Under the pieces are notes generated by a model that saw only the letters and a list, made by a program, of their open reading frames with translations, was not told the DNA's origin and did no database searches. Source: Spirochaetia bacterium (lineage in GTDB: Bacteria > Spirochaetota > Spirochaetia > CAKZLE01). Taken from it: 64,000 nucleotides of DNA. Within the stretch, counting starts at the first letter, position 1. Every line of letters begins with the position of its first letter. Position numbers and translations under genes: made by a program. This document shows, in pieces, positions 1 through 64,000 of this stretch. The stretch covers positions 1,824,001 to 1,888,000 of the forward strand of contig OY782041.1 in the NCBI GenBank assembly GCA_963677595.1, given 5' to 3'.

Positions 1-1
1 C

Positions 2-769
2 GGCCGAAAGATCGAGAATGTCTATAACAGGACTTATAACACCCCCGGTGATGTCGTCCTCGAGACACAGGAGTTGACCGGGAAACGGTTCAGGAACGTG
101 AACATCAGCGTGCGGAAGGGTGAGATCGTCGGGCTGGCAGGCCTCGTAGGGGCAGGGCGGACCGAGATCGCCAAGGCCGTGTTCGGATACGATATGATCG
201 ATACCGGGAAGGTGATCCTTCACGGGAAAGAGATACCCCTGAAGGGGTACTCGACCTACGACGCCGTCAGGAAACGGATGTCCTTCATCCCTGAGGACAG
301 GAAACAGGAGGGCCTCTGCATACAGATGAGTATCAATGAGAACATCGTCATGTCGGCACTCCCCGAACTGTTCAGCAGGGGGATCGTCAAGGAGAACGTC
401 CTTGCCAAGGTCTCGAAGAAGGGGATTAAGGAACTGGGCATCATCACGACCTCCGGGAACAAGAAGGTGAACAACCTCTCCGGCGGGAACCAGCAGAAGG
501 TCGTCGTGGCAAAATGGATGGTGACCGAGAGCGACCTGTTCATCTTCGATGAGCCGACGCGAGGTATTGATGTCGGTGCGAAATCTGAGATCTATGCGTT
601 GATGAACAATCTGGCAAGACAGGGTGCGGGTATCCTCATGATCAGTTCGGACCTTCCTGAACTGATCGGGCTCGCGGACAGGATCTACGTCGTGAAGGAC
701 GGGGAGCTGGCCGGCGAAGTGGCCTCGGAGGATTTCTCACAGGAACATATTCTGGGACTGGCACTGTAA
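2..769 (+). CDS. Sugar ABC transporter ATP-binding protein (CUT2/RbsA-like), 5'-truncated by the window edge
   Basis: Second NBD motifs GLVGAGRTE, LSGGNQQKV, FIFDEPTRGID, SSDLPEL; frame open back to position 2. Confidence 0.93.
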   Translation, partial: GRKIENVYNRTYNTPGDVVLETQELTGKRFRNVNISVRKGEIVGLAGLVGAGRTEIAKAVFGYDMIDTGKVILHGKEIPLKGYSTYDAVRKRMSFIPEDRKQEGLCIQMSINENIVMSALPELFSRGIVKENVLAKVSKKGIKELGIITTSGNKKVNNLSGGNQQKVVVAKWMVTESDLFIFDEPTRGIDVGAKSEIYALMNNLARQGAGILMISSDLPELIGLADRIYVVKDGELAGEVASEDFSQEHILGLAL

Positions 770-781
770 GGAGCATGTGAA

Positions 782-1765
782 ATGAATAGGATAATCATGG
801 TGTTGAAGAAGGTCCCGGGATTGATCTGGGGAGCGTTCCTGGCTCTGATAGTGTTCTCTATCATCGCCCCGAACTTCCTGAACCCGCTGAACCTCATCAA
901 CATTCTCAATAACTCATCAGTACTGCTGATAATCGCCTGCGGGATGACCATCGCGATCCTCTCCGGGCAGCTCGATATCTCGGTCGGGGGGATCGCTACC
1001 CTTGCCGCGATGTCTGCGGGACTCTTCCTGCATACGGTAGGGGACGCCTCGGCGATCCATATCATCATGGCATTCATCATCGGCATCGTCGTCGGGATGA
1101 CCGTCGGGGCCCTGAACGGCCTGCTCATCGGTGTGTATAACTACAACTACTGGCTCGTGACCTTCTCCACGATGAGTATCGCTTACGGCCTCTCGCAGGT
1201 GCTCACAAACGGGAATATCATATCGGGGTATTCGAAGGTGTTCAGGAACATCGCGAACCACCGACTGTTCGGTATGCCCCAGCTTGTCTGGATAGCCCTG
1301 CTGGTGGTCATCATCGTGATGTTCATCACCTATAAGACGAAGTTCGGCATGCATATCTACGCCATCGGTGACTCTGAGCAGTGTGCGGCCCAGTCGGGGA
1401 TCAACGTGAAGCGGTACCGGTTCTCGATCTATGTGATTGCTGGCGGCCTTGCGGGTCTTGGCGGTGTGCTGCTGGTCTCGAGGACCAACTCAGCCTCCCC
1501 GATCATCGGGTTCGGCTATGAGTTCGATGCGATCGCAGCGGTCATCATCGGCGGTACCCCCTTCAGCGGCGGCAGCGGCGGGGTCGTCGGTACGGTCGTC
1601 GGTACGGTGATGCTCTATGCGATCAAGGCCGGGCTGCAGCTCGTCGGGTTCAGCGTCTATGTCCAGCAGGTGTTCATCGGTATATTCATCCTCTCGATCA
1701 TCGTCGTGGACGTGATCAATGAGAACCGGAAGAAAGAGAAAGGATCAAGGAGGGTGTACAAATGA
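782..1765 (+). CDS. Sugar ABC transporter permease (RbsC-like)
   Basis: Hydrophobic; GQLDISVG, T.FG..IYAIG, YEFDAIAAVIIGG motifs; SD aaggag. Confidence 0.92.
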   Translation: MNRIIMVLKKVPGLIWGAFLALIVFSIIAPNFLNPLNLINILNNSSVLLIIACGMTIAILSGQLDISVGGIATLAAMSAGLFLHTVGDASAIHIIMAFIIGIVVGMTVGALNGLLIGVYNYNYWLVTFSTMSIAYGLSQVLTNGNIISGYSKVFRNIANHRLFGMPQLVWIALLVVIIVMFITYKTKFGMHIYAIGDSEQCAAQSGINVKRYRFSIYVIAGGLAGLGGVLLVSRTNSASPIIGFGYEFDAIAAVIIGGTPFSGGSGGVVGTVVGTVMLYAIKAGLQLVGFSVYVQQVFIGIFILSIIVVDVINENRKKEKGSRRVYK

Positions 1766-2721
1766 AAAATGCACTGACTAAGTTCTTACTGTTCAAGTTC
1801 TCCAGGCCCCTGATCCTGATCGTGCTCGTCATCGTCTTCACGGTGTTCACCGATACCTTCTGGGCTCCCGGTAACTGGACGAACATCTCGAACATCATCC
1901 TGCAGCAGGCACCGTTCAGCGTACTGCTGGCGACCGCCATGACCATGACGATCATCCTCAACGGGTTCGACCTGTCGATCGGTGCCTCGGTCGCGTTCAT
2001 CTCCTGCGTATGCGGGTATATCCTCCGTGCTACCGGTAACCCCTTCTTCGCGATCGTCGCAGGGATCGGGCTCGGGGCTCTGGTGGGCACCGTGAACGGG
2101 ATCCTCACCACCAAGGCAAAGATCCCCTCCTTTGTCTCGACCTATGCCATGAAGTGGGTACTCAACGGATTCGCGCTGGTGCTCCTGGGGGGAAAGCAGA
2201 TCTATGATTTCGGTCCCACATTCAGGCCGCTGTTCATCTCGAACAAGTTCACCTTCTTCTACATCATGCTGGTGATCCTCGTCGTGGTAGGGCTGGTCAT
2301 GAAGTTCTCCGTCTTCGGGAAGCAGGTCTACGCAACCGGCCACAACCCGGATGCAGCGAGGATATCGGGGATCAAGACCGACCTGGTAACGATCAAGATC
2401 TACCTGATGGGCGGCATGATCGTCGGGCTGGTAGCTGTCATGTACATCGCCAACCTCGGGACGGCAGAACCGAACATCGGTACGGACTTCCCGATCAACG
2501 CCATCGCAGCTGCCCTCATCGGCGGTACGGCGATCGGGGGGGGGAGCGGATCGGTCGGCAAGGCGATCTTCGGTGCGATGATCATCCTTACCCTGCAGAA
2601 CGGCATGGTCCAGATCGGGGTGCCGAGTGTATGGCAGCAGGTCATCGTGGGAATGGTCATCCTCCTCTCGATCTTCATGGAGCGGGGGCTCAAGCAGCTT
2701 GCCGTGAAGTATGAGGAATGA
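1762..2721 (+). CDS. Sugar ABC transporter permease (RbsC-like)
   Basis: GFDLSIG, FGKQVYATG.N..AA..SGI, AIAAALIGG; ATGA overlap with upstream gene. Confidence 0.92.
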   Translation: MKNALTKFLLFKFSRPLILIVLVIVFTVFTDTFWAPGNWTNISNIILQQAPFSVLLATAMTMTIILNGFDLSIGASVAFISCVCGYILRATGNPFFAIVAGIGLGALVGTVNGILTTKAKIPSFVSTYAMKWVLNGFALVLLGGKQIYDFGPTFRPLFISNKFTFFYIMLVILVVVGLVMKFSVFGKQVYATGHNPDAARISGIKTDLVTIKIYLMGGMIVGLVAVMYIANLGTAEPNIGTDFPINAIAAALIGGTAIGGGSGSVGKAIFGAMIILTLQNGMVQIGVPSVWQQVIVGMVILLSIFMERGLKQLAVKYEE

Positions 2722-2761
2722 TCTAACATAGTAAGACTGAATCGTATATATAGAACCTCCT

Positions 2762-2797
2762 GAGCAGGTTCCTGTCATCACCGGCAGGAACCTGTTC
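2762..2797. terminator. Hairpin between convergent genes (probable bidirectional terminator)
   Basis: GAGCAGGTTCCTGTC-atcacc-GGCAGGAACCTGTTC, 15-bp stem with G-U pairs. Confidence 0.6.
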
Positions 2798-3397
2798 TCA
2801 TGGGATGAACCGTGCCAGGAACATAGCCGAGATCTCCCGCACGCGGTAGGACACCTCATCCCTGTCGGAGGATCCCATCTGCATGGAGGGGACGAGGATG
2901 ACCCCGTCCACGATCTCCCACAGGAGCATCGTCGACCGGCGTACATCGGGTACTTTCAACCCTCGGTCCTCCTTTGCTGCACGCAGCCATCGCTCAAGGG
3001 TCTTCTGCCGTTTGCTGTACGTTCCTTCGATCTCCCCCGCTATTGTCGGGTCTGTATGGACATAGGTATATATGGTGAACGCGAACTTCAGCAAGGTCGG
3101 GTCCTCGAGGATGTTCAGCTCGTGCCGGATGATATCCTCAAGCTGCAGCTGCAGCGGAACGGCTGGGTCGTACTCGATATCCTTCGCCCTTGATACCATG
3201 TCGACGAACTGCCCGGCCAGTTCGAGATAGAGTTCCTTCTTCGAGCTGAAGTGGTTGTAGACGGTGCGTTTCGATGCGTTGGCTGCCTCCGCGATCATGT
3301 CCATGCCTGCTCCCGCATAGCCATATCCGCTGAAGACTTGCAGGGCTGCCTGGAGGATCTGCTGGTGCTTCTTGTCTGTGTTTCGCGTTCGTTTCAT
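2798..3397 (-). CDS. TetR/AcrR family transcriptional regulator
   Basis: N-terminal HTH ILQAALQVFS..GY....MDMIAEAANASKRTVYNHFSSK; ATG 3397 chosen for SD agaagg. Confidence 0.92.
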   Translation of the reverse strand: MKRTRNTDKKHQQILQAALQVFSGYGYAGAGMDMIAEAANASKRTVYNHFSSKKELYLELAGQFVDMVSRAKDIEYDPAVPLQLQLEDIIRHELNILEDPTLLKFAFTIYTYVHTDPTIAGEIEGTYSKRQKTLERWLRAAKEDRGLKVPDVRRSTMLLWEIVDGVILVPSMQMGSSDRDEVSYRVREISAMFLARFIP

Positions 3398-3410
3398 ACC
3401 CAACCTTCTA

Positions 3411-3484
3411 AAAGTAAACTAGTGAGTGTAATTATCTTGACTATATGCCTGACTATTCTTACATTACACTATATAGTTTACTTT
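3411..3484. promoter_or_regulatory. Pair of inverted operator-like sites in the tetR / membrane-protein divergent promoter
   Basis: AAAGTAAACTAGTGAGTGTAAT (3411-3432) matches the reverse complement of ATTACACTATATAGTTTACTTT (3463-3484) at 19/22; each is a quasi-palindrome TAMACT-N4-AGTKTA. Confidence 0.7.
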
Positions 3485-3519
3485 AACGGTAAACATGAGC
3501 TTTTACAAGGAGTTTTGTT

Positions 3520-4221
3520 ATGAAAGAACATAGAAGACATGCTATCCTGGCCGGAGTGTTCTATATCACGGCAGCGGCGACTTCGATCATCGCGGTGATC
3601 CTCTATGAGCCGATACTCTCGGGGGACTGGCTGACAGCAGTCATGGACGGGTACCGGGCACAACTGCTCGCAGGCGTCGCGAATGATATCCTGCTGATCA
3701 TGTCCATGATCGGTACGGCGGTGATGCTCTTCCCCTATCTGCGACGCCAGCATGAGAGCGCTGCCCTGGGGTACTTCAGCTTCAGGCTGATGGAATCGGT
3801 GGCGATCATGATCGGGCTGGTCGCGATCCTCGGGTTGGTGAATATCAGCAGTGCCGCAGCGGCAGAGTCGATTCAGAAGTCAGAAGGGGTCCTGGCAGCC
3901 GGGACAGCCCTGCAGGCATTCCACAGCTGGACCTTCATGATCGGGCCGAACCTCATGCTGGGACCGAACACCCTGCTCTACAGTCTGGTGTTCCTCGCAT
4001 CGGGATTGGTCCCAAGAAAGCTGGCATGGTTCGGTATCGTGACTGCGATCCTCGTGTGTGCTGCAGGGTGGCTCGAGATGTTCGGTGTCATAGACCCCCT
4101 CTCTACAGCGAAGGGACTGCTTGGACTCCCGATCGCAGGCTATGAGATGACCCTCGCAGGATGGCTGATCGCGAAGGGGTTCGATGTACAGGCGCTCAAG
4201 CGGTTGGGCTTCACCAGTTGA
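3520..4221 (+). CDS. DUF4386-like integral membrane protein
   Basis: Multiple TM segments; AILAGVFYI, ALGYFSFRLME, LVPRKLAWFG, YEMTLAGWLIAKGF pattern. Confidence 0.75.
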   Translation: MKEHRRHAILAGVFYITAAATSIIAVILYEPILSGDWLTAVMDGYRAQLLAGVANDILLIMSMIGTAVMLFPYLRRQHESAALGYFSFRLMESVAIMIGLVAILGLVNISSAAAAESIQKSEGVLAAGTALQAFHSWTFMIGPNLMLGPNTLLYSLVFLASGLVPRKLAWFGIVTAILVCAAGWLEMFGVIDPLSTAKGLLGLPIAGYEMTLAGWLIAKGFDVQALKRLGFTS

Positions 4222-4341
4222 CCATGACCTGGAGTACAGCCTTAGGAGAGATTCATGTATTTCTCATCTAAGGCTGTTCACAGTTCAGGGACTTCAGGTT
4301 ATCATGGTGAATAGCGTGACAAGACAAGGAGGGTGTGTGTC

Positions 4342-5028
4342 GTGAAGGATGGTTGGAGCGGCATCTATAAGACGACGAGGGTCCTGACGGTCATCATGCT
4401 GGTGCTGATCCCGATACAGATACTCGTATTCATGCTTACTGACCATCCTCAGGATGTGAATACATGGTTCAGTCTATTCAACAGGAACCCTTTTCTTGGC
4501 TTGCTCCATATGGACCTGCTCTACCTGGTTAACAACATCATTCTGGGATTCATCTATCTTTCCATATTCTTATCCCTCTACGAGTCAGACAGGACCCTGG
4601 CCACGGCCATGCTCCTGCTTGGCATGATCGGCCTGGTTTCCTACATCCCATCGAACAAGGCAGTGGAGATGTTCTTCCTCAGCAGGGAGTATGCTGCAGC
4701 GGATGAGGCGATGCAGGGCATCCTCTCCTCGTCCGCTGTGACCCTGCTGCTGGGGTGGAAGGGTACGGCGTACGTGACCTATTACTTACTTGATGCCATT
4801 GCCCTCTTCCTGATTGCAGCTGCCATGTTCCGAAGCAGCACCTACAGCAGGGCGATCGCTTCCTGGGCTCTTGCTTCCGCTGTCTTCATGACCATCCCCG
4901 CGAACTTCGGGACGGTCGGGCTCGTCTTCTCCCTGCTCTCGCTCATTCCCTGGTATGGCTTCTGTGTGCTGTTCGTGCGGCAACTCTCCAGGGACACGTC
5001 TGGATCCCCAAGCCAAATCCTTGAATAA
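4342..5028 (+). CDS. Integral membrane protein (DUF4386-like, uncertain)
   Basis: About 6 hydrophobic segments; WFSLF..NPFLGLLHMDLL motif; GTG start after ggagg. Confidence 0.65.
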   Translation: MKDGWSGIYKTTRVLTVIMLVLIPIQILVFMLTDHPQDVNTWFSLFNRNPFLGLLHMDLLYLVNNIILGFIYLSIFLSLYESDRTLATAMLLLGMIGLVSYIPSNKAVEMFFLSREYAAADEAMQGILSSSAVTLLLGWKGTAYVTYYLLDAIALFLIAAAMFRSSTYSRAIASWALASAVFMTIPANFGTVGLVFSLLSLIPWYGFCVLFVRQLSRDTSGSPSQILE

Positions 5029-5057
5029 TTGACTCATGGTTAATACCATAGTAAAAT
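5029..5057 (+). promoter_or_regulatory. Sigma70-type promoter of the VOC gene, with a small palindrome in the spacer
   Basis: TTGACT-17 bp-TAAAAT; ATGGT-TAAT-ACCAT at 5036-5049. Confidence 0.55.
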
Positions 5058-5093
5058 TGTAAGATATTACTATGCTTATCGGAGGATGGTTAC

Positions 5094-5531
5094 ATGAACT
5101 TCAATCCCTATTTTCTGATGGACGGTGATGCTGAAGAGGCAATCCTGCTCTATGTCGGGGCATTCAAGGGTGAATACCAGATCATGAAATACAAGGATGC
5201 GCCGCAGGGCCCTGGGGCACCTCCTCTCCCTGGGGAGATGATGGAGCTGGTCATGCACGGGGAGGTCCGTTTCGGGGAGACGGCGATCATGGTATGTGAT
5301 GCCACCCCCATGTCGCCTGTGACGAAGGGTAACAATGTCCAGGTTGCGGTATCGGTCGAGAGTGCTGACGATGTGACAAGGATCCACGGGCTTTTAGCAG
5401 AAGGGGGACAGACCCTGATGGCACCGCAGCAGACCTTCTTCGCACAGAACTATGCCTCGGTGACTGACCGGTTCGGAGTCACCTGGCAGCTCATCGCGCC
5501 GAAAGAGGAGACGGTCGAGACCTGGACCTGA
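5094..5531 (+). CDS. VOC family protein (PhnB/YjdN-like)
   Basis: NPYF..DG.AEEAI..Y, VMHGE, LAEGG...M....TFFA..Y....DRFGVTWQL. Confidence 0.88.
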   Translation: MNFNPYFLMDGDAEEAILLYVGAFKGEYQIMKYKDAPQGPGAPPLPGEMMELVMHGEVRFGETAIMVCDATPMSPVTKGNNVQVAVSVESADDVTRIHGLLAEGGQTLMAPQQTFFAQNYASVTDRFGVTWQLIAPKEETVETWT

Positions 5532-5708
5532 GGATGGAGTGATCCATCTCTACCCTGTGTATCTGATTGAAAAAGTTACCTATAGGCCAGATTTTTGTGC
5601 TATTATAATGGAATATAAGGATGTGATTCTGACAGGTTACTCATGGTATGCGGATACGTATCGATGACTTCAATCAGTTGCACAGGTATTGCGGCGTCAG
5701 GAGGGTAT

Positions 5709-8700
5709 ATGGATAGGAGCGAATGGTTTTCATCTAAGATGCAGGTCCTTGATGAGTGTATCTATCTCACTGCCCGCTCCCCCCTGTCGGAAGCTGAAGT
5801 ATTCCAGAAGATCACAGACCTCTTGCCGAAAGCCTTCCAGATGACGGCCCCTGTCTCCGTCGAGCTTGAGATCGGGTTGAAGAGTTATCGGGATGTGCAC
5901 TACCAAAGGCGGGACGCAAGCCTGACCGAGGTGCTGAAAGCCGACGGAGAGGAGGTCGGGAGCATCCGGGTCTTGTACGACCGGTTCCCTGACGATGTCG
6001 ACAAACTCGCAATTCTCTCCGATGAGCGCATCTTCCTCACTACCATCACCCAGATCCTTTCGGGCTATCTGGTCAAGAGCCAGAGTGCCCGTGAATACCG
6101 TACCTATGAGAGTCGGGCGAAGGACTTCCTCGATTCCTTCAAGGACGTCTTCTATGAGATCTCACAGGATGGGACCGTCCTCTATGTGAATGACCAGATC
6201 GAGTCGGTGATCGGGTACACCGCCGGGGAGGTCATCGGGAAGAACATCCTTGAGTTCGTCTCCCCGGAAGATTCAGAACTCGTCCTGGCCCAGCTTGGTA
6301 TGTTGGGCTCCGATGATGCCCGCTTCGATATACCGGCACGCCACAAGAACGGCACTACCATCTGGCTCTCCCTGTCGGCAAAATCCATCACGGACCCCGA
6401 CGGGAAGAAGACCCTGCGGGGGACGATCTACGAGGCGACCACCAGCATGACGAGCAGGCTCGACCTGGAGACGAGGGAAGCCCTCTACCGGAACCTGATC
6501 AACTCCCAGAGCAACCTCGTCTTCCAGATCGATGTCCGGGGAAAGATCACCTATTTCAACAAGCGCTGCAAGGAGTACTTCGGCTGGATCTATCCAGCGA
6601 GCATCATCGGGGAGAAGCCGCTGAAGACCGTGCAGACCTACCACCACAAGCGGGTCCTCTCCTATATCAAGAAGAGTTACGAGCACCCGGAGCAGATCTT
6701 CCAGGCTGAGCTTGACCATTACGGGAAGGACGATACGACCGTGACGATCCTCTGGGAGTTCGTCAGCATCTCCGATGAACACGGGAAGGTGAGCGGGATC
6801 CAGCTTCAGGGTGTCGATATCACGAAGCGGAAGAAGGTAGAGAAGGACCTCCTTATCTATAAGGAGAGTGTCGACCAGGCGAATATCGGGGTCGTGCTCC
6901 TCGGGGAGGACAATACCCATATCTATGTGAACGAGCAGCTCTGCCGGTTCTTCAGGCAGGAAAAAGAGGCCTTCATCGGGAAGCGTATGGAGGAGATCCA
7001 TCCACTCTGGGTACTCGAGAGGGTGGCAGACCTCTCCATCAAGCTTGCCCGTGACGGTGAGTTCTATTCGGAGCCGATCGATTTCGAGCGTAAGGATGGG
7101 AGCAGGTTCTCGACCCTGATCAACGGCAAGCTGCTCTACGACAGGAATGGGCGCTTTCTCTGTAAGTCGATCTCGATGCTCGATGTCACCGACCAGAAGA
7201 TGCAGGATGACAGGATCCGCGAGAGCGAACTGCAGCTCAGCCGTGCCCAGGAGATCGCCAATATGGGGAGCTGGAGCTACGGACTGACCGACGGCAGCTG
7301 TGAATGGTCGGACAACTGCTTCCGGCTGGTGGGGAAGACAATAGGGGATGATCCCTGGAGCATGGAGGAGATGTTCGGCCATATCATCCCTGAAGACCGC
7401 CACATCTTCCAGGAGGCCATGGAGTCCTTCGGGAAGGGGAGCGAGAACGCCAATATCCAGTTCAGGATGCATATAGACGATGATGGGATCCGCTGGTTCT
7501 ATCTCTTCATCCAGCCCGAGTTCCGGGACGGGGAGATGACCGCGATCCATGGGGTCAGCATCGATATCACGAAGGAACAGGAAGCACAGGTGCGTGAGCT
7601 CGAGGCCCAGGAACGAGCCAAGCGGCAGCGGAAGGCGATCGCCGAGGTCATCAGTGACGAGGCGGTGATCAACGGGAAGATGCCCGATGCCATGGAGCAT
7701 ATCGCCAAGGTCATCTCTGCCGCCCTCGATATCCAGTACGTCCGGGTCCTCATGCTCTCCGAGAACCAGAAGATCCTCAAGTGTGTGCTCGGCTACAGCA
7801 GCGAGCAGCAGTGCTTCCTGAAAGGGAGGGACTTCGCCGTAGCCGATTACCCCCGGTATTTCAAGGCACTGAAGAAGAAACGGCGCCTCGCCGTCTATGA
7901 CGCGGCAGCCTCCCCGCTCGTGGATGAGCTCCGGGACGAGCTCCTCGCTCCCTGCGGCGTCTCTTCCATGCTCGATTACGGGATCTCCCTCGGGGGCCGG
8001 CTGATCGGTATCCTGAGTCTCTGGTATGTCCCCTCACCGAGACTGTGGTTCCCTGACGAGGAAGCCTTCGCCAGTACCATCGCTTCGATCATATCGCAGA
8101 CCTTCGCCGGGATCGAGATGCGTGATGCCGTCGCCCAGCTGGAGCACAGCGAGAAGCGGTACCGGACGATCGTCGAGACCACCCACGAGGGACTCTGGCT
8201 CCTCGATGGTGAGGACAGGACCACCTTCCTGAACAGCCGCATGGCATCGATGCTCGATTACTCGACCGAGGAGCTCCAGGGAAGCGACTTCTTCTCCTTC
8301 GTGGATGAGGAGGACCTGGACCGGGCCAGGAGGCTCCTCTCCTGCTCGGCAGCTGAGGGCAAGGCTGATGAGTATGAGTTCCAGCTGATCCGCCGGGACG
8401 GCAGTACCATCATCACCAGCGTGAAGTCGGAGCCGGTCTTTGATGAAAAGGGCACGGTCATCGGCACGCAGAAGATGGTCCTCGACATAACGGATGCGAA
8501 ACGGGCTGAGGAGGAGCAGATCGCACGGCAGGCAGCCGAGGAGGCGAACCGGTCGAAGAGCGTCTTCCTCTCAAACATGAGCCATGAGATCAGGACCCCG
8601 CTCAACGCCATCATCGGGTTCTCCCAGATCCTGCAGCGGGATGAGTCCCTCACCCCGAAGCAGGTAGACCAGATCCAGACCATCGCACGGAGCGGTGAGC

Positions 8701-9917
8701 ACCTGCTCGAGCTGATCAACGATATCCTCGATCTCTCCAAGATCGAGGCGGGCAGGGTCACGATCAACCTGACCGACTTCAACCTCCATACCTTCATAGA
8801 CGACATTCGTAACCTCTTCTACCTCCCATCGACGAGAAAGGGGCTCTCCCTCGATTTCGAGGGGAAGGACGCCATCCCCGAGTTCATCACGGCTGATGAG
8901 GGCAAGCTCCGGCAGGTACTCATCAACCTTCTTGGGAATGCGATGAAGTTCACCAAGGAGGGCGGGATCGCCGTCCGGCTCGATTCCGAGGAACGCCCCG
9001 AAGGGACCTTCCTGCTCGGCGAGGTCGAGGATACCGGGGTCGGTATCCCAGAAAAGGATATCGCCACGATCTTCGACTCCTTCAGGCAGTCGGAAGCGGG
9101 GAAGCATATGGGCGGGACCGGCCTCGGACTTGCCATCTGCAAGCAGATGCTCGAGTTCATGGGCGGGAGCATCATCGTCGAGAGTACCTTCGGCAGGGGG
9201 ACCGTCTTCCGGTTCGCCTTCCCCATCACGCAGGCTGAGAAGATCACCGAGAGGGAGAGCAGTATGCTCGACCGTGAGGTGATCGGCCTCGATGAGCGGT
9301 CAGGGAAGGTGAGGATCCTCATCGTGGATGACCGCAAGGAGAACCGGGACCTGCTCGAGGAGATCCTGATGCCAATCGGCTTCGTCACCGAGCTCGCGGA
9401 GAACGGGAAGGAGGCTGTGGAGAAGTTCTTCTCCTGGAAGCCGGACTGTATCCTCATGGACCTGAGGATGCCGGTCCTCGACGGGTATGAGGCGACCAAC
9501 CAGATCAAGAAGGACAAGCTCGGCAGCAGGGTACCGGTCATCGCGGTCACTGCCAGTGCCTTCGAGGACGACGAGAAGGAGGTCCTCCGCGCAGGCTTCG
9601 ACGGGTATATCAGGAAGCCGTTCAGGAGGGGGGAGCTCTTCGCTTCCCTACAGAAACTCTGCGATATTACCTACCTCTTCAGCAACGGGTCGGGACCGGC
9701 AGGGGAGCCTTCCGAGCCCGCAGAGGATGATTTCTCCGAACTTTCGGCTGAAGCTGCCGCACAGATGCTTGAAGCTGTCGAGCAGGGTGATATGATGTTA
9801 CTGGAGGAGCTGATCCAGGGAATAGAAGAGGACTATCCGAGGATAGCGCAGACCCTGCAGGAACTTGCAGGACGATATGATTATGACGGGCTTATGAACC
9901 TGCTGGCGAAGGAGTGA
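5709..9917 (+). CDS. Soluble hybrid sensor histidine kinase (multiple PAS, GAF, HisKA, HATPase, REC)
   Basis: FLSNMSHEIRTPLNAIIG H-box, NLLGNAMKFT N-box, DTGVGI and GTGLGL G-boxes, REC ILIVDD...ILMDLRMP...KPF; ATG 5709 after ggaggg. Confidence 0.93.
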   Translation: MDRSEWFSSKMQVLDECIYLTARSPLSEAEVFQKITDLLPKAFQMTAPVSVELEIGLKSYRDVHYQRRDASLTEVLKADGEEVGSIRVLYDRFPDDVDKLAILSDERIFLTTITQILSGYLVKSQSAREYRTYESRAKDFLDSFKDVFYEISQDGTVLYVNDQIESVIGYTAGEVIGKNILEFVSPEDSELVLAQLGMLGSDDARFDIPARHKNGTTIWLSLSAKSITDPDGKKTLRGTIYEATTSMTSRLDLETREALYRNLINSQSNLVFQIDVRGKITYFNKRCKEYFGWIYPASIIGEKPLKTVQTYHHKRVLSYIKKSYEHPEQIFQAELDHYGKDDTTVTILWEFVSISDEHGKVSGIQLQGVDITKRKKVEKDLLIYKESVDQANIGVVLLGEDNTHIYVNEQLCRFFRQEKEAFIGKRMEEIHPLWVLERVADLSIKLARDGEFYSEPIDFERKDGSRFSTLINGKLLYDRNGRFLCKSISMLDVTDQKMQDDRIRESELQLSRAQEIANMGSWSYGLTDGSCEWSDNCFRLVGKTIGDDPWSMEEMFGHIIPEDRHIFQEAMESFGKGSENANIQFRMHIDDDGIRWFYLFIQPEFRDGEMTAIHGVSIDITKEQEAQVRELEAQERAKRQRKAIAEVISDEAVINGKMPDAMEHIAKVISAALDIQYVRVLMLSENQKILKCVLGYSSEQQCFLKGRDFAVADYPRYFKALKKKRRLAVYDAAASPLVDELRDELLAPCGVSSMLDYGISLGGRLIGILSLWYVPSPRLWFPDEEAFASTIASIISQTFAGIEMRDAVAQLEHSEKRYRTIVETTHEGLWLLDGEDRTTFLNSRMASMLDYSTEELQGSDFFSFVDEEDLDRARRLLSCSAAEGKADEYEFQLIRRDGSTIITSVKSEPVFDEKGTVIGTQKMVLDITDAKRAEEEQIARQAAEEANRSKSVFLSNMSHEIRTPLNAIIGFSQILQRDESLTPKQVDQIQTIARSGEHLLELINDILDLSKIEAGRVTINLTDFNLHTFIDDIRNLFYLPSTRKGLSLDFEGKDAIPEFITADEGKLRQVLINLLGNAMKFTKEGGIAVRLDSEERPEGTFLLGEVEDTGVGIPEKDIATIFDSFRQSEAGKHMGGTGLGLAICKQMLEFMGGSIIVESTFGRGTVFRFAFPITQAEKITERESSMLDREVIGLDERSGKVRILIVDDRKENRDLLEEILMPIGFVTELAENGKEAVEKFFSWKPDCILMDLRMPVLDGYEATNQIKKDKLGSRVPVIAVTASAFEDDEKEVLRAGFDGYIRKPFRRGELFASLQKLCDITYLFSNGSGPAGEPSEPAEDDFSELSAEAAAQMLEAVEQGDMMLLEELIQGIEEDYPRIAQTLQELAGRYDYDGLMNLLAKE

Positions 9918-9925
9918 GGGAACCA

Positions 9926-11035
9926 ATGAACGACAATGAAAGACGCGACACGATCATGATCGTGGATGATACACCGGCTAACCTGAAAGTGCTGCAGGAA
10001 CTCCTCCTCGAGGAGGGATACCGGGTGGTAGCCTTCCCAAGGGCCCCGATGGCGATCAAGTCACTCGACCGGACGCAGCCTGACCTGATCCTCATGGACA
10101 TCATGATGCCGGACATGGATGGCTTCGAGGCCTGCCGGGTCATCAAGTCGATGCCGGGTGGGAAGGATATACCGATCATCTTCCTCAGTGCCCTGAGCGA
10201 TACCCTGGATAAGATCAAGGCCTTCGGGTCCGGGGGGGTGGATTACATCACCAAGCCCTTCCAGAAGGATGAGGTCGTCGCCAGGATCCATACCCATATC
10301 AGCATGCGGCGGATGCAGCAGGAGCTCTCCCGCCATAACCGGGAGTTGACGAAGATGGTGGATGAGAAGGTGCGGGAGATCTCAGACTCACAGCTCTCCA
10401 CCCTGGTGGCCATCACCAACCTCTCGGAATCCCGCGACAACTTCACCGGCAAGCACATCGAGCGGACCGGTATCTTCTGCAAGGTCATCGCCGAGGAGAT
10501 GATAGCACGGGGGCTCCACCCCGATATCGTCGACGAGACCTTCGTGAAGAACCTCTACCATGCGGCCCCCCTCCATGACATCGGGAAGATCGGTATCCCC
10601 GACCACATCCTGCTGAAGAAGGGGCGGCTCACCGATGAGGAGTTCGAGATCATGAAGGCCCATACGACCATCGGTGCGATGACGCTGCGGAACGTCCTCG
10701 AGATGTACCCGCAGAACGCCTTCATCCACCTCGGGATCGAGCTGGCGATCTCCCACCACGAACGGTGGAACGGGAGGGGGTACCCCTCCGGCCTCAAGGG
10801 TGAGGCGATCCCGGTCTCGGGCAGGATCATGGCCTTAGCCGATGTCTATGATGCCGTACGGTCACGTCGACCCTACAAGGAGCCGGTCTCCCACGCTGAT
10901 ACGGTCGAGATCATCAAGGGTGAGCGAGGCTTCCACTTCGATCCCCAGGTCGTCGATATCTTCCTCGACAAGGGGGCTGTCTTCGAGGAGATCAGCGTGA
11001 AGATGAAGGACTCCGACGAGGGGTCGTTCACCTGA
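9926..11035 (+). CDS. Response regulator with HD-GYP domain (RpfG-like cyclic-di-GMP phosphodiesterase)
   Basis: REC IMIVDD/LILMDIMMP; LHDIGKIGIPD and HHERWNGRGYP motifs. Confidence 0.93.
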   Translation: MNDNERRDTIMIVDDTPANLKVLQELLLEEGYRVVAFPRAPMAIKSLDRTQPDLILMDIMMPDMDGFEACRVIKSMPGGKDIPIIFLSALSDTLDKIKAFGSGGVDYITKPFQKDEVVARIHTHISMRRMQQELSRHNRELTKMVDEKVREISDSQLSTLVAITNLSESRDNFTGKHIERTGIFCKVIAEEMIARGLHPDIVDETFVKNLYHAAPLHDIGKIGIPDHILLKKGRLTDEEFEIMKAHTTIGAMTLRNVLEMYPQNAFIHLGIELAISHHERWNGRGYPSGLKGEAIPVSGRIMALADVYDAVRSRRPYKEPVSHADTVEIIKGERGFHFDPQVVDIFLDKGAVFEEISVKMKDSDEGSFT

Positions 11036-11109
11036 TCGTGCAGCGGCGGCTGGAACGAGTTAAGGACAGATAAGGGGCTTTACAGCAGACCTATGATGGA
11101 GGTTCAAGG

Positions 11110-11277
11110 ATGGAACGAGTGAGTTTCACTGATTTCAAGGAGGAAGCTCTAAAAGACCCGGAGGTCCGTGAAGCGTATGAAGAGCTGAAACCTGAGTATG
11201 AACTCCGAAAACGCTTGATAGCACTTCGAAAAGAGGCCGGATCGAACCAGAAAGGGACTCCATCCGAAGAAGCATAA
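11110..11277 (+). pseudogene. Truncated XRE/HigA-like antitoxin remnant (55 aa)
   Basis: SD ggagg; MERVSFTDFKEEALKDPEVREAYEELKPEYELRKRLIALRKEAG resembles HigA-type N-termini, and the frame stops where the HTH should start. Confidence 0.6.
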
Positions 11278-11330
11278 CATCCCCATCGATTCTACCCGGT
11301 AAGCACCATAATACGTGTGCCGCTTCCTTT

Positions 11331-12320
11331 TCAACTCTCCCGTTCGATGAGTTCCGGGGTATAGACGACCGTCTTGGTGAATGAGACCTTCTGGTCTATC
11401 AGGTCGAGCAGGGCGTTCGCGCTCTCGTAGCCGAGGCTGTACTTCGGCACCCTGATTGTGGTGAGCTTCGGGATGGTCATCTCACTCATCTCTACATCGT
11501 CATGGCTGATCACGTTCACCCGTCCCGGGATGTCTATCTTCAGGTCATAAAGCGCCCGCAGGACCCCCATGGCCATCTGGTCGTTATAGACGAAGATCGC
11601 GTCGGTATCCGGGTGGCTCTGCATGAGGGTGACCGTCGATGCGTAGGCTGCCTCCATCGAGCTGTCGCACTGGAGGATCCTGCCCCGCTCAAGCTCGATG
11701 CCGGACTCCTTTAGCTGCTCCTTATAACCTTTGAGACGATCCCGGTTGCAGGAGACCTTGAGGTGGAACCCGATATAAGCGGGCTTCGTCCTGCCTTTAC
11801 TGCAGATATACTCCGCGGCTAGCCGGCCGCTCCGGTAGGAGTCGGTGATGAAGTAACTCTGGGTATTGAGGTTCCCCTTCCTGACGATGGTAATATGAGG
11901 TACATGGAGCTGGTCATAATCGAGTTCGCTGACCAGGTCCTGGGACGGGACGATGAGCAGCCCCGCGACCCGGTTCGCCGCGAGGGTACGGAGCATCCGG
12001 CTCTCCCGCTCGAGGTCCTCGTTGCTGCTCAGCGCGAGGATCGTGTAGCCCGACTTCACGATGGCATCATTGATCCCCTGGAGGATCTTCGCATAGAAGG
12101 CATTGTCGATATGGGTGACCACGACCCCGATGGTCTTCTTCGACTGGGTGCGCAGGTGGCTTGCCGAGGCGTTCGGGATATACCCGAGCTCATCGGCGAT
12201 CTTCCTGATCCTCCGCTTCGTCTCCTCCCCGATGTCGCTCTTGTCCTGGAGAGCCCGGCTCACGGTATTGATCGAGACCTTGGCCTTGTCTGCAATATCC
12301 TTCAGGCGTACGTAACCCAT
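11331..12320 (-). CDS. LacI family transcriptional regulator
   Basis: LKDIADKAKVSINTVSRAL HTH, LGYIPN.SA..L hinge, PKLTTI sugar-binding C-terminus (alternative start 12326). Confidence 0.95.
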   Translation of the reverse strand: MGYVRLKDIADKAKVSINTVSRALQDKSDIGEETKRRIRKIADELGYIPNASASHLRTQSKKTIGVVVTHIDNAFYAKILQGINDAIVKSGYTILALSSNEDLERESRMLRTLAANRVAGLLIVPSQDLVSELDYDQLHVPHITIVRKGNLNTQSYFITDSYRSGRLAAEYICSKGRTKPAYIGFHLKVSCNRDRLKGYKEQLKESGIELERGRILQCDSSMEAAYASTVTLMQSHPDTDAIFVYNDQMAMGVLRALYDLKIDIPGRVNVISHDDVEMSEMTIPKLTTIRVPKYSLGYESANALLDLIDQKVSFTKTVVYTPELIERES

Positions 12321-12340
12321 CAGCATCTCCCCCTAATGCC

Positions 12341-12352
12341 ATTAACGTTAAT
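12341..12352. promoter_or_regulatory. LacI-type operator (auxiliary or autoregulatory)
   Basis: Palindrome ATTAACGTTAAT, identical to the core of the 12458 site. Confidence 0.75.
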
Positions 12353-12424
12353 CCTATTATAGATTATTTTTATACGTGTAATAAAGAGCAGAATAGTGAT
12401 ATTCATGATTTTCTCATTTATTGT

Positions 12425-12473
12425 TTGACAAATATGGGATTCGATCCTATACTTTCAACATTAACGTTAATGT
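12425..12473 (+). promoter_or_regulatory. Sigma70 promoter with LacI operator at the transcription start
   Basis: TTGACA(12425)-17 bp-TATACT(12448); perfect 16-bp palindrome ACATTAACGTTAATGT at 12458-12473 with the central CG typical of LacI-family sites. Confidence 0.85.
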
Positions 12474-12494
12474 AACGTACAAAAGGAGAATCTT

Positions 12495-13772
12495 ATGAAC
12501 AAACGACTGATGCTTACGCTCTTCGTCGTGCTCTGCCTGGCATTCCCTGCCGCCCTCACGGCACAGGGACAGACAGAAGGAGAGGCAGCCCCGGAGAAGG
12601 TAACATTCTTTCACTACTTCTCAGGGACCCTCGCCGGTGGGATCGACGATCTTGTGGGCAATTTCAATGCGGAGAACCCGGAGTATGAACTGACCCATAC
12701 CCCCGTGGACCATGAGGCCTTCAAGACCTCCATCAGGGTCATGCTCTCCGGCGGCAATCCGCCGACCCTCTTCTCATACTGGGCCGGGGCACGGGTACAG
12801 TTCATCGTGGATGCTGACAGGCTCGAACCCATCGATGATGTCTATGAAGCATTCGGCTTGAACGATACGTTCAGCGAGGCTGTCAAGATGGGGGCAACCT
12901 ATAACGGGAAGACCTACTTCATGCCGCTGACACAGCATTATGTACCCTTCTTCTATAACAAGGCTGTCTTCGAGGCGGCCGGGGTCACCCCTCCGGCAAC
13001 CTGGGATGAGTTCCTCACCGTCTGTGAGACCCTCAAGTCACAGGGGATCGTCCCGATCGCCCTCGGCTCACGGGAACGATGGCCGGCACAGTTCTGGCTC
13101 GACTACCCGCTGCTGCGGACAGCAGGACCTGCCTACCGTGCAAACCTCATGAACGGAGAAGCCTCCTATACCGACCCCGAGGTCGTGAAGGCTTTCGGTA
13201 TCTGGAAGGAACTGCTGGACAAGGGCTATTTCAACGAGGACCCCAACGCCTATGACTGGGCTGAGGCAGTCACGATGGTCGGGACCGGGGAAGCAGCCAT
13301 GACCCTCATGGGTACCTGGTTCATGCAGCTTGACGAGCAGATCGGCTGGGAAGCCGGTAAGGATTACGATTACTTCCCGTTCCCCGTCATCGACCCGTCA
13401 GTGCCGGATGCCGCAGTCGGACCGATCGACGGTGTCGTGCTGGCTAAGGATGGTGATGCCAAGGAAGCCGGGAAGGAAGTACTCGGCCAGCTCGCAGGGA
13501 AGGGGCCGCAGGCGACCTTCAACAGCGGGACCGGTGCACTGGCCCCCAACAGCGAGGTCTCCGACGATATCTACAATGCCCTCCAGCTCGACGTGAAGGC
13601 GTACCTCGCGACCGTCCCCAACTGGGCATACAACTATGACCTGGCAACCCCTCCGCCGGTAGCGGATGTCGGCCTCGATGCATTCACGAAGTTCATCGAC
13701 GGGCCTGCCGCCTACCTCGATATCCTCTCGGATACCCAGAAAGGCGCAGAAGCGGCCTTCGCGAACCTCTAG
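12495..13772 (+). CDS. Carbohydrate ABC transporter substrate-binding protein (CUT1)
   Basis: Signal peptide; FFYNKAVFEAAGVTPPATWDEF and AAMTLMGTW motifs; SD aaggag. Confidence 0.92.
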   Translation: MNKRLMLTLFVVLCLAFPAALTAQGQTEGEAAPEKVTFFHYFSGTLAGGIDDLVGNFNAENPEYELTHTPVDHEAFKTSIRVMLSGGNPPTLFSYWAGARVQFIVDADRLEPIDDVYEAFGLNDTFSEAVKMGATYNGKTYFMPLTQHYVPFFYNKAVFEAAGVTPPATWDEFLTVCETLKSQGIVPIALGSRERWPAQFWLDYPLLRTAGPAYRANLMNGEASYTDPEVVKAFGIWKELLDKGYFNEDPNAYDWAEAVTMVGTGEAAMTLMGTWFMQLDEQIGWEAGKDYDYFPFPVIDPSVPDAAVGPIDGVVLAKDGDAKEAGKEVLGQLAGKGPQATFNSGTGALAPNSEVSDDIYNALQLDVKAYLATVPNWAYNYDLATPPPVADVGLDAFTKFIDGPAAYLDILSDTQKGAEAAFANL

Positions 13773-13783
13773 GAACCGTATCT

Positions 13784-13816
13784 TCCTGTGATGTAGCGAT
13801 CGGCTGCATCACAGGA
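13784..13816 (+). terminator. Intra-operon stem-loop after the SBP gene
   Basis: TCCTGTGATGTAGC-gatcg-GCTGCATCACAGGA, no strong U-tract. Confidence 0.55.
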
Positions 13817-13845
13817 GCCTTCTTACCCCAGATTAAGGATACTGC

Positions 13846-14712
13846 ATGAAACAGAAACTACTTGCCTGGCAGTTCCTCGCGTTGCCGCTGGCGATCTACG
13901 CAGGAATCATCATCATCCCGTTCTTCGGTTCGATCGTCTACAGCTTCACCGACTGGAACGGTATCTCCGAGACCTGGAACTTCATCGGGCTGAAGAACTA
14001 CCTGAGGGTGTTCACGGACGTGAACTTCAAGGGGGCCCTGCTCCACAACGTGGTCTGGGTCATCTTCTTCCTCGGCATCCCGACGCTCTTCGGGCTCCTG
14101 ATGGCAGTCCTCCTCGATTCGAAGGTGAAGGGGGCGACCCTCTTCAAGTCGGTCATCTACCTCCCCATGATCTTCTCCTACGTCATCGCAGGAATGATCT
14201 GGACCTTCATCTATGAACCGAGGCTTGGCATCATCAACCTGGCCCTCTCCCGAGTCGGCCTTGACGGGCTTACCACCGCGTGGCTGGCTAACCCTGATAC
14301 GGCCCTCATCTCAGTCATCCTCGTTGCTGCCTGGCAGCATACGGGACTGTGCATGATCCTCTTCCTTGCCGGGCTGCAGGGCGTCCGGTCCGACCTCATC
14401 GAGGCGGCACAGCTCGACGGCTGCGGAGAGCGGCAGGTCTTCTGGCATGTCGTCCTGCCGCAGCTCTCGAACTCGGCGATCATCGTCATCTCCCTGACGG
14501 TGATCAACTCGCTCAAAAGCTTCGACATCGTCTATATCATGACCAAGGGCGGGCCGTTCAGGTCCTCTGAGGTGCTGACGACCCTGATGTACCGCGAGGC
14601 TTTCTGGAACTACCAGATGGGCTACGGGAGCGCGGTAGCGAACATGCTCTTCTTCATCGTACTGGGGATCATATTCCTCTATCTCAGGACCCTGGTAAAG
14701 GAGGGGAAGTGA
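13846..14712 (+). CDS. Carbohydrate ABC transporter permease (MalF/UgpA-like)
   Basis: FIGLKNY, EAA motif LIEAAQLDG, FDIVYIMTKGGP. Confidence 0.94.
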   Translation: MKQKLLAWQFLALPLAIYAGIIIIPFFGSIVYSFTDWNGISETWNFIGLKNYLRVFTDVNFKGALLHNVVWVIFFLGIPTLFGLLMAVLLDSKVKGATLFKSVIYLPMIFSYVIAGMIWTFIYEPRLGIINLALSRVGLDGLTTAWLANPDTALISVILVAAWQHTGLCMILFLAGLQGVRSDLIEAAQLDGCGERQVFWHVVLPQLSNSAIIVISLTVINSLKSFDIVYIMTKGGPFRSSEVLTTLMYREAFWNYQMGYGSAVANMLFFIVLGIIFLYLRTLVKEGK

Positions 14713-15548
14713 TGCAGACAGCTAAGAATCCGCTAAAGAGAGCAGTGATCTACCTGGTCATCCTGCTCCTCTGCCTCATCTTCCTCATCCCCGTCTACGG
14801 GGCGGTGACCACGGCATTCCGGCTCAACAAGGAGATCATCCACGAGGGATTCTGGGTGCTGCCCTCGAGCCTCACCTTCGAGAACTTCCAGAACGTCCTC
14901 TCTGACGGGAAGCTCCTCGGTTTCCTTCGGAACACCTTCCTGGTGACCGGTACGGCTACCGTGGTATCGATCGCGCTCGGCTGCCTGACAGGTTACGCCT
15001 TCGGGAAGCTCGAGTTCAAGGGGAGCGGCCCGCTCTACCTCGTCGTCATCGCGGGCATGTTCTTCCCGCCGCAGGTCGTGCTCATCCCGCTCTTCAAGCT
15101 CTTCAACACCCTGCACCTGCTCGATACAGTCTGGGCCCTGATCCTGGTCCATGTCGGCTTCGGTCTGCCGATCTGCACCCTCATGATGACCAACTTCTTC
15201 AAGGACATCCCGGATGCCCTGAGGAGTTCGGCGAGGATCGACGGCTGCAGTGACTGGGTGATCCTGCGGAAGATCATGCTCCCGCTGGCGAAATCGTCGA
15301 TCACTGCCCTGGTCATCCTGCAGTTCACCTGGATCTGGAACGACTTCCTCTGGCCGCTGGTCATGGTCAAGTCGGAGTCGAAGATGACGATCCAGATGGG
15401 GATCATGCAGATCAGGGGACAGTACGGGCTCGCATGGGGCAACCAGGCGGCAGCCTGCCTGCTCGCGACGATCCCGACCCTCCTGCTCTTCATCTTCATG
15501 CAGAAGTACTTCATCAGAGGGCTGACCATGGGGGCGGTGAAAGAATGA
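14712..15548 (+). CDS. Carbohydrate ABC transporter permease (MalG/UgpE-like)
   Basis: SARIDGC EAA motif, WNDFLWPL, QKYFIRGLTMGAVK. Confidence 0.94.
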   Translation: MQTAKNPLKRAVIYLVILLLCLIFLIPVYGAVTTAFRLNKEIIHEGFWVLPSSLTFENFQNVLSDGKLLGFLRNTFLVTGTATVVSIALGCLTGYAFGKLEFKGSGPLYLVVIAGMFFPPQVVLIPLFKLFNTLHLLDTVWALILVHVGFGLPICTLMMTNFFKDIPDALRSSARIDGCSDWVILRKIMLPLAKSSITALVILQFTWIWNDFLWPLVMVKSESKMTIQMGIMQIRGQYGLAWGNQAAACLLATIPTLLLFIFMQKYFIRGLTMGAVKE

Positions 15549-15579
15549 GTGGTATACATACGAAAGTGAGGTTTGATTC

Positions 15580-17475
15580 ATGAGACAAGAGATACAAACA
15601 GATACTGTCAGCAGGAGGAGGGTCCGTGCCCGTGCAGTCGCACAGGCAGGCTCCCTGCAGCAGGCAGTCCTTACCGGGCTGATAGAACAGTTCGAGGACC
15701 TGACGATGAATGAGGTGCTCGTCCTCGGGCTCATCAACCAGGAAGTGCGAACCTTCATCGGCATCTTCGGGCACGGCTCGACCGACCTCGGCGAGGTGCT
15801 GCGGGTCTATGAGGAGGAAGGGCTGCTGAAGGTGATCCCCGTCCACAACGAGGTGATGGCCTCCCATGTCGCGTCCATGCTCGCATGGAAGCACGGGGAG
15901 CGTCCTGCCGTGTTCACGTCGATCGGGCCGGGAGCCCTCCAGGCAGCGGCAGGTTCACTGGTGAGCCTCTCCAACGGGCTGGGGGTCTACTACCTCTTCG
16001 GGGACGAGACGACCCACAACGAAGGGCCGAACATGCAGCAGATCCCGAGGAAGGAACAGGATCTCTACCTCCGGCTCCTCTCGACTCTCGGCAAGGCCTA
16101 TTCGGTCGCTGAGCCGCGGTCGATCTATACTGCCCTGAAGTGGGGGTATGCGGCGGTGAACGACCCCGCAGGCCATACGCCCTTCTTCCTGTTGCTCCCG
16201 ATGAACGCGCAGAGTACGGTCATGGAAGGGAGCAACCTGCTCGAGATACCTGCCCCTAAGGCATCATCACCACAGGTTTCCTGCGATGAGCGGCTCTTCA
16301 AGGATGCAGTTCGTGCGATCTCCACACATGACCGGATCCTCGTGAAGATCGGCGGGGGATCGCGGGATGTCCCGGAAGCGCTGCTCTCCGAGTTCGTGGA
16401 AGCGACCGGGGCCGTGCTGGTCCATGGGCCGAACGTGTCGGGGAGACTCCCCTATGGACATGGGCGGAACATGGGGGTCGGCGGGTCGAAAGGATCGATC
16501 TGCGGCAATTATGCTATGGAACACTGCGACCTGCTGATCAGCATCGGGGCACGGGGTGTCTGCCAGGCAGACAGCTCAGGAACCGCGTGGAAAGAGGTGA
16601 GGCAGGTGGTCAGCATCAATACCGAATGTATCGATGCCTACCAGTACAACCGTACGATCCCGCTGCTCGGGGACGCCGCCCTCGTCATCGGGAAGCTGCT
16701 TGGGCATCTTGGGAAGGTGCCGGTATCAGGGGAGAAGCAGGCATGGATCGATGTCTGCAGTGCCCGGAAGGAGCGCTGGCGGGAATACAAACGGGAACGG
16801 TATGACCATCCCGTCCTCTTCGATGAGGCCTTCGGCAGGAAGGTGCTGACCCAGCCGGCGGCGATCCGCTGCGCTGTGGGGTTCGCCGATGCCATCGAGG
16901 CCTGCAAGGTCTTCGATGCAGGGGATGTCCAGGCGAACGGCTTCCAGATCGTGGAGGACAGCTCCTACGGGAGGACCATAACCGATACCGGTTCCTCCTA
17001 CATGGGCTTCGCCGCCAGCGCGATCCTCGCCCATGCGTTGGTCGATACCGAAGAGTATGCGATAGCCTTCACCGGGGACGGGAGCTTCCTCATGAATCCC
17101 CAGATCCTCAGCGATGCCGTACAGTACGGGCTCAAGGCCATGGTCATCATCTTCGACAACCGGAGGATGGGAGCCATCTCGAGCCTCCAGAAGGCCCAGT
17201 ACGGTATAGACTACGCCACCAACGATTCCGTCGCTGTCGATTACGTGCAGCTAGCCTCCTCGTTCGCAGGGGTGAAGGGGATCTTCGGCGGCTATGACAC
17301 ACAAACACTGAAACAGGCCCTCGTGGAGGGGTATGAGTATAACGGACTGTCTGTGATCCACGTGCCGGTCTACTTCGGGGATGACCCGAAAGGCGGCCTG
17401 GGGACCTTCGGTTCCTGGAACGTCGGATGCTGGTGTGACGCAGTACAGCAGGAAAAACATAGGATAGGACTGTAG
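15580..17475 (+). CDS. ThDP-dependent enzyme, divergent IolD-like (acylhydrolase/decarboxylase family)
   Basis: GIFGHG, HNEVMASH and TSIGPGA resemble IolD; ThDP motif GDGSFLM...IFDN. Confidence 0.8.
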   Translation: MRQEIQTDTVSRRRVRARAVAQAGSLQQAVLTGLIEQFEDLTMNEVLVLGLINQEVRTFIGIFGHGSTDLGEVLRVYEEEGLLKVIPVHNEVMASHVASMLAWKHGERPAVFTSIGPGALQAAAGSLVSLSNGLGVYYLFGDETTHNEGPNMQQIPRKEQDLYLRLLSTLGKAYSVAEPRSIYTALKWGYAAVNDPAGHTPFFLLLPMNAQSTVMEGSNLLEIPAPKASSPQVSCDERLFKDAVRAISTHDRILVKIGGGSRDVPEALLSEFVEATGAVLVHGPNVSGRLPYGHGRNMGVGGSKGSICGNYAMEHCDLLISIGARGVCQADSSGTAWKEVRQVVSINTECIDAYQYNRTIPLLGDAALVIGKLLGHLGKVPVSGEKQAWIDVCSARKERWREYKRERYDHPVLFDEAFGRKVLTQPAAIRCAVGFADAIEACKVFDAGDVQANGFQIVEDSSYGRTITDTGSSYMGFAASAILAHALVDTEEYAIAFTGDGSFLMNPQILSDAVQYGLKAMVIIFDNRRMGAISSLQKAQYGIDYATNDSVAVDYVQLASSFAGVKGIFGGYDTQTLKQALVEGYEYNGLSVIHVPVYFGDDPKGGLGTFGSWNVGCWCDAVQQEKHRIGL

Positions 17476-17476
17476 C

Positions 17477-18643
17477 ATGAAACCAATACGTGTAGGATTT
17501 ATCGGGTGCGGCAGGATCTCGGATCTCCATTACCTCGGGTATAGGGACCGGGAGGACGCGAAGGTGGTCGCCGTCTGCGACACCAATGAGGCGGCAGCCG
17601 CCGCGAAGATGGGCGAGTGGGGCGCTGAGTACTCCACGACCGACTACCGGAGGATCCTCGAGGATCCCTCCATCGATGCGGTGGAGATACTCACCCCGCA
17701 GAAGCTCCATGAGTCGATGTCGATCGAGGCGCTCGAACGGGGGAAGCACGTGCTCGTGCAGAAACCGATGACCATCAGCCTGGAGAGTGCCGACCGGATG
17801 ATCGCGGCAGCGAAAGGGAGCGGGAAGACGTTCAAGGTCATGGAGAACTATATCTTCTACCCGCCGATCATGAAGGCTAAAGAGCTCATCGAGGAGGGGA
17901 GGATCGGGGAGCCGATCAGCATGAGGATCAAGTTCATCAGCGGTTCCTCCGGCGGCTGGGCCATCCCTGAGGAGTCCTGGGCCTGGAGGCTGGAGGAGAA
18001 CGTCGAGGGCCGCGGGATCCAGACCTTCGACCATGGCTTCCATATGTGGTCCACGGCCTGGTTCTTCATGGGGGAGGTGGAACGGGTCGTCGCCTGGATC
18101 GACTCGATCGACAACATCGTGGACTGCCCGGCGACCATCATGTGGAAGTACAAGGGGGGCAAGCAGTACGGGACCTGTGATTATACCCATGCCTGGGAGC
18201 TGGCCATCCCCTCTGACTACTATGCCAACGATGAGTGGTTCGAGATCACCGGCTCGAAGGGGGTCATCAAGGTCAACCGGTGCACCGGCCTGGTCCAGGA
18301 GGGCCCGTCAGTGAGCCTCTTCACCGATGAGGGCTGGGAGCACTTCTCTGACATCGAGTCGGACTGGGCTTCAGGCTTCATAGGGGCTACCGGGAACTTC
18401 ATCGATGCCATGCAGGGGAAGCGTACCCCCATGCTCAGCGGGGCTGATGCCCGCGAGATCATGAAGTTCAGCTTCGCGATCCAGAAGGCATCGAAGGAGC
18501 GGCGCGAGGTCTACCTCGACGAACTTGATGCCGAGGACCCCGAAGCCTACACGGCAGAGAGGATCGTGGAGGAGAAGGTGACGGCAGGCAGCCGGAAGAT
18601 CCTGACCCTCGATGAATTGAGAGCCTACCAGAGAATTCTGTAG
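17477..18643 (+). CDS. Gfo/Idh/MocA family NAD(P)-dependent oxidoreductase
   Basis: GFIGCGRIS Rossmann motif, GKHVLVQKPM, DHGFH. Confidence 0.92.
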   Translation: MKPIRVGFIGCGRISDLHYLGYRDREDAKVVAVCDTNEAAAAAKMGEWGAEYSTTDYRRILEDPSIDAVEILTPQKLHESMSIEALERGKHVLVQKPMTISLESADRMIAAAKGSGKTFKVMENYIFYPPIMKAKELIEEGRIGEPISMRIKFISGSSGGWAIPEESWAWRLEENVEGRGIQTFDHGFHMWSTAWFFMGEVERVVAWIDSIDNIVDCPATIMWKYKGGKQYGTCDYTHAWELAIPSDYYANDEWFEITGSKGVIKVNRCTGLVQEGPSVSLFTDEGWEHFSDIESDWASGFIGATGNFIDAMQGKRTPMLSGADAREIMKFSFAIQKASKERREVYLDELDAEDPEAYTAERIVEEKVTAGSRKILTLDELRAYQRIL

Positions 18644-18684
18644 TACCGGGACATAAGGAAAAGAAGCAAAACAAGCGTATAGGT

Positions 18685-20094
18685 ATGAGTGAGAACATGA
18701 ACGTTAATGTAGAACAGATGATAGACGATATGATGAACAGGGCCCGTACGGCCCAGAAACGCCTCGAACATGCTACGCAGGAGGAGGTCGATACCCTCTG
18801 TGCCCATATCGCATGGGCAGGTATACAGGAAGACTTCGTAGAAGAGTTCGCAGCCCTGGCAGTCGAGGAGACCGGACTCGGCAGGGTGGAGAGCAAGAAG
18901 GCGAAGATCAGGACGAAGACCAAGGGGGTCTACCGCGACCTCAAGGGGAAGAGAAGTGTCGGGATCATAGAGGAGGACCTTGACCGGGGTATCGTGAAGA
19001 TCGCCAAGCCCGTCGGGGTCATCGGTGCCCTCATCCCCTGCACCAACCCCGAGGCCACCCCCTTCTGCAAGGCCCTGGCTGCGATCAAGACGAGGAATGC
19101 CATCATCATGGCACCGCACCCGCGGGCGGTGCGGACCGGGAAGATGGCAGTGGACAGGATGCGGAAGGTCCTCGAGTCCTTCGGCTACCCGGCTGACCTC
19201 ATCCAGGTCATGGAGAAGGTCAGTGTGGAGGCGAGCGGGAAGCTCATGGAGGCCTGCGACCTCATCATCGCCACCGGGGGAGGCGGGATGGTGAAGGCTG
19301 CCTACAGCAGCGGCACCCCTGCCTACGGTGTCGGCGCGGGGAACGCGGTCGTCATCGTCGATGAGACGGCGATACCCGAAAAGGTCGCTGATGACGTGAG
19401 GCGCTCCAAGACCTTCGATTACGCGACGAGCTGTTCGGCTGAGAACTCACTGGTCATCGAGGAGACGATATACGATAGGCTGGTTGACGCACTCACCGAG
19501 GAGCATGGGTACCTGCTGGATACCGGGGAGAAGGGACTCCTGCAGAAGGCCCTCTGGCCTGACGGTATCCACCTCAACCGTGAGGTCGTGGCACAGCCGG
19601 CATCGAGGATCGCGGAACTTGCCGGTATAACCATCCCCGAGGGAACCGAGTTCCTGATGGTAGAGGAGACCGGTTTCGGGAGTGCATACCCCTTCTCAGG
19701 GGAGAAGCTCTCCGTGGTCCTGACACTCTACCGGTATACCGAATTCATCGATGCCGTGGGACTCGTCAAGGGGATCACCGCATTCTCCGGTGCCGGCCAC
19801 TCCTGCGGTATGCATACTGCAGACCGGGAGCGGGCTGTAGCCCTCGCCGAGGCCGTCCCGGTCTCCAGGGTCATGATCAACCAGCCGCAGTGCCTGGCGA
19901 ACAGCGGGGCATGGTCGAACGGTATGCCGATGACCCTGACCCTCGGCTGCGGTACCTGGGGTGGGAACATCTCGAGCGAGAACATCGGCTGGAAGCAGAT
20001 GATGAATACCACCTGGGTCTCTTTCCCCATCGAGGCAGGGGAGCCCGACGATCGGGAACTCTTCGGCGAGCAGTTCCTGCAGCTACGCTACTAG
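18685..20094 (+). CDS. CoA-acylating aldehyde dehydrogenase (SauS/SucD/AdhE-N-like)
   Basis: PCTNP, ATGGGGMVKAAYSSGTPAYGVGAGN, SKTFDYATSCSAEN (catalytic Cys), GEKLS, TLTLGCGTWGGN. Confidence 0.88.
   Translation: MSENMNVNVEQMIDDMMNRARTAQKRLEHATQEEVDTLCAHIAWAGIQEDFVEEFAALAVEETGLGRVESKKAKIRTKTKGVYRDLKGKRSVGIIEEDLDRGIVKIAKPVGVIGALIPCTNPEATPFCKALAAIKTRNAIIMAPHPRAVRTGKMAVDRMRKVLESFGYPADLIQVMEKVSVEASGKLMEACDLIIATGGGGMVKAAYSSGTPAYGVGAGNAVVIVDETAIPEKVADDVRRSKTFDYATSCSAENSLVIEETIYDRLVDALTEEHGYLLDTGEKGLLQKALWPDGIHLNREVVAQPASRIAELAGITIPEGTEFLMVEETGFGSAYPFSGEKLSVVLTLYRYTEFIDAVGLVKGITAFSGAGHSCGMHTADRERAVALAEAVPVSRVMINQPQCLANSGAWSNGMPMTLTLGCGTWGGNISSENIGWKQMMNTTWVSFPIEAGEPDDRELFGEQFLQLRY
18695..18710. promoter_or_regulatory. 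Intragenic LacI-type operator
   Basis: ACATGAACGTTAATGT, 15/16 match to the main operator. Confidence 0.6.
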
Positions 20095-20103
20095 GGGCCT
20101 GAA

Positions 20104-21666
20104 GTGGTGAAAGATCATAGAGAGACCCTGCTGAGGATCAGCAGGGAGGCAGAATCGGGCGGCGGGTCCGCCAGGATGGAATCACAGCACCAGAAGGGAA
20201 AGTTGACGGCACGGGAGCGTATAGCCGTGCTGCTCGACCCGGGGTCCTTCGGGGAGATAGACAAGTTCAGGCTGCATGACTGCCATGACTTCGACATGAA
20301 GGAGAAGTCATACTACGGGGACGGGGTGGTCACGGGGTTCGGGACGATCGAGGGGACCGATGTCTTCGTCTATGCCCAGGACTTCACGGTCCTCGGGGGA
20401 TCGCTCTCCCGTTCGCATGCGAGGAAGATCTGCAAGGTCATGGATATGGCCGCCGACGCAGGGGCACCGATCATCGGTCTCAATGATTCCGGGGGAGCCC
20501 GGGTCCAGGAGGGAATCGACGCGCTTGCCGGCTATGGGGAGATCTTCTTGCGCAACGTGCGCTACTCCGGGCTCATCCCCCAGATCACGGCGATCCTCGG
20601 GCCCTGCGCCGGCGGGGCGGTCTACTCCCCGGCCGTGCAGGACTTCGTGCTCATGACAAGGCGCACCAGCCATATGTTCGTCACGGGGCCGAAGGTGGTG
20701 AAGACCGTCCTCCATGAGGATGTCACCACTGCGGACCTCGGCGGTGCCCAGGTCCACGGGACGGTCAGCGGTGCCGCCCATATCGTGAAGGAGACCGAGC
20801 ATGAGGTCATCGAGGAGATCAGGAGGCTCGTCTGCTTCCTCGCAAGGAAGGAGGTGGCAGAACAGTCTCTCCCCAAGAAGAAGGAGCCGGTGTTCAAGCG
20901 GCCTGCGAAGCGGGAATCCCTCTGGGACATCATCCCCGGGGACCTGCGGAAGCCGTACAACATCAGGGACGTGATCACGCAGGTCATAGACATCGAGTCC
21001 ATGATCGAGATCTCGCAGGACTTCGCGAAGAACATCGTGACCTGTTTCGCGCGGATCGGCGGGATCGGCATCGGCATCATCGCCAACCAGCCGAACCACT
21101 TTGCCGGCGTCCTTGACATCAAGGCATCGAGGAAGGCAGCGCGGTTCATCCGGTTCTGCGATGCCTTCGGGGTCCCGATCGTCACATTGGAGGATGTCCC
21201 GGGGTTCATGCCGGGGAAGGACCAGGAGCAGAACGGGATCATCGTGAACGGTGCGAAGCTGCTCTATGCCTATGCGGAGGCTACCGTGCCGAAGCTTACC
21301 GTCATCCTGCGGAAGGCCTATGGCGGGGCCTACATCGTGATGAGCAGCCGGCACCTGCTTGCCGACATGGTCTTCGCCTGGCCGCATGCCGAGATCGCGG
21401 TCATGGGGGCCGAGGGGGCTGTGGAGGTCCTCTACAGCAAGCAGGCCGGCAGCAATGGGCAGGTGACTGAGCATGAGTTCAGGCAGCAGAAGATCCAGGA
21501 GTACTCCGACTTCTTCCTCAACCCCTACCGGGCTGCGGAGAAGGGGTATATCGACGCGATCATCGACCCGGATGAGACACGGGAGCGGCTGCTGGGGGCC
21601 TTGCGGCTCTTCGCTGCGAAACAGCAGGTACTACCTGCAAAGAAACATGGGAACATACCCTTATGA
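20104..21666 (+). CDS. Acyl-CoA carboxyltransferase beta subunit (PccB/MmdA-like)
   Basis: GKLTARERI, DSGGARVQEG, GPCAGGAVYSP, DVPGFMPG, RKAYGGAY, C-terminal KKHGNIPL. Confidence 0.93.
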   Translation: MVKDHRETLLRISREAESGGGSARMESQHQKGKLTARERIAVLLDPGSFGEIDKFRLHDCHDFDMKEKSYYGDGVVTGFGTIEGTDVFVYAQDFTVLGGSLSRSHARKICKVMDMAADAGAPIIGLNDSGGARVQEGIDALAGYGEIFLRNVRYSGLIPQITAILGPCAGGAVYSPAVQDFVLMTRRTSHMFVTGPKVVKTVLHEDVTTADLGGAQVHGTVSGAAHIVKETEHEVIEEIRRLVCFLARKEVAEQSLPKKKEPVFKRPAKRESLWDIIPGDLRKPYNIRDVITQVIDIESMIEISQDFAKNIVTCFARIGGIGIGIIANQPNHFAGVLDIKASRKAARFIRFCDAFGVPIVTLEDVPGFMPGKDQEQNGIIVNGAKLLYAYAEATVPKLTVILRKAYGGAYIVMSSRHLLADMVFAWPHAEIAVMGAEGAVEVLYSKQAGSNGQVTEHEFRQQKIQEYSDFFLNPYRAAEKGYIDAIIDPDETRERLLGALRLFAAKQQVLPAKKHGNIPL

Positions 21667-21679
21667 GAAGGAAGAAGAT

Positions 21680-22579
21680 ATGAGAGTACAGGAACATCCT
21701 GGGATACGGAACGACCAGGATCGCAGGCTGCTGGACAGACTGGCAGCCGGGGAGACTCTGGGTGCAGGGGAGCTGGCCTATGCAGCCAGAAGGATCAGGG
21801 AACTGATCCTCCACACGACACATACCGCGGGAGCAGGGCATACAGGAGGATCCCTCTCAGAGGTCGAGATCCTGACCCTGCTCTTCTTCAAGCACCTGCA
21901 CATCGACCCGGCAGACCCCCGGATGGGGAACCGGGACCGGTTCATCCTCTCCAAGGGGCATGCCACACCGGGATACTACTCGACGCTTGCCTACCGGGGT
22001 TTCTTCGACCTGGAGGTGCTTGCCTCCTTCGACAGCCTCGGCAGCATCCTGCAGGCCCACCCGGACATGCACAAGGTCCCGGGCTGCGACATCTCCTCAG
22101 GATCCCTGGGACAGGGACTCTCCTGCGGGATCGGGATGGCACTCGGGGCTGCAAAATCGGGAGTAGAGAACATGGTCTATGTCCTGATGGGGGACGGCGA
22201 GAGCACCGAAGGACAGATCTGGGAGGCAGCCCTCTACGCGGGGGCAAAGAACCGGAAGGTGAAGAACCTGGTCGCGATCGTGGACAACAACCGGGTACAG
22301 CTGGCATCACACACGAAGGATGCAGTGGATCTCGGGGACCTCGCAGGGAAATATGAGGCTTTCGGCTGGTCTGCAGTCACCTGTGACGGCCATGACATCA
22401 CGGCACTTGATGCCGCGTTCACCAGGGCACGGAGAATGGCGGCAGATGGGCCGGTGGCGGTGATCGCGAACACGGTGAAAGGGAAGGGTGTCTCCTTCAT
22501 GGAGGATACCTGTTCCTGGCACGGCAGGGCCGCGAATGATGAGGAGTATGAACTGGCGATGAGGGAATTACATGGATAA
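21680..22579 (+). CDS. Transketolase, N-terminal (ThDP-binding) subunit
   Basis: GHTGGSLS, RDRFILSKGH, SSGSLGQGLS, GDGESTEGQIWEA, TVKGKG. Confidence 0.93.
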   Translation: MRVQEHPGIRNDQDRRLLDRLAAGETLGAGELAYAARRIRELILHTTHTAGAGHTGGSLSEVEILTLLFFKHLHIDPADPRMGNRDRFILSKGHATPGYYSTLAYRGFFDLEVLASFDSLGSILQAHPDMHKVPGCDISSGSLGQGLSCGIGMALGAAKSGVENMVYVLMGDGESTEGQIWEAALYAGAKNRKVKNLVAIVDNNRVQLASHTKDAVDLGDLAGKYEAFGWSAVTCDGHDITALDAAFTRARRMAADGPVAVIANTVKGKGVSFMEDTCSWHGRAANDEEYELAMRELHG

Positions 22580-23534
22580 GGACATTAGGATGAGATACCC
22601 GCAATTGGGTGATGAGATGATGCCGAGGACGGCGATGGGGGAGGCCCTGGTGGAACTTGCCGACAGGTTCCCCAACCTGATGGTCTTCGATGCCGATGTC
22701 TGTGCATCGACACAGACGGTGAAGTTCAGGGATGCATTCCCTGAGAGGTTCTACCAGATGGGAATCGCGGAGTCGAACATGGTGGGTGCCGCCGCGGGCA
22801 TGGCGACCTATGGGTTTACCCCCTTCGTCTCGACCTTCGCAGTCTTTCTGGCAAAGCGCGCGCTGGACCAGATACGGGTCTCGGTAGCCTACCCGAAGCT
22901 GGACGTGAAGCTCAATGGGGCATACGGGGGACTTCCCACCGGCAGGGCTGGTGCTACCCACTCGGCAGTGGCGGATATAGCAGTGATGCGGGCGATGCCG
23001 CACATGAGGGTGCTCGTCCCGGCTGATTCCGTGGAGACGAAGAAGGCCGTGGAGCTCTCGCTCTCAACAGACGGGCCTGTCTACCTGCGGACCGTCCGGT
23101 GTCCGGTTCCCACGATCTTCACCGGGAACCATGAGCCGGCATGGGGGAAGGGGATCACCCTTACCGAAGGGCAGGATGCCGCGATCATCTCGACCGGGAT
23201 GATGACCCCCTATGCGCTCTTCGCAGCAGAACAGCTTCGGAGCGAGGGGATCCACGTACGGCATATACACCTGGCGAGCATCAAACCGATCGACCGCGAG
23301 GTCATCATCAAGGCCGCGAGGGAGACCGGGACGATCTTCACCGTCGAGAACCACAGCATCATCGGCGGGCTTGGGGGAGCCGTTGCGGAGATCGTGGGCA
23401 GGGACTACCCCTGCAGGGTCCTCCCGATCGGGTTCACCGACCGGTTCATGGAATCGGGTGACGACAATACGATATTCTCTTCCTTCTCACTGGATACGGA
23501 AGGGATCAAGGCATGTGTCAGGAGGGCATTGTAA
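22572..23534 (+). CDS. Transketolase, C-terminal subunit
   Basis: GIAESNMVGAAAG, RALDQIR, GATH, VENHSIIGGLG. Confidence 0.93.
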   Translation: MDKDIRMRYPQLGDEMMPRTAMGEALVELADRFPNLMVFDADVCASTQTVKFRDAFPERFYQMGIAESNMVGAAAGMATYGFTPFVSTFAVFLAKRALDQIRVSVAYPKLDVKLNGAYGGLPTGRAGATHSAVADIAVMRAMPHMRVLVPADSVETKKAVELSLSTDGPVYLRTVRCPVPTIFTGNHEPAWGKGITLTEGQDAAIISTGMMTPYALFAAEQLRSEGIHVRHIHLASIKPIDREVIIKAARETGTIFTVENHSIIGGLGGAVAEIVGRDYPCRVLPIGFTDRFMESGDDNTIFSSFSLDTEGIKACVRRAL

Positions 23535-23538
23535 GGAT

Positions 23539-24168
23539 ATGAAGATAGCAGTGATAAACGAAGTGAGTGCATCGGCAAGGAATGGTGATATTATCAGGGC
23601 ACTGGAGGAGAGGGGACACGAAGTGTTCAATGTCGGGATGACCGACCCTGCTTCTGTTCCACAGCTGAGCTACATCCACACGGGTCTGCTGGCAGGTCTG
23701 CTCCTCTACACGAAGCGAGTCGATTTCGTCGTCGGCGGCTGCGGGACCGGACAGGGCTTCCTCAATGCGGCCATGCAGTACCCGGGAGTGTTCTGCGGGC
23801 TGGTAGTCGACGCGCTTGATGCCTGGCTCTTCACCCAGATCAACGGCGGGAACTGTATCTCCCTCCCGCTGAACAAGGGTTACGGCTGGGCAGCCGATAC
23901 CAACCTGCAGTTCATCTTCGACCGGATCTTCAGCGTGGAACCAGGCTGCGGGTACCCGGAGCACCGGAAGGAGCCGCAGAAGGCCTCCCGGATACTCCTC
24001 CAGGAACTTTCGATGATCTCACATCGACCGATGCATGAGATCCTGAGAGACCTCCCGGAAGAGATCACCAGGCCTGCATTGACCTACCCCGGCATCCTCG
24101 GGATCCTCGACCCCGAAACACTGGAGGATACGAGGCTTGCACAGGTCATAAGGGATATAACGGCATAA
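23539..24168 (+). CDS. RpiB/LacAB-fold ketol-isomerase, DhuI-type subfamily
   Basis: MKIAVINE, DFVVGGCGTGQG, DAWLFTQINGGNCISLP..KGYGW match the long RpiB-like family that includes streptococcal DhuI. Confidence 0.85.
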   Translation: MKIAVINEVSASARNGDIIRALEERGHEVFNVGMTDPASVPQLSYIHTGLLAGLLLYTKRVDFVVGGCGTGQGFLNAAMQYPGVFCGLVVDALDAWLFTQINGGNCISLPLNKGYGWAADTNLQFIFDRIFSVEPGCGYPEHRKEPQKASRILLQELSMISHRPMHEILRDLPEEITRPALTYPGILGILDPETLEDTRLAQVIRDITA

Positions 24169-24199
24169 TCTCTGCCGCTCTCAATTCATTCTTTTTCCC

Positions 24200-24240
24200 G
24201 GAGCCGTCACTCCACTACAAGCTGTGGCGGCTCCCTTTTA
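24200..24240 (+). terminator. Rho-independent terminator of the LacI operon
   Basis: GGAGCCGTCAC...GTGGCGGCTCC followed by CTTTT, between convergent genes. Confidence 0.65.
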
Positions 24241-24272
24241 CTTCATCTATAGAGCAGTAAGTTGTACGGTGT

Positions 24273-25370
24273 TCACAGAGCCTTCAGCTGAGTTATCAAT
24301 ACTGAGATCTCATCATCCTTGAGGCATTGCGGATTCACAGCAATGTAATCGCTCTCAATACCGACAAACACAGAAGTCTCAGAATCGAATAATCTTGATT
24401 TTATCTCTTCTGAGGGGATAGAGTCCCATTGTATATAGGCCCTGGGGATGTTAGCCGGCTGAATACCAGGTTCGACAGGATACCCTTTCCTGATCGTGAT
24501 GCCTGGTTTGTCCTTCAGTTGATCTAAGATGTGATCAGTGATGCTGTTCCACCGCTCCATATCCTTGTCAAAATCCCGTTCTGCAAAGAGTTCGACTGCC
24601 CTGACAAACCCTGCGATCGTCTCTTTGTCGATCTTCATGGGGCGCCCGATGCTGTGATGAGGACAGCAGTTCGCATCACAGGCCTCAATCAGCTCTTTCC
24701 GACCGACGATGACCCCTGAGGACTGCGGTCCTCTGATCTCCTTGCCTCCGCTGAAAACAACCAGGTCTGCCCCGATCTCGAGGTACTTGGTGATGTTCTC
24801 TCTTGGAGGGAGTTCAGCCGCAGCATCGACAATGACAGGGATATTATGTTTTTTCATAATAGGCATGATATCGTTCAGGTCCAGAGATCCTCTCATTGGT
24901 TCAGCTTCTGATGCATAGAAAAAGAAGGCAATATTCCCGGAGACGGCGTTCTCGATCATCTCGGTACAGGCGAATGAAGTCGTACCGACCTCCTTGAACC
25001 TGACCCCTGATTGAAGCAGTGCCTGGTCATACAGGTTCCTATGGGATTTCAGGACCAGAGCTTCACTCTTCATTCCCGTTGTATCAGGAAGTTGAAGGAT
25101 GCAGGCTTTATTGGTACCGGCAACACATGCTGCAGCGCTGATCGCCATACCGGCTGCTGCACCACTGGTGATACAAGCTGCCTCGACACCCAACAGTGAT
25201 GCGACTCGTTCCCCTGCATGCTTATGGAGCTTGTCTATATCTATGAAACAGGTGGAAGCTTCTTTCATAGTTTCCAGGACTGACGGATCCATGAGGGATC
25301 CTCCCAGCATGGTAAGGGTTCCTCCCGCATTGATCACCGGCTTTATTGATAGTTTTTCGTATATCGTCAT
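24273..25370 (-). CDS. SelA-like PLP-dependent enzyme (DgaE/ammonia-lyase-like)
   Basis: VINAGGTLTMLGGS, VDAAAE, FSGGKEIRGPQSSG (PLP lysine), IGRPMKIDKE; lacks the SelA N-terminal tRNA-binding domain. Confidence 0.85.
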   Translation of the reverse strand: MTIYEKLSIKPVINAGGTLTMLGGSLMDPSVLETMKEASTCFIDIDKLHKHAGERVASLLGVEAACITSGAAAGMAISAAACVAGTNKACILQLPDTTGMKSEALVLKSHRNLYDQALLQSGVRFKEVGTTSFACTEMIENAVSGNIAFFFYASEAEPMRGSLDLNDIMPIMKKHNIPVIVDAAAELPPRENITKYLEIGADLVVFSGGKEIRGPQSSGVIVGRKELIEACDANCCPHHSIGRPMKIDKETIAGFVRAVELFAERDFDKDMERWNSITDHILDQLKDKPGITIRKGYPVEPGIQPANIPRAYIQWDSIPSEEIKSRLFDSETSVFVGIESDYIAVNPQCLKDDEISVLITQLKAL

Positions 25371-25413
25371 ATGCACCTCATTCTAGTTACTATTAAATCA
25401 CTAAAAAAAAGAT

Positions 25414-25442
25414 TTGACAATATTAAATTTAAAATTTAAAAT
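25414..25442 (+). promoter_or_regulatory. Promoter with putative GntR site (copy 1)
   Basis: TTGACA-17 bp-TAAAAT; 19-mer TAAATTTAAAATTTAAAAT at 25424-25442. Confidence 0.72.
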
Positions 25443-25467
25443 GTTTGTAACATTCTCTTGATTAACT

Positions 25468-26193
25468 ATGAGTGTATGGAATATGATTACGGGTATGAAC
25501 GATTTGAATAAAGTATTGCCGGATTATAAGAAGCAGGAACTCAGTAAAGCTGAAGAAGCCTATGAATATATCAGGGAAGGCATCATCGAGGGGATATGGC
25601 ATCCCGGTGAACGGATCAATGACAGTACGGTCTCTGAGCATCTCGGGATCAATAGATTGTCAGTACGGGAAGCTCTCTCAAAACTCGTCCAGGATGACGT
25701 AGTCGAACAGATAAAATGGAAAGGGTTCTATATCAGGAATATTACGTCTGAGGATGTCACCCGTTTCGTACGGGTACGGGTCGTCCTGGAGGAACTTGCC
25801 ATAAGCGAGATCATCAGGAGGAACCTGCCGGAAGATGACCCAGTCTTCTCGGCGATGAAGAATGCGATAGAGAAAGCTGAGCTTATCATTAAATCTGGTA
25901 ACCATCCCGGGTATATGGAAGCAGATTTCGTGTTCCATGAACTACTTTATAAGACTTCACAGAATAAATGGATCATGAATTTCATAACCAATTCGAAGAT
26001 CGTTATCAGTATGATGCGGAACATTTCCATGGGCCAGAGCGAAGACCAGTTTGTTTCAGCAGCAAAGCAGTCGACTCAGGACCATAGGGACCTGCTTGAA
26101 GCTATCCGGACGGGTGATGAGGAGTCTGCCAAGGAGTTGATCAGACAGCATCTTGCCGATAGGTTCGCTTCGAATATCATTGGAGAACTATAA
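25468..26193 (+). CDS. GntR family regulator (FadR/FCD)
   Basis: AYEYIREGIIEG...PGERI...LGINRLSVREAL HTH; FCD D..FH and DH..LLEAI; start uncertain (25468 or 25495). Confidence 0.92.
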   Translation: MSVWNMITGMNDLNKVLPDYKKQELSKAEEAYEYIREGIIEGIWHPGERINDSTVSEHLGINRLSVREALSKLVQDDVVEQIKWKGFYIRNITSEDVTRFVRVRVVLEELAISEIIRRNLPEDDPVFSAMKNAIEKAELIIKSGNHPGYMEADFVFHELLYKTSQNKWIMNFITNSKIVISMMRNISMGQSEDQFVSAAKQSTQDHRDLLEAIRTGDEESAKELIRQHLADRFASNIIGEL

Positions 26194-26209
26194 GATAACA
26201 GGAGGTATG

Positions 26210-26671
26210 ATGAATTTTGAAGATAAACTGAAGGAGCTTGGGGTGACCATTCCGGTCGTTCCCCCTGCTGCCGGTTCTTTTATACCAGCAACGAAGGTTG
26301 GGTCATTGATCTACTGCTCAGGACAGGGTCCGTTCAGGGATGGGAAACAGGTCTACATCGGGCAAGTCGGGGATGAGATCGATTCAGATCAGGCGTATGA
26401 TGCTGCAAGGATCTCCGTCATCAACCTGCTGGCTGAAGTTTGCAGTATAACGGGTTCTATCAATAAGATAAAACGCATTGTGCAAGTCCGGGGCTTCGTG
26501 AACAGTACGCAGGACTTCCACGACCAGCCGAAAGTGATCAATGGTGCATCTGACTTCCTGCTCGAAGTCTTTGGGGAAGCTGGGAAGCATGTGAGATGTG
26601 CATTCGGGACAAGTAATCTGCCGGAGAACATCCCGGTTGAGATTGAGATGATCGTGGAAGTGGATAGTTGA
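26210..26671 (+). CDS. Rid (YjgF/YER057c/UK114) family protein
   Basis: SGQGP, GFVNS..DFHDQPKVINGASD, HVRCAFG (catalytic Arg), PVEIE. Confidence 0.92.
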   Translation: MNFEDKLKELGVTIPVVPPAAGSFIPATKVGSLIYCSGQGPFRDGKQVYIGQVGDEIDSDQAYDAARISVINLLAEVCSITGSINKIKRIVQVRGFVNSTQDFHDQPKVINGASDFLLEVFGEAGKHVRCAFGTSNLPENIPVEIEMIVEVDS

Positions 26672-26677
26672 TTTTTT

Positions 26678-26706
26678 TTGCCAAAGGTAAATTTAAAATT
26701 TAAAAT
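26678..26706 (+). promoter_or_regulatory. Promoter with putative GntR site (copy 2)
   Basis: TTGCCA-17 bp-TAAAAT; identical 19-mer at 26688-26706. Confidence 0.72.
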
Positions 26707-26766
26707 TATAAATATTCACATGTCGAGGCATGTTGTATATTTAAATAAAATTTGGAGGAATGAAAG

Positions 26767-28077
26767 ATGAAGAAAGTTGGTGTTGTTCTATTAGTGACTG
26801 TCCTGTTGTTCGGGATGTCTGCAGCTTTGTTCGCGGGTGGTTCACAGGAAGAAACCGTAGAGAGTTATCCTTTGAAACTGACTGGCTGGAGTTATGAAGT
26901 AGACACGGTAAACAATAACCTTGAGTATTTCAGCGGACAGACTGGTATTGCGACTGAGGATTTCTATAACTATCCCAGTAATCAGTATCATGACAAACTG
27001 GTTACCAGCTTTGTGGCAGGTTCAGAGTTCGATGTGGTCTATGTGCGGGACTCATACCTGGCAGAATGGGCCAGTGCGGGTTGGATCGTCCCTATTGATT
27101 CGTTCCCTAGGATCGAAGATATAAAGAAGGATATCTCAAAAGGCGCCCTGGACCAGATGTCATATAAGGGTGAACTCTACGGACTGCCGTACTATGCCGG
27201 GCGCAGGATCATGGCTTATAATGAATCACACCTGAAGCAGGCAGGATTCTCTACACCGCCGAAAACCTGGGACGAACTCATCGAACAGGCTGAAGCGATC
27301 AAGGCCAAAGGGATAACGGAATATCCTATCATCCTGGATCTTAACAAGAGTGATAACATCCTCGAGTCATTCGAGCTTATGACCTTCGGGCATGGCGGAA
27401 GGTTGTTCGATGATAATAATGACCCATTATTCGATGGCGCTGATGACGGATTGAAGGTATCATTGGAGTTAGTCAAGCAGTATATCGGGGACCTGATCGA
27501 TCCCGCTTCGCTGGTTTCTACTGACCATGAGACTGTACGGGCCCTCAGTGCTGGAACAAGGACATTCACCTTTGTGTCCGACTATAATGTCAAGACGATG
27601 AATGATCCTGCAAGTTCTACCGTACCTGGTCAGATCAAGATGGCTCTCGTACCTGGTAATGGGACTCTTAAGAGCGGGAGTACCGGTCTGATCAGATTCT
27701 ATTCAATCACAAGTGATTGTAAAGACAAAGATTCTGCATATGAGCTGGTGAAATTCCTTGGCTACAAGGATAAGAACGGGGATTTCTATGTTGCAAAGAA
27801 ATGGGCCCTGGATTTTGGTCTCGGTTTTGTCCAGATCCCATTATTCAGCGATACGGATATCCAGGCAGAGATCGCAACCTGGGGAGACCCCAGTATCATG
27901 CAGGAGCAGGATGAGTATGTTGTTCCCAGATTCTATAGATTCACTCCCTGGTTCCAGGAATGGCAGACAGCTGCATGGGAAGACCTTCAGAAAGCCGTCA
28001 TGGGCGATGAGTCCATTGATTCTATTCTGGCAGGCATGGCAGATTCTGCTGCTGAGCTGAAAAAAGTATACGAATAA
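26767..28077 (+). CDS. Carbohydrate ABC transporter substrate-binding protein
   Basis: Signal peptide ending FAGGSQE; YGLP, YN...LKQAG...PPKTWDEL. Confidence 0.9.
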   Translation: MKKVGVVLLVTVLLFGMSAALFAGGSQEETVESYPLKLTGWSYEVDTVNNNLEYFSGQTGIATEDFYNYPSNQYHDKLVTSFVAGSEFDVVYVRDSYLAEWASAGWIVPIDSFPRIEDIKKDISKGALDQMSYKGELYGLPYYAGRRIMAYNESHLKQAGFSTPPKTWDELIEQAEAIKAKGITEYPIILDLNKSDNILESFELMTFGHGGRLFDDNNDPLFDGADDGLKVSLELVKQYIGDLIDPASLVSTDHETVRALSAGTRTFTFVSDYNVKTMNDPASSTVPGQIKMALVPGNGTLKSGSTGLIRFYSITSDCKDKDSAYELVKFLGYKDKNGDFYVAKKWALDFGLGFVQIPLFSDTDIQAEIATWGDPSIMQEQDEYVVPRFYRFTPWFQEWQTAAWEDLQKAVMGDESIDSILAGMADSAAELKKVYE

Positions 28078-28103
28078 TCAAAAGAAGAGGTTGATATACA
28101 ATC

Positions 28104-29000
28104 ATGGAAAAGAAAAGACTGACTTTGGAAACCAATGACGGTTTACTGGCCTTTGTACTGAATATACCGACATTGATATTTCTATTTTGCACGATGCTGT
28201 TCCCTATTGGCTATTCTCTGTATATCAGCCTCTTTGACCTTAACTACAAGCGTCCTTTCAGAAGGCCGTTTGTGGGACTGGGTAACTACGTTGACCTCCT
28301 GACTGATAATGATTTTCTCTCAACGCTTGGGCGGGCGGGGGTCTTCGTATTCATCTCTGTGGTACTGATCCTCTCACTTGGATTGCTCATAGCAAACCTG
28401 CTCAACCAGAGTTTCACGGGAAGAAGGCTGTTGAGGACGTTAGTCCTGATTCCCTGGGCGATTCCCCCGGTAGTGAATGGGATCATGTGGAAATATATCC
28501 TGGATGCAAGTTACGGTGCACTGAACAGTGTCCTGTTCAAGTTCGGTTTTATAGACAGTTATATATCCTTTCTCTCCGAACCTGGTACCGCATTTGCCTG
28601 GGTCGTATTTGCGAATGTATGGAAGAACCTGCCGTTCGCGACATTGCTTCTGCTGGCCGCACTCCAGACGATCCCTGGCGAACTGTATGAGTCCGCCCGG
28701 GTCGACGGGGCTTCGGTGGTGAGGCAATTCTTCTCGATAACCATACCGATGATCTCATCCGCGATCATGGTCGTGTTGATCTTCATGACGATGATAAGCC
28801 TGAGGGTCTTCGATGTCATCTATGTCATGACTTCAGGGGGGCCGGGCGATGCGACAACGGTTATTGGCTGGAACCTCTATAAAGAGTCGTTCCAGTTCCT
28901 GAATTTCGGTAAGGGAAGTGCGATCGGGTATATCATCACGATCATCACATTCTCCCTGGCAGCAGGCTACTATCGCTTATTCAAGAAAACGATCTATTAA
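28104..29000 (+). CDS. Carbohydrate ABC transporter permease
   Basis: FVGLGNY, LYESARVDGA, FDVIYVMTSGGP. Confidence 0.94.
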   Translation: MEKKRLTLETNDGLLAFVLNIPTLIFLFCTMLFPIGYSLYISLFDLNYKRPFRRPFVGLGNYVDLLTDNDFLSTLGRAGVFVFISVVLILSLGLLIANLLNQSFTGRRLLRTLVLIPWAIPPVVNGIMWKYILDASYGALNSVLFKFGFIDSYISFLSEPGTAFAWVVFANVWKNLPFATLLLLAALQTIPGELYESARVDGASVVRQFFSITIPMISSAIMVVLIFMTMISLRVFDVIYVMTSGGPGDATTVIGWNLYKESFQFLNFGKGSAIGYIITIITFSLAAGYYRLFKKTIY

Positions 29001-29012
29001 GGACACCGGATT

Positions 29013-29906
29013 ATGAAAGATTCAAAGAAGAAAATTCTTATGTATGTGTTTGCCGTCCTCATTGCCTTGTTCTTCATCTCTCCCGTGGCATGGCTGGTAT
29101 CAGCCAGTCTCCAGAAGGAGAGTGATCTACTGAGTGTTCCCTCAAACTTCATACCTCGTGAGGTTAACGTTGATTCGTACCTGAAACTGCTGGCGGCAGA
29201 TTATTATGAGACGACCAAGGCGGAAGATTCCGGTGTGCGTTCCTATTCTGTTCCTAACCAGGCAAAACTGTATCCTGGAGCGATCCTGAACAGTTTCATT
29301 GTGAGTGTCTCTACCACACTGCTCTGTCTGCTTATTGGGTCATTGACTGCTTATTCCATCACACGGCTTAAGTTCAAGGGGCGTAATGTCCTGTTCTTCG
29401 GTATCCTTGGGAGCAGGATGGTCCCTTCGCTTTCCCTGGTGATCCCCTTCTTCATCCTGGCGAACAAATTGGGTATGACTGACAGAAAAGTCTGGTTGAT
29501 CCTGGTATACACCAGCTTCACGCTTCCGTATGTGACGTGGATGCTGCGGGGGTTCTTCGACTCCCTCCCCAGGGATCTTGAAGAGGCAGCAAGGATCGAC
29601 GGCTGCTCACGGGTCGCGACGATCTTCCGGATCATCTATCCGATGATCATTCCCGGGCTGATCGCTGCAGGTATCTTTGCTTTCATGCAGACCTGGAACG
29701 AGTTCTTCTATGCCCTCATCATGACGAATTCAGAAAAGGCTTTTACCGTACCGGTAGTTTCAGGGATGTTCGCATCGGAACTCGATATCGATTACTCCCT
29801 CATGATCACGTCCGGCGTATTGACCATGGTACCCCCAATCCTGTTTACCTTCATCTTCCAGAAGTATATCATGTCAGGACTCACCGAAGGCGGCGTCAAA
29901 GGATAG
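29013..29906 (+). CDS. Carbohydrate ABC transporter permease
   Basis: LEEAARIDGC, WNEFFYA, QKYIMSGLTEGGVKG. Confidence 0.94.
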   Translation: MKDSKKKILMYVFAVLIALFFISPVAWLVSASLQKESDLLSVPSNFIPREVNVDSYLKLLAADYYETTKAEDSGVRSYSVPNQAKLYPGAILNSFIVSVSTTLLCLLIGSLTAYSITRLKFKGRNVLFFGILGSRMVPSLSLVIPFFILANKLGMTDRKVWLILVYTSFTLPYVTWMLRGFFDSLPRDLEEAARIDGCSRVATIFRIIYPMIIPGLIAAGIFAFMQTWNEFFYALIMTNSEKAFTVPVVSGMFASELDIDYSLMITSGVLTMVPPILFTFIFQKYIMSGLTEGGVKG

Positions 29907-29909
29907 GTT

Positions 29910-31052
29910 ATGGGTAAGAAGGTAGTAATACAACATATTGAGAGAGCACTTGAACTGCCAGTGCTGAATCCCGGAGACTCCCTGCTGATAGGGGAGGATG
30001 GGACCATTGAAGCTGTCGGTTCCATTGAAGTGCCCCCAGACTGCACCACCATCGATGCCCGGGGCATGACACTCTCCCCAGGCTGGGTTGATATGCATAC
30101 CCATGTATTCGACGGGATCTGTGACATCGCTGTCGAGGCAGACAGGATCGGTCCTCGTCAGGGTGTCACGACGCTGGTGGATGCCGGCTCTGCCGGTCAT
30201 ATAACGTATCCCGGTTTCAGGAAGTATGTGATCGATTCCCACCCCTATGAGATCTTCTCGTTCCTGAACCTTGGCTCAGCCGGGATCATCAGGACCAATG
30301 TCATCGGAGATTATGAGACCGATGACTTCATCCAGCCGGAAGAGACGATCAAGTGCATCAACGAAAACCGGGACTTCATCAAGGGTGTGAAAGTCAGGGC
30401 CTGCTGTGTTGTCCTGAAGGGAAGGGATGTTGAGGTTGTGGAGCAGGCATCCCAAGTCGCGGTCGAGACAGGGCTTCCTCTGATGGTCCATGTCGGCGAG
30501 CCGAGACCGTACCTGAGTGATATCTTGAATGTGCTGCGTGAGGGTGATATCGTCACGCACTGTTTTCACGGCAAACCCGGCGGCCTGTTTAGTATGGATG
30601 ACCGGATGATGGAGGAAGCTCTTGCTGCACGGGAGAAAGGCGTCCTCTTCGATATCGGGCATGGCGGAGCCAGTTTCAGCTTCGATGTCGGGAAAAGAGC
30701 ACTCTCCATAGGATTCAAGCCCGATCTGATCAGTACCGATCTGCACCTTCACAACATCAATGGGCCGGTATTCAGCCAGGCGTTGACTATGTCGAAGATG
30801 CTTGCATTGGGTCTCCCTGAGGAAGAGATCATTCAGAAAGTAACGACAAAGCCTGCTGAGATCTTGAAGATCGAGGACCTGAAGCGGGATCCCATTGGCA
30901 AGAAGGCCCGATTCACCCTGTATTCCATACAGAGTAAACCAGTTGAGGTCTTCGATTCATCCGGGACCAAGATCAGTATAGAGAGGCAGTTCACACCGAA
31001 ATACACCGTTATTGGCACGCAAGATACCGCCTGCGGGAATGTGCTGATCTGA
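29910..31052 (+). CDS. Amidohydrolase/deacetylase (COG3964, dihydroorotase-like)
   Basis: PGWVDMHTH, GVTTLVDAGSAG, PLMVH, THCFHGK, DIGHGGASFSF, ISTDLH. Confidence 0.88.
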   Translation: MGKKVVIQHIERALELPVLNPGDSLLIGEDGTIEAVGSIEVPPDCTTIDARGMTLSPGWVDMHTHVFDGICDIAVEADRIGPRQGVTTLVDAGSAGHITYPGFRKYVIDSHPYEIFSFLNLGSAGIIRTNVIGDYETDDFIQPEETIKCINENRDFIKGVKVRACCVVLKGRDVEVVEQASQVAVETGLPLMVHVGEPRPYLSDILNVLREGDIVTHCFHGKPGGLFSMDDRMMEEALAAREKGVLFDIGHGGASFSFDVGKRALSIGFKPDLISTDLHLHNINGPVFSQALTMSKMLALGLPEEEIIQKVTTKPAEILKIEDLKRDPIGKKARFTLYSIQSKPVEVFDSSGTKISIERQFTPKYTVIGTQDTACGNVLI

Positions 31053-31072
31053 GAGGACAACCGCCGATGTAC

Positions 31073-32962
31073 TTAGAGGCGAGGTTTTTCCGATACGAGA
31101 CATTCCCTCAGGTATGACTGCAGGTTTGCATCGTGGCAGTAGATATAACAGCCCTTCATTGCCCTGGTCATCAGCACTTTATAGATGTTCTTCACGAGCT
31201 GGGTCAGCTCTTCAGGGCTGCCTTTGAGCCCCTTCTTCCCTGCGGTATCCTTGTAATCAGCCCATGAGGCAAAGAGCTTCATGGCTTTTGGATCGTACTG
31301 CAGGTCCTTCCCGATGAGGATGCCGATATAATCGAACTCCAAGCCCTGGGATGTATGGATACACCCGATCTGGTCAAGCCCGGAAGGGTCGATTGCCCAG
31401 GTTGTCCTGGAGTTCCGAGAGTTCCACGGCATCGAGAAGTCATGTTCTGCTATGACCACATCTTCGACTTCCCCTCCTGGATTCCCGTTCTTTGCGCTCG
31501 TCCATTTCCATGCATAGCCTGCAAGCATCCGGGCCTGGAGCCCTTCTTCTTCGTGGTTCTGTATCTTCCTGTAGACATCATGGGGAGAATCGCACAGTTC
31601 TACGGTGAACACACCGGGGTCCCAGGAGTCAAAGTTAGCCGTATCCTTGATCTGCAGGCTATGCTCAACCCAGTTGATATAACCCTGCATCCCGGAACAC
31701 CTGAACTGGATATCGAGGGTATGCTCGGATACAGCAGCCCCGAATCTTTTGGCTGCCTTCCTGATATTCCTGACATTCCCGATATCCTCCGGTCGTACCA
31801 GCTGGGTGTCATCGACGAAGAAGATGCTGTATCTGGACGCATTGATGATATCCTCTATCTGGTTCTCCCCGTAGTATTGGTAGGCTTTCCCGTTCTTGAG
31901 CCGGTGTGCCTCATCGACGATGATGACATCATACAGGTCTGCTGCAAGTCCATGGAATGAGGCAGAGCCGGAGATGATGGAACTCAAGACCATACGGTCA
32001 TGCAGGTCCTTTGACTTCTTCTTCAATCCTGCCTGCTGAAGTTTAGCACTCATCACATCCCTGAAGGCTGCATTCGGGGCGGCAAGGACGGTATGCTTCT
32101 GTTTCTTTAAAAACCCGTAGAGCAGGTTGAACGAGAGGACGGATTTCCCCGTCCCGGGTCCGCCATGTATGATCGTGACCTGTTTCCCTTCCGGTACCGG
32201 TCTGTTGAGAAACGATTCATAGAGGACTTTCTGTTCATCGATCAGGGTGAAGTAGGCATTACCCCGGAAGAGGGAGCCCACCGCATCGATGAGCTTGATG
32301 CTGGGTCGGATCTTCCCGTTCTCCACAGCATAGAGGATCTCCATCCCTTTGCCTTTACCCACATGGGATGAGAGGAAATCGGCCAAGGCATCGATATCTT
32401 CCTGGAAGAAGAGCGGGGAGTCCTTGAGGTACTGGGTATAGACTGTTTCAAGCAGTGGTTCCGGCTTCTTCCGGTCGTAATTGTGGAGGAATGCGCATGA
32501 GTGTGCATGAAGGTTCCCTGAATGGAACTCCTCATTGAAGTCATACAGAAATCGCTTGTAGCCGTAGGCTTGATACGAGGGGTGGGATGTCTCCTGTATG
32601 GACTTGTTCAGCAGGGTTCTGACAACCCCGTCCATCTGGGTCGATTCGGCTTCCTGCCACTGCTTCAGTTCCACAATGACGATATTCTTCTGATCTTCAG
32701 GACTCTCCCCGGTGATGATGAAGTCGACGCGCCTGCTCGTGTTCGGCAGGTTGTACTCGATGAGGATCCCGCAGTCATCGGAGAGTTCAGCATTGCTCAT
32801 GGCCAGCTGCATGCATTTCAGGGAATTTTCCCAGGCCCTCACCTCACCAGGGTGGGGCTTCCTGTGGAACACGGCTTCATACCGGTCCTGGATGGTTGAG
32901 GTCAACGTCAGATGGGACCCATCATACGTGAAGTCTTTGTAGGTGTTGCTGTAGAGGATCAT
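31073..32962 (-). CDS. DUF2075 (Schlafen group 3-like) SF1 helicase with N-terminal PD-(D/E)XK-like nuclease
   Basis: IEY...RVD...IVELKQW; Walker A GGPGTGKS; IIVDEAHRL; QFRC; IHTSQGLEFD; LMTRA. Confidence 0.85.
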   Translation of the reverse strand: MILYSNTYKDFTYDGSHLTLTSTIQDRYEAVFHRKPHPGEVRAWENSLKCMQLAMSNAELSDDCGILIEYNLPNTSRRVDFIITGESPEDQKNIVIVELKQWQEAESTQMDGVVRTLLNKSIQETSHPSYQAYGYKRFLYDFNEEFHSGNLHAHSCAFLHNYDRKKPEPLLETVYTQYLKDSPLFFQEDIDALADFLSSHVGKGKGMEILYAVENGKIRPSIKLIDAVGSLFRGNAYFTLIDEQKVLYESFLNRPVPEGKQVTIIHGGPGTGKSVLSFNLLYGFLKKQKHTVLAAPNAAFRDVMSAKLQQAGLKKKSKDLHDRMVLSSIISGSASFHGLAADLYDVIIVDEAHRLKNGKAYQYYGENQIEDIINASRYSIFFVDDTQLVRPEDIGNVRNIRKAAKRFGAAVSEHTLDIQFRCSGMQGYINWVEHSLQIKDTANFDSWDPGVFTVELCDSPHDVYRKIQNHEEEGLQARMLAGYAWKWTSAKNGNPGGEVEDVVIAEHDFSMPWNSRNSRTTWAIDPSGLDQIGCIHTSQGLEFDYIGILIGKDLQYDPKAMKLFASWADYKDTAGKKGLKGSPEELTQLVKNIYKVLMTRAMKGCYIYCHDANLQSYLRECLVSEKPRL

Positions 32963-33327
32963 GGCTTTCCGGTGGTATCACGTTCGCTGTATTTCACGAA
33001 ATCACCCTTGGAGAGTTCCACGGGGTATTTCTCCTCATTCTTTGCGAGTTTATCCAGCACGGCCTGTTCGATGTCTATATCGAGGAGGTCAGCGAAGCGG
33101 AGGAGATAGAGCATCGAATCAGCGAACTCCTCCCGAATCCGGGAGAATCGTGAACTGTCCCTGTCCAAGGCGATAGTCTCTTTATCAGTCATCCACTGGA
33201 AGATCTCGAGGAGTTCCGATACTTCCACGGACAGGGCGATAGCTACGTTCTTCGGGGTATGGTATCTGTCCCAATCACGTTCTGAGACAAACGAGCGGAA
33301 CTGTTTTTGAATCTGCGGTATGTCCAT
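32959..33327 (-). CDS. MazG-like nucleotide pyrophosphohydrolase (RS21-C6/DCTPP1-like)
   Basis: F..ERDW..YHTPKN, EVSELLE.FQW, EEFAD, KL.KN..KYP; 4-bp overlap with the DUF2075 gene. Confidence 0.9.
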   Translation of the reverse strand: MDIPQIQKQFRSFVSERDWDRYHTPKNVAIALSVEVSELLEIFQWMTDKETIALDRDSSRFSRIREEFADSMLYLLRFADLLDIDIEQAVLDKLAKNEEKYPVELSKGDFVKYSERDTTGKP

Positions 33328-33430
33328 TACTGTAATCCTCTACACTGGTGATCAGTTCATGGTACATCGTGAAGAGTGTTCAGTCTATAACTTATTGGGA
33401 AATTTCGGGATAAACCAGCAGTTGGGCTAA

Positions 33431-33453
33431 ACGGCTAGAGTCACGGCTAGAGT
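33431..33453. repeat. Short tandem duplication (11-mer x2)
   Basis: ACGGCTAGAGT-C-ACGGCTAGAGT. Confidence 0.6.
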
Positions 33454-33485
33454 GAGATAAATGAGGTATCCTTCTTGTTTGGTTC

Positions 33486-34937
33486 CTACAACTCCACCAC
33501 CTTGATCATATTTGTCCTACCCGGGCTCCCTACCGGAACCCTCGCGGTGATGACGATGGTGTCACCCTTCTTGACGAATCCCAGGGTCAGCAGGTAGTTC
33601 GGGGCGATCTCGAGCAGTTCATCAAGGGATCCCAGGTTCGGGATCTGGATCGGGGTGACGCCCCAGGAGAGGGCAAGCTGCTGGGAGGTCTGCCTGATGG
33701 GGGTGAATGCCACGATAGGGACTCCAGGCCTGAACTTGGATATAAGACGGGCTGATCCCCCTGAGTGGGTGAAGCAGACGATGAAGGCTGCCTTGATCTC
33801 CATAGCCAGTTCACGTGTAGCCACACCGACTGCCTCGGTAGTGCTCTTCTTCCGGTTGATCTCAACCTCTTCCCGGTTGAGACGCTGGTCGATGACCAGC
33901 CGGTGGTAGGAGACACTCGACTCGGTGTGGGAGATGATCCGCTTCATGATCTGGACTGCCCGCAGGGGGAACTCCCCCGCGGCAGTCTCCCCGGAGAGCA
34001 TGACGGCACTCGTCCCGTCAAGGATGGCGTTGGCGACATCCCCGGCTTCCGCACGAGTGGGCCGCGGGTTCTGGATCATCGACTCGAGCATCTGTGTTGC
34101 CGTGATCACGGGGATTCCTGCGGAATTACACTTGCTGATGATCGTCTTCTGGATGATCGGGACCTCCTCAGGGGAAGTCTCGACACCCAGGTCGCCCCTG
34201 GCGACCATGATGACGCTCGTCTCGGCAATGATCCCATCTATATCCCTGACAGCCTCCGGCTTCTCGATCTTGGAGATGATCGGGATCTCGCGGCCGTAGG
34301 TACGGTACATGAACTTCTTCAGCTCGATGACATCACGCGCGCTCCGTACGAAGGAGAGGGCGACGAAATCGAGCTCATTATCGAAGGCGAACCTGAGGTC
34401 AGCCTCGTCCTTCTTCGTGTAGGAGGAGAGGTGCTTCAGGGCGATGTTGGGAAGGTTCACCCCCTTCCTCGGCTTGATCGTGCCGCCGTCCACCACCTCT
34501 GTCGATATGGTCTTTCCCTCAACAGCGGTCACCTTCAGGGCGATGAGCCCGTCATCGATGAGGATCCTGTCCCCGGGGGAGACCTCCTCATGGAGATAGG
34601 GGTAGTCGATACTGATCATCTCTCTCGTGCCGGTGCAGGGCTCGGTGGTGATCTTCAGGGTCTCCCCGGTCGCTACCTCGATGGATTCCTCCTCGAGCTG
34701 GCCGATCCTGATCTTCGGCCCCTGCAGGTCCTGGAAGATGGCGAGAGGGGTATCGAGTTCTTCCGATGCCTGCCGTGCCCAGTCGACCGTCCGCTGGTGC
34801 TCGGCGGCATCACCATGGCTGAAGTTGAGCCGGATGACCCTGGCCCCGGCCATGATGATATCACGGATCATCTCATAACTGCGTGAAGCCGGGCCGATCG
34901 TGGCGACGATCTTGGCGTTGGTAGTAAGACTTTCCAT
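33486..34937 (-). CDS. pyk: Pyruvate kinase
   Basis: KIVATIGPAS, RLNFSHG, DLQGPKIR, IISKIEK, MVARGDLGVE, ATQMLESM, PTRAE, AVMLSGETA. Confidence 0.97.
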   Translation of the reverse strand: MESLTTNAKIVATIGPASRSYEMIRDIIMAGARVIRLNFSHGDAAEHQRTVDWARQASEELDTPLAIFQDLQGPKIRIGQLEEESIEVATGETLKITTEPCTGTREMISIDYPYLHEEVSPGDRILIDDGLIALKVTAVEGKTISTEVVDGGTIKPRKGVNLPNIALKHLSSYTKKDEADLRFAFDNELDFVALSFVRSARDVIELKKFMYRTYGREIPIISKIEKPEAVRDIDGIIAETSVIMVARGDLGVETSPEEVPIIQKTIISKCNSAGIPVITATQMLESMIQNPRPTRAEAGDVANAILDGTSAVMLSGETAAGEFPLRAVQIMKRIISHTESSVSYHRLVIDQRLNREEVEINRKKSTTEAVGVATRELAMEIKAAFIVCFTHSGGSARLISKFRPGVPIVAFTPIRQTSQQLALSWGVTPIQIPNLGSLDELLEIAPNYLLTLGFVKKGDTIVITARVPVGSPGRTNMIKVVEL

Positions 34938-35153
34938 ATGTCCCCCCTGATATCTATGATACGTCATATACCTGCTGCAGGCAATGAAAGGATACAGGTT
35001 CTCTATAGACAGTTTGTGAGGCAGGTATGAGATGTATGTGAAAAGGGGGGGAGGGTACTGTCTTATGATCGGCTATCAGAAGATATGCAGATATGTCATT
35101 CTCTATGCTATACTTACTACAGCATGATCATTCCGTTGCTATAGGAGGTGTCT

Positions 35154-35747
35154 ATGAAGAAGATCATCCTGCTGCTGTGTGTGACCCTGGTGTTTTGCGG
35201 TCCCGCCCTCTTTGCCGATGACGGCCTGTTCGTCGGTGTCTCGACCTCGTTCATGGATCCTTGGCTCAATTTGGAAGGACTCCTCAAGGTGATCACATTC
35301 CAGACGATTACCCCGGCAGAACTGGCGGAATACCTCAGTGAGGAGGCCTGGCAGGAGATTTACCTTGCAGCTGCCGTACGGTATGACTTGGGTATCTTCC
35401 AACTGCAGTCACGTTTCAGTGTACCTTCCGGGGTCATGATGATCCTTGCTGAGGAACCGGATGCGCTGTGGTTCCTCTGGAATGCCGGGGCAGGCCTGCA
35501 GTTTGATCTCGGGCCGGTAGGGCTCGGGGTGACCGGCGGGCCTTTACTCCTCTTCCTCTCCGGGGAGCCGAACTTCCTCTTCAACCTTGAGGCCAATGCC
35601 GACCTGAATATCGGGAACATAAAGGTGAGCAGCTACCTCGGGGCGAAGTGTCCCATTGGCTTCGAAGGGGCGAGCATCTTCAGCAACCCGCTGACAGAGT
35701 ACTGGTATCCCGAGGTCGGGGTATCATTGCTGTACCAATTCAACTGA
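35154..35747 (+). CDS. Exported hypothetical protein, possible small outer-membrane beta-barrel
   Basis: Signal peptide MKKIILLLC...ALFA; amphipathic beta segments; aromatic-rich C-terminus VGVSLLYQFN. Confidence 0.65.
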   Translation: MKKIILLLCVTLVFCGPALFADDGLFVGVSTSFMDPWLNLEGLLKVITFQTITPAELAEYLSEEAWQEIYLAAAVRYDLGIFQLQSRFSVPSGVMMILAEEPDALWFLWNAGAGLQFDLGPVGLGVTGGPLLLFLSGEPNFLFNLEANADLNIGNIKVSSYLGAKCPIGFEGASIFSNPLTEYWYPEVGVSLLYQFN

Positions 35748-35813
35748 CGAGCAGGCTCAGGTACTCCCTCTACCCGATGATCCAACCCTGATGAGTAGGG
35801 TTCCGGTGTGGTA
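35683..35813. repeat. Direct repeat copy A (~130 bp)
   Basis: Aligns with 36378-36513, including the identical run AGTACTGGTATCCCGAGGTCGGGGTATCATTGCTGTACCA. Confidence 0.9.
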
Positions 35814-35928
35814 TTCTTCCTCTCGGATACGATGGTTTTCGGGGCAGCGGCAAGATCCTGGCTTGCAGAATCCACAGCGTATATGGAAAATGGTTGTACG
35901 CTAAGCCAAATCCCTTGTAGGAGGTCCC

Positions 35929-36321
35929 ATGGAACTCAATCGTCTTGAACATGTAAACCTGAGAACCCGTGATATCGGGAGACTGGAAAGCTGGTATGCA
36001 GATATCCTCGGTCTAAAATCCGGGTACCGACCGCCTTTTACCACGATCGGCCGCTGGCTCTATACAGGGGAATACCCAATCGTACACCTCTTGGAGGTCC
36101 TGGATCAGGAACCCTGTGGGGACCCGACGAATGAACATTTTGCCCTCAGTGCTACAGGTCTGCAATCTATGATCAACAAGCTTACCGAAAGAGGGATTCC
36201 CTACCGAACGGTCCGAATCCCTGAGATCCGGTTCCTGCAGGTTCACCTCACCGACCCGGATGGGAATAACCTGCATGTTGATTTCCCTCCCGAAGAGGCC
36301 GATGCACTGGGATTGGAATAG
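35929..36321 (+). CDS. VOC/glyoxalase family protein
   Basis: LEHVNLRT..I.....WY..ILGL, EHFA, DPDGNNL; SD aggagg. Confidence 0.88.
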   Translation: MELNRLEHVNLRTRDIGRLESWYADILGLKSGYRPPFTTIGRWLYTGEYPIVHLLEVLDQEPCGDPTNEHFALSATGLQSMINKLTERGIPYRTVRIPEIRFLQVHLTDPDGNNLHVDFPPEEADALGLE

Positions 36322-36377
36322 AGTTTGAATTGTTTTATAGCTCCTTGTCTCACCGAATATCGGGAATAGTATGGTCT

Positions 36378-36513
36378 GCAACCCACTGATATAGTACTGG
36401 TATCCCGAGGTCGGGGTATCATTGCTGTACCAGCTCAACTGACGAGCAGGCTCAGGTATTCCCTCCACCCAATGATCCTGGTGAACCCTAATGAGTAGGG
36501 TTCCGGAGCGGTA
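36378..36513. repeat. Direct repeat copy B (~135 bp)
   Basis: See copy A; contains the intact 3' end of the AAA+ gene. Confidence 0.9.
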
Positions 36514-37598
36514 CAGACCACATAGCAGGGGACATCAGGATTGTCCTCATGGAAGGAAGCCAGGCCTGTGGTGTCACTGCCGGTGACGCGCGGTCTGCTC
36601 TTGAACTCGACTGCCAGGGAAAGCCTGCCGTCCCGCTCTAGGAGCAGATCGACCTCTGCCCCATGGTTTGTCCTCCAGTAGTAGAGGCGGTAATCTGCAC
36701 CGGCATAATCGAGTATCCTTCGGGTCTCCTGGATGAGGAACTGCTCGAAGAGTCGCCCCCTGAGAGCGGGATCCACAGAACTGCCGAGCCTGTGACAGAG
36801 GGAGTTGGTTACCCCGTTATCGAAGAGATATATCTTCGGGTGGCTCAGAAGCCGTTTTGTAGGGCTCTTCCTCCAGGCTGGCAGCCGGAATGCTATGAGG
36901 GTATCCTCTAAGACTTCGTAATATGACTGTACTGTCTTTGTAGGTAATCCGGCTTCCTTCCCGATAGAAGTGAAATTCACGATCTCTCCGCAATAGGCTG
37001 CCGTCAGGTCAAGGAACCGGGTATACCCACCAAGATTCCTGACCAGGGCCTCCTGCTGTATCTCCTCCAGCAGATAGACCTCTACATAGGCTTTCAGGGT
37101 ATCACGGGCATCCTTGCTAGAAAGCCCGAACAGGGGGGGAAGGGTCCCCCATATAAGCAGGTGGTCAAGGTCGACCTTAGGTTCCTCGTTGGATGCTTCA
37201 AGCTCCCCAATAGTGAAGGGATGCATGAATCTCTGCAGGGCCCTTCCCCCGAGCATGTTCGCCCCTTTCTGCTTCAGTCTTCTCGCACTTGAACCGGAAA
37301 GGATGAACCTGGCACGTGTAGATTCCATGAGAAGCTGTACCTCGTTCAGCAGTGCAGGGATTCTCTGCACTTCGTCGATAATGATCCAGGTACAGCCGTT
37401 GCGAATCTTCTCTTCTGCTTCGAGCCGAAACTGGGATGGATACTTCAGGTACCTGAAGTAGACCTCTGACTGCAGCAGGTCTACGAGCCAGGAGGACTCC
37501 AGTCCAAGGGAGTGGATCCAGGTGCTCTTCCCTGTCTGTCTTGGACCTAATAAAAAGCATGATCGATTCGGTAATCGCATTATTCTATTTATCATCAT
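36435..37598 (-). CDS. AAA+ ATPase (AAA_14) with DUF4143 domain
   Basis: GPRQTGKST, IIDEVQR, SGSS, GRA, PKIYLFDNG, YYWRT..GAEVD, VEFKS. Confidence 0.92.
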   Translation of the reverse strand: MMINRIMRLPNRSCFLLGPRQTGKSTWIHSLGLESSWLVDLLQSEVYFRYLKYPSQFRLEAEEKIRNGCTWIIIDEVQRIPALLNEVQLLMESTRARFILSGSSARRLKQKGANMLGGRALQRFMHPFTIGELEASNEEPKVDLDHLLIWGTLPPLFGLSSKDARDTLKAYVEVYLLEEIQQEALVRNLGGYTRFLDLTAAYCGEIVNFTSIGKEAGLPTKTVQSYYEVLEDTLIAFRLPAWRKSPTKRLLSHPKIYLFDNGVTNSLCHRLGSSVDPALRGRLFEQFLIQETRRILDYAGADYRLYYWRTNHGAEVDLLLERDGRLSLAVEFKSRPRVTGSDTTGLASFHEDNPDVPCYVVCTAPEPYSLGFTRIIGWREYLSLLVS

Positions 37599-37666
37599 GC
37601 CAAATTGTACGGTAATTTGGCAACAAAGTACAAGAAATGTATGGTAAAAATTGCAGAAACTTTTTC

Positions 37667-37752
37667 TTGACGGATAGGAAAACCTCTCTTACAATAATCT
37701 TTACCAAGGGTTAATATTTTAAACAAAGGTAATAATTATAACCCTGGGTAAA
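37667..37752 (+). promoter_or_regulatory. Promoter and TetR-type operator sites of the rhamnosidase operon
   Basis: TTGACG(37667)-17 bp-TACAAT(37690); inverted pair TTTACCAAGGGTTA (37700-37713) / TAACCCTGGGTAAA (37739-37752). Confidence 0.68.
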
Positions 37753-37775
37753 TCAAGAGGAGCAGGGGTACGGAC

Positions 37776-38414
37776 ATGCCGAAGATCGTCTACAAGAAGC
37801 ACCGGGCTAACCAGCAGGCACTGATACTCGAGACAGCCGAGGAGCTGTTCACCCGGAAGGGTATCGATGATGTCACGATAAACGACATCACCAAGTCTGC
37901 CCGGATCACGAAGCCTACCATCTACAACTATTTTGCCAGCAAAGAAGATATAGCGACCGAGATCTTCCGGACCATCAGCCGAGGCTGGGCTGAACGGAAT
38001 GCGCGGGAGGTCTGGAACCAGGCTGGTAACGGCTACGAGATGGTGGAGCTCTTCATAACCAGCCATTTCAACTACCTGTTCGAGCATATCAAGGAGGCGA
38101 GCTTCGTGGCTGAGTTCAACCACCTCTATGCCAAGCAGTGGACGGTCGAACAAGCCCATATCGTCATCGACGAGACGCTCTCCAGCGATAAGGACGCACT
38201 CCTTGCAGTCCTGGGCAGGGGGCAGGAGGACGGCTCCATCCGGGATGACATCGATCCCGTCACCATGGAAGCCATGATCTTCAACTACGTCTCAGCTATG
38301 GTGAGCCGGCTCGGGGAGTTCGGGGCGAAGATCGGTCAGGAGTTCGAGGTGAACGACCAGGAACTCTTTACCAAGATAAACAGGATGTTCCTCATCGGCT
38401 TGAAGCCGGAATAG
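37776..38414 (+). CDS. TetR/AcrR family regulator
   Basis: ILETAEELFTRKG....TINDI...ARITKPTIYNYFASKEDI. Confidence 0.92.
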   Translation: MPKIVYKKHRANQQALILETAEELFTRKGIDDVTINDITKSARITKPTIYNYFASKEDIATEIFRTISRGWAERNAREVWNQAGNGYEMVELFITSHFNYLFEHIKEASFVAEFNHLYAKQWTVEQAHIVIDETLSSDKDALLAVLGRGQEDGSIRDDIDPVTMEAMIFNYVSAMVSRLGEFGAKIGQEFEVNDQELFTKINRMFLIGLKPE

Positions 38415-38445
38415 GGATGTATACGCAATAAGGGAGAAGAACCTG

Positions 38446-39975
38446 GTGAGTGAAAGAGATACCGCTGCCGGTAACCGGCAGCCATTGATCGAGACGATCG
38501 ACCTCTGCAAGAATTTCGGCCCTACCCAGGCCCTGAAGTCTGTGAGCCTGAAGATATTCAGGGGGCAGATCACCGGGCTCATCGGGGAGAACGGGTCGGG
38601 GAAGTCCACCATCTCATCGATCATCGCCGGCATGCAGCCGGCGACCTCCGGGTCGATGCGCTACAAGGGGGCACCGCATGCCCCGAAGACGATGATCGAG
38701 GCCGGGAAAGCCGGCATCGGGATGGTCGTCCAGGAGCAGGGGTATATCCCCGGCATCTCGGTCGCGAGGAACATCTTCCTCGGGGTCGAGAACCAGTTCC
38801 GCAGAAGGGGCGTCATCTCAAAGAAAGCCATGAATACCGCTGCCGGGGACGTACTGGGAAGGATCGGGCTCGGGGAGATCGATCCCGCGATGCTGATCGA
38901 CCGCCTCGACATCCATGACAGGAAACTCATCGAGATCGCGAGAGTGCTCGTGGCTGATCCCGAGGTCCTGGTCATCGATGAGACCACGACAGCCCTCTCC
39001 CACCACGGTCGGGAGATCGCCTACTCGATCATGCGCAGCATGAGGGATGACGGCAAGGCCGTGATCTTCATCTCCCATGACCTCGATGAGCTCATGGTGA
39101 CCTGCGACACCCTCTCGGTCCTCCGGGACGGGGTGCTGGTGAAGCGCCTGGAGAAGGAGGAGTTCGATTCCTCAGTGATCAAGTCCAGCATGGTCGGCCG
39201 TGATATGGGGGACAAGTACTACCGTGAGGACTACGGCACGAAGATCTCAGATGAGGTCGTCCTCAAGGCTGATACCATCACCACAGCCGGCGGCCTGCTG
39301 ATGAACTTCTCGATGGAACTCCATAAAGGCGAGATCCTCGGGATCGGCGGCCTCTCCCACTGCGGGATGCATGAGCTCGGCAAGGCCCTCTTCGGCGATG
39401 AGAAGCTGCTCACCGGGACCGTGATGCACACCACCTCCGGGAAACAGGTAGATTCATCCAAGACCGCGATCGGCCTCTCCATGGGCTATGTCAGTAAGGA
39501 CCGGGACAAGGAAGCCCTCGTGCTGACAGCCTCGATCAGGGACAATATCGCGGGTGCCGGCCTCGACAAGATCGCTGACGGTCCCTTCATCTTCCCCGGG
39601 AAGGAGAAGGCCTATGTCATGAAGCAGGTCGACTCGCTTTCCATCAAGTGTGCGTCGATCGAGCAGAACGTCCAGTACCTCTCCGGTGGCAATAAGCAGA
39701 AGGTAGTCTTCGGCAAGTGGGTCGGCAGGGACTGTGACATCCTCATCCTTGACTGCCCCACGCGCGGCGTCGACATCGGAGTGAAGGCAGCCATGTATGC
39801 GCTGATGGAAGAGATGCAGGGAGAGGGGAAGTCCATCCTGATGATCTCAGAGGAACTCCCGGAGCTGCTCGGCATGTCGGACAGACTGATCATCCTGAAG
39901 GATGGAACCCTTGCCGGTGAGTACCGCCGGTCTCCTGACCTGTCGGAACACGACATCGTCGACTGCATGATTTGA
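38446..39975 (+). CDS. Sugar ABC transporter ATP-binding protein (CUT2, two NBDs)
   Basis: GENGSGKST, LVIDETTT, LSGGNKQKV, ILDCPTRGVD. Confidence 0.93.
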   Translation: MSERDTAAGNRQPLIETIDLCKNFGPTQALKSVSLKIFRGQITGLIGENGSGKSTISSIIAGMQPATSGSMRYKGAPHAPKTMIEAGKAGIGMVVQEQGYIPGISVARNIFLGVENQFRRRGVISKKAMNTAAGDVLGRIGLGEIDPAMLIDRLDIHDRKLIEIARVLVADPEVLVIDETTTALSHHGREIAYSIMRSMRDDGKAVIFISHDLDELMVTCDTLSVLRDGVLVKRLEKEEFDSSVIKSSMVGRDMGDKYYREDYGTKISDEVVLKADTITTAGGLLMNFSMELHKGEILGIGGLSHCGMHELGKALFGDEKLLTGTVMHTTSGKQVDSSKTAIGLSMGYVSKDRDKEALVLTASIRDNIAGAGLDKIADGPFIFPGKEKAYVMKQVDSLSIKCASIEQNVQYLSGGNKQKVVFGKWVGRDCDILILDCPTRGVDIGVKAAMYALMEEMQGEGKSILMISEELPELLGMSDRLIILKDGTLAGEYRRSPDLSEHDIVDCMI

Positions 39976-39985
39976 GGTGAATACT

Positions 39986-40945
39986 ATGAACAAGACCCAT
40001 TGGGAGACTGTCAAACATATCTTCCCCATCCTCGGGTTCGTCCTGGTAGTGGCATTCTTCGCGATCGCCACGAAAGGTGCGATCCTAAGCAAAGTGAGCC
40101 TGCAGAGCTTGCTGAACCAGGTCATGACCATCTCCCTCGTATCGATCGGGGCTGTGTTCATCTTCGGTTCTGGGAATTTCGACCTCTCGCTCAGCGGGTC
40201 GGTGGCACTGAGTGCCGTATTGGCAGGCTACACTGCGATCGCTACGGGAAGCCTCTTCCTCGCCCTGCTCACCGCAGTCGGGGTCGCCCTGCTGGTCGGC
40301 CTCTTCAAGGGGATGTTCGCCGCCTACATCGATGTTCCCCTGTTCATCGTGACCATCGTGCTGGGCTTCATGATCTCGGCACTGGTACTCGTGATCATGG
40401 GGAAGGATGTCACGATCTACCTCAGTGAGGCCGTGAAGGAGATCCCATCGTTCACCTTCGGGCAGCTCACGGCGATCAACCTGGTCATCCTCGGCGGCTA
40501 TTTCCTGCTGTGTGTGGTGCTCTTCAACTACACCTCACTGGGCAGGAAGATCAAGCTCCTCGGCGGGAACCCCGTCACGGCACGGCAGCTGGGCATGAAC
40601 CTCCCGAAGGTGAAGATCGCGGCATTCCTCGTCTCGTCCCTCGGGGTCGGCCTGGCGGCCTTCGCCCTGCTGATCAGGACGAGGACTGTGGGAACGACGA
40701 CCGCAGGGTCGGTAGGGATGAACGTGCTGGTCGCGCTCGTTCTCGGGGGGATGCCCCTCTCAGGGGGACCGAGAAGCAAGATCTCAGCAGGGCTTGTGGG
40801 TGCGGCAACGATCGCGGTCCTCAATGCCGGGCTGACGATGCTGGGGTTCAACCTGGCAACGGTCCAGATAAGCAGAGCAGTTATTTTCTTGGCAATCGTC
40901 TATCTTGCGAGTATCTCATACCGCACGAAGCTGCTGCCAAGATAA
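39986..40945 (+). CDS. Sugar ABC transporter permease
   Basis: GNFDLSLSG, LGGNP..A...G, LVLGGM...GG. Confidence 0.88.
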   Translation: MNKTHWETVKHIFPILGFVLVVAFFAIATKGAILSKVSLQSLLNQVMTISLVSIGAVFIFGSGNFDLSLSGSVALSAVLAGYTAIATGSLFLALLTAVGVALLVGLFKGMFAAYIDVPLFIVTIVLGFMISALVLVIMGKDVTIYLSEAVKEIPSFTFGQLTAINLVILGGYFLLCVVLFNYTSLGRKIKLLGGNPVTARQLGMNLPKVKIAAFLVSSLGVGLAAFALLIRTRTVGTTTAGSVGMNVLVALVLGGMPLSGGPRSKISAGLVGAATIAVLNAGLTMLGFNLATVQISRAVIFLAIVYLASISYRTKLLPR

Positions 40946-40987
40946 GAATAGAACAAGAAACGGAAAAGTTTGTTAAGGAGGAATAGT

Positions 40988-42181
40988 ATGAGAAAGAGAA
41001 TGTTGCTGGCAATGGCAGTGATGCTGCTCGTGACGATGGTGGTGTTCGCGGGAGGATCCCAGGAGAAGGCTGCGGCTCCCGCTGCATCAGTCTTAGGTGA
41101 CGTACCTGCAGGGGTGGAACTCTCAGCAGATGGGCGATACCCGGCAGAGACGGTGAAGCTGGGCTTCGTGAACTACGATTCTACCGCACAGCAGGTACTG
41201 GAACTCAAGACCTATTATGAGTATCTCCAGACTGCCTACAATTTCGAGATCATCTGGTCGGAGTCCCTCAGCAGTGCCGAGGAGGAGTTTGCCTTCATCG
41301 AGTCCTGTGCCGCTGCAGGCTGCAAGGGTGTCATCGGCTACTACAACGAAGGCCGTGCTGAATCGGTGAAGCTTGCCTCTTCCCTCGGTATGTACTACTG
41401 GGGCGGGGCTGAGATCGCTGACATCTATGAACCGGTCAAGAACGATACGATGTATATCGGTGGTTACGATACCGGAAGCAAGGACTACGACTTCGGCGTC
41501 TCCATCACCGAAGCCCTCGTGAAGGCTGGATGTCACAAGATCATCGTCATGAGCGGTGGTAAGGACTACGGCGTCCCCTTCTTCGTCTCCCGGTACAACG
41601 GGATCATGGACGGCATCAAGGCTGCACAGGATAGCGGCTATGATATCGAGATGGTCTATGAAGTACCCGGCTGGCCGGGGACTGAGGAGTTCGCCGCTCA
41701 CCAGGCAGCCGCACTCGATACCGATGCTGACGGACTGGCAGGGACCCTGACTACCCTCATGTGGATCCAGCCCCTCCAGAATGCCGGCAAGTTCGGCCAG
41801 ATCAAGATGTCGAGCATCGAGTCCGTCAATGAGGATATGGTCGGCCTGATGCATGCAGGCGCCTACGTGGGCATCTGCTCAGAGATCTCCGACATGTTCG
41901 GGCTCTCGATCCCGATGATGCTCAATGCCGTGGAAGGCTATGGTGACCTGCAGCGGAATGCTGACGGGACAGCCGGGAAGGTCAAGGCTGCAAGCTGGGC
42001 GATCACCAGTGTCGATGAGCTCGGCTACTACGCTTCTATCGAGAAGAAGGGTGGCACCTGGGTCTTCGATATCGATGATATCAAGTCGGTCCTCGGGGCA
42101 TTCAACCCAGACCTCAACGTGGACTCCATGGGCGAGCTCTATTCGGCAGTCACTGCTTCAGAGATCCAGGCCCGACGTTAA
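40988..42181 (+). CDS. ABC transporter substrate-binding protein (divergent)
   Basis: Signal peptide ending FAGGSQE; sits inside the ABC operon; periplasmic-binding-protein-like length. Confidence 0.75.
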   Translation: MRKRMLLAMAVMLLVTMVVFAGGSQEKAAAPAASVLGDVPAGVELSADGRYPAETVKLGFVNYDSTAQQVLELKTYYEYLQTAYNFEIIWSESLSSAEEEFAFIESCAAAGCKGVIGYYNEGRAESVKLASSLGMYYWGGAEIADIYEPVKNDTMYIGGYDTGSKDYDFGVSITEALVKAGCHKIIVMSGGKDYGVPFFVSRYNGIMDGIKAAQDSGYDIEMVYEVPGWPGTEEFAAHQAAALDTDADGLAGTLTTLMWIQPLQNAGKFGQIKMSSIESVNEDMVGLMHAGAYVGICSEISDMFGLSIPMMLNAVEGYGDLQRNADGTAGKVKAASWAITSVDELGYYASIEKKGGTWVFDIDDIKSVLGAFNPDLNVDSMGELYSAVTASEIQARR

Positions 42182-42192
42182 TCAAGAATATG

Positions 42193-42221
42193 CCCCGGCT
42201 GGGTATAGTACCCAGCCGGGG
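42193..42221 (+). terminator. Intra-operon GC-rich stem-loop after the SBP gene
   Basis: Perfect 13-bp stem CCCCGGCTGGGTA-tag-TACCCAGCCGGGG, no U-tract. Confidence 0.6.
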
Positions 42222-42232
42222 GACAACAGAGG

Positions 42233-43237
42233 ATGAGTATGGTTTCCAAGAATAGAATCGTCAAGAATATCGGTATGTCCCTCACACCCCCGGTCCTGGT
42301 GTTCCTCCTGCTGCTGGTCCTGACCAGCCTCTTCGGGAAGGGCGGGTTCGGGCGGGGATCAGACCTGCTGACCATCATCTACAATATGGCATTCTCAGGC
42401 TTCATTGCCCTGGCGATGTCCTACAACCTCACGTCGGGACGACTCGATTTCTCCATCGGTTCCGTGCTGATCCTCTCCCTCATCGCCGGCGGCTCGATCG
42501 CGAAGCAGGTACAGGCCGGGCCCGTAGGGCTCGTCCTCCTCGTGGTAGGATTCGGGCTGCTGCTCGGGCTGTTCTCCGGGTTCATGTACATCACCCTGAG
42601 GCTGCCGGCGATGGTGACCTCCCTAGGTGTCACCATGGTCTATGAGGCGATCGCCTTCATCATCAATGACGGTAACGGGATCAGGCTGATCGGCCGGTTC
42701 GACATGCTCATCTGGGCACGCCCTCCCTTCAACCTGCTGCTGCTTGCCGTCATCCTGGCGATCCTGGTCTACCTGCTGAACTTCACCAAGTTCGGCTATG
42801 ATGCAGGAGCCCTGGAGACCGGGCAGAAGAACGCAGTCGACGTCGGCATCAATGAGAATACCAATGCGCTCATCTCTTATACCATCGCTGGTGGGTTGAT
42901 GGGGGCTGCCGGGGTGCTATACCTCTCCCAGTACGGGTATATCGCACCGCAGTCGGGACTCTCGAGCGCATCCTTCATGATGGGCGCCTTCCTTCCTGTC
43001 TTCATAGGCGGTGCCCTTGCTCATTACTCTGACCGGAACATCGGGGTGGTGATCGGCGCCTTCATCCAGGCATCGGTCTCCTCTGCCATCGTGAACCTGG
43101 GGATCTCGAGTTCCATGAAGACCGTCATCGACGGGCTGATCGTCCTCGTGTTCCTCGTCTACCTCTTCAACAAGCACAAGTTTGAGCTGAACAGGCTCTA
43201 CCGGCAGAAGAAGGCCCGGGCCCTGGGTCAGTCATGA
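42233..43237 (+). CDS. Sugar ABC transporter permease
   Basis: GRLDFSIGS, TKFGY, VFIGG; hydrophobic. Confidence 0.88.
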   Translation: MSMVSKNRIVKNIGMSLTPPVLVFLLLLVLTSLFGKGGFGRGSDLLTIIYNMAFSGFIALAMSYNLTSGRLDFSIGSVLILSLIAGGSIAKQVQAGPVGLVLLVVGFGLLLGLFSGFMYITLRLPAMVTSLGVTMVYEAIAFIINDGNGIRLIGRFDMLIWARPPFNLLLLAVILAILVYLLNFTKFGYDAGALETGQKNAVDVGINENTNALISYTIAGGLMGAAGVLYLSQYGYIAPQSGLSSASFMMGAFLPVFIGGALAHYSDRNIGVVIGAFIQASVSSAIVNLGISSSMKTVIDGLIVLVFLVYLFNKHKFELNRLYRQKKARALGQS

Positions 43238-45879
43238 CGATCACGGTCAACGGTCAGTCTGGGCATTGTTACACCGATGATGCCCGGCCGGTCCTCCTTC
43301 TCTCGAAACCAGGCCAGGTGCATGCGGACTGTCTCACCGTAGAGGTCCATGATGCGGAAGGCCAGTGTATCTGGGAGAGCGGCAGGATCCCCTTCAGCCC
43401 GCAGGTGCCCCTGACAGGGATCCTGCTTAAGCCTAAGACGGCCTATACGATCACCGCAGGTCTCTATACCGGCAAAGAGCTCAGTGATTCTGCGGCTCTC
43501 ACCCTCGAGACCGGCTTTCTGGGGACTGCATGGGAAGCTGGGTGGATCGAGCCGCAGCAGGATCCAGGGATCAGGGAGGAGGAGATCCCCTTTCATGAAC
43601 TCTTCCGGCCGAACCCCGCGTTCTTCGGCGGGCAGGGGAGGCTCAGGCCCTGCCGGGAGATCAGGAAGACCTTCAGCCTCGCTGAGGTGCCGGCCTCTTC
43701 CAGGCTGTATGTGTCGGCCCACGGGATCTATTCCCTGATCGTGAACGGGAAGACAGTCTCTGACAGACAGTTCGCACCGGAGACCTCCTCCTACCAGGAG
43801 CGGCTCTACTACCAGGTATACGATCCCAGCGACCTCCTTACACAGGGAGAGAACGAGATATCGTTGACCTTGGCCGACGGCTGGTGGATCGGGAGGATCG
43901 GGATCTCCGGGGACAGCTGCCAGTACGGGGATCACCTCGGCTGCATCATGCAGCTCGATGCTGCCTACCCGTCCGGGACCTCACAGGTGTTGGGGAGCGA
44001 TGCGAGCTTCCAGGGCAGGAGGAGCAGGATCGACTATGCCGACCTCTTCATCGGGCAGGGGACTGACTTCGCCCGGGAGGAGGAGCCCTGGTCTCCCTGC
44101 ACAGCTGTCGATTACCCCACAACCAACCTCATCGCCCAGCCAATAGCGCCGGTGGTCGAGTATGACCGGCTGCCGGCTGAGTTGATACTCAACGCAGCAG
44201 GTGAGCTCATCGCCGATTTCGGCAGGGTCATCGCCGGCGTCGCCGATATCTCGGTCACCTGTGAACCGGGACGGGAAGTCACCCTCGACTTCTGCGAGGT
44301 GCTCGATGAGCAGGGGAATTACTTACGGAACATCCTCGGGCGAAACAAGGACCAGCGGGATACGTTCACCTGCGGGGAAGGTACGACACAGTTCTCCCCG
44401 GAATTCACCTATCACGGGTTTCGCTATATGAGGATCTCCGGGGTGAAGCCCGAAGAGATCACAAACCTCTCCGCACGAGCTTTCGGGACCGACCTCACAT
44501 CGCGGGGGATGTTTCACTGCTCGGATGAACGGCTGAACCGGCTCCAGGAGAACATACGCAGCAGCATGAGGGCGAACTTCTTCTCCGTCCCGACCGACTG
44601 CCCCCAGCGGGAGAAGGCCGGTTGGACCGGCGATGTCGCGGCATTCGCCTCAACCGGCTGCTTCAACTACCATATCGACGGCTTCCTGCGGGGATGGCTC
44701 GAGAACATGAAGGTCGAGCAGCTTGAGGACGGCGGGATCCCGGTCGTGATCCCCAACTACCCCATGCAGGAGAAGCACCAGAAGGGCAATGGGGGAAGCA
44801 CCTCCTCTGCCTGGAGCGATGCCTGTGTACTCGTCCCCTGGGAGCTCTACCGGCAGTACGGGGACCTCGAAATACTTGCCAGTACCCTGCCGATGATGGA
44901 TCGGTGGGTCGAGTACTCGATACGGCAGTGCTCTGAGAGACCTGAGGACTTCGCAGGGCGCCCCCTTGCCGAACAGCACTGGAATGGGTTCCTCATGAAT
45001 ACCGGGTTCCATTTCGGGGACTGGTTCATCCCAAGTTTCCAGAGAACGGGGAAGAACCCCTTCGAGGCCTCCGCAGCCACGAAGGATGTGACGGCGAGCT
45101 GCTACCATGCCATCGTGCTTGCACGGTATGCGGAGATCCTCAGGTTACTCAATGCGGATGACCCAAGGATCAAGTCAGTAGAAGACCGCCTCGAGCAGGT
45201 GAGGGAAGCTGTCCTGGCGTGTTATGTCGCCCAGGACGGAAAGGTGACCGGTGACCTGCAGGGACTCTACGTGGTCCTGCTGCATGCCGGGATCGTTCAT
45301 GGTGAGCTGAGGCAGAAGGTGGTAGACAACCTCGTCCGGCTCGTGAGGGAGAACGGGACCCGGCTCGATACCGGGTTCGTCTCGACCCCGCTGCTGCTTG
45401 GGACCCTCGCCGATAACGGAGAGCTCGACCTTGCGTTTGAGCTGCTGTTCCAGACTGAGGCACCTTCCTGGCTCTATATGGTAGAGAAGGGGGCAACCTC
45501 CATCTGGGAGAACTGGGAGGCGATCAGGCCGGACGGGAGCAGGATGGCTTCCTCCTTCAACCATTTCGCCCTCGGGAGCGTCGGGGATTTCCTCTACCGG
45601 TATATCGCGGGGATTCAGATCGAGGAAGCAGGGTACCGGAAGATACTTTTCTCCCCGATCATCGACTGCGGGCTCTCCTCTGCCGAGGCAGGACTCGAGA
45701 CAGCCTACGGCTATGTCTCCTGCTCCTGGCGGTGGGAAGGGGATACCTGCAGCGTAGCTGTTACCGTGCCGCAGGACTGCGGGGGGACCCTCCGCCTGTT
45801 CGGTCGGGATGAGCCCATCCCGAGCGGTACGCATCTCTACCGGTTCTCCCGTGACGGGATCAACCTCCTGAAAGAGTAG
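43234..45879 (+). CDS. Alpha-L-rhamnosidase (GH78)
   Basis: FTYHGFRY, PTDCPQREKAGWTGD, FGDW, ATSIWENW, SFNHFALG. Confidence 0.93.
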   Translation: MTITVNGQSGHCYTDDARPVLLLSKPGQVHADCLTVEVHDAEGQCIWESGRIPFSPQVPLTGILLKPKTAYTITAGLYTGKELSDSAALTLETGFLGTAWEAGWIEPQQDPGIREEEIPFHELFRPNPAFFGGQGRLRPCREIRKTFSLAEVPASSRLYVSAHGIYSLIVNGKTVSDRQFAPETSSYQERLYYQVYDPSDLLTQGENEISLTLADGWWIGRIGISGDSCQYGDHLGCIMQLDAAYPSGTSQVLGSDASFQGRRSRIDYADLFIGQGTDFAREEEPWSPCTAVDYPTTNLIAQPIAPVVEYDRLPAELILNAAGELIADFGRVIAGVADISVTCEPGREVTLDFCEVLDEQGNYLRNILGRNKDQRDTFTCGEGTTQFSPEFTYHGFRYMRISGVKPEEITNLSARAFGTDLTSRGMFHCSDERLNRLQENIRSSMRANFFSVPTDCPQREKAGWTGDVAAFASTGCFNYHIDGFLRGWLENMKVEQLEDGGIPVVIPNYPMQEKHQKGNGGSTSSAWSDACVLVPWELYRQYGDLEILASTLPMMDRWVEYSIRQCSERPEDFAGRPLAEQHWNGFLMNTGFHFGDWFIPSFQRTGKNPFEASAATKDVTASCYHAIVLARYAEILRLLNADDPRIKSVEDRLEQVREAVLACYVAQDGKVTGDLQGLYVVLLHAGIVHGELRQKVVDNLVRLVRENGTRLDTGFVSTPLLLGTLADNGELDLAFELLFQTEAPSWLYMVEKGATSIWENWEAIRPDGSRMASSFNHFALGSVGDFLYRYIAGIQIEEAGYRKILFSPIIDCGLSSAEAGLETAYGYVSCSWRWEGDTCSVAVTVPQDCGGTLRLFGRDEPIPSGTHLYRFSRDGINLLKE

Positions 45880-45886
45880 GAAGCAT

Positions 45887-48727
45887 ATGGACGAGAAGAA
45901 GAACAGGACTACTGTCTCACGATTCACCGCAGGGACAGGTATGGACATACTGCCTGAACCAGAGCCGGCCCTCTCCTGGCTGGTCTCAACAGACGAGCCT
46001 GACTGGCAGCAGGATGGCTATGAGATCATCCTGCTCACGCCCGACGGAGAGAGACTTGAGACGACTGGGGAAGTCGTCTCATCTGAGTCGATTGGTATCG
46101 CCTGGCCGTTCTCGAGGTTGAATTCACGTGATCAGTTCACCCTACAGGTACGTGTTCTTGGAAATGACCAGCTCTGGAGCGACTGGAGTGAACCACTTGA
46201 CATCGAGGCATCGCTGCTGGATCCTGCAGACTGGCAAGCCCAATGCATAACCCCCTCAACTGAATCAGACCCTGAGTATACAGGACCCTCTCCTTACCTG
46301 CGACGGGATTTCACCCTGTCAGCAGGCATAGCATCCGCTCGGCTCTATATAACCGGGATGGGATTATACCAGGCATCGATCAACGGGAGACCCGTCGGCG
46401 ATGCATGCTTCACCCCCGGGTGGACCTCCTATGACGAACGGCTGCTCTTCCAGGCATATGATGTCACCGAACTCTTGGAACAGGGAGGGAACACCATCGG
46501 TGCCGTCCTTGGTGAGGGCTGGTACCGCGGCAGGCTTGGGTTCGACGGGGGGAAGCGGAATATCTGGGGAGACAGGACAGGTCTCCTGGCACAGCTCGAG
46601 ATCCGCTATGCTGATGGAAGGATTGAGACGATCTGTACGGACTCAGGCTGGAAGGCATCGACCGGCCCGATCTTGAGTAGCAGCATCTATGACGGGGAAC
46701 GCTATGATGCGCGTCTTGAACAGGAAGGCTGGGACTCACCGGGATTCGATGATACGGCATGGGATGATGTCAAAGAATTGCCCTACAGGAGGGAGATCCT
46801 TGAACCTTCCCGTAAGCCTCCGGTACGCAAGGTCGAGGAAGTGAAGCCGGTCTCCCTCGTTCATTCGCCTTCAGGAAAACAGCTGGTCGATTTCGGGCAG
46901 AACCTTGTAGGAAGAGTACGGATCACCGTGGCTGGGGAAGCCGGCCATACTGTCACGCTTCGCCATGCCGAGGTCCTCGAGGATGGGGAGCTTGGCGTAC
47001 GCCCACTGAGACGTGCAGAGGCGACCGACACCTATACCCTGAACGGGGAAGGTACGGCCACCTGGGAACCGCTCTTCACCTTCCACGGGTTCCGGTATGT
47101 CGAGGTAACGAACTGGCCTGGTACCCTGACAGTCGATGACCTTACCGCGATAGTCCTCCACTCTGATATGGAGCGGATCGGCTGGTTCTCCTGCTCGGAT
47201 GAACAGCTGAACAGGCTGCATGAGAACGTGGTATGGAGCATGAAGGGGAACTTCCTCGAGGTGCCGACCGACTGCCCGCAGCGGGATGAACGGCTCGGCT
47301 GGACGGGGGACCTCCAGGTCTTCGCCCCGACCGCCTCCTTCCTCTACGATACCAGGGGCTTCCTCTCTTCCTGGCTGAAGGACCTTGCCTTCGAGCAGGA
47401 TAAGGGTGAGGGCGCAGTCCCGCCCGTGGTCCCGAATGCCCTGGGTGACAGGTTCGGGGTAGCAGCCTGGGGAGATGCGGCGACGGTGGTCCCCTCAGTG
47501 CTGTATGAGCGGTATGGCGAGAAAGCGATCCTGGAAGCGCAGTTCGAGAGTATGAGGAGCTGGGTCGATTACATCGAACGATCGGCAGGCGATGCATACC
47601 TCTGGGATTCAGGGTTCCAGTTCGGCGACTGGCTCGACCCGACTGCACCGCCAGACCAGCCCTGGCTGGCTAAGACGGCGAAGGAGATCGTTGCCACAGC
47701 CTACTTCGCACGTTCTGCCGAATTGACGGCAGAGGCTGCCGGGCTGCTGGGCAGGACGGAAGAGGAAGCGCGGTATCGCGGGGTCGCAGCCAGGAGCAGG
47801 AAGGCATTCCAGGATGAGTATATCACCCCATCAGGGAGGATGCTCTCCGATGCCCAGACAGCCTATTCCCTGGCGATAGCCTTCGACCTGCTTGAGACTG
47901 ATGAACAGCGAATACATGCCGGTAAACGCTTGTCAGACCTTGTTCGTGACGGCGGGTACCGGATACAGACCGGGTTTGTGGGTACTCCCATCATCTGTGA
48001 CGCGCTCTGCAGGACAGGCCATCATGCTACAGCCTACAAGCTCCTGAAGCAGGAGGAGACCCCCTCCTGGCTCTACCCGGTCACCATGGGTGCCACGACA
48101 GTCTGGGAGCGTTGGGACTCGATGCTGCCTGACGGGTCGATCAACCCGGGGGAGATGACCTCCTTCAACCACTACGCACTTGGTGCCGTTGCTGACTGGA
48201 TGCACCGGACTATCGGCGGGTTGGCTCCCGCTGCCCCTGGTTATAAGAAGCTGCGGATAGCCCCGAGACCGGGGGGAGGCATTACCTCTGCACGGACAGA
48301 GCATCACTCCCCATACGGGAGGATCCTGGTGCAGTGGCAGATCGAGGATGGGACCTTCCACCTGGAAGTCGAGATCCCCCCGAACACGGAAGCGGAAGTG
48401 ACCTTGCCGGATGATACCACAGTCCAGGTAGGGTCCGGTCACCGGGAGTGGCGTGTTCCCTATACCGATCCCGATGCACGCGGGCCGTATACCGCCGATG
48501 ACCTCATCGGTGAGATCCTCGTTGATAAGAAGGCAAAGGAGATCCTCTTCCGGGTATTGGGTGAACTGGGGGCTCCCCCCTTCATCTATGCGGTTATGGA
48601 GAACGAACGGGGTAACACCTTGCGTGAACTGGTGAAGATGGTCCCGGAGTCTGGGAAAGCAGTCATGCTGCTGGAGGCAGGTTTTGGGGAAGCACATACT
48701 GCCGATGATGGTACACATACTAACTGA
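45887..48727 (+). CDS. Alpha-L-rhamnosidase (GH78)
   Basis: DFGQNLVG, FTFHGFRY, PTDCPQRDERLGWTGD, GATTVWERWD, SFNHYALG. Confidence 0.95.
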   Translation: MDEKKNRTTVSRFTAGTGMDILPEPEPALSWLVSTDEPDWQQDGYEIILLTPDGERLETTGEVVSSESIGIAWPFSRLNSRDQFTLQVRVLGNDQLWSDWSEPLDIEASLLDPADWQAQCITPSTESDPEYTGPSPYLRRDFTLSAGIASARLYITGMGLYQASINGRPVGDACFTPGWTSYDERLLFQAYDVTELLEQGGNTIGAVLGEGWYRGRLGFDGGKRNIWGDRTGLLAQLEIRYADGRIETICTDSGWKASTGPILSSSIYDGERYDARLEQEGWDSPGFDDTAWDDVKELPYRREILEPSRKPPVRKVEEVKPVSLVHSPSGKQLVDFGQNLVGRVRITVAGEAGHTVTLRHAEVLEDGELGVRPLRRAEATDTYTLNGEGTATWEPLFTFHGFRYVEVTNWPGTLTVDDLTAIVLHSDMERIGWFSCSDEQLNRLHENVVWSMKGNFLEVPTDCPQRDERLGWTGDLQVFAPTASFLYDTRGFLSSWLKDLAFEQDKGEGAVPPVVPNALGDRFGVAAWGDAATVVPSVLYERYGEKAILEAQFESMRSWVDYIERSAGDAYLWDSGFQFGDWLDPTAPPDQPWLAKTAKEIVATAYFARSAELTAEAAGLLGRTEEEARYRGVAARSRKAFQDEYITPSGRMLSDAQTAYSLAIAFDLLETDEQRIHAGKRLSDLVRDGGYRIQTGFVGTPIICDALCRTGHHATAYKLLKQEETPSWLYPVTMGATTVWERWDSMLPDGSINPGEMTSFNHYALGAVADWMHRTIGGLAPAAPGYKKLRIAPRPGGGITSARTEHHSPYGRILVQWQIEDGTFHLEVEIPPNTEAEVTLPDDTTVQVGSGHREWRVPYTDPDARGPYTADDLIGEILVDKKAKEILFRVLGELGAPPFIYAVMENERGNTLRELVKMVPESGKAVMLLEAGFGEAHTADDGTHTN

Positions 48728-48735
48728 GAAGGACG

Positions 48736-49974
48736 ATGATGATGAGAGAATTCATATTTCCAGACAACTTCCTCTGGGGGACCGCTACTGCGGCACACCA
48801 GGTAGAGGGAGGGAACTCCAACTGCGAGAGCTGGGCCCTGGAGACCCTGCCCGAGACGATCTACCAGGAGCCCTCAGGGATCGCCTGCGACCACTTCAAC
48901 CGCTACCCGGACGATATAGCGCTGCTGGCTGGGTTGGGGTTCAACTCCTACCGGTTCTCCCTCGAGTGGTCGAGGATCGAGCCGACCGAAGGAGAGTTCT
49001 CCATCGAGGGGCTGGAACATTACCGCAGGATGATCAGCACCTGCCGTGACCATGGGATCACCCCCCTGGTGACCCTCCACCATTTCACCACCCCGCAGTG
49101 GATGATCAGGAAGGGAGGCTGGCTCAGTGAGGGGGTCATCGACCGGTTCGCGCGCTACACCGAGGAGGTCTCGGCCTATATGGGGGACCTCTTTTCCGGG
49201 GTCTGCACCTTCAACGAACCGAACATCGCGAGGATCCTGAAATACATCCTCCCATTCTCACCGAAGGATACCCCGTTCTGGAAACAGGCTTCCCGTCACT
49301 TCGGGCAGAAGCCCGAAGAGCTGGGGCTCTGGCAGTTCGTGGCGGATGAGAGGATGTGGGACATCATCCATACTGCACACCTCAAGGCCCGGGATATCCT
49401 CAAAGCAGGACCGGGGGAGTTTCCGGTCGGGCTTACCCTCGCCATGACTGATGTACATACCGCCGAGGGCGGGGAAGAGAGGGCACTTTCCTTACGGAAG
49501 GATATATCTGACAGCTACCTCGAACGCTTGACTGACGATGACTTCGTCGGGGTCCAGACCTACTCGCGGTTCGTGGTCGGGCCTGACGGGGTGCTACCAC
49601 CGACTGAGGAGATGGAGACCACCCAGATGGGTGAGGAGTTCTACCCTGAGGCAATAGGCGGCACGATCCAGCTCGCTTCAAAGGTCGCAGGGATCCCGGT
49701 CATCGTCACGGAGAACGGGGTGGCAGGCGAGGATGACAGCCGGCGCGTCGAGTACTACCGGAGGGCAGTGGCCTCCGTTGCCCGATGTATCGACGACGGT
49801 ATCGATGTCCGCGGCTACTACTGCTGGTCGGCTTTCGACAACTTCGAGTGGGTAGGCGGCTATGGCCCGAAGTTCGGGATCATCGGTGTTGACCGGGAGA
49901 CCCTTGCCCGTACCCCGAAGCCGAGTGCCCGTTTCATGGGTGATATTGCCCGGACGAATAGGATCATGCTCTGA
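48736..49974 (+). CDS. Glycoside hydrolase family 1 (beta-glucosidase)
   Basis: FLWGTATAAHQVEG, acid/base TFNEP, nucleophile VTENG, DNFEW. Confidence 0.95.
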   Translation: MMMREFIFPDNFLWGTATAAHQVEGGNSNCESWALETLPETIYQEPSGIACDHFNRYPDDIALLAGLGFNSYRFSLEWSRIEPTEGEFSIEGLEHYRRMISTCRDHGITPLVTLHHFTTPQWMIRKGGWLSEGVIDRFARYTEEVSAYMGDLFSGVCTFNEPNIARILKYILPFSPKDTPFWKQASRHFGQKPEELGLWQFVADERMWDIIHTAHLKARDILKAGPGEFPVGLTLAMTDVHTAEGGEERALSLRKDISDSYLERLTDDDFVGVQTYSRFVVGPDGVLPPTEEMETTQMGEEFYPEAIGGTIQLASKVAGIPVIVTENGVAGEDDSRRVEYYRRAVASVARCIDDGIDVRGYYCWSAFDNFEWVGGYGPKFGIIGVDRETLARTPKPSARFMGDIARTNRIML

Positions 49975-50031
49975 GAGATGAATTCTCTCTTGAGAACGAT
50001 TTCGTCTGAAAATACACCAGGATGAGTGCTA

Positions 50032-50841
50032 TTATCCGAGATAGCCCTCTCGCAGTGGATTGGTTAGTTCCCTCCACAGCATCTTATCCCCGCTGGGCAT
50101 GAACCCCATCCTGTTTGAGATTTCCTGGGCTGTGTATCGTATCGCTGCGGAGTACAGCTCTCTCTTTACATTCACGATTTCGCTATCATTCCCTGAAATA
50201 CTGCACGAAGCAAAAGGGATCCCGGACTGGTCAAAGATCGGGGCTCCAATGCAGTACGTCCCCCTTACATGTTCTGCTGAGTCAAGAGAGTATCCTCGTT
50301 CCCTTGTTTCATGCAGTTCAGCCATGAGGTTGTCAATAGATGTGATCGTGGTATCACTGTATTCAGGAAGTCCTGATTCGAGCGTGATGTGCCGGACTTC
50401 CTTTTCCGGAAGGAATGCGAGTATGGCTTTCCCCACAGATGTGCAGTGCATCGGCATCCTGTCCCCAACGGCTGAACGGGCCATCAGACGGTGAGGGGAC
50501 TCTATCGCATAGATATATAGACAATAGGCATCATTCTTTATCGTCAGATAGATAGATTCCCCGCAGAACTCTCCCAGTTCCCTGAGAAGAGGAGCAGCCC
50601 GGTCCCTGAGCATGACATTGACCCGTACCGCCTGGGTCATTGGGATGATGGCGGTTCCCAGTGAGTACAGCCCCGCCGTATTTTGCTCCACGAATTCCTT
50701 TGATTCAAGTGTCTTCAGTATGGTATGGATGGTAGTTTTCGGGTAACCAAGCAGTGAACTGACCTCCGCAAGACTCATCTCCGGTCTCTCGGGACTGAAT
50801 AACTCCATGATCTCTATGGCTTTCAATACTGATGTAATCAT
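50032..50841 (-). CDS. IclR family transcriptional regulator
   Basis: SVLKAIEIMELF HTH, MHCTSVGKAILA, RGYSLD..E...G..CIGAPI. Confidence 0.94.
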   Translation of the reverse strand: MITSVLKAIEIMELFSPERPEMSLAEVSSLLGYPKTTIHTILKTLESKEFVEQNTAGLYSLGTAIIPMTQAVRVNVMLRDRAAPLLRELGEFCGESIYLTIKNDAYCLYIYAIESPHRLMARSAVGDRMPMHCTSVGKAILAFLPEKEVRHITLESGLPEYSDTTITSIDNLMAELHETRERGYSLDSAEHVRGTYCIGAPIFDQSGIPFASCSISGNDSEIVNVKRELYSAAIRYTAQEISNRMGFMPSGDKMLWRELTNPLREGYLG

Positions 50842-50877
50842 CTTAATATTTCCTTATTTTCGATATTATCACTCTAT

Positions 50878-50972
50878 GTTCTACATTATAAAACGCTAAT
50901 CCATATCTTGACAAGAAGAATGGATATGGTATAATGTCCTAAATAAAAGAATAGCGTTCTATAATATAGAAC
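50878..50972 (+). promoter_or_regulatory. Consensus promoter flanked by three IclR-type palindromes
   Basis: TTGACA(50908)-16 bp-TATAAT(50930) with TG extension; GTTCTATA-A-TATAGAAC (50956-50972, perfect), GTTCTACATTATAAAAC (50878), GTCCTAAATAAAAGAAT (50936). Confidence 0.78.
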
Positions 50973-50991
50973 ACCAAAAAGAGAGGTAGTT

Positions 50992-52008
50992 ATGAAAAAA
51001 CTTATTGCGATTCTGGGACTGCTTATCCTGACAGTAGGGCTTTATGCGAATGCACAGCAGGAATCATCTGAAACAACAGAACCGATTGTGCTTGAGTATT
51101 CCACGGTAGCCGTACCCACAGCTCCTCATGCATTGGGACAGAAGAAATTCGCTGAGGAAGTAGAACGGATCACGAATGGGGAAGTGATCATCAAAGCCTA
51201 CTACGGAGGTGAACTCTATACCCAAGAGGCTCAGAATTCTGCATTGAGAAGGGGCAACCTGGCAATGACGAACCAGGGCCCAAACTGGTTCAGTGAATAC
51301 GCCCCCTATATGAATATGTTCTCCATGGCCTATATTTTTAAGGACCTTGACCATATGAATGCTGTAATGAACGGTGAGATTGGTGCAGAACTTGCCGATA
51401 GGCTTGCAGCTGATGTTGGGATCAGGCCATTATCGACCTGGTATCTCGGCACACGCCAGCTGAATCTTGCTGATCGGGGAAAGGGCATACCAACTATCCC
51501 GCAGGAGATGAAAGGAATCAAGCTGAGAATGCCGAACACCCGGACATGGTTGATGATGGGAGAATCTCTGGGTGCCAATCCGACTCCTGTAAGCATTAAC
51601 GAACTCTATCTGGCCTTGCAGACAGGGACTGTTGATGGTCAGGACAACCCGCTCACTACCGTAGTTCAGCGGAAATTCTACGAAGTTACAGACTACCTGG
51701 TCCTCACAGGCCACTTCGTCAATCCCATTATGCCGGTAATCAACGAAGAGGTATTCCAGAGCCTGTCTGAAGAGCACAAAGAGACCCTCTACCAGGCGGC
51801 TGAGATTGCACGGCAATATGTAGAGAACCTTATCCTTACAACTACCCAGGATGCGAGGGAGGAAATGGAAGCTGCGGGCGTTGAGTTCATCGATGTCGAT
51901 ATCGATGTCTGGAAGCAGGCGGCAGAGGATTACTACTTCGGGAATGAAGATTTTGTATCGACCATCGATATGGATCTGTATAACAAGGTTCAGGCTTTAG
52001 CGAAATAA
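50992..52008 (+). CDS. dctP: TRAP transporter substrate-binding protein
   Basis: Signal peptide; G.RQL, KLRMP (carboxylate-binding Arg), ELYLALQTGTVDGQDNP. Confidence 0.92.
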   Translation: MKKLIAILGLLILTVGLYANAQQESSETTEPIVLEYSTVAVPTAPHALGQKKFAEEVERITNGEVIIKAYYGGELYTQEAQNSALRRGNLAMTNQGPNWFSEYAPYMNMFSMAYIFKDLDHMNAVMNGEIGAELADRLAADVGIRPLSTWYLGTRQLNLADRGKGIPTIPQEMKGIKLRMPNTRTWLMMGESLGANPTPVSINELYLALQTGTVDGQDNPLTTVVQRKFYEVTDYLVLTGHFVNPIMPVINEEVFQSLSEEHKETLYQAAEIARQYVENLILTTTQDAREEMEAAGVEFIDVDIDVWKQAAEDYYFGNEDFVSTIDMDLYNKVQALAK

Positions 52009-52074
52009 GTCTTACAGAAATAGAAGTACACAGGGAGCACCGTTAGTGTGCTCCATTGCCTAAAGAGGGATAAC

Positions 52075-52566
52075 GTGAAGAAAACCTATACTATTATTCT
52101 TGATATCATAGAGCTGTACCTACCCGCTGTCACCTTCACTGTGATGTTCACCGTGTTCATCCTGCAGATCGTGTTCCGGTATGTCCTTAATGCCCCGTTG
52201 ATGTGGGCATATGAAGTGACGGTTCTCTGCTTTATCTGGACGACACTGCTTGCAGCCTGTTACATCAGGAGGATCAAGGGGCATATCAATTTCAATATGT
52301 TCTACCTGTCCAGGAAACCCGGGACCCAGACGGCCTTCAGGTTCATCTCGAACGGATTGATCCTGTTCGTCTGTGTGATCGGGTACCTGCCGACTATCGA
52401 TTATATCGACTTTCTCAAGATGGATAAAAGCCCGGTCCTGAGGCTGCCGATGAATATCGGGTTTTTCCCGATCCTGGTATTCCTGACCCTGATAGGTCTC
52501 CATTCCCTGGAAGACATCATGAGGGATATCAAACTGATCACAGAAAAGAGGGGAGCAAAGAGATGA
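52075..52566 (+). CDS. dctQ: TRAP transporter small permease
   Basis: QIVFRYVLN.PL.WAYE, HI; 4 TM segments. Confidence 0.9.
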   Translation: MKKTYTIILDIIELYLPAVTFTVMFTVFILQIVFRYVLNAPLMWAYEVTVLCFIWTTLLAACYIRRIKGHINFNMFYLSRKPGTQTAFRFISNGLILFVCVIGYLPTIDYIDFLKMDKSPVLRLPMNIGFFPILVFLTLIGLHSLEDIMRDIKLITEKRGAKR

Positions 52567-53843
52567 GCTTAGGATTCCTGGTTTTTGTACTCATATTGGT
52601 CTGTACATTCCTATTCAGGCTACCGATCCCTCTTGGTTTTTTTGCTTCGACATCATTCTACTGCCTGTTGTCCGGGTTGGATTTGAGCATCGTTACCGAG
52701 AGTATCGTCACTAATCTGTATTCCAAATACATTGTCATAGCTGTACCACTCTTTGTCTTCACGGCGAATGTGATGAACAGCGGCACGATCACGAAGAAGG
52801 TGTTCGAGTTCGCGAATGCCCTGGTAGGTAAGCGACGGGGGGGGCTTGCCCACGTGAACATCATCGCATCCCTCATCTTCTCTGGCATGACCGGCTCCGC
52901 CATGGCTGACGCATCAGGTCTCGGAATGATGGAACTCGAGGCTATGAGGGAGGACGGTTATGAGGATGATTTCTCGACTGCCTTGACCGCAGCTTCTGCG
53001 ACGATTGGCCCGATCTTCCCCCCTAGTATCCCGATGGTCTTCTACTCCATGCTCTCCGGGGCATCGGTAGGGGCCCTCTTTCTTGGCGGCATGGTGCCCG
53101 GGCTTCTCATGGCAATTGCCCTCATGATCTATGTGAGCATGATCGCGAAGAAACGTGATTTCGCCCAGGGGGAAGCCTTTTCCCTGCGGAAACTGGCACG
53201 GCTGGGGTTCAGTGCATTCTGGGCTCTGCTGACACCTATCATTCTGCTTGGTGGTATCTATACCGGGGTTTTTACCCCCACTGAGGCGGGTGCAGTAGCA
53301 GCTTTCTATGCGATCATCGTCTCGTTTTTCGTCTACAGGACCCTCGGACCAAGGAGGCTGTTGGCAATCATTCTCGATACAGTCAAGACGACAGGAAGAC
53401 TGTCGATCATAGTTGGTACTTCGTTCGGGGTCGCATATGTCGTCTCACGGGAAGGCATCCCGGCATTCTTTGCCAACTTCATGCTCTCCCTGACAGGTAA
53501 CAAATACGTGTTCCTCCTGCTGACCAATATCATCTTCCTGTTCCTCGGGATGTTCCTGAACATCAACACGATACAGCTTGTATTTATCCCGATCGTACTG
53601 CCGGCACTTCAAGCTTTTGGGATCGACCTGGTCCATTTTGGGGTCGTTGTCGTACTGAATATGATGATAGGACTCTCGACCCCACCGTATGGTGGATTGC
53701 TCTTCGTGGTAAACGGCATCTCAGACTGTCCGATGCAGGGGACCATCAGGGAGTTGATCCCGATGCTGTTAGTCCTGGTAGTAGTTCTGCTGCTTATCAC
53801 CTATATCCCCGGGATCGTCATGTTCCTGCCGAATCTGTTTTGA
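52563..53843 (+). CDS. dctM: TRAP transporter large permease
   Basis: GGLAHVN, SGMTGSAMAD, IFPPSIP, TPTEA, TPPYG. Confidence 0.95.
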   Translation: MSLGFLVFVLILVCTFLFRLPIPLGFFASTSFYCLLSGLDLSIVTESIVTNLYSKYIVIAVPLFVFTANVMNSGTITKKVFEFANALVGKRRGGLAHVNIIASLIFSGMTGSAMADASGLGMMELEAMREDGYEDDFSTALTAASATIGPIFPPSIPMVFYSMLSGASVGALFLGGMVPGLLMAIALMIYVSMIAKKRDFAQGEAFSLRKLARLGFSAFWALLTPIILLGGIYTGVFTPTEAGAVAAFYAIIVSFFVYRTLGPRRLLAIILDTVKTTGRLSIIVGTSFGVAYVVSREGIPAFFANFMLSLTGNKYVFLLLTNIIFLFLGMFLNINTIQLVFIPIVLPALQAFGIDLVHFGVVVVLNMMIGLSTPPYGGLLFVVNGISDCPMQGTIRELIPMLLVLVVVLLLITYIPGIVMFLPNLF

Positions 53844-53862
53844 TGGTAATCGGGGAGGAAGT

Positions 53863-55371
53863 ATGAAGCAGAAAAAACCGAATATCCTGTTTCTGCTACC
53901 TGATCAGCAGCGGCCTGATTCACTTGGCTGCTATGGCGCTGAACAGGCGAAGACGCCGAATATTGATTGGCTTTCTAAGAACGGGGTGACATTTGACAAC
54001 TGTTATGTCCAGAATCCCCTGTGCTGTCCAAGCCGGTACAGCCTGGCGACAGGTAGGTATCCACACAGTCTTGGAATCAAGGCTAACTGGTACCCTTTGC
54101 GTCAGCAGGAGTCCAGTTTTGCCCATCAGCTTGGTAGGGCAGGCTACACTACTGCTGCAATAGGGAAGATGCACTTCACTCCCTGGCATGCTAATTTCGG
54201 TTTCGACGGCAGGATCATCGCGGAGGCTAAGTTCCATAGTTCGGTTCCCGATGATTATGCGAGGTTCCTTGCGAAACATGGTAACAACAGGAAATGTCTC
54301 TATGACGCTCGTTCTTCTGAGTATATACAGCGGCTGTCCTCAATGACGTCCGTCCTGCCGCAGGAACTTCATATCGACAGTTTTGTTGGGAGGAGTATCT
54401 GTGAGTACCTGCAGCAGGTCGAGGAACCGTTCTTTGCCTTTGCTTCCTTCCTTAGTCCCCACAACCCCTATGATCCCCCGAAGCCGTATGATGAGTTGTT
54501 CAGAAATACCCCTATGCCTGAACGGAACATGGGCCGGGATGAGGTCGACAGGAAGCCGAAAGAGGCATACAATTATATCACTAAGCGATTGGGCTGGGGA
54601 TTCGCGCCGGATGAGATAACCGAGGAGCAGCGCCTCGATATGTGGCGGCACTATTACGGGCTGAATACCCTGATAGATGACTGGGTGGGAGAGATCATCC
54701 GGACACTGAAGGAGCAAGGCCTGTATGATGATACCATCATCATCTACGCATCCGACCATGGTGATCTCCTCGGTGATCATGGCCTTTTCTATAAGCAGTG
54801 CTTCTATGAGCAGAGCGTAAAAGTCCCGTTGATCGTACATGCCCCGGCCAGGTATGCTTCTGACAGGATTGCCGAGAAGGTGGAACTGATGGATATCTAT
54901 GCCACGATCTGCGAGATGGGAGGAGCCCCCGCAGGCCCAGGATGCCAGGCGACGAGCCTTGTTCCCATCCTGCAGGGGGAGCCGCATATGGAACGGGAAG
55001 CTGTCTTCAGTGAGAACTACTTCGGCAGGATGGTCCGGTGGGACTCATGGAAGATGGTCTACTATCCGGGGAAACCCTATGGGGAAATCTATAACCTGGA
55101 TGATGATCCTGAGGAACAGGTTAACCTGTGGGACGTGATGGAAGGGGCAGTGGAGAAAACCCGGATGAAGGACCTGCTGCTCGAATGGGCATTCACTACC
55201 GAGGACCCGCTACCCCTGCCGGTACGTCCTGATCATCAGGACCATACCCCTGTACGATTGGTGATGGCCGAAGGGGCGGCAGCCGAAGACCTGCAGCAGC
55301 CCTGGTTCCTCCCGGGAATGATGGAATTTTATGAAAACCTGGAATTTTCCGGGGATGGGAAACTACGATGA
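53863..55371 (+). CDS. Formylglycine-dependent sulfatase (Cys-type, S1)
   Basis: PNILF...DQ, CCPSR...TGRY, GKMH, PH.PYD, SDHG. Confidence 0.92.
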   Translation: MKQKKPNILFLLPDQQRPDSLGCYGAEQAKTPNIDWLSKNGVTFDNCYVQNPLCCPSRYSLATGRYPHSLGIKANWYPLRQQESSFAHQLGRAGYTTAAIGKMHFTPWHANFGFDGRIIAEAKFHSSVPDDYARFLAKHGNNRKCLYDARSSEYIQRLSSMTSVLPQELHIDSFVGRSICEYLQQVEEPFFAFASFLSPHNPYDPPKPYDELFRNTPMPERNMGRDEVDRKPKEAYNYITKRLGWGFAPDEITEEQRLDMWRHYYGLNTLIDDWVGEIIRTLKEQGLYDDTIIIYASDHGDLLGDHGLFYKQCFYEQSVKVPLIVHAPARYASDRIAEKVELMDIYATICEMGGAPAGPGCQATSLVPILQGEPHMEREAVFSENYFGRMVRWDSWKMVYYPGKPYGEIYNLDDDPEEQVNLWDVMEGAVEKTRMKDLLLEWAFTTEDPLPLPVRPDHQDHTPVRLVMAEGAAAEDLQQPWFLPGMMEFYENLEFSGDGKLR

Positions 55372-56852
55372 AAAAAACTACACAACCTAATATTCTCATG
55401 ATCATGACTGATCAGCAGAGATTCGATTCGCTGGGCTGTTATGGTGCAGATTGGATAGACACGCCGAATCTCGATAGACTTGCCGGGGAGGGGATGCTCT
55501 TTGAAACGTGCTATGTAAACAACCCTGTCTGCACCCCTTCGAGGGCAAGCATGTTCACGGGAAAGCACATTCTGGACCATGGCGTTCGGCGCCTCCACGA
55601 TGTATTGCCGGAAGAGGAGGTGCTTTTTCCCAAGCATTTGCAGGAAATGGGCTATACCACTGCACTGTTTGGTAAGCTGCATGTCTCCGGGCGTATGTAT
55701 GAAGAGAAAAAGCGCCATCCGGGAGACGGCTTCGATATCTATGAATGGTGTATGGAAGCATCGATCAGCATGGATTCCCCGCTCAACGGGTATTCGAGGT
55801 GGCTGAAGGAGAAATCCCCGGAATTCCATGCCAAGCTGAACGAACAGAAACGGGGGCTGAAGTATATCCCGCGCGAATACCACATGACCCACTGGGCTGC
55901 GGAACGCACTATCGACTTTATTGAAACCAGAGAGGATGACAGCCCCTTCTTCTGCATGATGAGTGTTTTCGACCCGCACAACCCCTATGATGACTTTCCT
56001 GCCGAGTATCGTGACCGGGTAGACCTGGAAAAGATGCCGAAACCTACTGTCCAGGATTGGGAGCGAAACCACTCCATTTCAGGATTGGCTCAAGAACAGC
56101 AAGACGGGTACCTGGGTGCGTTTAACGATTTTACCGATGAGGACCTGCAGGAAATGAGAGTCGGCTACTACAGTTCGATAGCCTTGTTGGATGATGAGGT
56201 TGGCCAGGTCCTTGATGCGCTTGAACGTGCCGGAAAAGCTGAGAATACCCTGGTGATCTTCTTGAGTGATCATGGGGATATGCTCGGTGACCATGGTCTG
56301 CTGGTCAAGGGAGCATACTTCTATGACCCTTGTGTGAAGGTCCCCCTCATCATGCGGCAGCCGGGAACTGTCCCGCAAGGGATCCGGTCCACTGCACTGG
56401 TACAGCCCCATGACATAGCGGCTACGATCCTCACCGCTGCCGGGATGGACGAGGATCAGATCCACGGACTGATGCCGGATTCACTCGATATCCGAAATGC
56501 GGAGGCAGAAGCCCATGAGACCGCGGTCTGCGCCTACCGGGAGACTGGGATCTGTAACACCGGCCGGTATTTCGACCCCGTGATCAATGCAACGATGATC
56601 ACGGATGGGAGCAGCAAGCTGAATGTGTACTATCCACAAATAGGGTCGTCAAACCCAGTTGAAGGTCAGTTTTTTGATCTTGATAACGATGAAGCGGAGG
56701 TAAATGACCTCTGGGAAGTACCGTTGCCAAAGAAGGATGAACTGTTCAGGAAGCTGTTGGGCTGGCAGGTGAACCGGGAGCTGTCACAGCCCCTGAAAGC
56801 TGCGTCTGCCGCCCCGGCAGATGTGGACCTCATCGTGAATATGCTGAAATAG
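55368..56852 (+). CDS. Formylglycine-dependent sulfatase (Cys-type, S1)
   Basis: PNIL...TDQ, CTPSRAS.FTG, GKLH, PHNP, SDHG. Confidence 0.92.
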   Translation: MKKTTQPNILMIMTDQQRFDSLGCYGADWIDTPNLDRLAGEGMLFETCYVNNPVCTPSRASMFTGKHILDHGVRRLHDVLPEEEVLFPKHLQEMGYTTALFGKLHVSGRMYEEKKRHPGDGFDIYEWCMEASISMDSPLNGYSRWLKEKSPEFHAKLNEQKRGLKYIPREYHMTHWAAERTIDFIETREDDSPFFCMMSVFDPHNPYDDFPAEYRDRVDLEKMPKPTVQDWERNHSISGLAQEQQDGYLGAFNDFTDEDLQEMRVGYYSSIALLDDEVGQVLDALERAGKAENTLVIFLSDHGDMLGDHGLLVKGAYFYDPCVKVPLIMRQPGTVPQGIRSTALVQPHDIAATILTAAGMDEDQIHGLMPDSLDIRNAEAEAHETAVCAYRETGICNTGRYFDPVINATMITDGSSKLNVYYPQIGSSNPVEGQFFDLDNDEAEVNDLWEVPLPKKDELFRKLLGWQVNRELSQPLKAASAAPADVDLIVNMLK

Positions 56853-56872
56853 AACCAGGAGATACAGAACAG

Positions 56873-58363
56873 ATGAAAACTCATTCAAACAAAAAACCAC
56901 ATGTGCTGTTTGTCATCATGCATGACTTTGGGCCGCGATACGGCTGCTATGGCGACGGATTCGCGGTTACCCCCACCCTGGACGGGATAGCTGAACATGG
57001 GGTTCGGTTTGCCGGCCATTATGCGAACTACCCCCTGTGTGGACCGGCCCGTGCAAATCTGTTTACCGGTTATCGACCGGAGTATACGAAACGGTTCAAT
57101 AACAAACCATTCTTTGAACGGTTCAGAACTGAAATGGGGGAAGGGTTTAAAACCCTTCCTCAATGGTTCAAGGATCATGGGTACCGCAGTCTCGGTACCG
57201 GATTCATCTTCCATGACAAGCCTGATGCACCATCCTGGAGTGAACCCTATGTACCGCAGAAGCTGCCTGATGACCTTCCAGAATGGTCGGTGCCATACCA
57301 GGATTCCTGTCCAAATATCTACAGGAATGAGGCTTCCCTCCGTCAGATCCGTGATCGTGCAGAGGATTTCCGAAGGAGAAACAATGATCACGATGGTACC
57401 ATGACCCTTGCGGAGCTGAGACAGTGCAGAGGACCCGCTTTTGAAGTCGGGTCCGGTGATGACAACAGTTACTACGATGGTGTCGCAGCAGGCCAGGCTG
57501 TTCGCTGGATTGAAGAACATGATCCCGATACTCCATTGTTCTGCGGGGTTGGCTTCACGGCCACGCATCTTCCCTTCAATGTGCCGAAGAAATATTGGGA
57601 CCTCTATGATAGGGATACGCTGGAACCTGCAGTGTTTGACCAATCCCCCGAGGGAACCCCTGAATGGGCTGAAGGGGACTCAGAACCGGTACAGTATTAC
57701 ACCATCAACGGTTATTCACTGCCCTGGAAAGCCGATAGGGAACAGTCGATCGATTTAAAGCATGGGCATTACGCTGCATTGAGCTATGTCGATGCCCAGA
57801 TCGGCAAGATACAGGAAGCCCTGAGGAAGAAAGGCATGCTTGATGATACCATCATCGTGGTGACTTCGGACCATGGATTCCACGACAGTGAGCATGGGTA
57901 CTGGGGAAAACATAACTGCTGGGACCGGTCTTTCCATATTCCACTGCTCATGAGTATCCCTGGACGGGAAGGTCTTGTATTTGAGGGGCTTTCAGAACAT
58001 GTGGATGTATTCCCCACACTTTGCTCAACGGCAGGGCTCGACATTCCGGGGTATTGTCAGGGAGAGGACCTGACGACGTATGTATATGATGGAGAGTATG
58101 CAGGTCGTGAAGCCGTGTTCGGGATGCGGAAGCCCATGTGGCATGATCGTTTGCAGGAATATGAGCACTGCAGGTCAGTGAGGACATCACAGTATCGCCT
58201 GAACACCTACTATGCTGATTCCGGAGTGATACTTTATCGTGAACTCTTCGATTACCAGGCAGACCCTGAGGAGCGGGTGAATATCGCGAAGGATAATGCA
58301 GCCCTGATTGGACATCTGGAAGCTTTGTATGTACAGGAGGTATTCAATGGGAATCAGGAATAG
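56873..58363 (+). CDS. Sulfatase, iduronate-2-sulfatase-like
   Basis: CGPARANLFTG, HLPFNVPKKYWDLY, SYVDAQIG, SDHG, WGKH. Confidence 0.85.
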   Translation: MKTHSNKKPHVLFVIMHDFGPRYGCYGDGFAVTPTLDGIAEHGVRFAGHYANYPLCGPARANLFTGYRPEYTKRFNNKPFFERFRTEMGEGFKTLPQWFKDHGYRSLGTGFIFHDKPDAPSWSEPYVPQKLPDDLPEWSVPYQDSCPNIYRNEASLRQIRDRAEDFRRRNNDHDGTMTLAELRQCRGPAFEVGSGDDNSYYDGVAAGQAVRWIEEHDPDTPLFCGVGFTATHLPFNVPKKYWDLYDRDTLEPAVFDQSPEGTPEWAEGDSEPVQYYTINGYSLPWKADREQSIDLKHGHYAALSYVDAQIGKIQEALRKKGMLDDTIIVVTSDHGFHDSEHGYWGKHNCWDRSFHIPLLMSIPGREGLVFEGLSEHVDVFPTLCSTAGLDIPGYCQGEDLTTYVYDGEYAGREAVFGMRKPMWHDRLQEYEHCRSVRTSQYRLNTYYADSGVILYRELFDYQADPEERVNIAKDNAALIGHLEALYVQEVFNGNQE

Positions 58364-59279
58364 CAAACAACAGAACCTGCCTAACGGGGTATGGCCCACG
58401 ATGATCACACCGTTCCAAGAGGACGGAAGCGTGGACTATACGTCATTAAGGAGACTCGTGGATTGGTATATCAATCAGGGTGCAGCAGGGCTTTTTGCCG
58501 TATGTCAATCAAGTGAGATGTTCTTTCTCTCAAAGGAAGAGAAAATCGGTATAGCTGAGGCAACGGTACAATATGCCTCGGGTCGGGTTCCCGTGATCTG
58601 TTCCGGGCATACAAGCGACACGCTGGAAGATCAGATAGAAGAGATGACCGCTCTGGCACAGACAGGTGTTGATGCGGTTGTCCTGATCACGAACAGGCTG
58701 GCAGGGGAAGATGAACCTGACAGAATATTCATAGAACGGCTTGAGAAATTGATAGACACATTGCCTCAAGGGATAAAACTAGGGTTCTATGAATGCCCAT
58801 ACCCGTACAAACGGCTCATATCAGATGAGGTTCTGGAGTATGTGGTGCATACCGGGAGGTTCTCATTCCTGAAGGATACCTGCTGTGATAGTGAACGGAT
58901 ACGAAACCGTTTAGCAGTAATGAAGGGGAGTGATTTCAAGCTCTACAATGCTAACAGTGCTACGCTGAGTGAATCAATACGCTATGGTGTCAACGGCTAC
59001 AGTGGTATCATGGCTAACTTTCATCCCTCACTGTATGCCCGGCTCGTTTCAAAACAGCTGCAGTACCCAGGGTCAGGGGATGACCTGCAAAACCTCCTGG
59101 GGCCGCTTTCATCGGTAGAGGATGCATGGTATCCCTTGAGTGCAAAACATCATCTGAAGGTTCAGGGTATCATTGATACGGTCCGTACCCGCAAGCCTGG
59201 GCCTGAATGCCTGGATGAGAACCACATCCGCATAATCGAACAGATGCACCAACTGATATCTACCCATTATGGAGGGTAA
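58347..59279 (+). CDS. DHDPS/N-acetylneuraminate lyase family protein
   Basis: GVWPTMITPF, AVCQSSEM in place of GxxGE, FYECPYP, Schiff-base LKDT; SD aggagg. Confidence 0.88.
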   Translation: MGIRNSKQQNLPNGVWPTMITPFQEDGSVDYTSLRRLVDWYINQGAAGLFAVCQSSEMFFLSKEEKIGIAEATVQYASGRVPVICSGHTSDTLEDQIEEMTALAQTGVDAVVLITNRLAGEDEPDRIFIERLEKLIDTLPQGIKLGFYECPYPYKRLISDEVLEYVVHTGRFSFLKDTCCDSERIRNRLAVMKGSDFKLYNANSATLSESIRYGVNGYSGIMANFHPSLYARLVSKQLQYPGSGDDLQNLLGPLSSVEDAWYPLSAKHHLKVQGIIDTVRTRKPGPECLDENHIRIIEQMHQLISTHYGG

Positions 59280-59294
59280 GCAAAAACGGGTGGT

Positions 59295-60497
59295 TTACCT
59301 GTGCAGCCGTACCTGATGTCCTTCCAGTGTCTGCTGCAGCTGATTGATATCGAGCCCTGGGAGATCGGTATCTCCTTTGATGCAGAGAGCCGCAGCCGCA
59401 CCTGCCGCCTGCCCGGTCACCGCGGCGACGGGGATGACCCTTGTGACGTCCCATGCCCAGCCTGCTGATGAGATACTCCTCCCTGCTGTCAGGAGGTTGG
59501 GAACCTTGTTGTTCCATAAGGTCCCGAACGGGATCTCATAGACCTTGCCCGCTTTCGTGAAGTCCCCACAGACACCGATCGATGTACTGCAGCCTTTTCC
59601 TTCATCCTCCTCTGCCAGGGTCTCGTTCCCGATGACCCTACGGGTCTTACGGAGCTGGGGAAGGGACGGCAGGCTGATGATATCCCGGGAAGAGCGGTCC
59701 TGTCCCCGGACCTTCTCGAAGAGGAGCCTGCGTCCGGTCCGGACGAAGTCCGTCAGGCTCTCGGAATCAGAGACCACGAGAGGGGCCTTCCCTTCAGGAT
59801 ACCCGTTCCCCCAGAGATCCGCCCCTGCATGCAGCCAGCGATACGAATCGAATATGGAGCCGGTCTCGGAAGCCTTCTTTGCCATAGCAAGGTCACTGTA
59901 ATACCCGATGAAGGAGAGCCAGTTCTCTCCCTCCTCACAGGGAACGCCGGCATCCTTGAAGATACGTGCATCTCCTGTCGTGTCGATGATGAAGGGGGCA
60001 GTAAGGGCGAACCTGCCTTCAGTCCCCTCTACGATGAGCCCCCTGCAGTGATTGCCATTCATGAGGGGGTGGCAGTATCGGGTATCGAAGAGGACGGTGA
60101 TATCAAGGGATGCGACCAGCTCATCCAATGCCAGGCTGAAGATCGCCGGGGAGAAGAAGGAGCTGCATCGTTTCCTGGTATCCGCAAATTCCGGGAACCC
60201 CTTCCAGGCTGCAGGAAGCGTATCATAGCCGTAGGCAACTGCCAGCCTGAAGAGCTCCTCGGAGATGCCGTGGATGAGACGATGTCCCATCCCGTCGCAC
60301 AGCGGCTCATACCAGCCGATGAGGCCGTTGGTCGCCAGGCCGCCTAAGGATATGCCTTTCTCAATGATGAGGGCCTTCTCCACACCGCAGCGCTTAGCGG
60401 CAACAGCAGCCGAGATGCCGGCAATGCCGCCCCCTGCGATGATGAGGTCAAAAGAGCCTTTGACTGGAGTAGTGAGGTGTTCCTTGATATGGATCAT
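59295..60497 (-). CDS. FAD-dependent oxidoreductase (FAD_oxidored-like)
   Basis: DLIIAGGGIAG, LGGLATNG, IDTTGDA, NLL.AGRSIS, TGQAAG. Confidence 0.9.
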   Translation of the reverse strand: MIHIKEHLTTPVKGSFDLIIAGGGIAGISAAVAAKRCGVEKALIIEKGISLGGLATNGLIGWYEPLCDGMGHRLIHGISEELFRLAVAYGYDTLPAAWKGFPEFADTRKRCSSFFSPAIFSLALDELVASLDITVLFDTRYCHPLMNGNHCRGLIVEGTEGRFALTAPFIIDTTGDARIFKDAGVPCEEGENWLSFIGYYSDLAMAKKASETGSIFDSYRWLHAGADLWGNGYPEGKAPLVVSDSESLTDFVRTGRRLLFEKVRGQDRSSRDIISLPSLPQLRKTRRVIGNETLAEEDEGKGCSTSIGVCGDFTKAGKVYEIPFGTLWNNKVPNLLTAGRSISSAGWAWDVTRVIPVAAVTGQAAGAAAALCIKGDTDLPGLDINQLQQTLEGHQVRLHR

Positions 60498-60613
60498 GAA
60501 CCTATTCTCCTTTTCTCCCGGATGATTCGGGGTGTCCATCGTTATAGTATATAGGATACACCTGGGTTTTATATTTTCAAAGTGTGAATATGTTGTACAA
60601 ATTACAAATTGAA

Positions 60614-60641
60614 TTGACAAATTGTACAAAAGTGATAGACT
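60614..60641 (+). promoter_or_regulatory. Promoter abutting the AAA+ start codon (likely leaderless)
   Basis: TTGACA-16 bp-TAGACT with TG extension, 6 nt before ATG 60648, no SD. Confidence 0.55.
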
Positions 60642-60647
60642 GAGACC

Positions 60648-61814
60648 ATGATACGAAGGCAATTATCGCAAGAGATACAGGTCCTTGCGACAGAGTTCCC
60701 CGTGGTTGCGATCCTTGGTCCGAGGCAGTCTGGCAAGACGACCCTGGCAAAGGCGCTCTTCCCGTCATACCGGTATGTCTCCCTGGAGGATTACGACATG
60801 AGGGGGTTTGCTGAAGAGGATCCCAGGGGGTTCCTTGAGCGGTATGACGGTCAGTGCATCCTCGATGAGATCCAGAGAGTCCCGCAGCTGATGAGCTATC
60901 TCCAGAGCCATGTCGACCTGAGGAACGCTCCCGGTGATTATATCATCACCGGTTCCCATAACTTCTTCCTTATGGAGCAGATCAGCCAGTCACTGGCTGG
61001 GCGTGTGGGGATCACCAGGCTGCTGCCTTTCTCCCTGGAAGAACTGCGTATGTATGAATATACACCTGAACAGTTCCTCTATAGAGGGTTCTACCCGAGG
61101 ATCTATGATAAAGGCATCAGGCCGGCTTCCTTCTACCGGAGCTACCTGGAGACCTATATCGAGAAGGACGTCAGGCAGCTGAAGCAGATCACGAAACTCG
61201 GCGAATTCAGGAAGTTCCTTGGGCTCCTGGCAGGCAGGGCCGGGCAGGAGCTCAACCTCCTGGCTGTCTCTGATGAGTGCGGAGTCACACAGACGACCCT
61301 GTCCGATTGGCTCACCGTGCTGGAAGCCAGCTTCCTCATATTTAGGCTCAGGCCGTTCCATAAGAACTATAATAAACGGCTGGTCAAGCGGCCGAAGATC
61401 TACTTCTATGATACCGGGCTGCTCTGCCACCTCCTTGGCATCAGGAAAGAAGAAGAGCTCGATACTCACTTCCTCCGGGGCAGTATCTTTGAGAACCTCA
61501 TCATCGGTGAGTTCATGAAGCAGCGGTGCAACCATGCGGAAGCCTTCGATCTCTATTACTGGCGAGACAACCACAAGAAGGAGATAGACCTGATCGTCCA
61601 GGCCGGGCAACTCTCTTTGGCAGTCGAGATCAAATCGGGTAAGACCTTCCATCCGAGATTCTTCGGGGGGCTTCGGTATTGGGAGAAGTTGACTGATGCC
61701 GACCCCGGTGATATGTACCTTCTCTACGGAGGGGATTCGTCATATACCAGGGAAGGCATCCATGTCTGCTCCTGGAAGGATATCCCCGAAACGATCATCA
61801 CACGAGTACTCTGA
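60648..61814 (+). CDS. AAA+ ATPase (AAA_14) with DUF4143 domain
   Basis: GPRQSGKTT, ILDEIQR, ITGS, SLAGR, PKIYFYDTG, YYWRD...EID, VEIKS. Confidence 0.93.
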   Translation: MIRRQLSQEIQVLATEFPVVAILGPRQSGKTTLAKALFPSYRYVSLEDYDMRGFAEEDPRGFLERYDGQCILDEIQRVPQLMSYLQSHVDLRNAPGDYIITGSHNFFLMEQISQSLAGRVGITRLLPFSLEELRMYEYTPEQFLYRGFYPRIYDKGIRPASFYRSYLETYIEKDVRQLKQITKLGEFRKFLGLLAGRAGQELNLLAVSDECGVTQTTLSDWLTVLEASFLIFRLRPFHKNYNKRLVKRPKIYFYDTGLLCHLLGIRKEEELDTHFLRGSIFENLIIGEFMKQRCNHAEAFDLYYWRDNHKKEIDLIVQAGQLSLAVEIKSGKTFHPRFFGGLRYWEKLTDADPGDMYLLYGGDSSYTREGIHVCSWKDIPETIITRVL

Positions 61815-61818
61815 CGAA

Positions 61819-64000
61819 TTACTCCATCAGCGGGCTCTTCTTCCGGTACCACTTGAGGACATAAAAGAGCAGCAGCACCTCAAGGTCGGTGCAGACCTGC
61901 TCCTTGTCCTTCAGCCACCTCATGGTGACATAGCCGGCGTAGAGGTTGGGCGCTACCCCGTAGAGCTCATCCAGTTCAGCGGAACTCAGGTTATCGGTAT
62001 CCCCGATGACCTTGATATGGCGGTAGATCAGCTGCAGGAGGATGGTGCGCAGGGTCTCGAAAGCTTCCTGGTACTCCTCTGCCTCAAACGAGCTGATCGC
62101 TGCGGGTATCGAGAACTTGATGATATGGTCGATGATGCCCCGATTTCCCTTGGGGAGCTGCCTCATGTTCCTGTAGACATGCTTGAACAGCCGCTGGGTT
62201 GCCTCTTCACGAGCAATCTCGGTACCGGTAACATACTGGTAGAACTCCCCGGGTTTGCCGAGGATGTTCGCGATCGAGATCGCGAGCTGCTTGTGCATGA
62301 CGGGGTTATGTGTCTGGGTATAGAGGGTCAGCGTCTCTTGGAGCACCGAGATGCGCTCCTGTCGCTCTGACAACCCTGCCGCGCTCGTGATCTTGATCTT
62401 CAGGGAGTAGTCCCCCTCGATCAGCCCGAGCAGCGCCTCGGACGATGTGGAGGAATCGATCTTCCCCAAGGCACGTGCCGCGATCTCTACAAGGGTATTG
62501 TCGTCACTGCCTAGTGCTTCCACCAGAGCCGGGACAGCCTCCTTCCACCGCATCTTCCCCAACGCCCTGGCGCACTCCCCGCGCACGAGGGAATCCTTGT
62601 TGTGGAGGGTCTCGATCAGGATCTCAGCAGCTTCCCAGCTGCCGATCCTGCCCAGAGCACGTACTGCCTCCTCGCGTACATCAGCATCGGCATCCTCGAG
62701 CCGCATGGCGATCTCCTCGATGACGATCGTGCTCCTGCTGTCCTTGACTGACTGCAGGGTCCTCTCGACCTTGTTCCTGTCGGAGGACTTCCCGAGGATG
62801 GGCATACTCAGGTAGGAGCGCACGACACTCGGGGAGGTCGCCGTGGTGAGCATGGCCGAGAACTTCGTATGTTTCCAGGTCTTGACCGTGTCGAAGACCA
62901 GCATGGCAACTGCCATGACCCCGATGCTCCCGATGACCAGTACTGTCATGGACCCGGTAAGATCCAGCAGCAGTCCCCCGATGATCGACCCGATGGCGGA
63001 GATGAGGCCGAGCAGGGCCCAGAACCAGCCGATGAAGGTCGTCCGGTCCTTGATCGGCAGCAGGGACATCATCGTCTGGCTCAAGCCCTCGTAGAGTGCC
63101 GGGGAGACCAGGCCCCCCAGGACCGAGATGACCGGCAGCAGGAAGTGGTAGTTGTCAGGGGTGAGGAAGAGGTAGCCGATGAAGGTCAGGGGGAAGAGCA
63201 TCCCGACCATAGTGACCGACTTGGTCCCGAAGCGGTCCATGAGCGTTCCCCAGAAGGGGATGACCACGACCCACATGAGCTGTGAGATCGCGTACATGAT
63301 TCCGATCCAGATCACCGGTGCCCCGATCTGGTCGGGAGCTGTGATCATGGGAACGAAGAAGGTGTTCGCTATGTTCACGGCAAGCAGCGATACCCCGGCG
63401 ATCATGCTGAAGGTCCGGAAGTTCTTGTTCCTCACCGGGGCGAAGAACCGCTGGGTCAGCTTCCCCGTGGCCGGGGTAAGGGTCCCTGCAGCCTCAGGCA
63501 CGGGTATGTGGAGAATGACCTCCAGCAGGCCGAAGACGCCGGCAGCGGTGTAGATGATCCCGAACACCATGAGGGACGCTGAGGAGAAGAAGTCCAGGGC
63601 TAATGTCGTGGAGAAGAAGGCTATGACATTGAGGACCTGGGAGAGGGCCGAACGCTTGCCGAAATAGGTGGAACGAATCTGTGACGGTACGATCCCGTTG
63701 ATCCATGCCCACCAGCCGGAAGAACCGCAGTTGCTGACGATGAAGGTGGCTGTGGAGCTTACCATGACGATCATGAGGGTCAACCGGTGGGATCCTCCGG
63801 AAGCGGCATAGAAGAGGGCTGCGCCGATTACGAACGACAGGGAACGGTTGATCGCACCGAAGGTCAGCCAGGTGGGCTTCACCCGGGAAGCTTTCGAGTA
63901 GATGATCACCGATACCAGGTGGAAGATGCTCACGGCATTGAGGAGCCCGACGAAGATACCGAGCTGGGTCGAGGTAGCACCAAGCGTGTTCTTGACAAGC
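61819..64000 (-). CDS. MFS transporter fused to C-terminal HEAT repeats, 5'-truncated by the window edge
   Basis: TM region with WGTLMDRFG motif A; repeats VREEAVRALGRI, VRGECARALGKM, LVEIAARALGKI; frame open to the end of the window. Confidence 0.85.
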   Translation of the reverse strand, partial: LVKNTLGATSTQLGIFVGLLNAVSIFHLVSVIIYSKASRVKPTWLTFGAINRSLSFVIGAALFYAASGGSHRLTLMIVMVSSTATFIVSNCGSSGWWAWINGIVPSQIRSTYFGKRSALSQVLNVIAFFSTTLALDFFSSASLMVFGIIYTAAGVFGLLEVILHIPVPEAAGTLTPATGKLTQRFFAPVRNKNFRTFSMIAGVSLLAVNIANTFFVPMITAPDQIGAPVIWIGIMYAISQLMWVVVIPFWGTLMDRFGTKSVTMVGMLFPLTFIGYLFLTPDNYHFLLPVISVLGGLVSPALYEGLSQTMMSLLPIKDRTTFIGWFWALLGLISAIGSIIGGLLLDLTGSMTVLVIGSIGVMAVAMLVFDTVKTWKHTKFSAMLTTATSPSVVRSYLSMPILGKSSDRNKVERTLQSVKDSRSTIVIEEIAMRLEDADADVREEAVRALGRIGSWEAAEILIETLHNKDSLVRGECARALGKMRWKEAVPALVEALGSDDNTLVEIAARALGKIDSSTSSEALLGLIEGDYSLKIKITSAAGLSERQERISVLQETLTLYTQTHNPVMHKQLAISIANILGKPGEFYQYVTGTEIAREEATQRLFKHVYRNMRQLPKGNRGIIDHIIKFSIPAAISSFEAEEYQEAFETLRTILLQLIYRHIKVIGDTDNLSSAELDELYGVAPNLYAGYVTMRWLKDKEQVCTDLEVLLLFYVLKWYRKKSPLME

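Follow-up and report, generated by a model that had tools for sequence, protein, structure and literature searches.

A spirochaete operon with an IolD-sister thiamine enzyme as a candidate carboxylate counterpart of the lower sulfo-TK pathway

We analysed a 64,000-nucleotide stretch of the genome of a Spirochaetia bacterium (the window) and found an operon that likely imports a sugar-like compound and degrades it, kinase-free, via a C5 aldehyde-acid to acetyl-CoA and CO2. Judged from sequence comparisons, the best reading, which we somewhat favour, would be a kinase-free counterpart, for carboxylates, of the lower part of sulfo-TK, passing through malonate semialdehyde and malonyl-CoA. No description of a route to acetyl-CoA via the C5 acid was found in the literature searched. 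The features of the region are as follows.

11331..12326, - strand: LacI-family repressor (Pfam LacI and Peripla_BP_3), divergent from the operon
12341..12352, no strand: predicted LacI operator 1, palindrome ATTAACGTTAAT, adjoining the lacI start
12425..12453, + strand: sigma-70-like promoter match TTGACA-17-TATACT (11/12, consensus match only)
12460..12471, no strand: predicted LacI operator 2, immediately downstream of the -10 box
12495..13772, + strand: CUT1-type sugar-binding protein, closest solved structure AcbH
13846..14712, + strand: ABC permease 1 (family call)
14709..15548, + strand: ABC permease 2 (family call)
15580..17475, + strand: uncharacterised ThDP enzyme of the IolD sister clade, predicted maker of the C5 aldehyde-acid
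17477..18643, + strand: Gfo/Idh/MocA dehydrogenase (family call), predicted single entry oxidation
18685..20094, + strand: CoA-acylating aldehyde dehydrogenase (ALDH; SauS/SucD family), predicted to convert malonate semialdehyde to malonyl-CoA
20104..21666, + strand: lone PccB/MmdA-type carboxyltransferase (CT), predicted to decarboxylate malonyl-CoA with a biotin carrier encoded elsewhere
21680..22579, + strand: split transketolase (TK), N subunit (family call)
22572..23534, + strand: split TK, C subunit, with GRAGATH (residues 124-130) replacing GEDGASH
23539..24168, + strand: DhuI-type (PRK09273) RpiB-fold aldose-ketose isomerase with the Cys68 motif GCGTG
24220..24232, + strand: weak terminator-like hairpin, 3' of the last gene

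The operon is real: ten co-directional genes, spaced by -8 to 73 bp on the + strand, lie divergent from lacI behind two predicted operators, and every gene across 11331..24168 is intact and in the order given. This bears out the tightly packed, LacI-repressed operon and gene content proposed in the initial annotation, as well as its lack of a kinase, an aldolase, an IolE-type TIM barrel or a glycosidase, none of which appeared in the gene and family calls for this region. Of the proposed ABC importer, the operon encodes a binding protein and two permeases but no ATPase. The palindrome ATTAACGTTAAT is present in two copies in the intergenic region (0 expected, 100 shuffles), and of the 192 fetched loci five have its 10-bp core, precisely those with an orthologous LacI (5 of the 180 homologous loci described below). 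Terminator-like hairpins were found at four sites against 6.0 expected by chance, so that the one downstream of the last gene is weak.

The best NCBIfam match of the ThDP enzyme is IolD (TIGR04377), at 149.4 bits against a cut-off of 715, and a true IolD encoded elsewhere in the genome scores 955 bits with the same model. Identity to two annotated IolD proteins is 25-27%, with the motifs of the IolD lineage (IFGHG, the catalytic Glu, TSIGPG, QQ and GDGS...DNR) invariant among them. By these comparisons the enzyme is a sister of IolD, not IolD itself. Its structure model has a pLDDT of 87.7, and no solved structure exceeded 20% identity. The family is present in at least 498 genome stretches and in 26 of 401 genomes of the window's phylum. 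It occurs in cultured Anaerotruncus colihominis DSM 17241, Faecalicatena faecalis, Roseburia hominis, Phaeobacter piscinae S26, Labrenzia THAF187b and Sinorhizobium spp., and also in Pelagibacteraceae genomes. Its many carriers include gut, marine and soil bacteria.

From the genes, family assignments, operator, co-occurrence and active-site substitutions, we infer the following steps. The imported compound would be oxidised to a 1,2-dicarbonyl by the Gfo dehydrogenase, in which K96 and D185/H189 are conserved and whose PDB matches with E < 1e-10 are all named dehydrogenases or oxidoreductases. The IolD-sister enzyme would then cut the C-C bond at the attacked carbonyl, releasing OHC-CHOH-CHOH-CH2-COO-, a 4-deoxy-penturonate, that is, a 2-deoxypentonate oxidised at C5. 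Strict analogy with IolD would make its substrate a carbocyclic 1,2-dione with a five-membered ring; alternatively, a six-carbon 1,2-dicarbonyl or 2-oxo acid might lose one carbon to give the same product. Against this, we can name no cyclopentane polyol that is abundant in nature and could account for so wide a distribution. The isomerase would form HOCH2-CO-CHOH-CH2-COO-, from which the dedicated split TK would transfer a C2 unit to a pentose-phosphate acceptor, leaving malonate semialdehyde. This would be converted to malonyl-CoA by the acylating ALDH, and the CT, via a biotin carrier encoded elsewhere and perhaps with coupling to the Na+-pumping decarboxylase subunit of the genome, would remove CO2 to give acetyl-CoA. 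We hold the steps from the isomerase to the CT to be quite probable, and the whole scheme, ThDP cleavage included, to be just on the probable side.

Downstream of the ThDP enzyme, the 180 homologous loci carry one of four modules that are never, or almost never, found together in a locus: an isomerase with TK; an aldehyde dehydrogenase with an IlvD-type dehydratase; an isomerase with a cupin and a BKACE (beta-keto-acid cleavage enzyme); or a deoxyribonate-type CoA/thiolase/glycerate-kinase route. IlvD (37 loci) and the isomerase (78 loci) shared none of the 180, the same was true for the pairs IlvD/TK, BKACE/TK and cupin/TK, and BKACE was accompanied by the isomerase in 17 of 17 loci. These loci are not independent, the 173 full-length ThDP proteins falling into 131 clusters at 90% identity. 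The modules are interleaved on the ThDP tree, with at least eight changes of the TK label and at least five of the IlvD label (those forced by starred branches), and because of this interleaving the ThDP product is probably identical in all branches. All four modules are predicted to reach central metabolism from one intermediate, OHC-CHOH-CHOH-CH2-COO-; from this C5 skeleton the ALDH and IlvD branch would yield 2-oxoglutarate and the TK branch malonate semialdehyde. The BKACE and CoA/thiolase/glycerate-kinase branches (L002 and L188) match enzyme sets of the oxidative 2-deoxyribonate pathways (the BKACE route and the Klebsiella CoA route), as far as the available part of PMC6365646 gives them; shared with the CoA route are CoA synthetase, hydroxyacyl-CoA dehydrogenase, thiolase, CoA transferase and glycerate kinase. 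Since the sister branches share these enzyme types, a 2-deoxypentonate skeleton is implied. As given in that part, the 2-deoxyribonate pathways make use of neither a ThDP enzyme nor an isomerase or TK, unlike the window, which follows the TK branch.

The conserved core of ThDP enzyme and isomerase was found in 78 of the 180 loci, with the two genes directly adjoining in 57 of the 78, and a four-gene core of ThDP enzyme, Gfo, TK and isomerase in 22. The acylating ALDH was present in three loci, and neither the CT nor the exact gene set of the window in any, so the suggestion that six enzymes travel together did not hold in this neighbourhood analysis; the CT is a local substitute in the window operon. 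That unrelated catabolic genes came together by chance would fit the fact that the full set is unique to the source genome among the loci seen, and that the ThDP gene was not found in five genomes of the same family. However, the tight packing, the shared operator, the recurrent four-gene core and three endings that are interchangeable and share their chemistry make a chance origin barely credible.

Among the 42 TK loci, 21 end with an MmsA-type malonate-semialdehyde dehydrogenase and 18 carry neither MmsA nor an acylating ALDH, some of the contigs being short. Beyond ten HMM-tested proteins the MmsA labels are best BLAST hits; in those ten, MMSDH TIGR01722 was the best model throughout, nine being over the cut-off and one truncated, and SSADH was best in 10 of 10 tested ALDHs from other loci. 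The ALDHs of TK loci form one clade in the tree, separate from those of IlvD loci. A point against the scheme is that MMSDH is also able to act on simple aldehydes, oxidising them with no decarboxylation. In a single locus, L047 (ThDP-MCD-TK-TK-UroD-like-acylating ALDH-isomerase), a non-homologous malonyl-CoA decarboxylase (MCD, PF05292) occupies the place of the window's CT.

The window TK lacks the Asp of the GEDG motif that binds alpha-hydroxy aldehydes (reference 6yaj, human TK), presumably equivalent to D469 of the E. coli enzyme. Of 40 classified pathway TKs, 36 have another residue in place of this Asp, 20 of them with G[RK][AG]GA[TS]H; it is kept in four, which counts against the proposed scheme. 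In the available part of PMC3657141, E. coli TK variants D469A and D469T have better activity on propionaldehyde. MmsA in TK loci, MCD in the CT position and the loss of this Asp give comparative-genomic support to the carboxylate analogue of sulfo-TK first suggested, kinase-free via malonate semialdehyde, acyl-CoA and decarboxylation, and to its non-inositol carbon skeleton. An inositol or deoxy-inositol isomer, by contrast, would give a C6 5-deoxy-hexuronate, isomerised and then shortened by TK to malic semialdehyde. The IolD-sister enzyme and IolG-like Gfo would suit it, but malic semialdehyde bears the alpha-hydroxyl for which the TK Asp is lost and cannot be decarboxylated by MmsA, MCD or CT chemistry; with IolE-like TIM barrels in only 13 of 180 loci and the true IolD elsewhere, we regard it as highly improbable.

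The myo-inositol pathway proceeds through IolG, IolE, IolD, IolB, IolC, IolJ and IolA. The operon resembles it in the Gfo dehydrogenase, the IolD-lineage ThDP enzyme, uronate isomerisation and the predicted ending from malonate semialdehyde to acetyl-CoA. It differs in a ThDP enzyme far under the IolD cut-off, in lacking IolE, IolB, IolC and IolJ, with no kinase or aldolase, and in a predicted C5 rather than C6 skeleton; the RpiB-fold isomerase stands in for IolB, TK for IolC/IolJ, and ALDH with CT for IolA.

Against the scheme, the best HMM of the window ALDH is that of the sulfoacetaldehyde enzyme SauS (NF047625), at 551.7 bits with a cut-off of 600, a cut-off that is not discriminating, since the SqwD-like protein of the genome's own sulfoquinovose cluster also falls short (532 bits). 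The closest solved structure is the succinate-semialdehyde dehydrogenase 8cei. Across 400 genomes of the same phylum, the three closest relatives cluster in the tree with the window ALDH (98.8/99) and not with the SqwD-like paralogues from the window's own genome; next after one of them comes a CT (L193). The relative in L194 heads a PreT/PreA, dihydropyrimidinase and aminotransferase operon of the reductive pyrimidine route, which is known to end in (methyl)malonate semialdehyde. The CT has MmdA (TIGR01117) as best family, at 714 bits under a cut-off of 998.8; biotin carrier and Na+-pump subunits are not co-encoded in the operon, and biotin/lipoyl domains and one pump beta subunit are located elsewhere in the genome. 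Its Ile411 aligns with PccB residue 422, the acetyl-CoA-accepting type, but the other CT encoded in the genome and 1vrg have Ile here too, so that the residue is weak evidence for the substrate. A C-methyl-branched substrate, leading to methylmalonate semialdehyde, methylmalonyl-CoA and propionyl-CoA, appears quite improbable: methylmalonyl substrates are used in the MmsA and MmdA/PccB families, and L194 adjoins methylmalonyl-CoA mutase, yet the IlvD branch would finish at methyl-oxoglutarate, whose further breakdown would take enzymes that are absent, and both the MCD of L047 and Ile422 in the CT speak against it.

The SauS match would also suit a sulfonate pathway, in which a sulfoquinovose derivative would be turned into 4-sulfoerythrose by the ThDP enzyme, followed by an SqwI/SqwGH/SqwD variant. 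The architecture is as in sulfo-TK, whose SqwD/SqwKL variant is reported from Clostridium sp. MSTE9 and Acholeplasma sp. (PMC12890257, PMC11659671). In the available parts of these sources, sulfo-TK shares with the operon a non-phosphorylated anionic sugar, an aldose-ketose isomerase, a split TK, a CoA-acylating aldehyde dehydrogenase and the absence of a kinase, and the predicted intermediates would be carboxylate counterparts of its SE, SEu and sulfoacetaldehyde. The sulfo-TK signature of split TK, RpiB-fold isomerase and acylating ALDH is found in the operon. Moreover, a TauE-family exporter and a SucCD-type CoA ligase flank three near-identical spirochaete loci (L131, L133, L136), sulfatases adjoin four loci and glycerol kinase five. 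We nevertheless consider the sulfonate pathway improbable: the MmsA, MCD, CT, BKACE and CoA/thiolase branches require a carboxylate, the operon lacks SQase, SQ isomerase, SqwKL and SqwF, and the window ALDH falls outside the group of the SqwD-like protein. The sulfoquinovose cluster is separate, with SQase, isomerase and ligase together at C1:1.452-1.472 Mb (YihQ over cut-off, SftI-like isomerase, SqwD-like ALDH, ligase, split TK and short RpiB), and the presence of standard iol and sulfo-TK clusters elsewhere in the genome also supports the reading first suggested. On the partial descriptions cited, the carboxylate counterpart would further differ in its entry by Gfo and IolD-sister enzyme, in one TK round rather than two, and in ending with decarboxylation to acetyl-CoA rather than excretion.

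The isomerase scores 200.3 bits against PRK09273 (cut-off 137), with C68 of GCGTG conserved. Its subfamily has its own conserved residues near Cys68, unlike all three DhuI-type structures aligned (4u8e we take to be DhuI). The known substrate of the DhuI system shares the motif OHC-CHOH-CHOH-CH2-X with the predicted C5 aldehyde-acid; unlike that system, the operon has no reductase, KDG kinase or aldolase, and no SDR is present as a DhuD/KduD partner. With the lower pathway unchanged, the ThDP enzyme might instead be a 2-oxo-acid decarboxylase for a uronate or aldonate of the deoxy-keto type, such as DHU/DEH, its isomer or KDG, the isomerase acting first as a true DhuI and Gfo (elsewhere Moco) oxidising the aldehyde after decarboxylation; a variant would combine 5-keto-hexuronate decarboxylation with beta-elimination. 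Such a decarboxylation fits nearly as well as ThDP ring opening. Its redox count suits both upstream modules, anion transporters going with ZnADH and Moco in 33 of 36 cases (ZnADH is accompanied by Moco in 40 of 40) and transporters for sugars with only Gfo in 36 of 43 and with Moco in none. Both DHU and KDG are abundant compounds; 82 of 180 loci have IclR regulators and some Moco loci have lactonase-like genes; and a KduD-like SDR, seen in sister branches only, lies 3' of the DhuI-family isomerase in the Lachnospiraceae branch. In P. simiae, according to the available part of PMC6365646, deoxyribose is oxidised by a Mo enzyme, which we also counted in its favour. On the other side, the ThDP enzyme stands nearest to IolD, a dione hydrolase whose IFGHG His it retains, neither a lyase nor an unsaturated-glucuronyl hydrolase is among the recurring neighbours, the residues near Cys68 differ, and two KduI/IolB-family genes lie elsewhere in the genome. 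We therefore judge it possible but rather unlikely.

Returning to cleavage by an IolD sister, we tentatively propose, at slightly less than even confidence, a widespread hub: in bacteria of at least 11 phyla, the ThDP family, a new one, would yield 4-deoxy-penturonate by opening a five-membered carbocyclic dione or by taking C1 off a six-carbon dicarbonyl, with four interchangeable disposal routes, the window representing an ATP-free TK route with a new non-decarboxylating malonate-semialdehyde dehydrogenase and a stand-alone CT that may feed a sodium pump. The four alternative endings narrow the ThDP product to one small molecule, making the pathway directly testable. If true, the scheme would bring to light a carboxylate twin of sulfo-TK and a new C-C cleaving thiamine enzyme; the pathway's transketolases would be tuned to aldehydes that carry a carboxylate but no hydroxyl group, which is useful in biocatalysis, and a subfamily annotated as 'sulfoacetaldehyde dehydrogenase' would make malonyl-CoA instead. 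The hub would then suggest that gut, marine and soil environments contain an abundant natural metabolite that has gone unrecognised.

In agreement with the initial annotation, which had described one tightly packed LacI operon carrying the enzymes listed below, ORF listing and translation of the window gave the following features:

11331-12326, - strand, lacI
12495 to 24168, + strand, ten intact genes separated by gaps of -8 to 73 bp

On the + strand these genes encode, in order, a binding protein, two permeases, the ThDP enzyme, a Gfo/Idh/MocA protein (Gfo), an acylating aldehyde dehydrogenase (ALDH), a lone carboxyltransferase, the N and C subunits of a split transketolase, and an RpiB-fold isomerase. 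None of the family matches of the operon genes was to an ABC ATPase, a kinase, an aldolase, an IolE-type barrel or a glycosidase, the last four having already been reported as missing. Two copies of the palindrome ATTAACGTTAAT lie in the stretch that separates lacI from the operon (100 shuffles gave none), one of them directly downstream of an 11/12 promoter match, and the core of the palindrome is present in five of 192 fetched loci, which are exactly those with an orthologous LacI. The ten tightly packed genes, the LacI and the operator pattern therefore indicate that the unit is real and most likely co-regulated. The genes upstream of lacI (window 5643-11035), for a PAS hybrid histidine kinase and a response regulator with an HD domain, seem to have no connection with the operon. 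On the other side, a lower-GC block (0.47-0.48; window 24273-31052) is convergent with the operon and encodes a SelA-family PLP enzyme, a GntR-like regulator, a RidA-family protein, an ABC importer and an amidohydrolase-like gene; we take it to resemble amino-sugar-acid deamination clusters.

The ThDP enzyme scored 149 bits against the IolD profile, for which the cut-off is 715, and shares 25-27% identity with two annotated IolD proteins, which also have its IFGHG, TSIGPG and QQ motifs and its catalytic Glu. Fold and profile searches of the PDB, the former with a model of pLDDT 87.7, found nothing beyond generic matches to the ThDP superfamily (17-20% identity) and are therefore silent on its mechanism, and an Atlas search with the homologue P0111 gave unnamed ThDP clusters only. 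The family itself is coherent, since 119 of the best 120 matches are 56-70% identical and the remaining one is a 96% near-copy. The gene was not found in any of five same-family genomes (86-97% complete); across the phylum, 26 of 401 genomes carry it, host included. A top ThDP match (P0003) and the top non-self ALDH match (P0122) are possibly neighbours on one contig, on the circumstantial ground that each is listed with a longest contig of 17357 bp and with the same source class.

Neighbourhoods were surveyed in 180 ThDP loci, comprising the best 80 of at least 498 confirmed genome loci, the best 80 of 509 metagenome loci and 20 of 25 other phylum matches. A script called the ORFs and grouped them into clusters, and families were named from representatives or, for the remainder, by best BLAST hit; many contigs were shorter than the 10-kb flank. 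As the 173 full-length ThDP proteins (window included) form 131 clusters at 90% identity, the counts are descriptive and not independent. Per 180 loci, we found Gfo in 81, isomerase in 78, Moco oxidoreductase in 43, transketolase in 42, ZnADH in 40, IlvD-type dehydratase in 37, SSADH-like ALDH in 35, MmsA-like ALDH and cupin in 22 each, ADP-forming CoA ligase in 20 and BKACE in 17, and no downstream module in 45. The six enzymes of the window, first proposed as one candidate pathway, do not hold together as a unit: ThDP enzyme, Gfo, transketolase and isomerase occur jointly in 22/180 loci, acylating ALDH in 3, malonyl-CoA decarboxylase (MCD) in 1 and the carboxyltransferase in 0.

The downstream genes fall into mutually exclusive modules. 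Zero loci combine IlvD with isomerase, transketolase or BKACE, and likewise transketolase with BKACE, cupin or SSADH-like ALDH; MmsA-like ALDH accompanies transketolase in 21 of 22 loci and BKACE accompanies the isomerase in all 17. Two further loci (L197, L198) match this pattern, and annotated plasmid clusters read ABC-IclR-Gfo-ThDP-SSADH-IlvD in Labrenzia and IclR-ZnADH-Moco-TTT-ThDP-SSADH-IlvD in Phaeobacter. A fourth branch, in Lachnospiraceae (L002 and L188), has the isomerase, a KduD-like SDR, CoA synthetase, CoA transferase, FabG-like reductase, thiolase and glycerate kinase, the set described for 2-deoxyribonate in Klebsiella, with a BKACE alternative in Pseudomonas, in the accessible text of PMC6365646. 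On a FastTree phylogeny of the ThDP proteins, from which loci without a module were left out, the modules are interleaved, with at least eight changes for transketolase and at least five for IlvD forced by the starred branches. UroD/MtaA-like TIM-barrel genes lie in or beside the cluster in 5/180 loci (L018, L020, L047, L105 and L115), three of them with extra operator copies. At L096:3-4208, an FGGY kinase, a Zn dehydrogenase, a DeoC-family aldolase and DeoR adjoin a LacI-ABC-ThDP-Gfo unit, possibly as a fifth, phosphorylating ending or else as an unrelated cluster.

Because mutually exclusive modules are interleaved on the ThDP tree, we infer a single common ThDP product: four endings, one INTERMEDIATE. 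The C5 aldehyde-acid OHC-CHOH-CHOH-CH2-COO- would be compatible with all four. ALDH and IlvD would convert it to 2-oxoglutarate; isomerase and transketolase would yield malonate semialdehyde; isomerase, cupin and BKACE would give glyceryl-CoA and acetoacetate; and isomerase and reductase would form 2-deoxypentonate, entering the CoA route. Malonate semialdehyde is described as a non-native BKACE substrate in the available part of PMC11961710. The initial remark that a plain C6 inositol product misfits holds, as malic semialdehyde would remain, matching none of the decarboxylating enzymes. KDO was rejected, although the product of its decarboxylation would be the exact carboxylate isostere of sulfofructose: the IlvD branch would need an absent aldolase, and the window has only one dehydrogenase before transketolase. 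Quinate or shikimate was rejected as well, with shikimate-dehydrogenase homologues in only 3/180 loci and a misfitting carbon count.

Upstream of this product, two entry modules can be told apart in the 180 loci. Anion transporters (TTT, DASS, SDF) accompany ZnADH and Moco in 33 of 36 cases, and sugar transporters (CUT1, CUT2, GPH) accompany Gfo in 36 of 43 and Moco in none. As the window belongs to the Gfo type, roughly one oxidation should separate its substrate from that of the ThDP enzyme. A third module replaces both at L162:13104-24234, on a Salipiger plasmid, with a TRAP transporter, a tartronate-semialdehyde-reductase-family dehydrogenase, a small heme-binding protein and a TIM-barrel isomerase. 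Because of the IolD ancestry and the adjacency of isomerase and ThDP genes (57 of 78 loci), we favour a ThDP step that would cleave a 1,2-dicarbonyl and create an aldehyde passed to the isomerase, most simply from a cyclopentane dione, for which an abundant natural source could not be named. The main rival is that the ThDP enzyme decarboxylates DHU/DEH or KDG and the isomerase is a true DhuI; it matches the redox count and draws on abundant substrates, but the IolD-type motif misfits and lyase partners are absent.

All ten ALDHs tested from transketolase loci best matched the MMSDH profile TIGR01722 (nine over the cut-off, the other a truncated protein), whereas the ten tested from other loci best matched SSADH, and the two groups split at 100/100 support. 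The window has no MmsA, and acylating ALDH and carboxyltransferase are in its place. A Kiritimatiellia locus (L047) has a ThDP-transketolase-isomerase operon with an acylating ALDH and a gene for MCD (PF05292) into which an assembly gap falls. Succinate semialdehyde, converted via succinyl-CoA to methylmalonyl-CoA from a C6 dideoxy skeleton, came into question because the structure closest to the ALDH is 8cei, and is disfavoured by MmsA in transketolase loci and MCD in L047.

The three closest ALDH relatives were taken from 400 phylum genomes. In L193 a carboxyltransferase directly follows the ALDH gene, and in L194 (9360-17725) the ALDH heads a reductive pyrimidine operon with PreA and dihydropyrimidinase over cut-off, a nitrilase-family amidase and a class III aminotransferase. 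As reductive pyrimidine degradation ends in (methyl)malonate semialdehyde, the L194 enzyme is a candidate non-decarboxylating (methyl)malonate-semialdehyde dehydrogenase. This operon stands back to back with methylmalonyl-CoA mutase and succinyl-CoA ligase-like genes. The third relative is divergent from a transaldolase-like gene. At L193:6417-12401 and L195:9127-12099 the same acylating ALDH (in L193 the carboxyltransferase too) adjoins such a gene, named from its sequence only, possibly marking a transaldolase-based carboxylate pathway that would also end in malonate semialdehyde. The window ALDH and its three relatives form a clade (98.8/99) that leaves out the genome's two SqwD-like paralogues, in a tree whose rows were picked by similarity; the acylating ALDHs of L047, L040 and L125 are separate recruitments.

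The transketolase C subunit has GRAGATH at the position of GEDGASH in the Carboxydothermus split transketolase. The Asp of GEDG, which we take to be D469 of the E. coli enzyme, is lost in 36 of 40 classifiable pathway transketolases (from 42 loci) and retained in four. In the accessible portions of the sources, E. coli D469A/T mutants have better activity on propionaldehyde only (PMC3657141), and D469 is termed a specificity hotspot (PMC13663882). Asp loss and Arg/Lys gain would be consistent with an aldehyde that has a carboxylate but no alpha-hydroxyl, and with sulfoacetaldehyde too. Ile411 of the carboxyltransferase aligns with PccB residue 422, where Ile broadens specificity to acetyl-CoA according to the available text of PMC7835884; it may point weakly to acetyl-CoA-type specificity, because Ile is common at that position. 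The genome encodes biotin/lipoyl domains and the beta subunit of a Na+ pump at sites outside the operon. It has another lone carboxyltransferase, sharing 52% identity with that of the window, at 3154256-3155884 of contig C1, with no biotin carrier beside it.

We also checked whether the operon could be a standard iol or sulfo-TK system with genes elsewhere. Standard iol was rejected because a true IolD (955 bits) is encoded in a separate cluster, together with genes judged from sequence to be IolE/IolG-like and an IolB-family gene. Another cluster (L196, contig C1, 1452000-1471999) combines YihQ over cut-off with an SftI-like isomerase, a CoA ligase, a DASS-like transporter, a split transketolase, a short RpiB and an acylating ALDH that shares 46.5% identity with that of the window; it is probably a sulfo-TK cluster of SqwD/SqwKL type, and on account of this separate sulfoquinovose cluster standard sulfo-TK was rejected. 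The window operon is thus neither of these host systems. A near-duplicate ALDH-ligase-transporter cassette lies beside an aminotransferase at 3.98 Mb of the same contig. We consider it unlikely that the operon nevertheless serves some sulfonate. The best-scoring HMM for the ALDH is SauS, and TauE and a SucCD-type ligase flank three near-identical loci, but these two flanking genes are missing from closely related loci and the carboxylate-specific endings misfit.

The IolD inositol cluster adjoins two split-transketolase pairs (contig C1, 627000-654200, outside the window). A profile search of the genome found no IolC or MMSDH over cut-off, so inositol breakdown in this organism may finish via transketolase. 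Functionally, the window system resembles the SqwD-containing lower sulfo-TK pathway, as far as described in the accessible text of PMC12890257 and PMC11659671, but has carboxylate where that pathway has sulfonate and is entered by an IolD-like step. It falls outside IolD, canonical iol, sulfo-TK and MmdA. Targeted literature searches, with most subscription journals outside their reach, found no description of the pathway, and the available part of PMC12838403 does not mention transketolase or thiamine together with DhuI. We conclude that the operon encodes a real, undescribed variant pathway whose lower half is well constrained.
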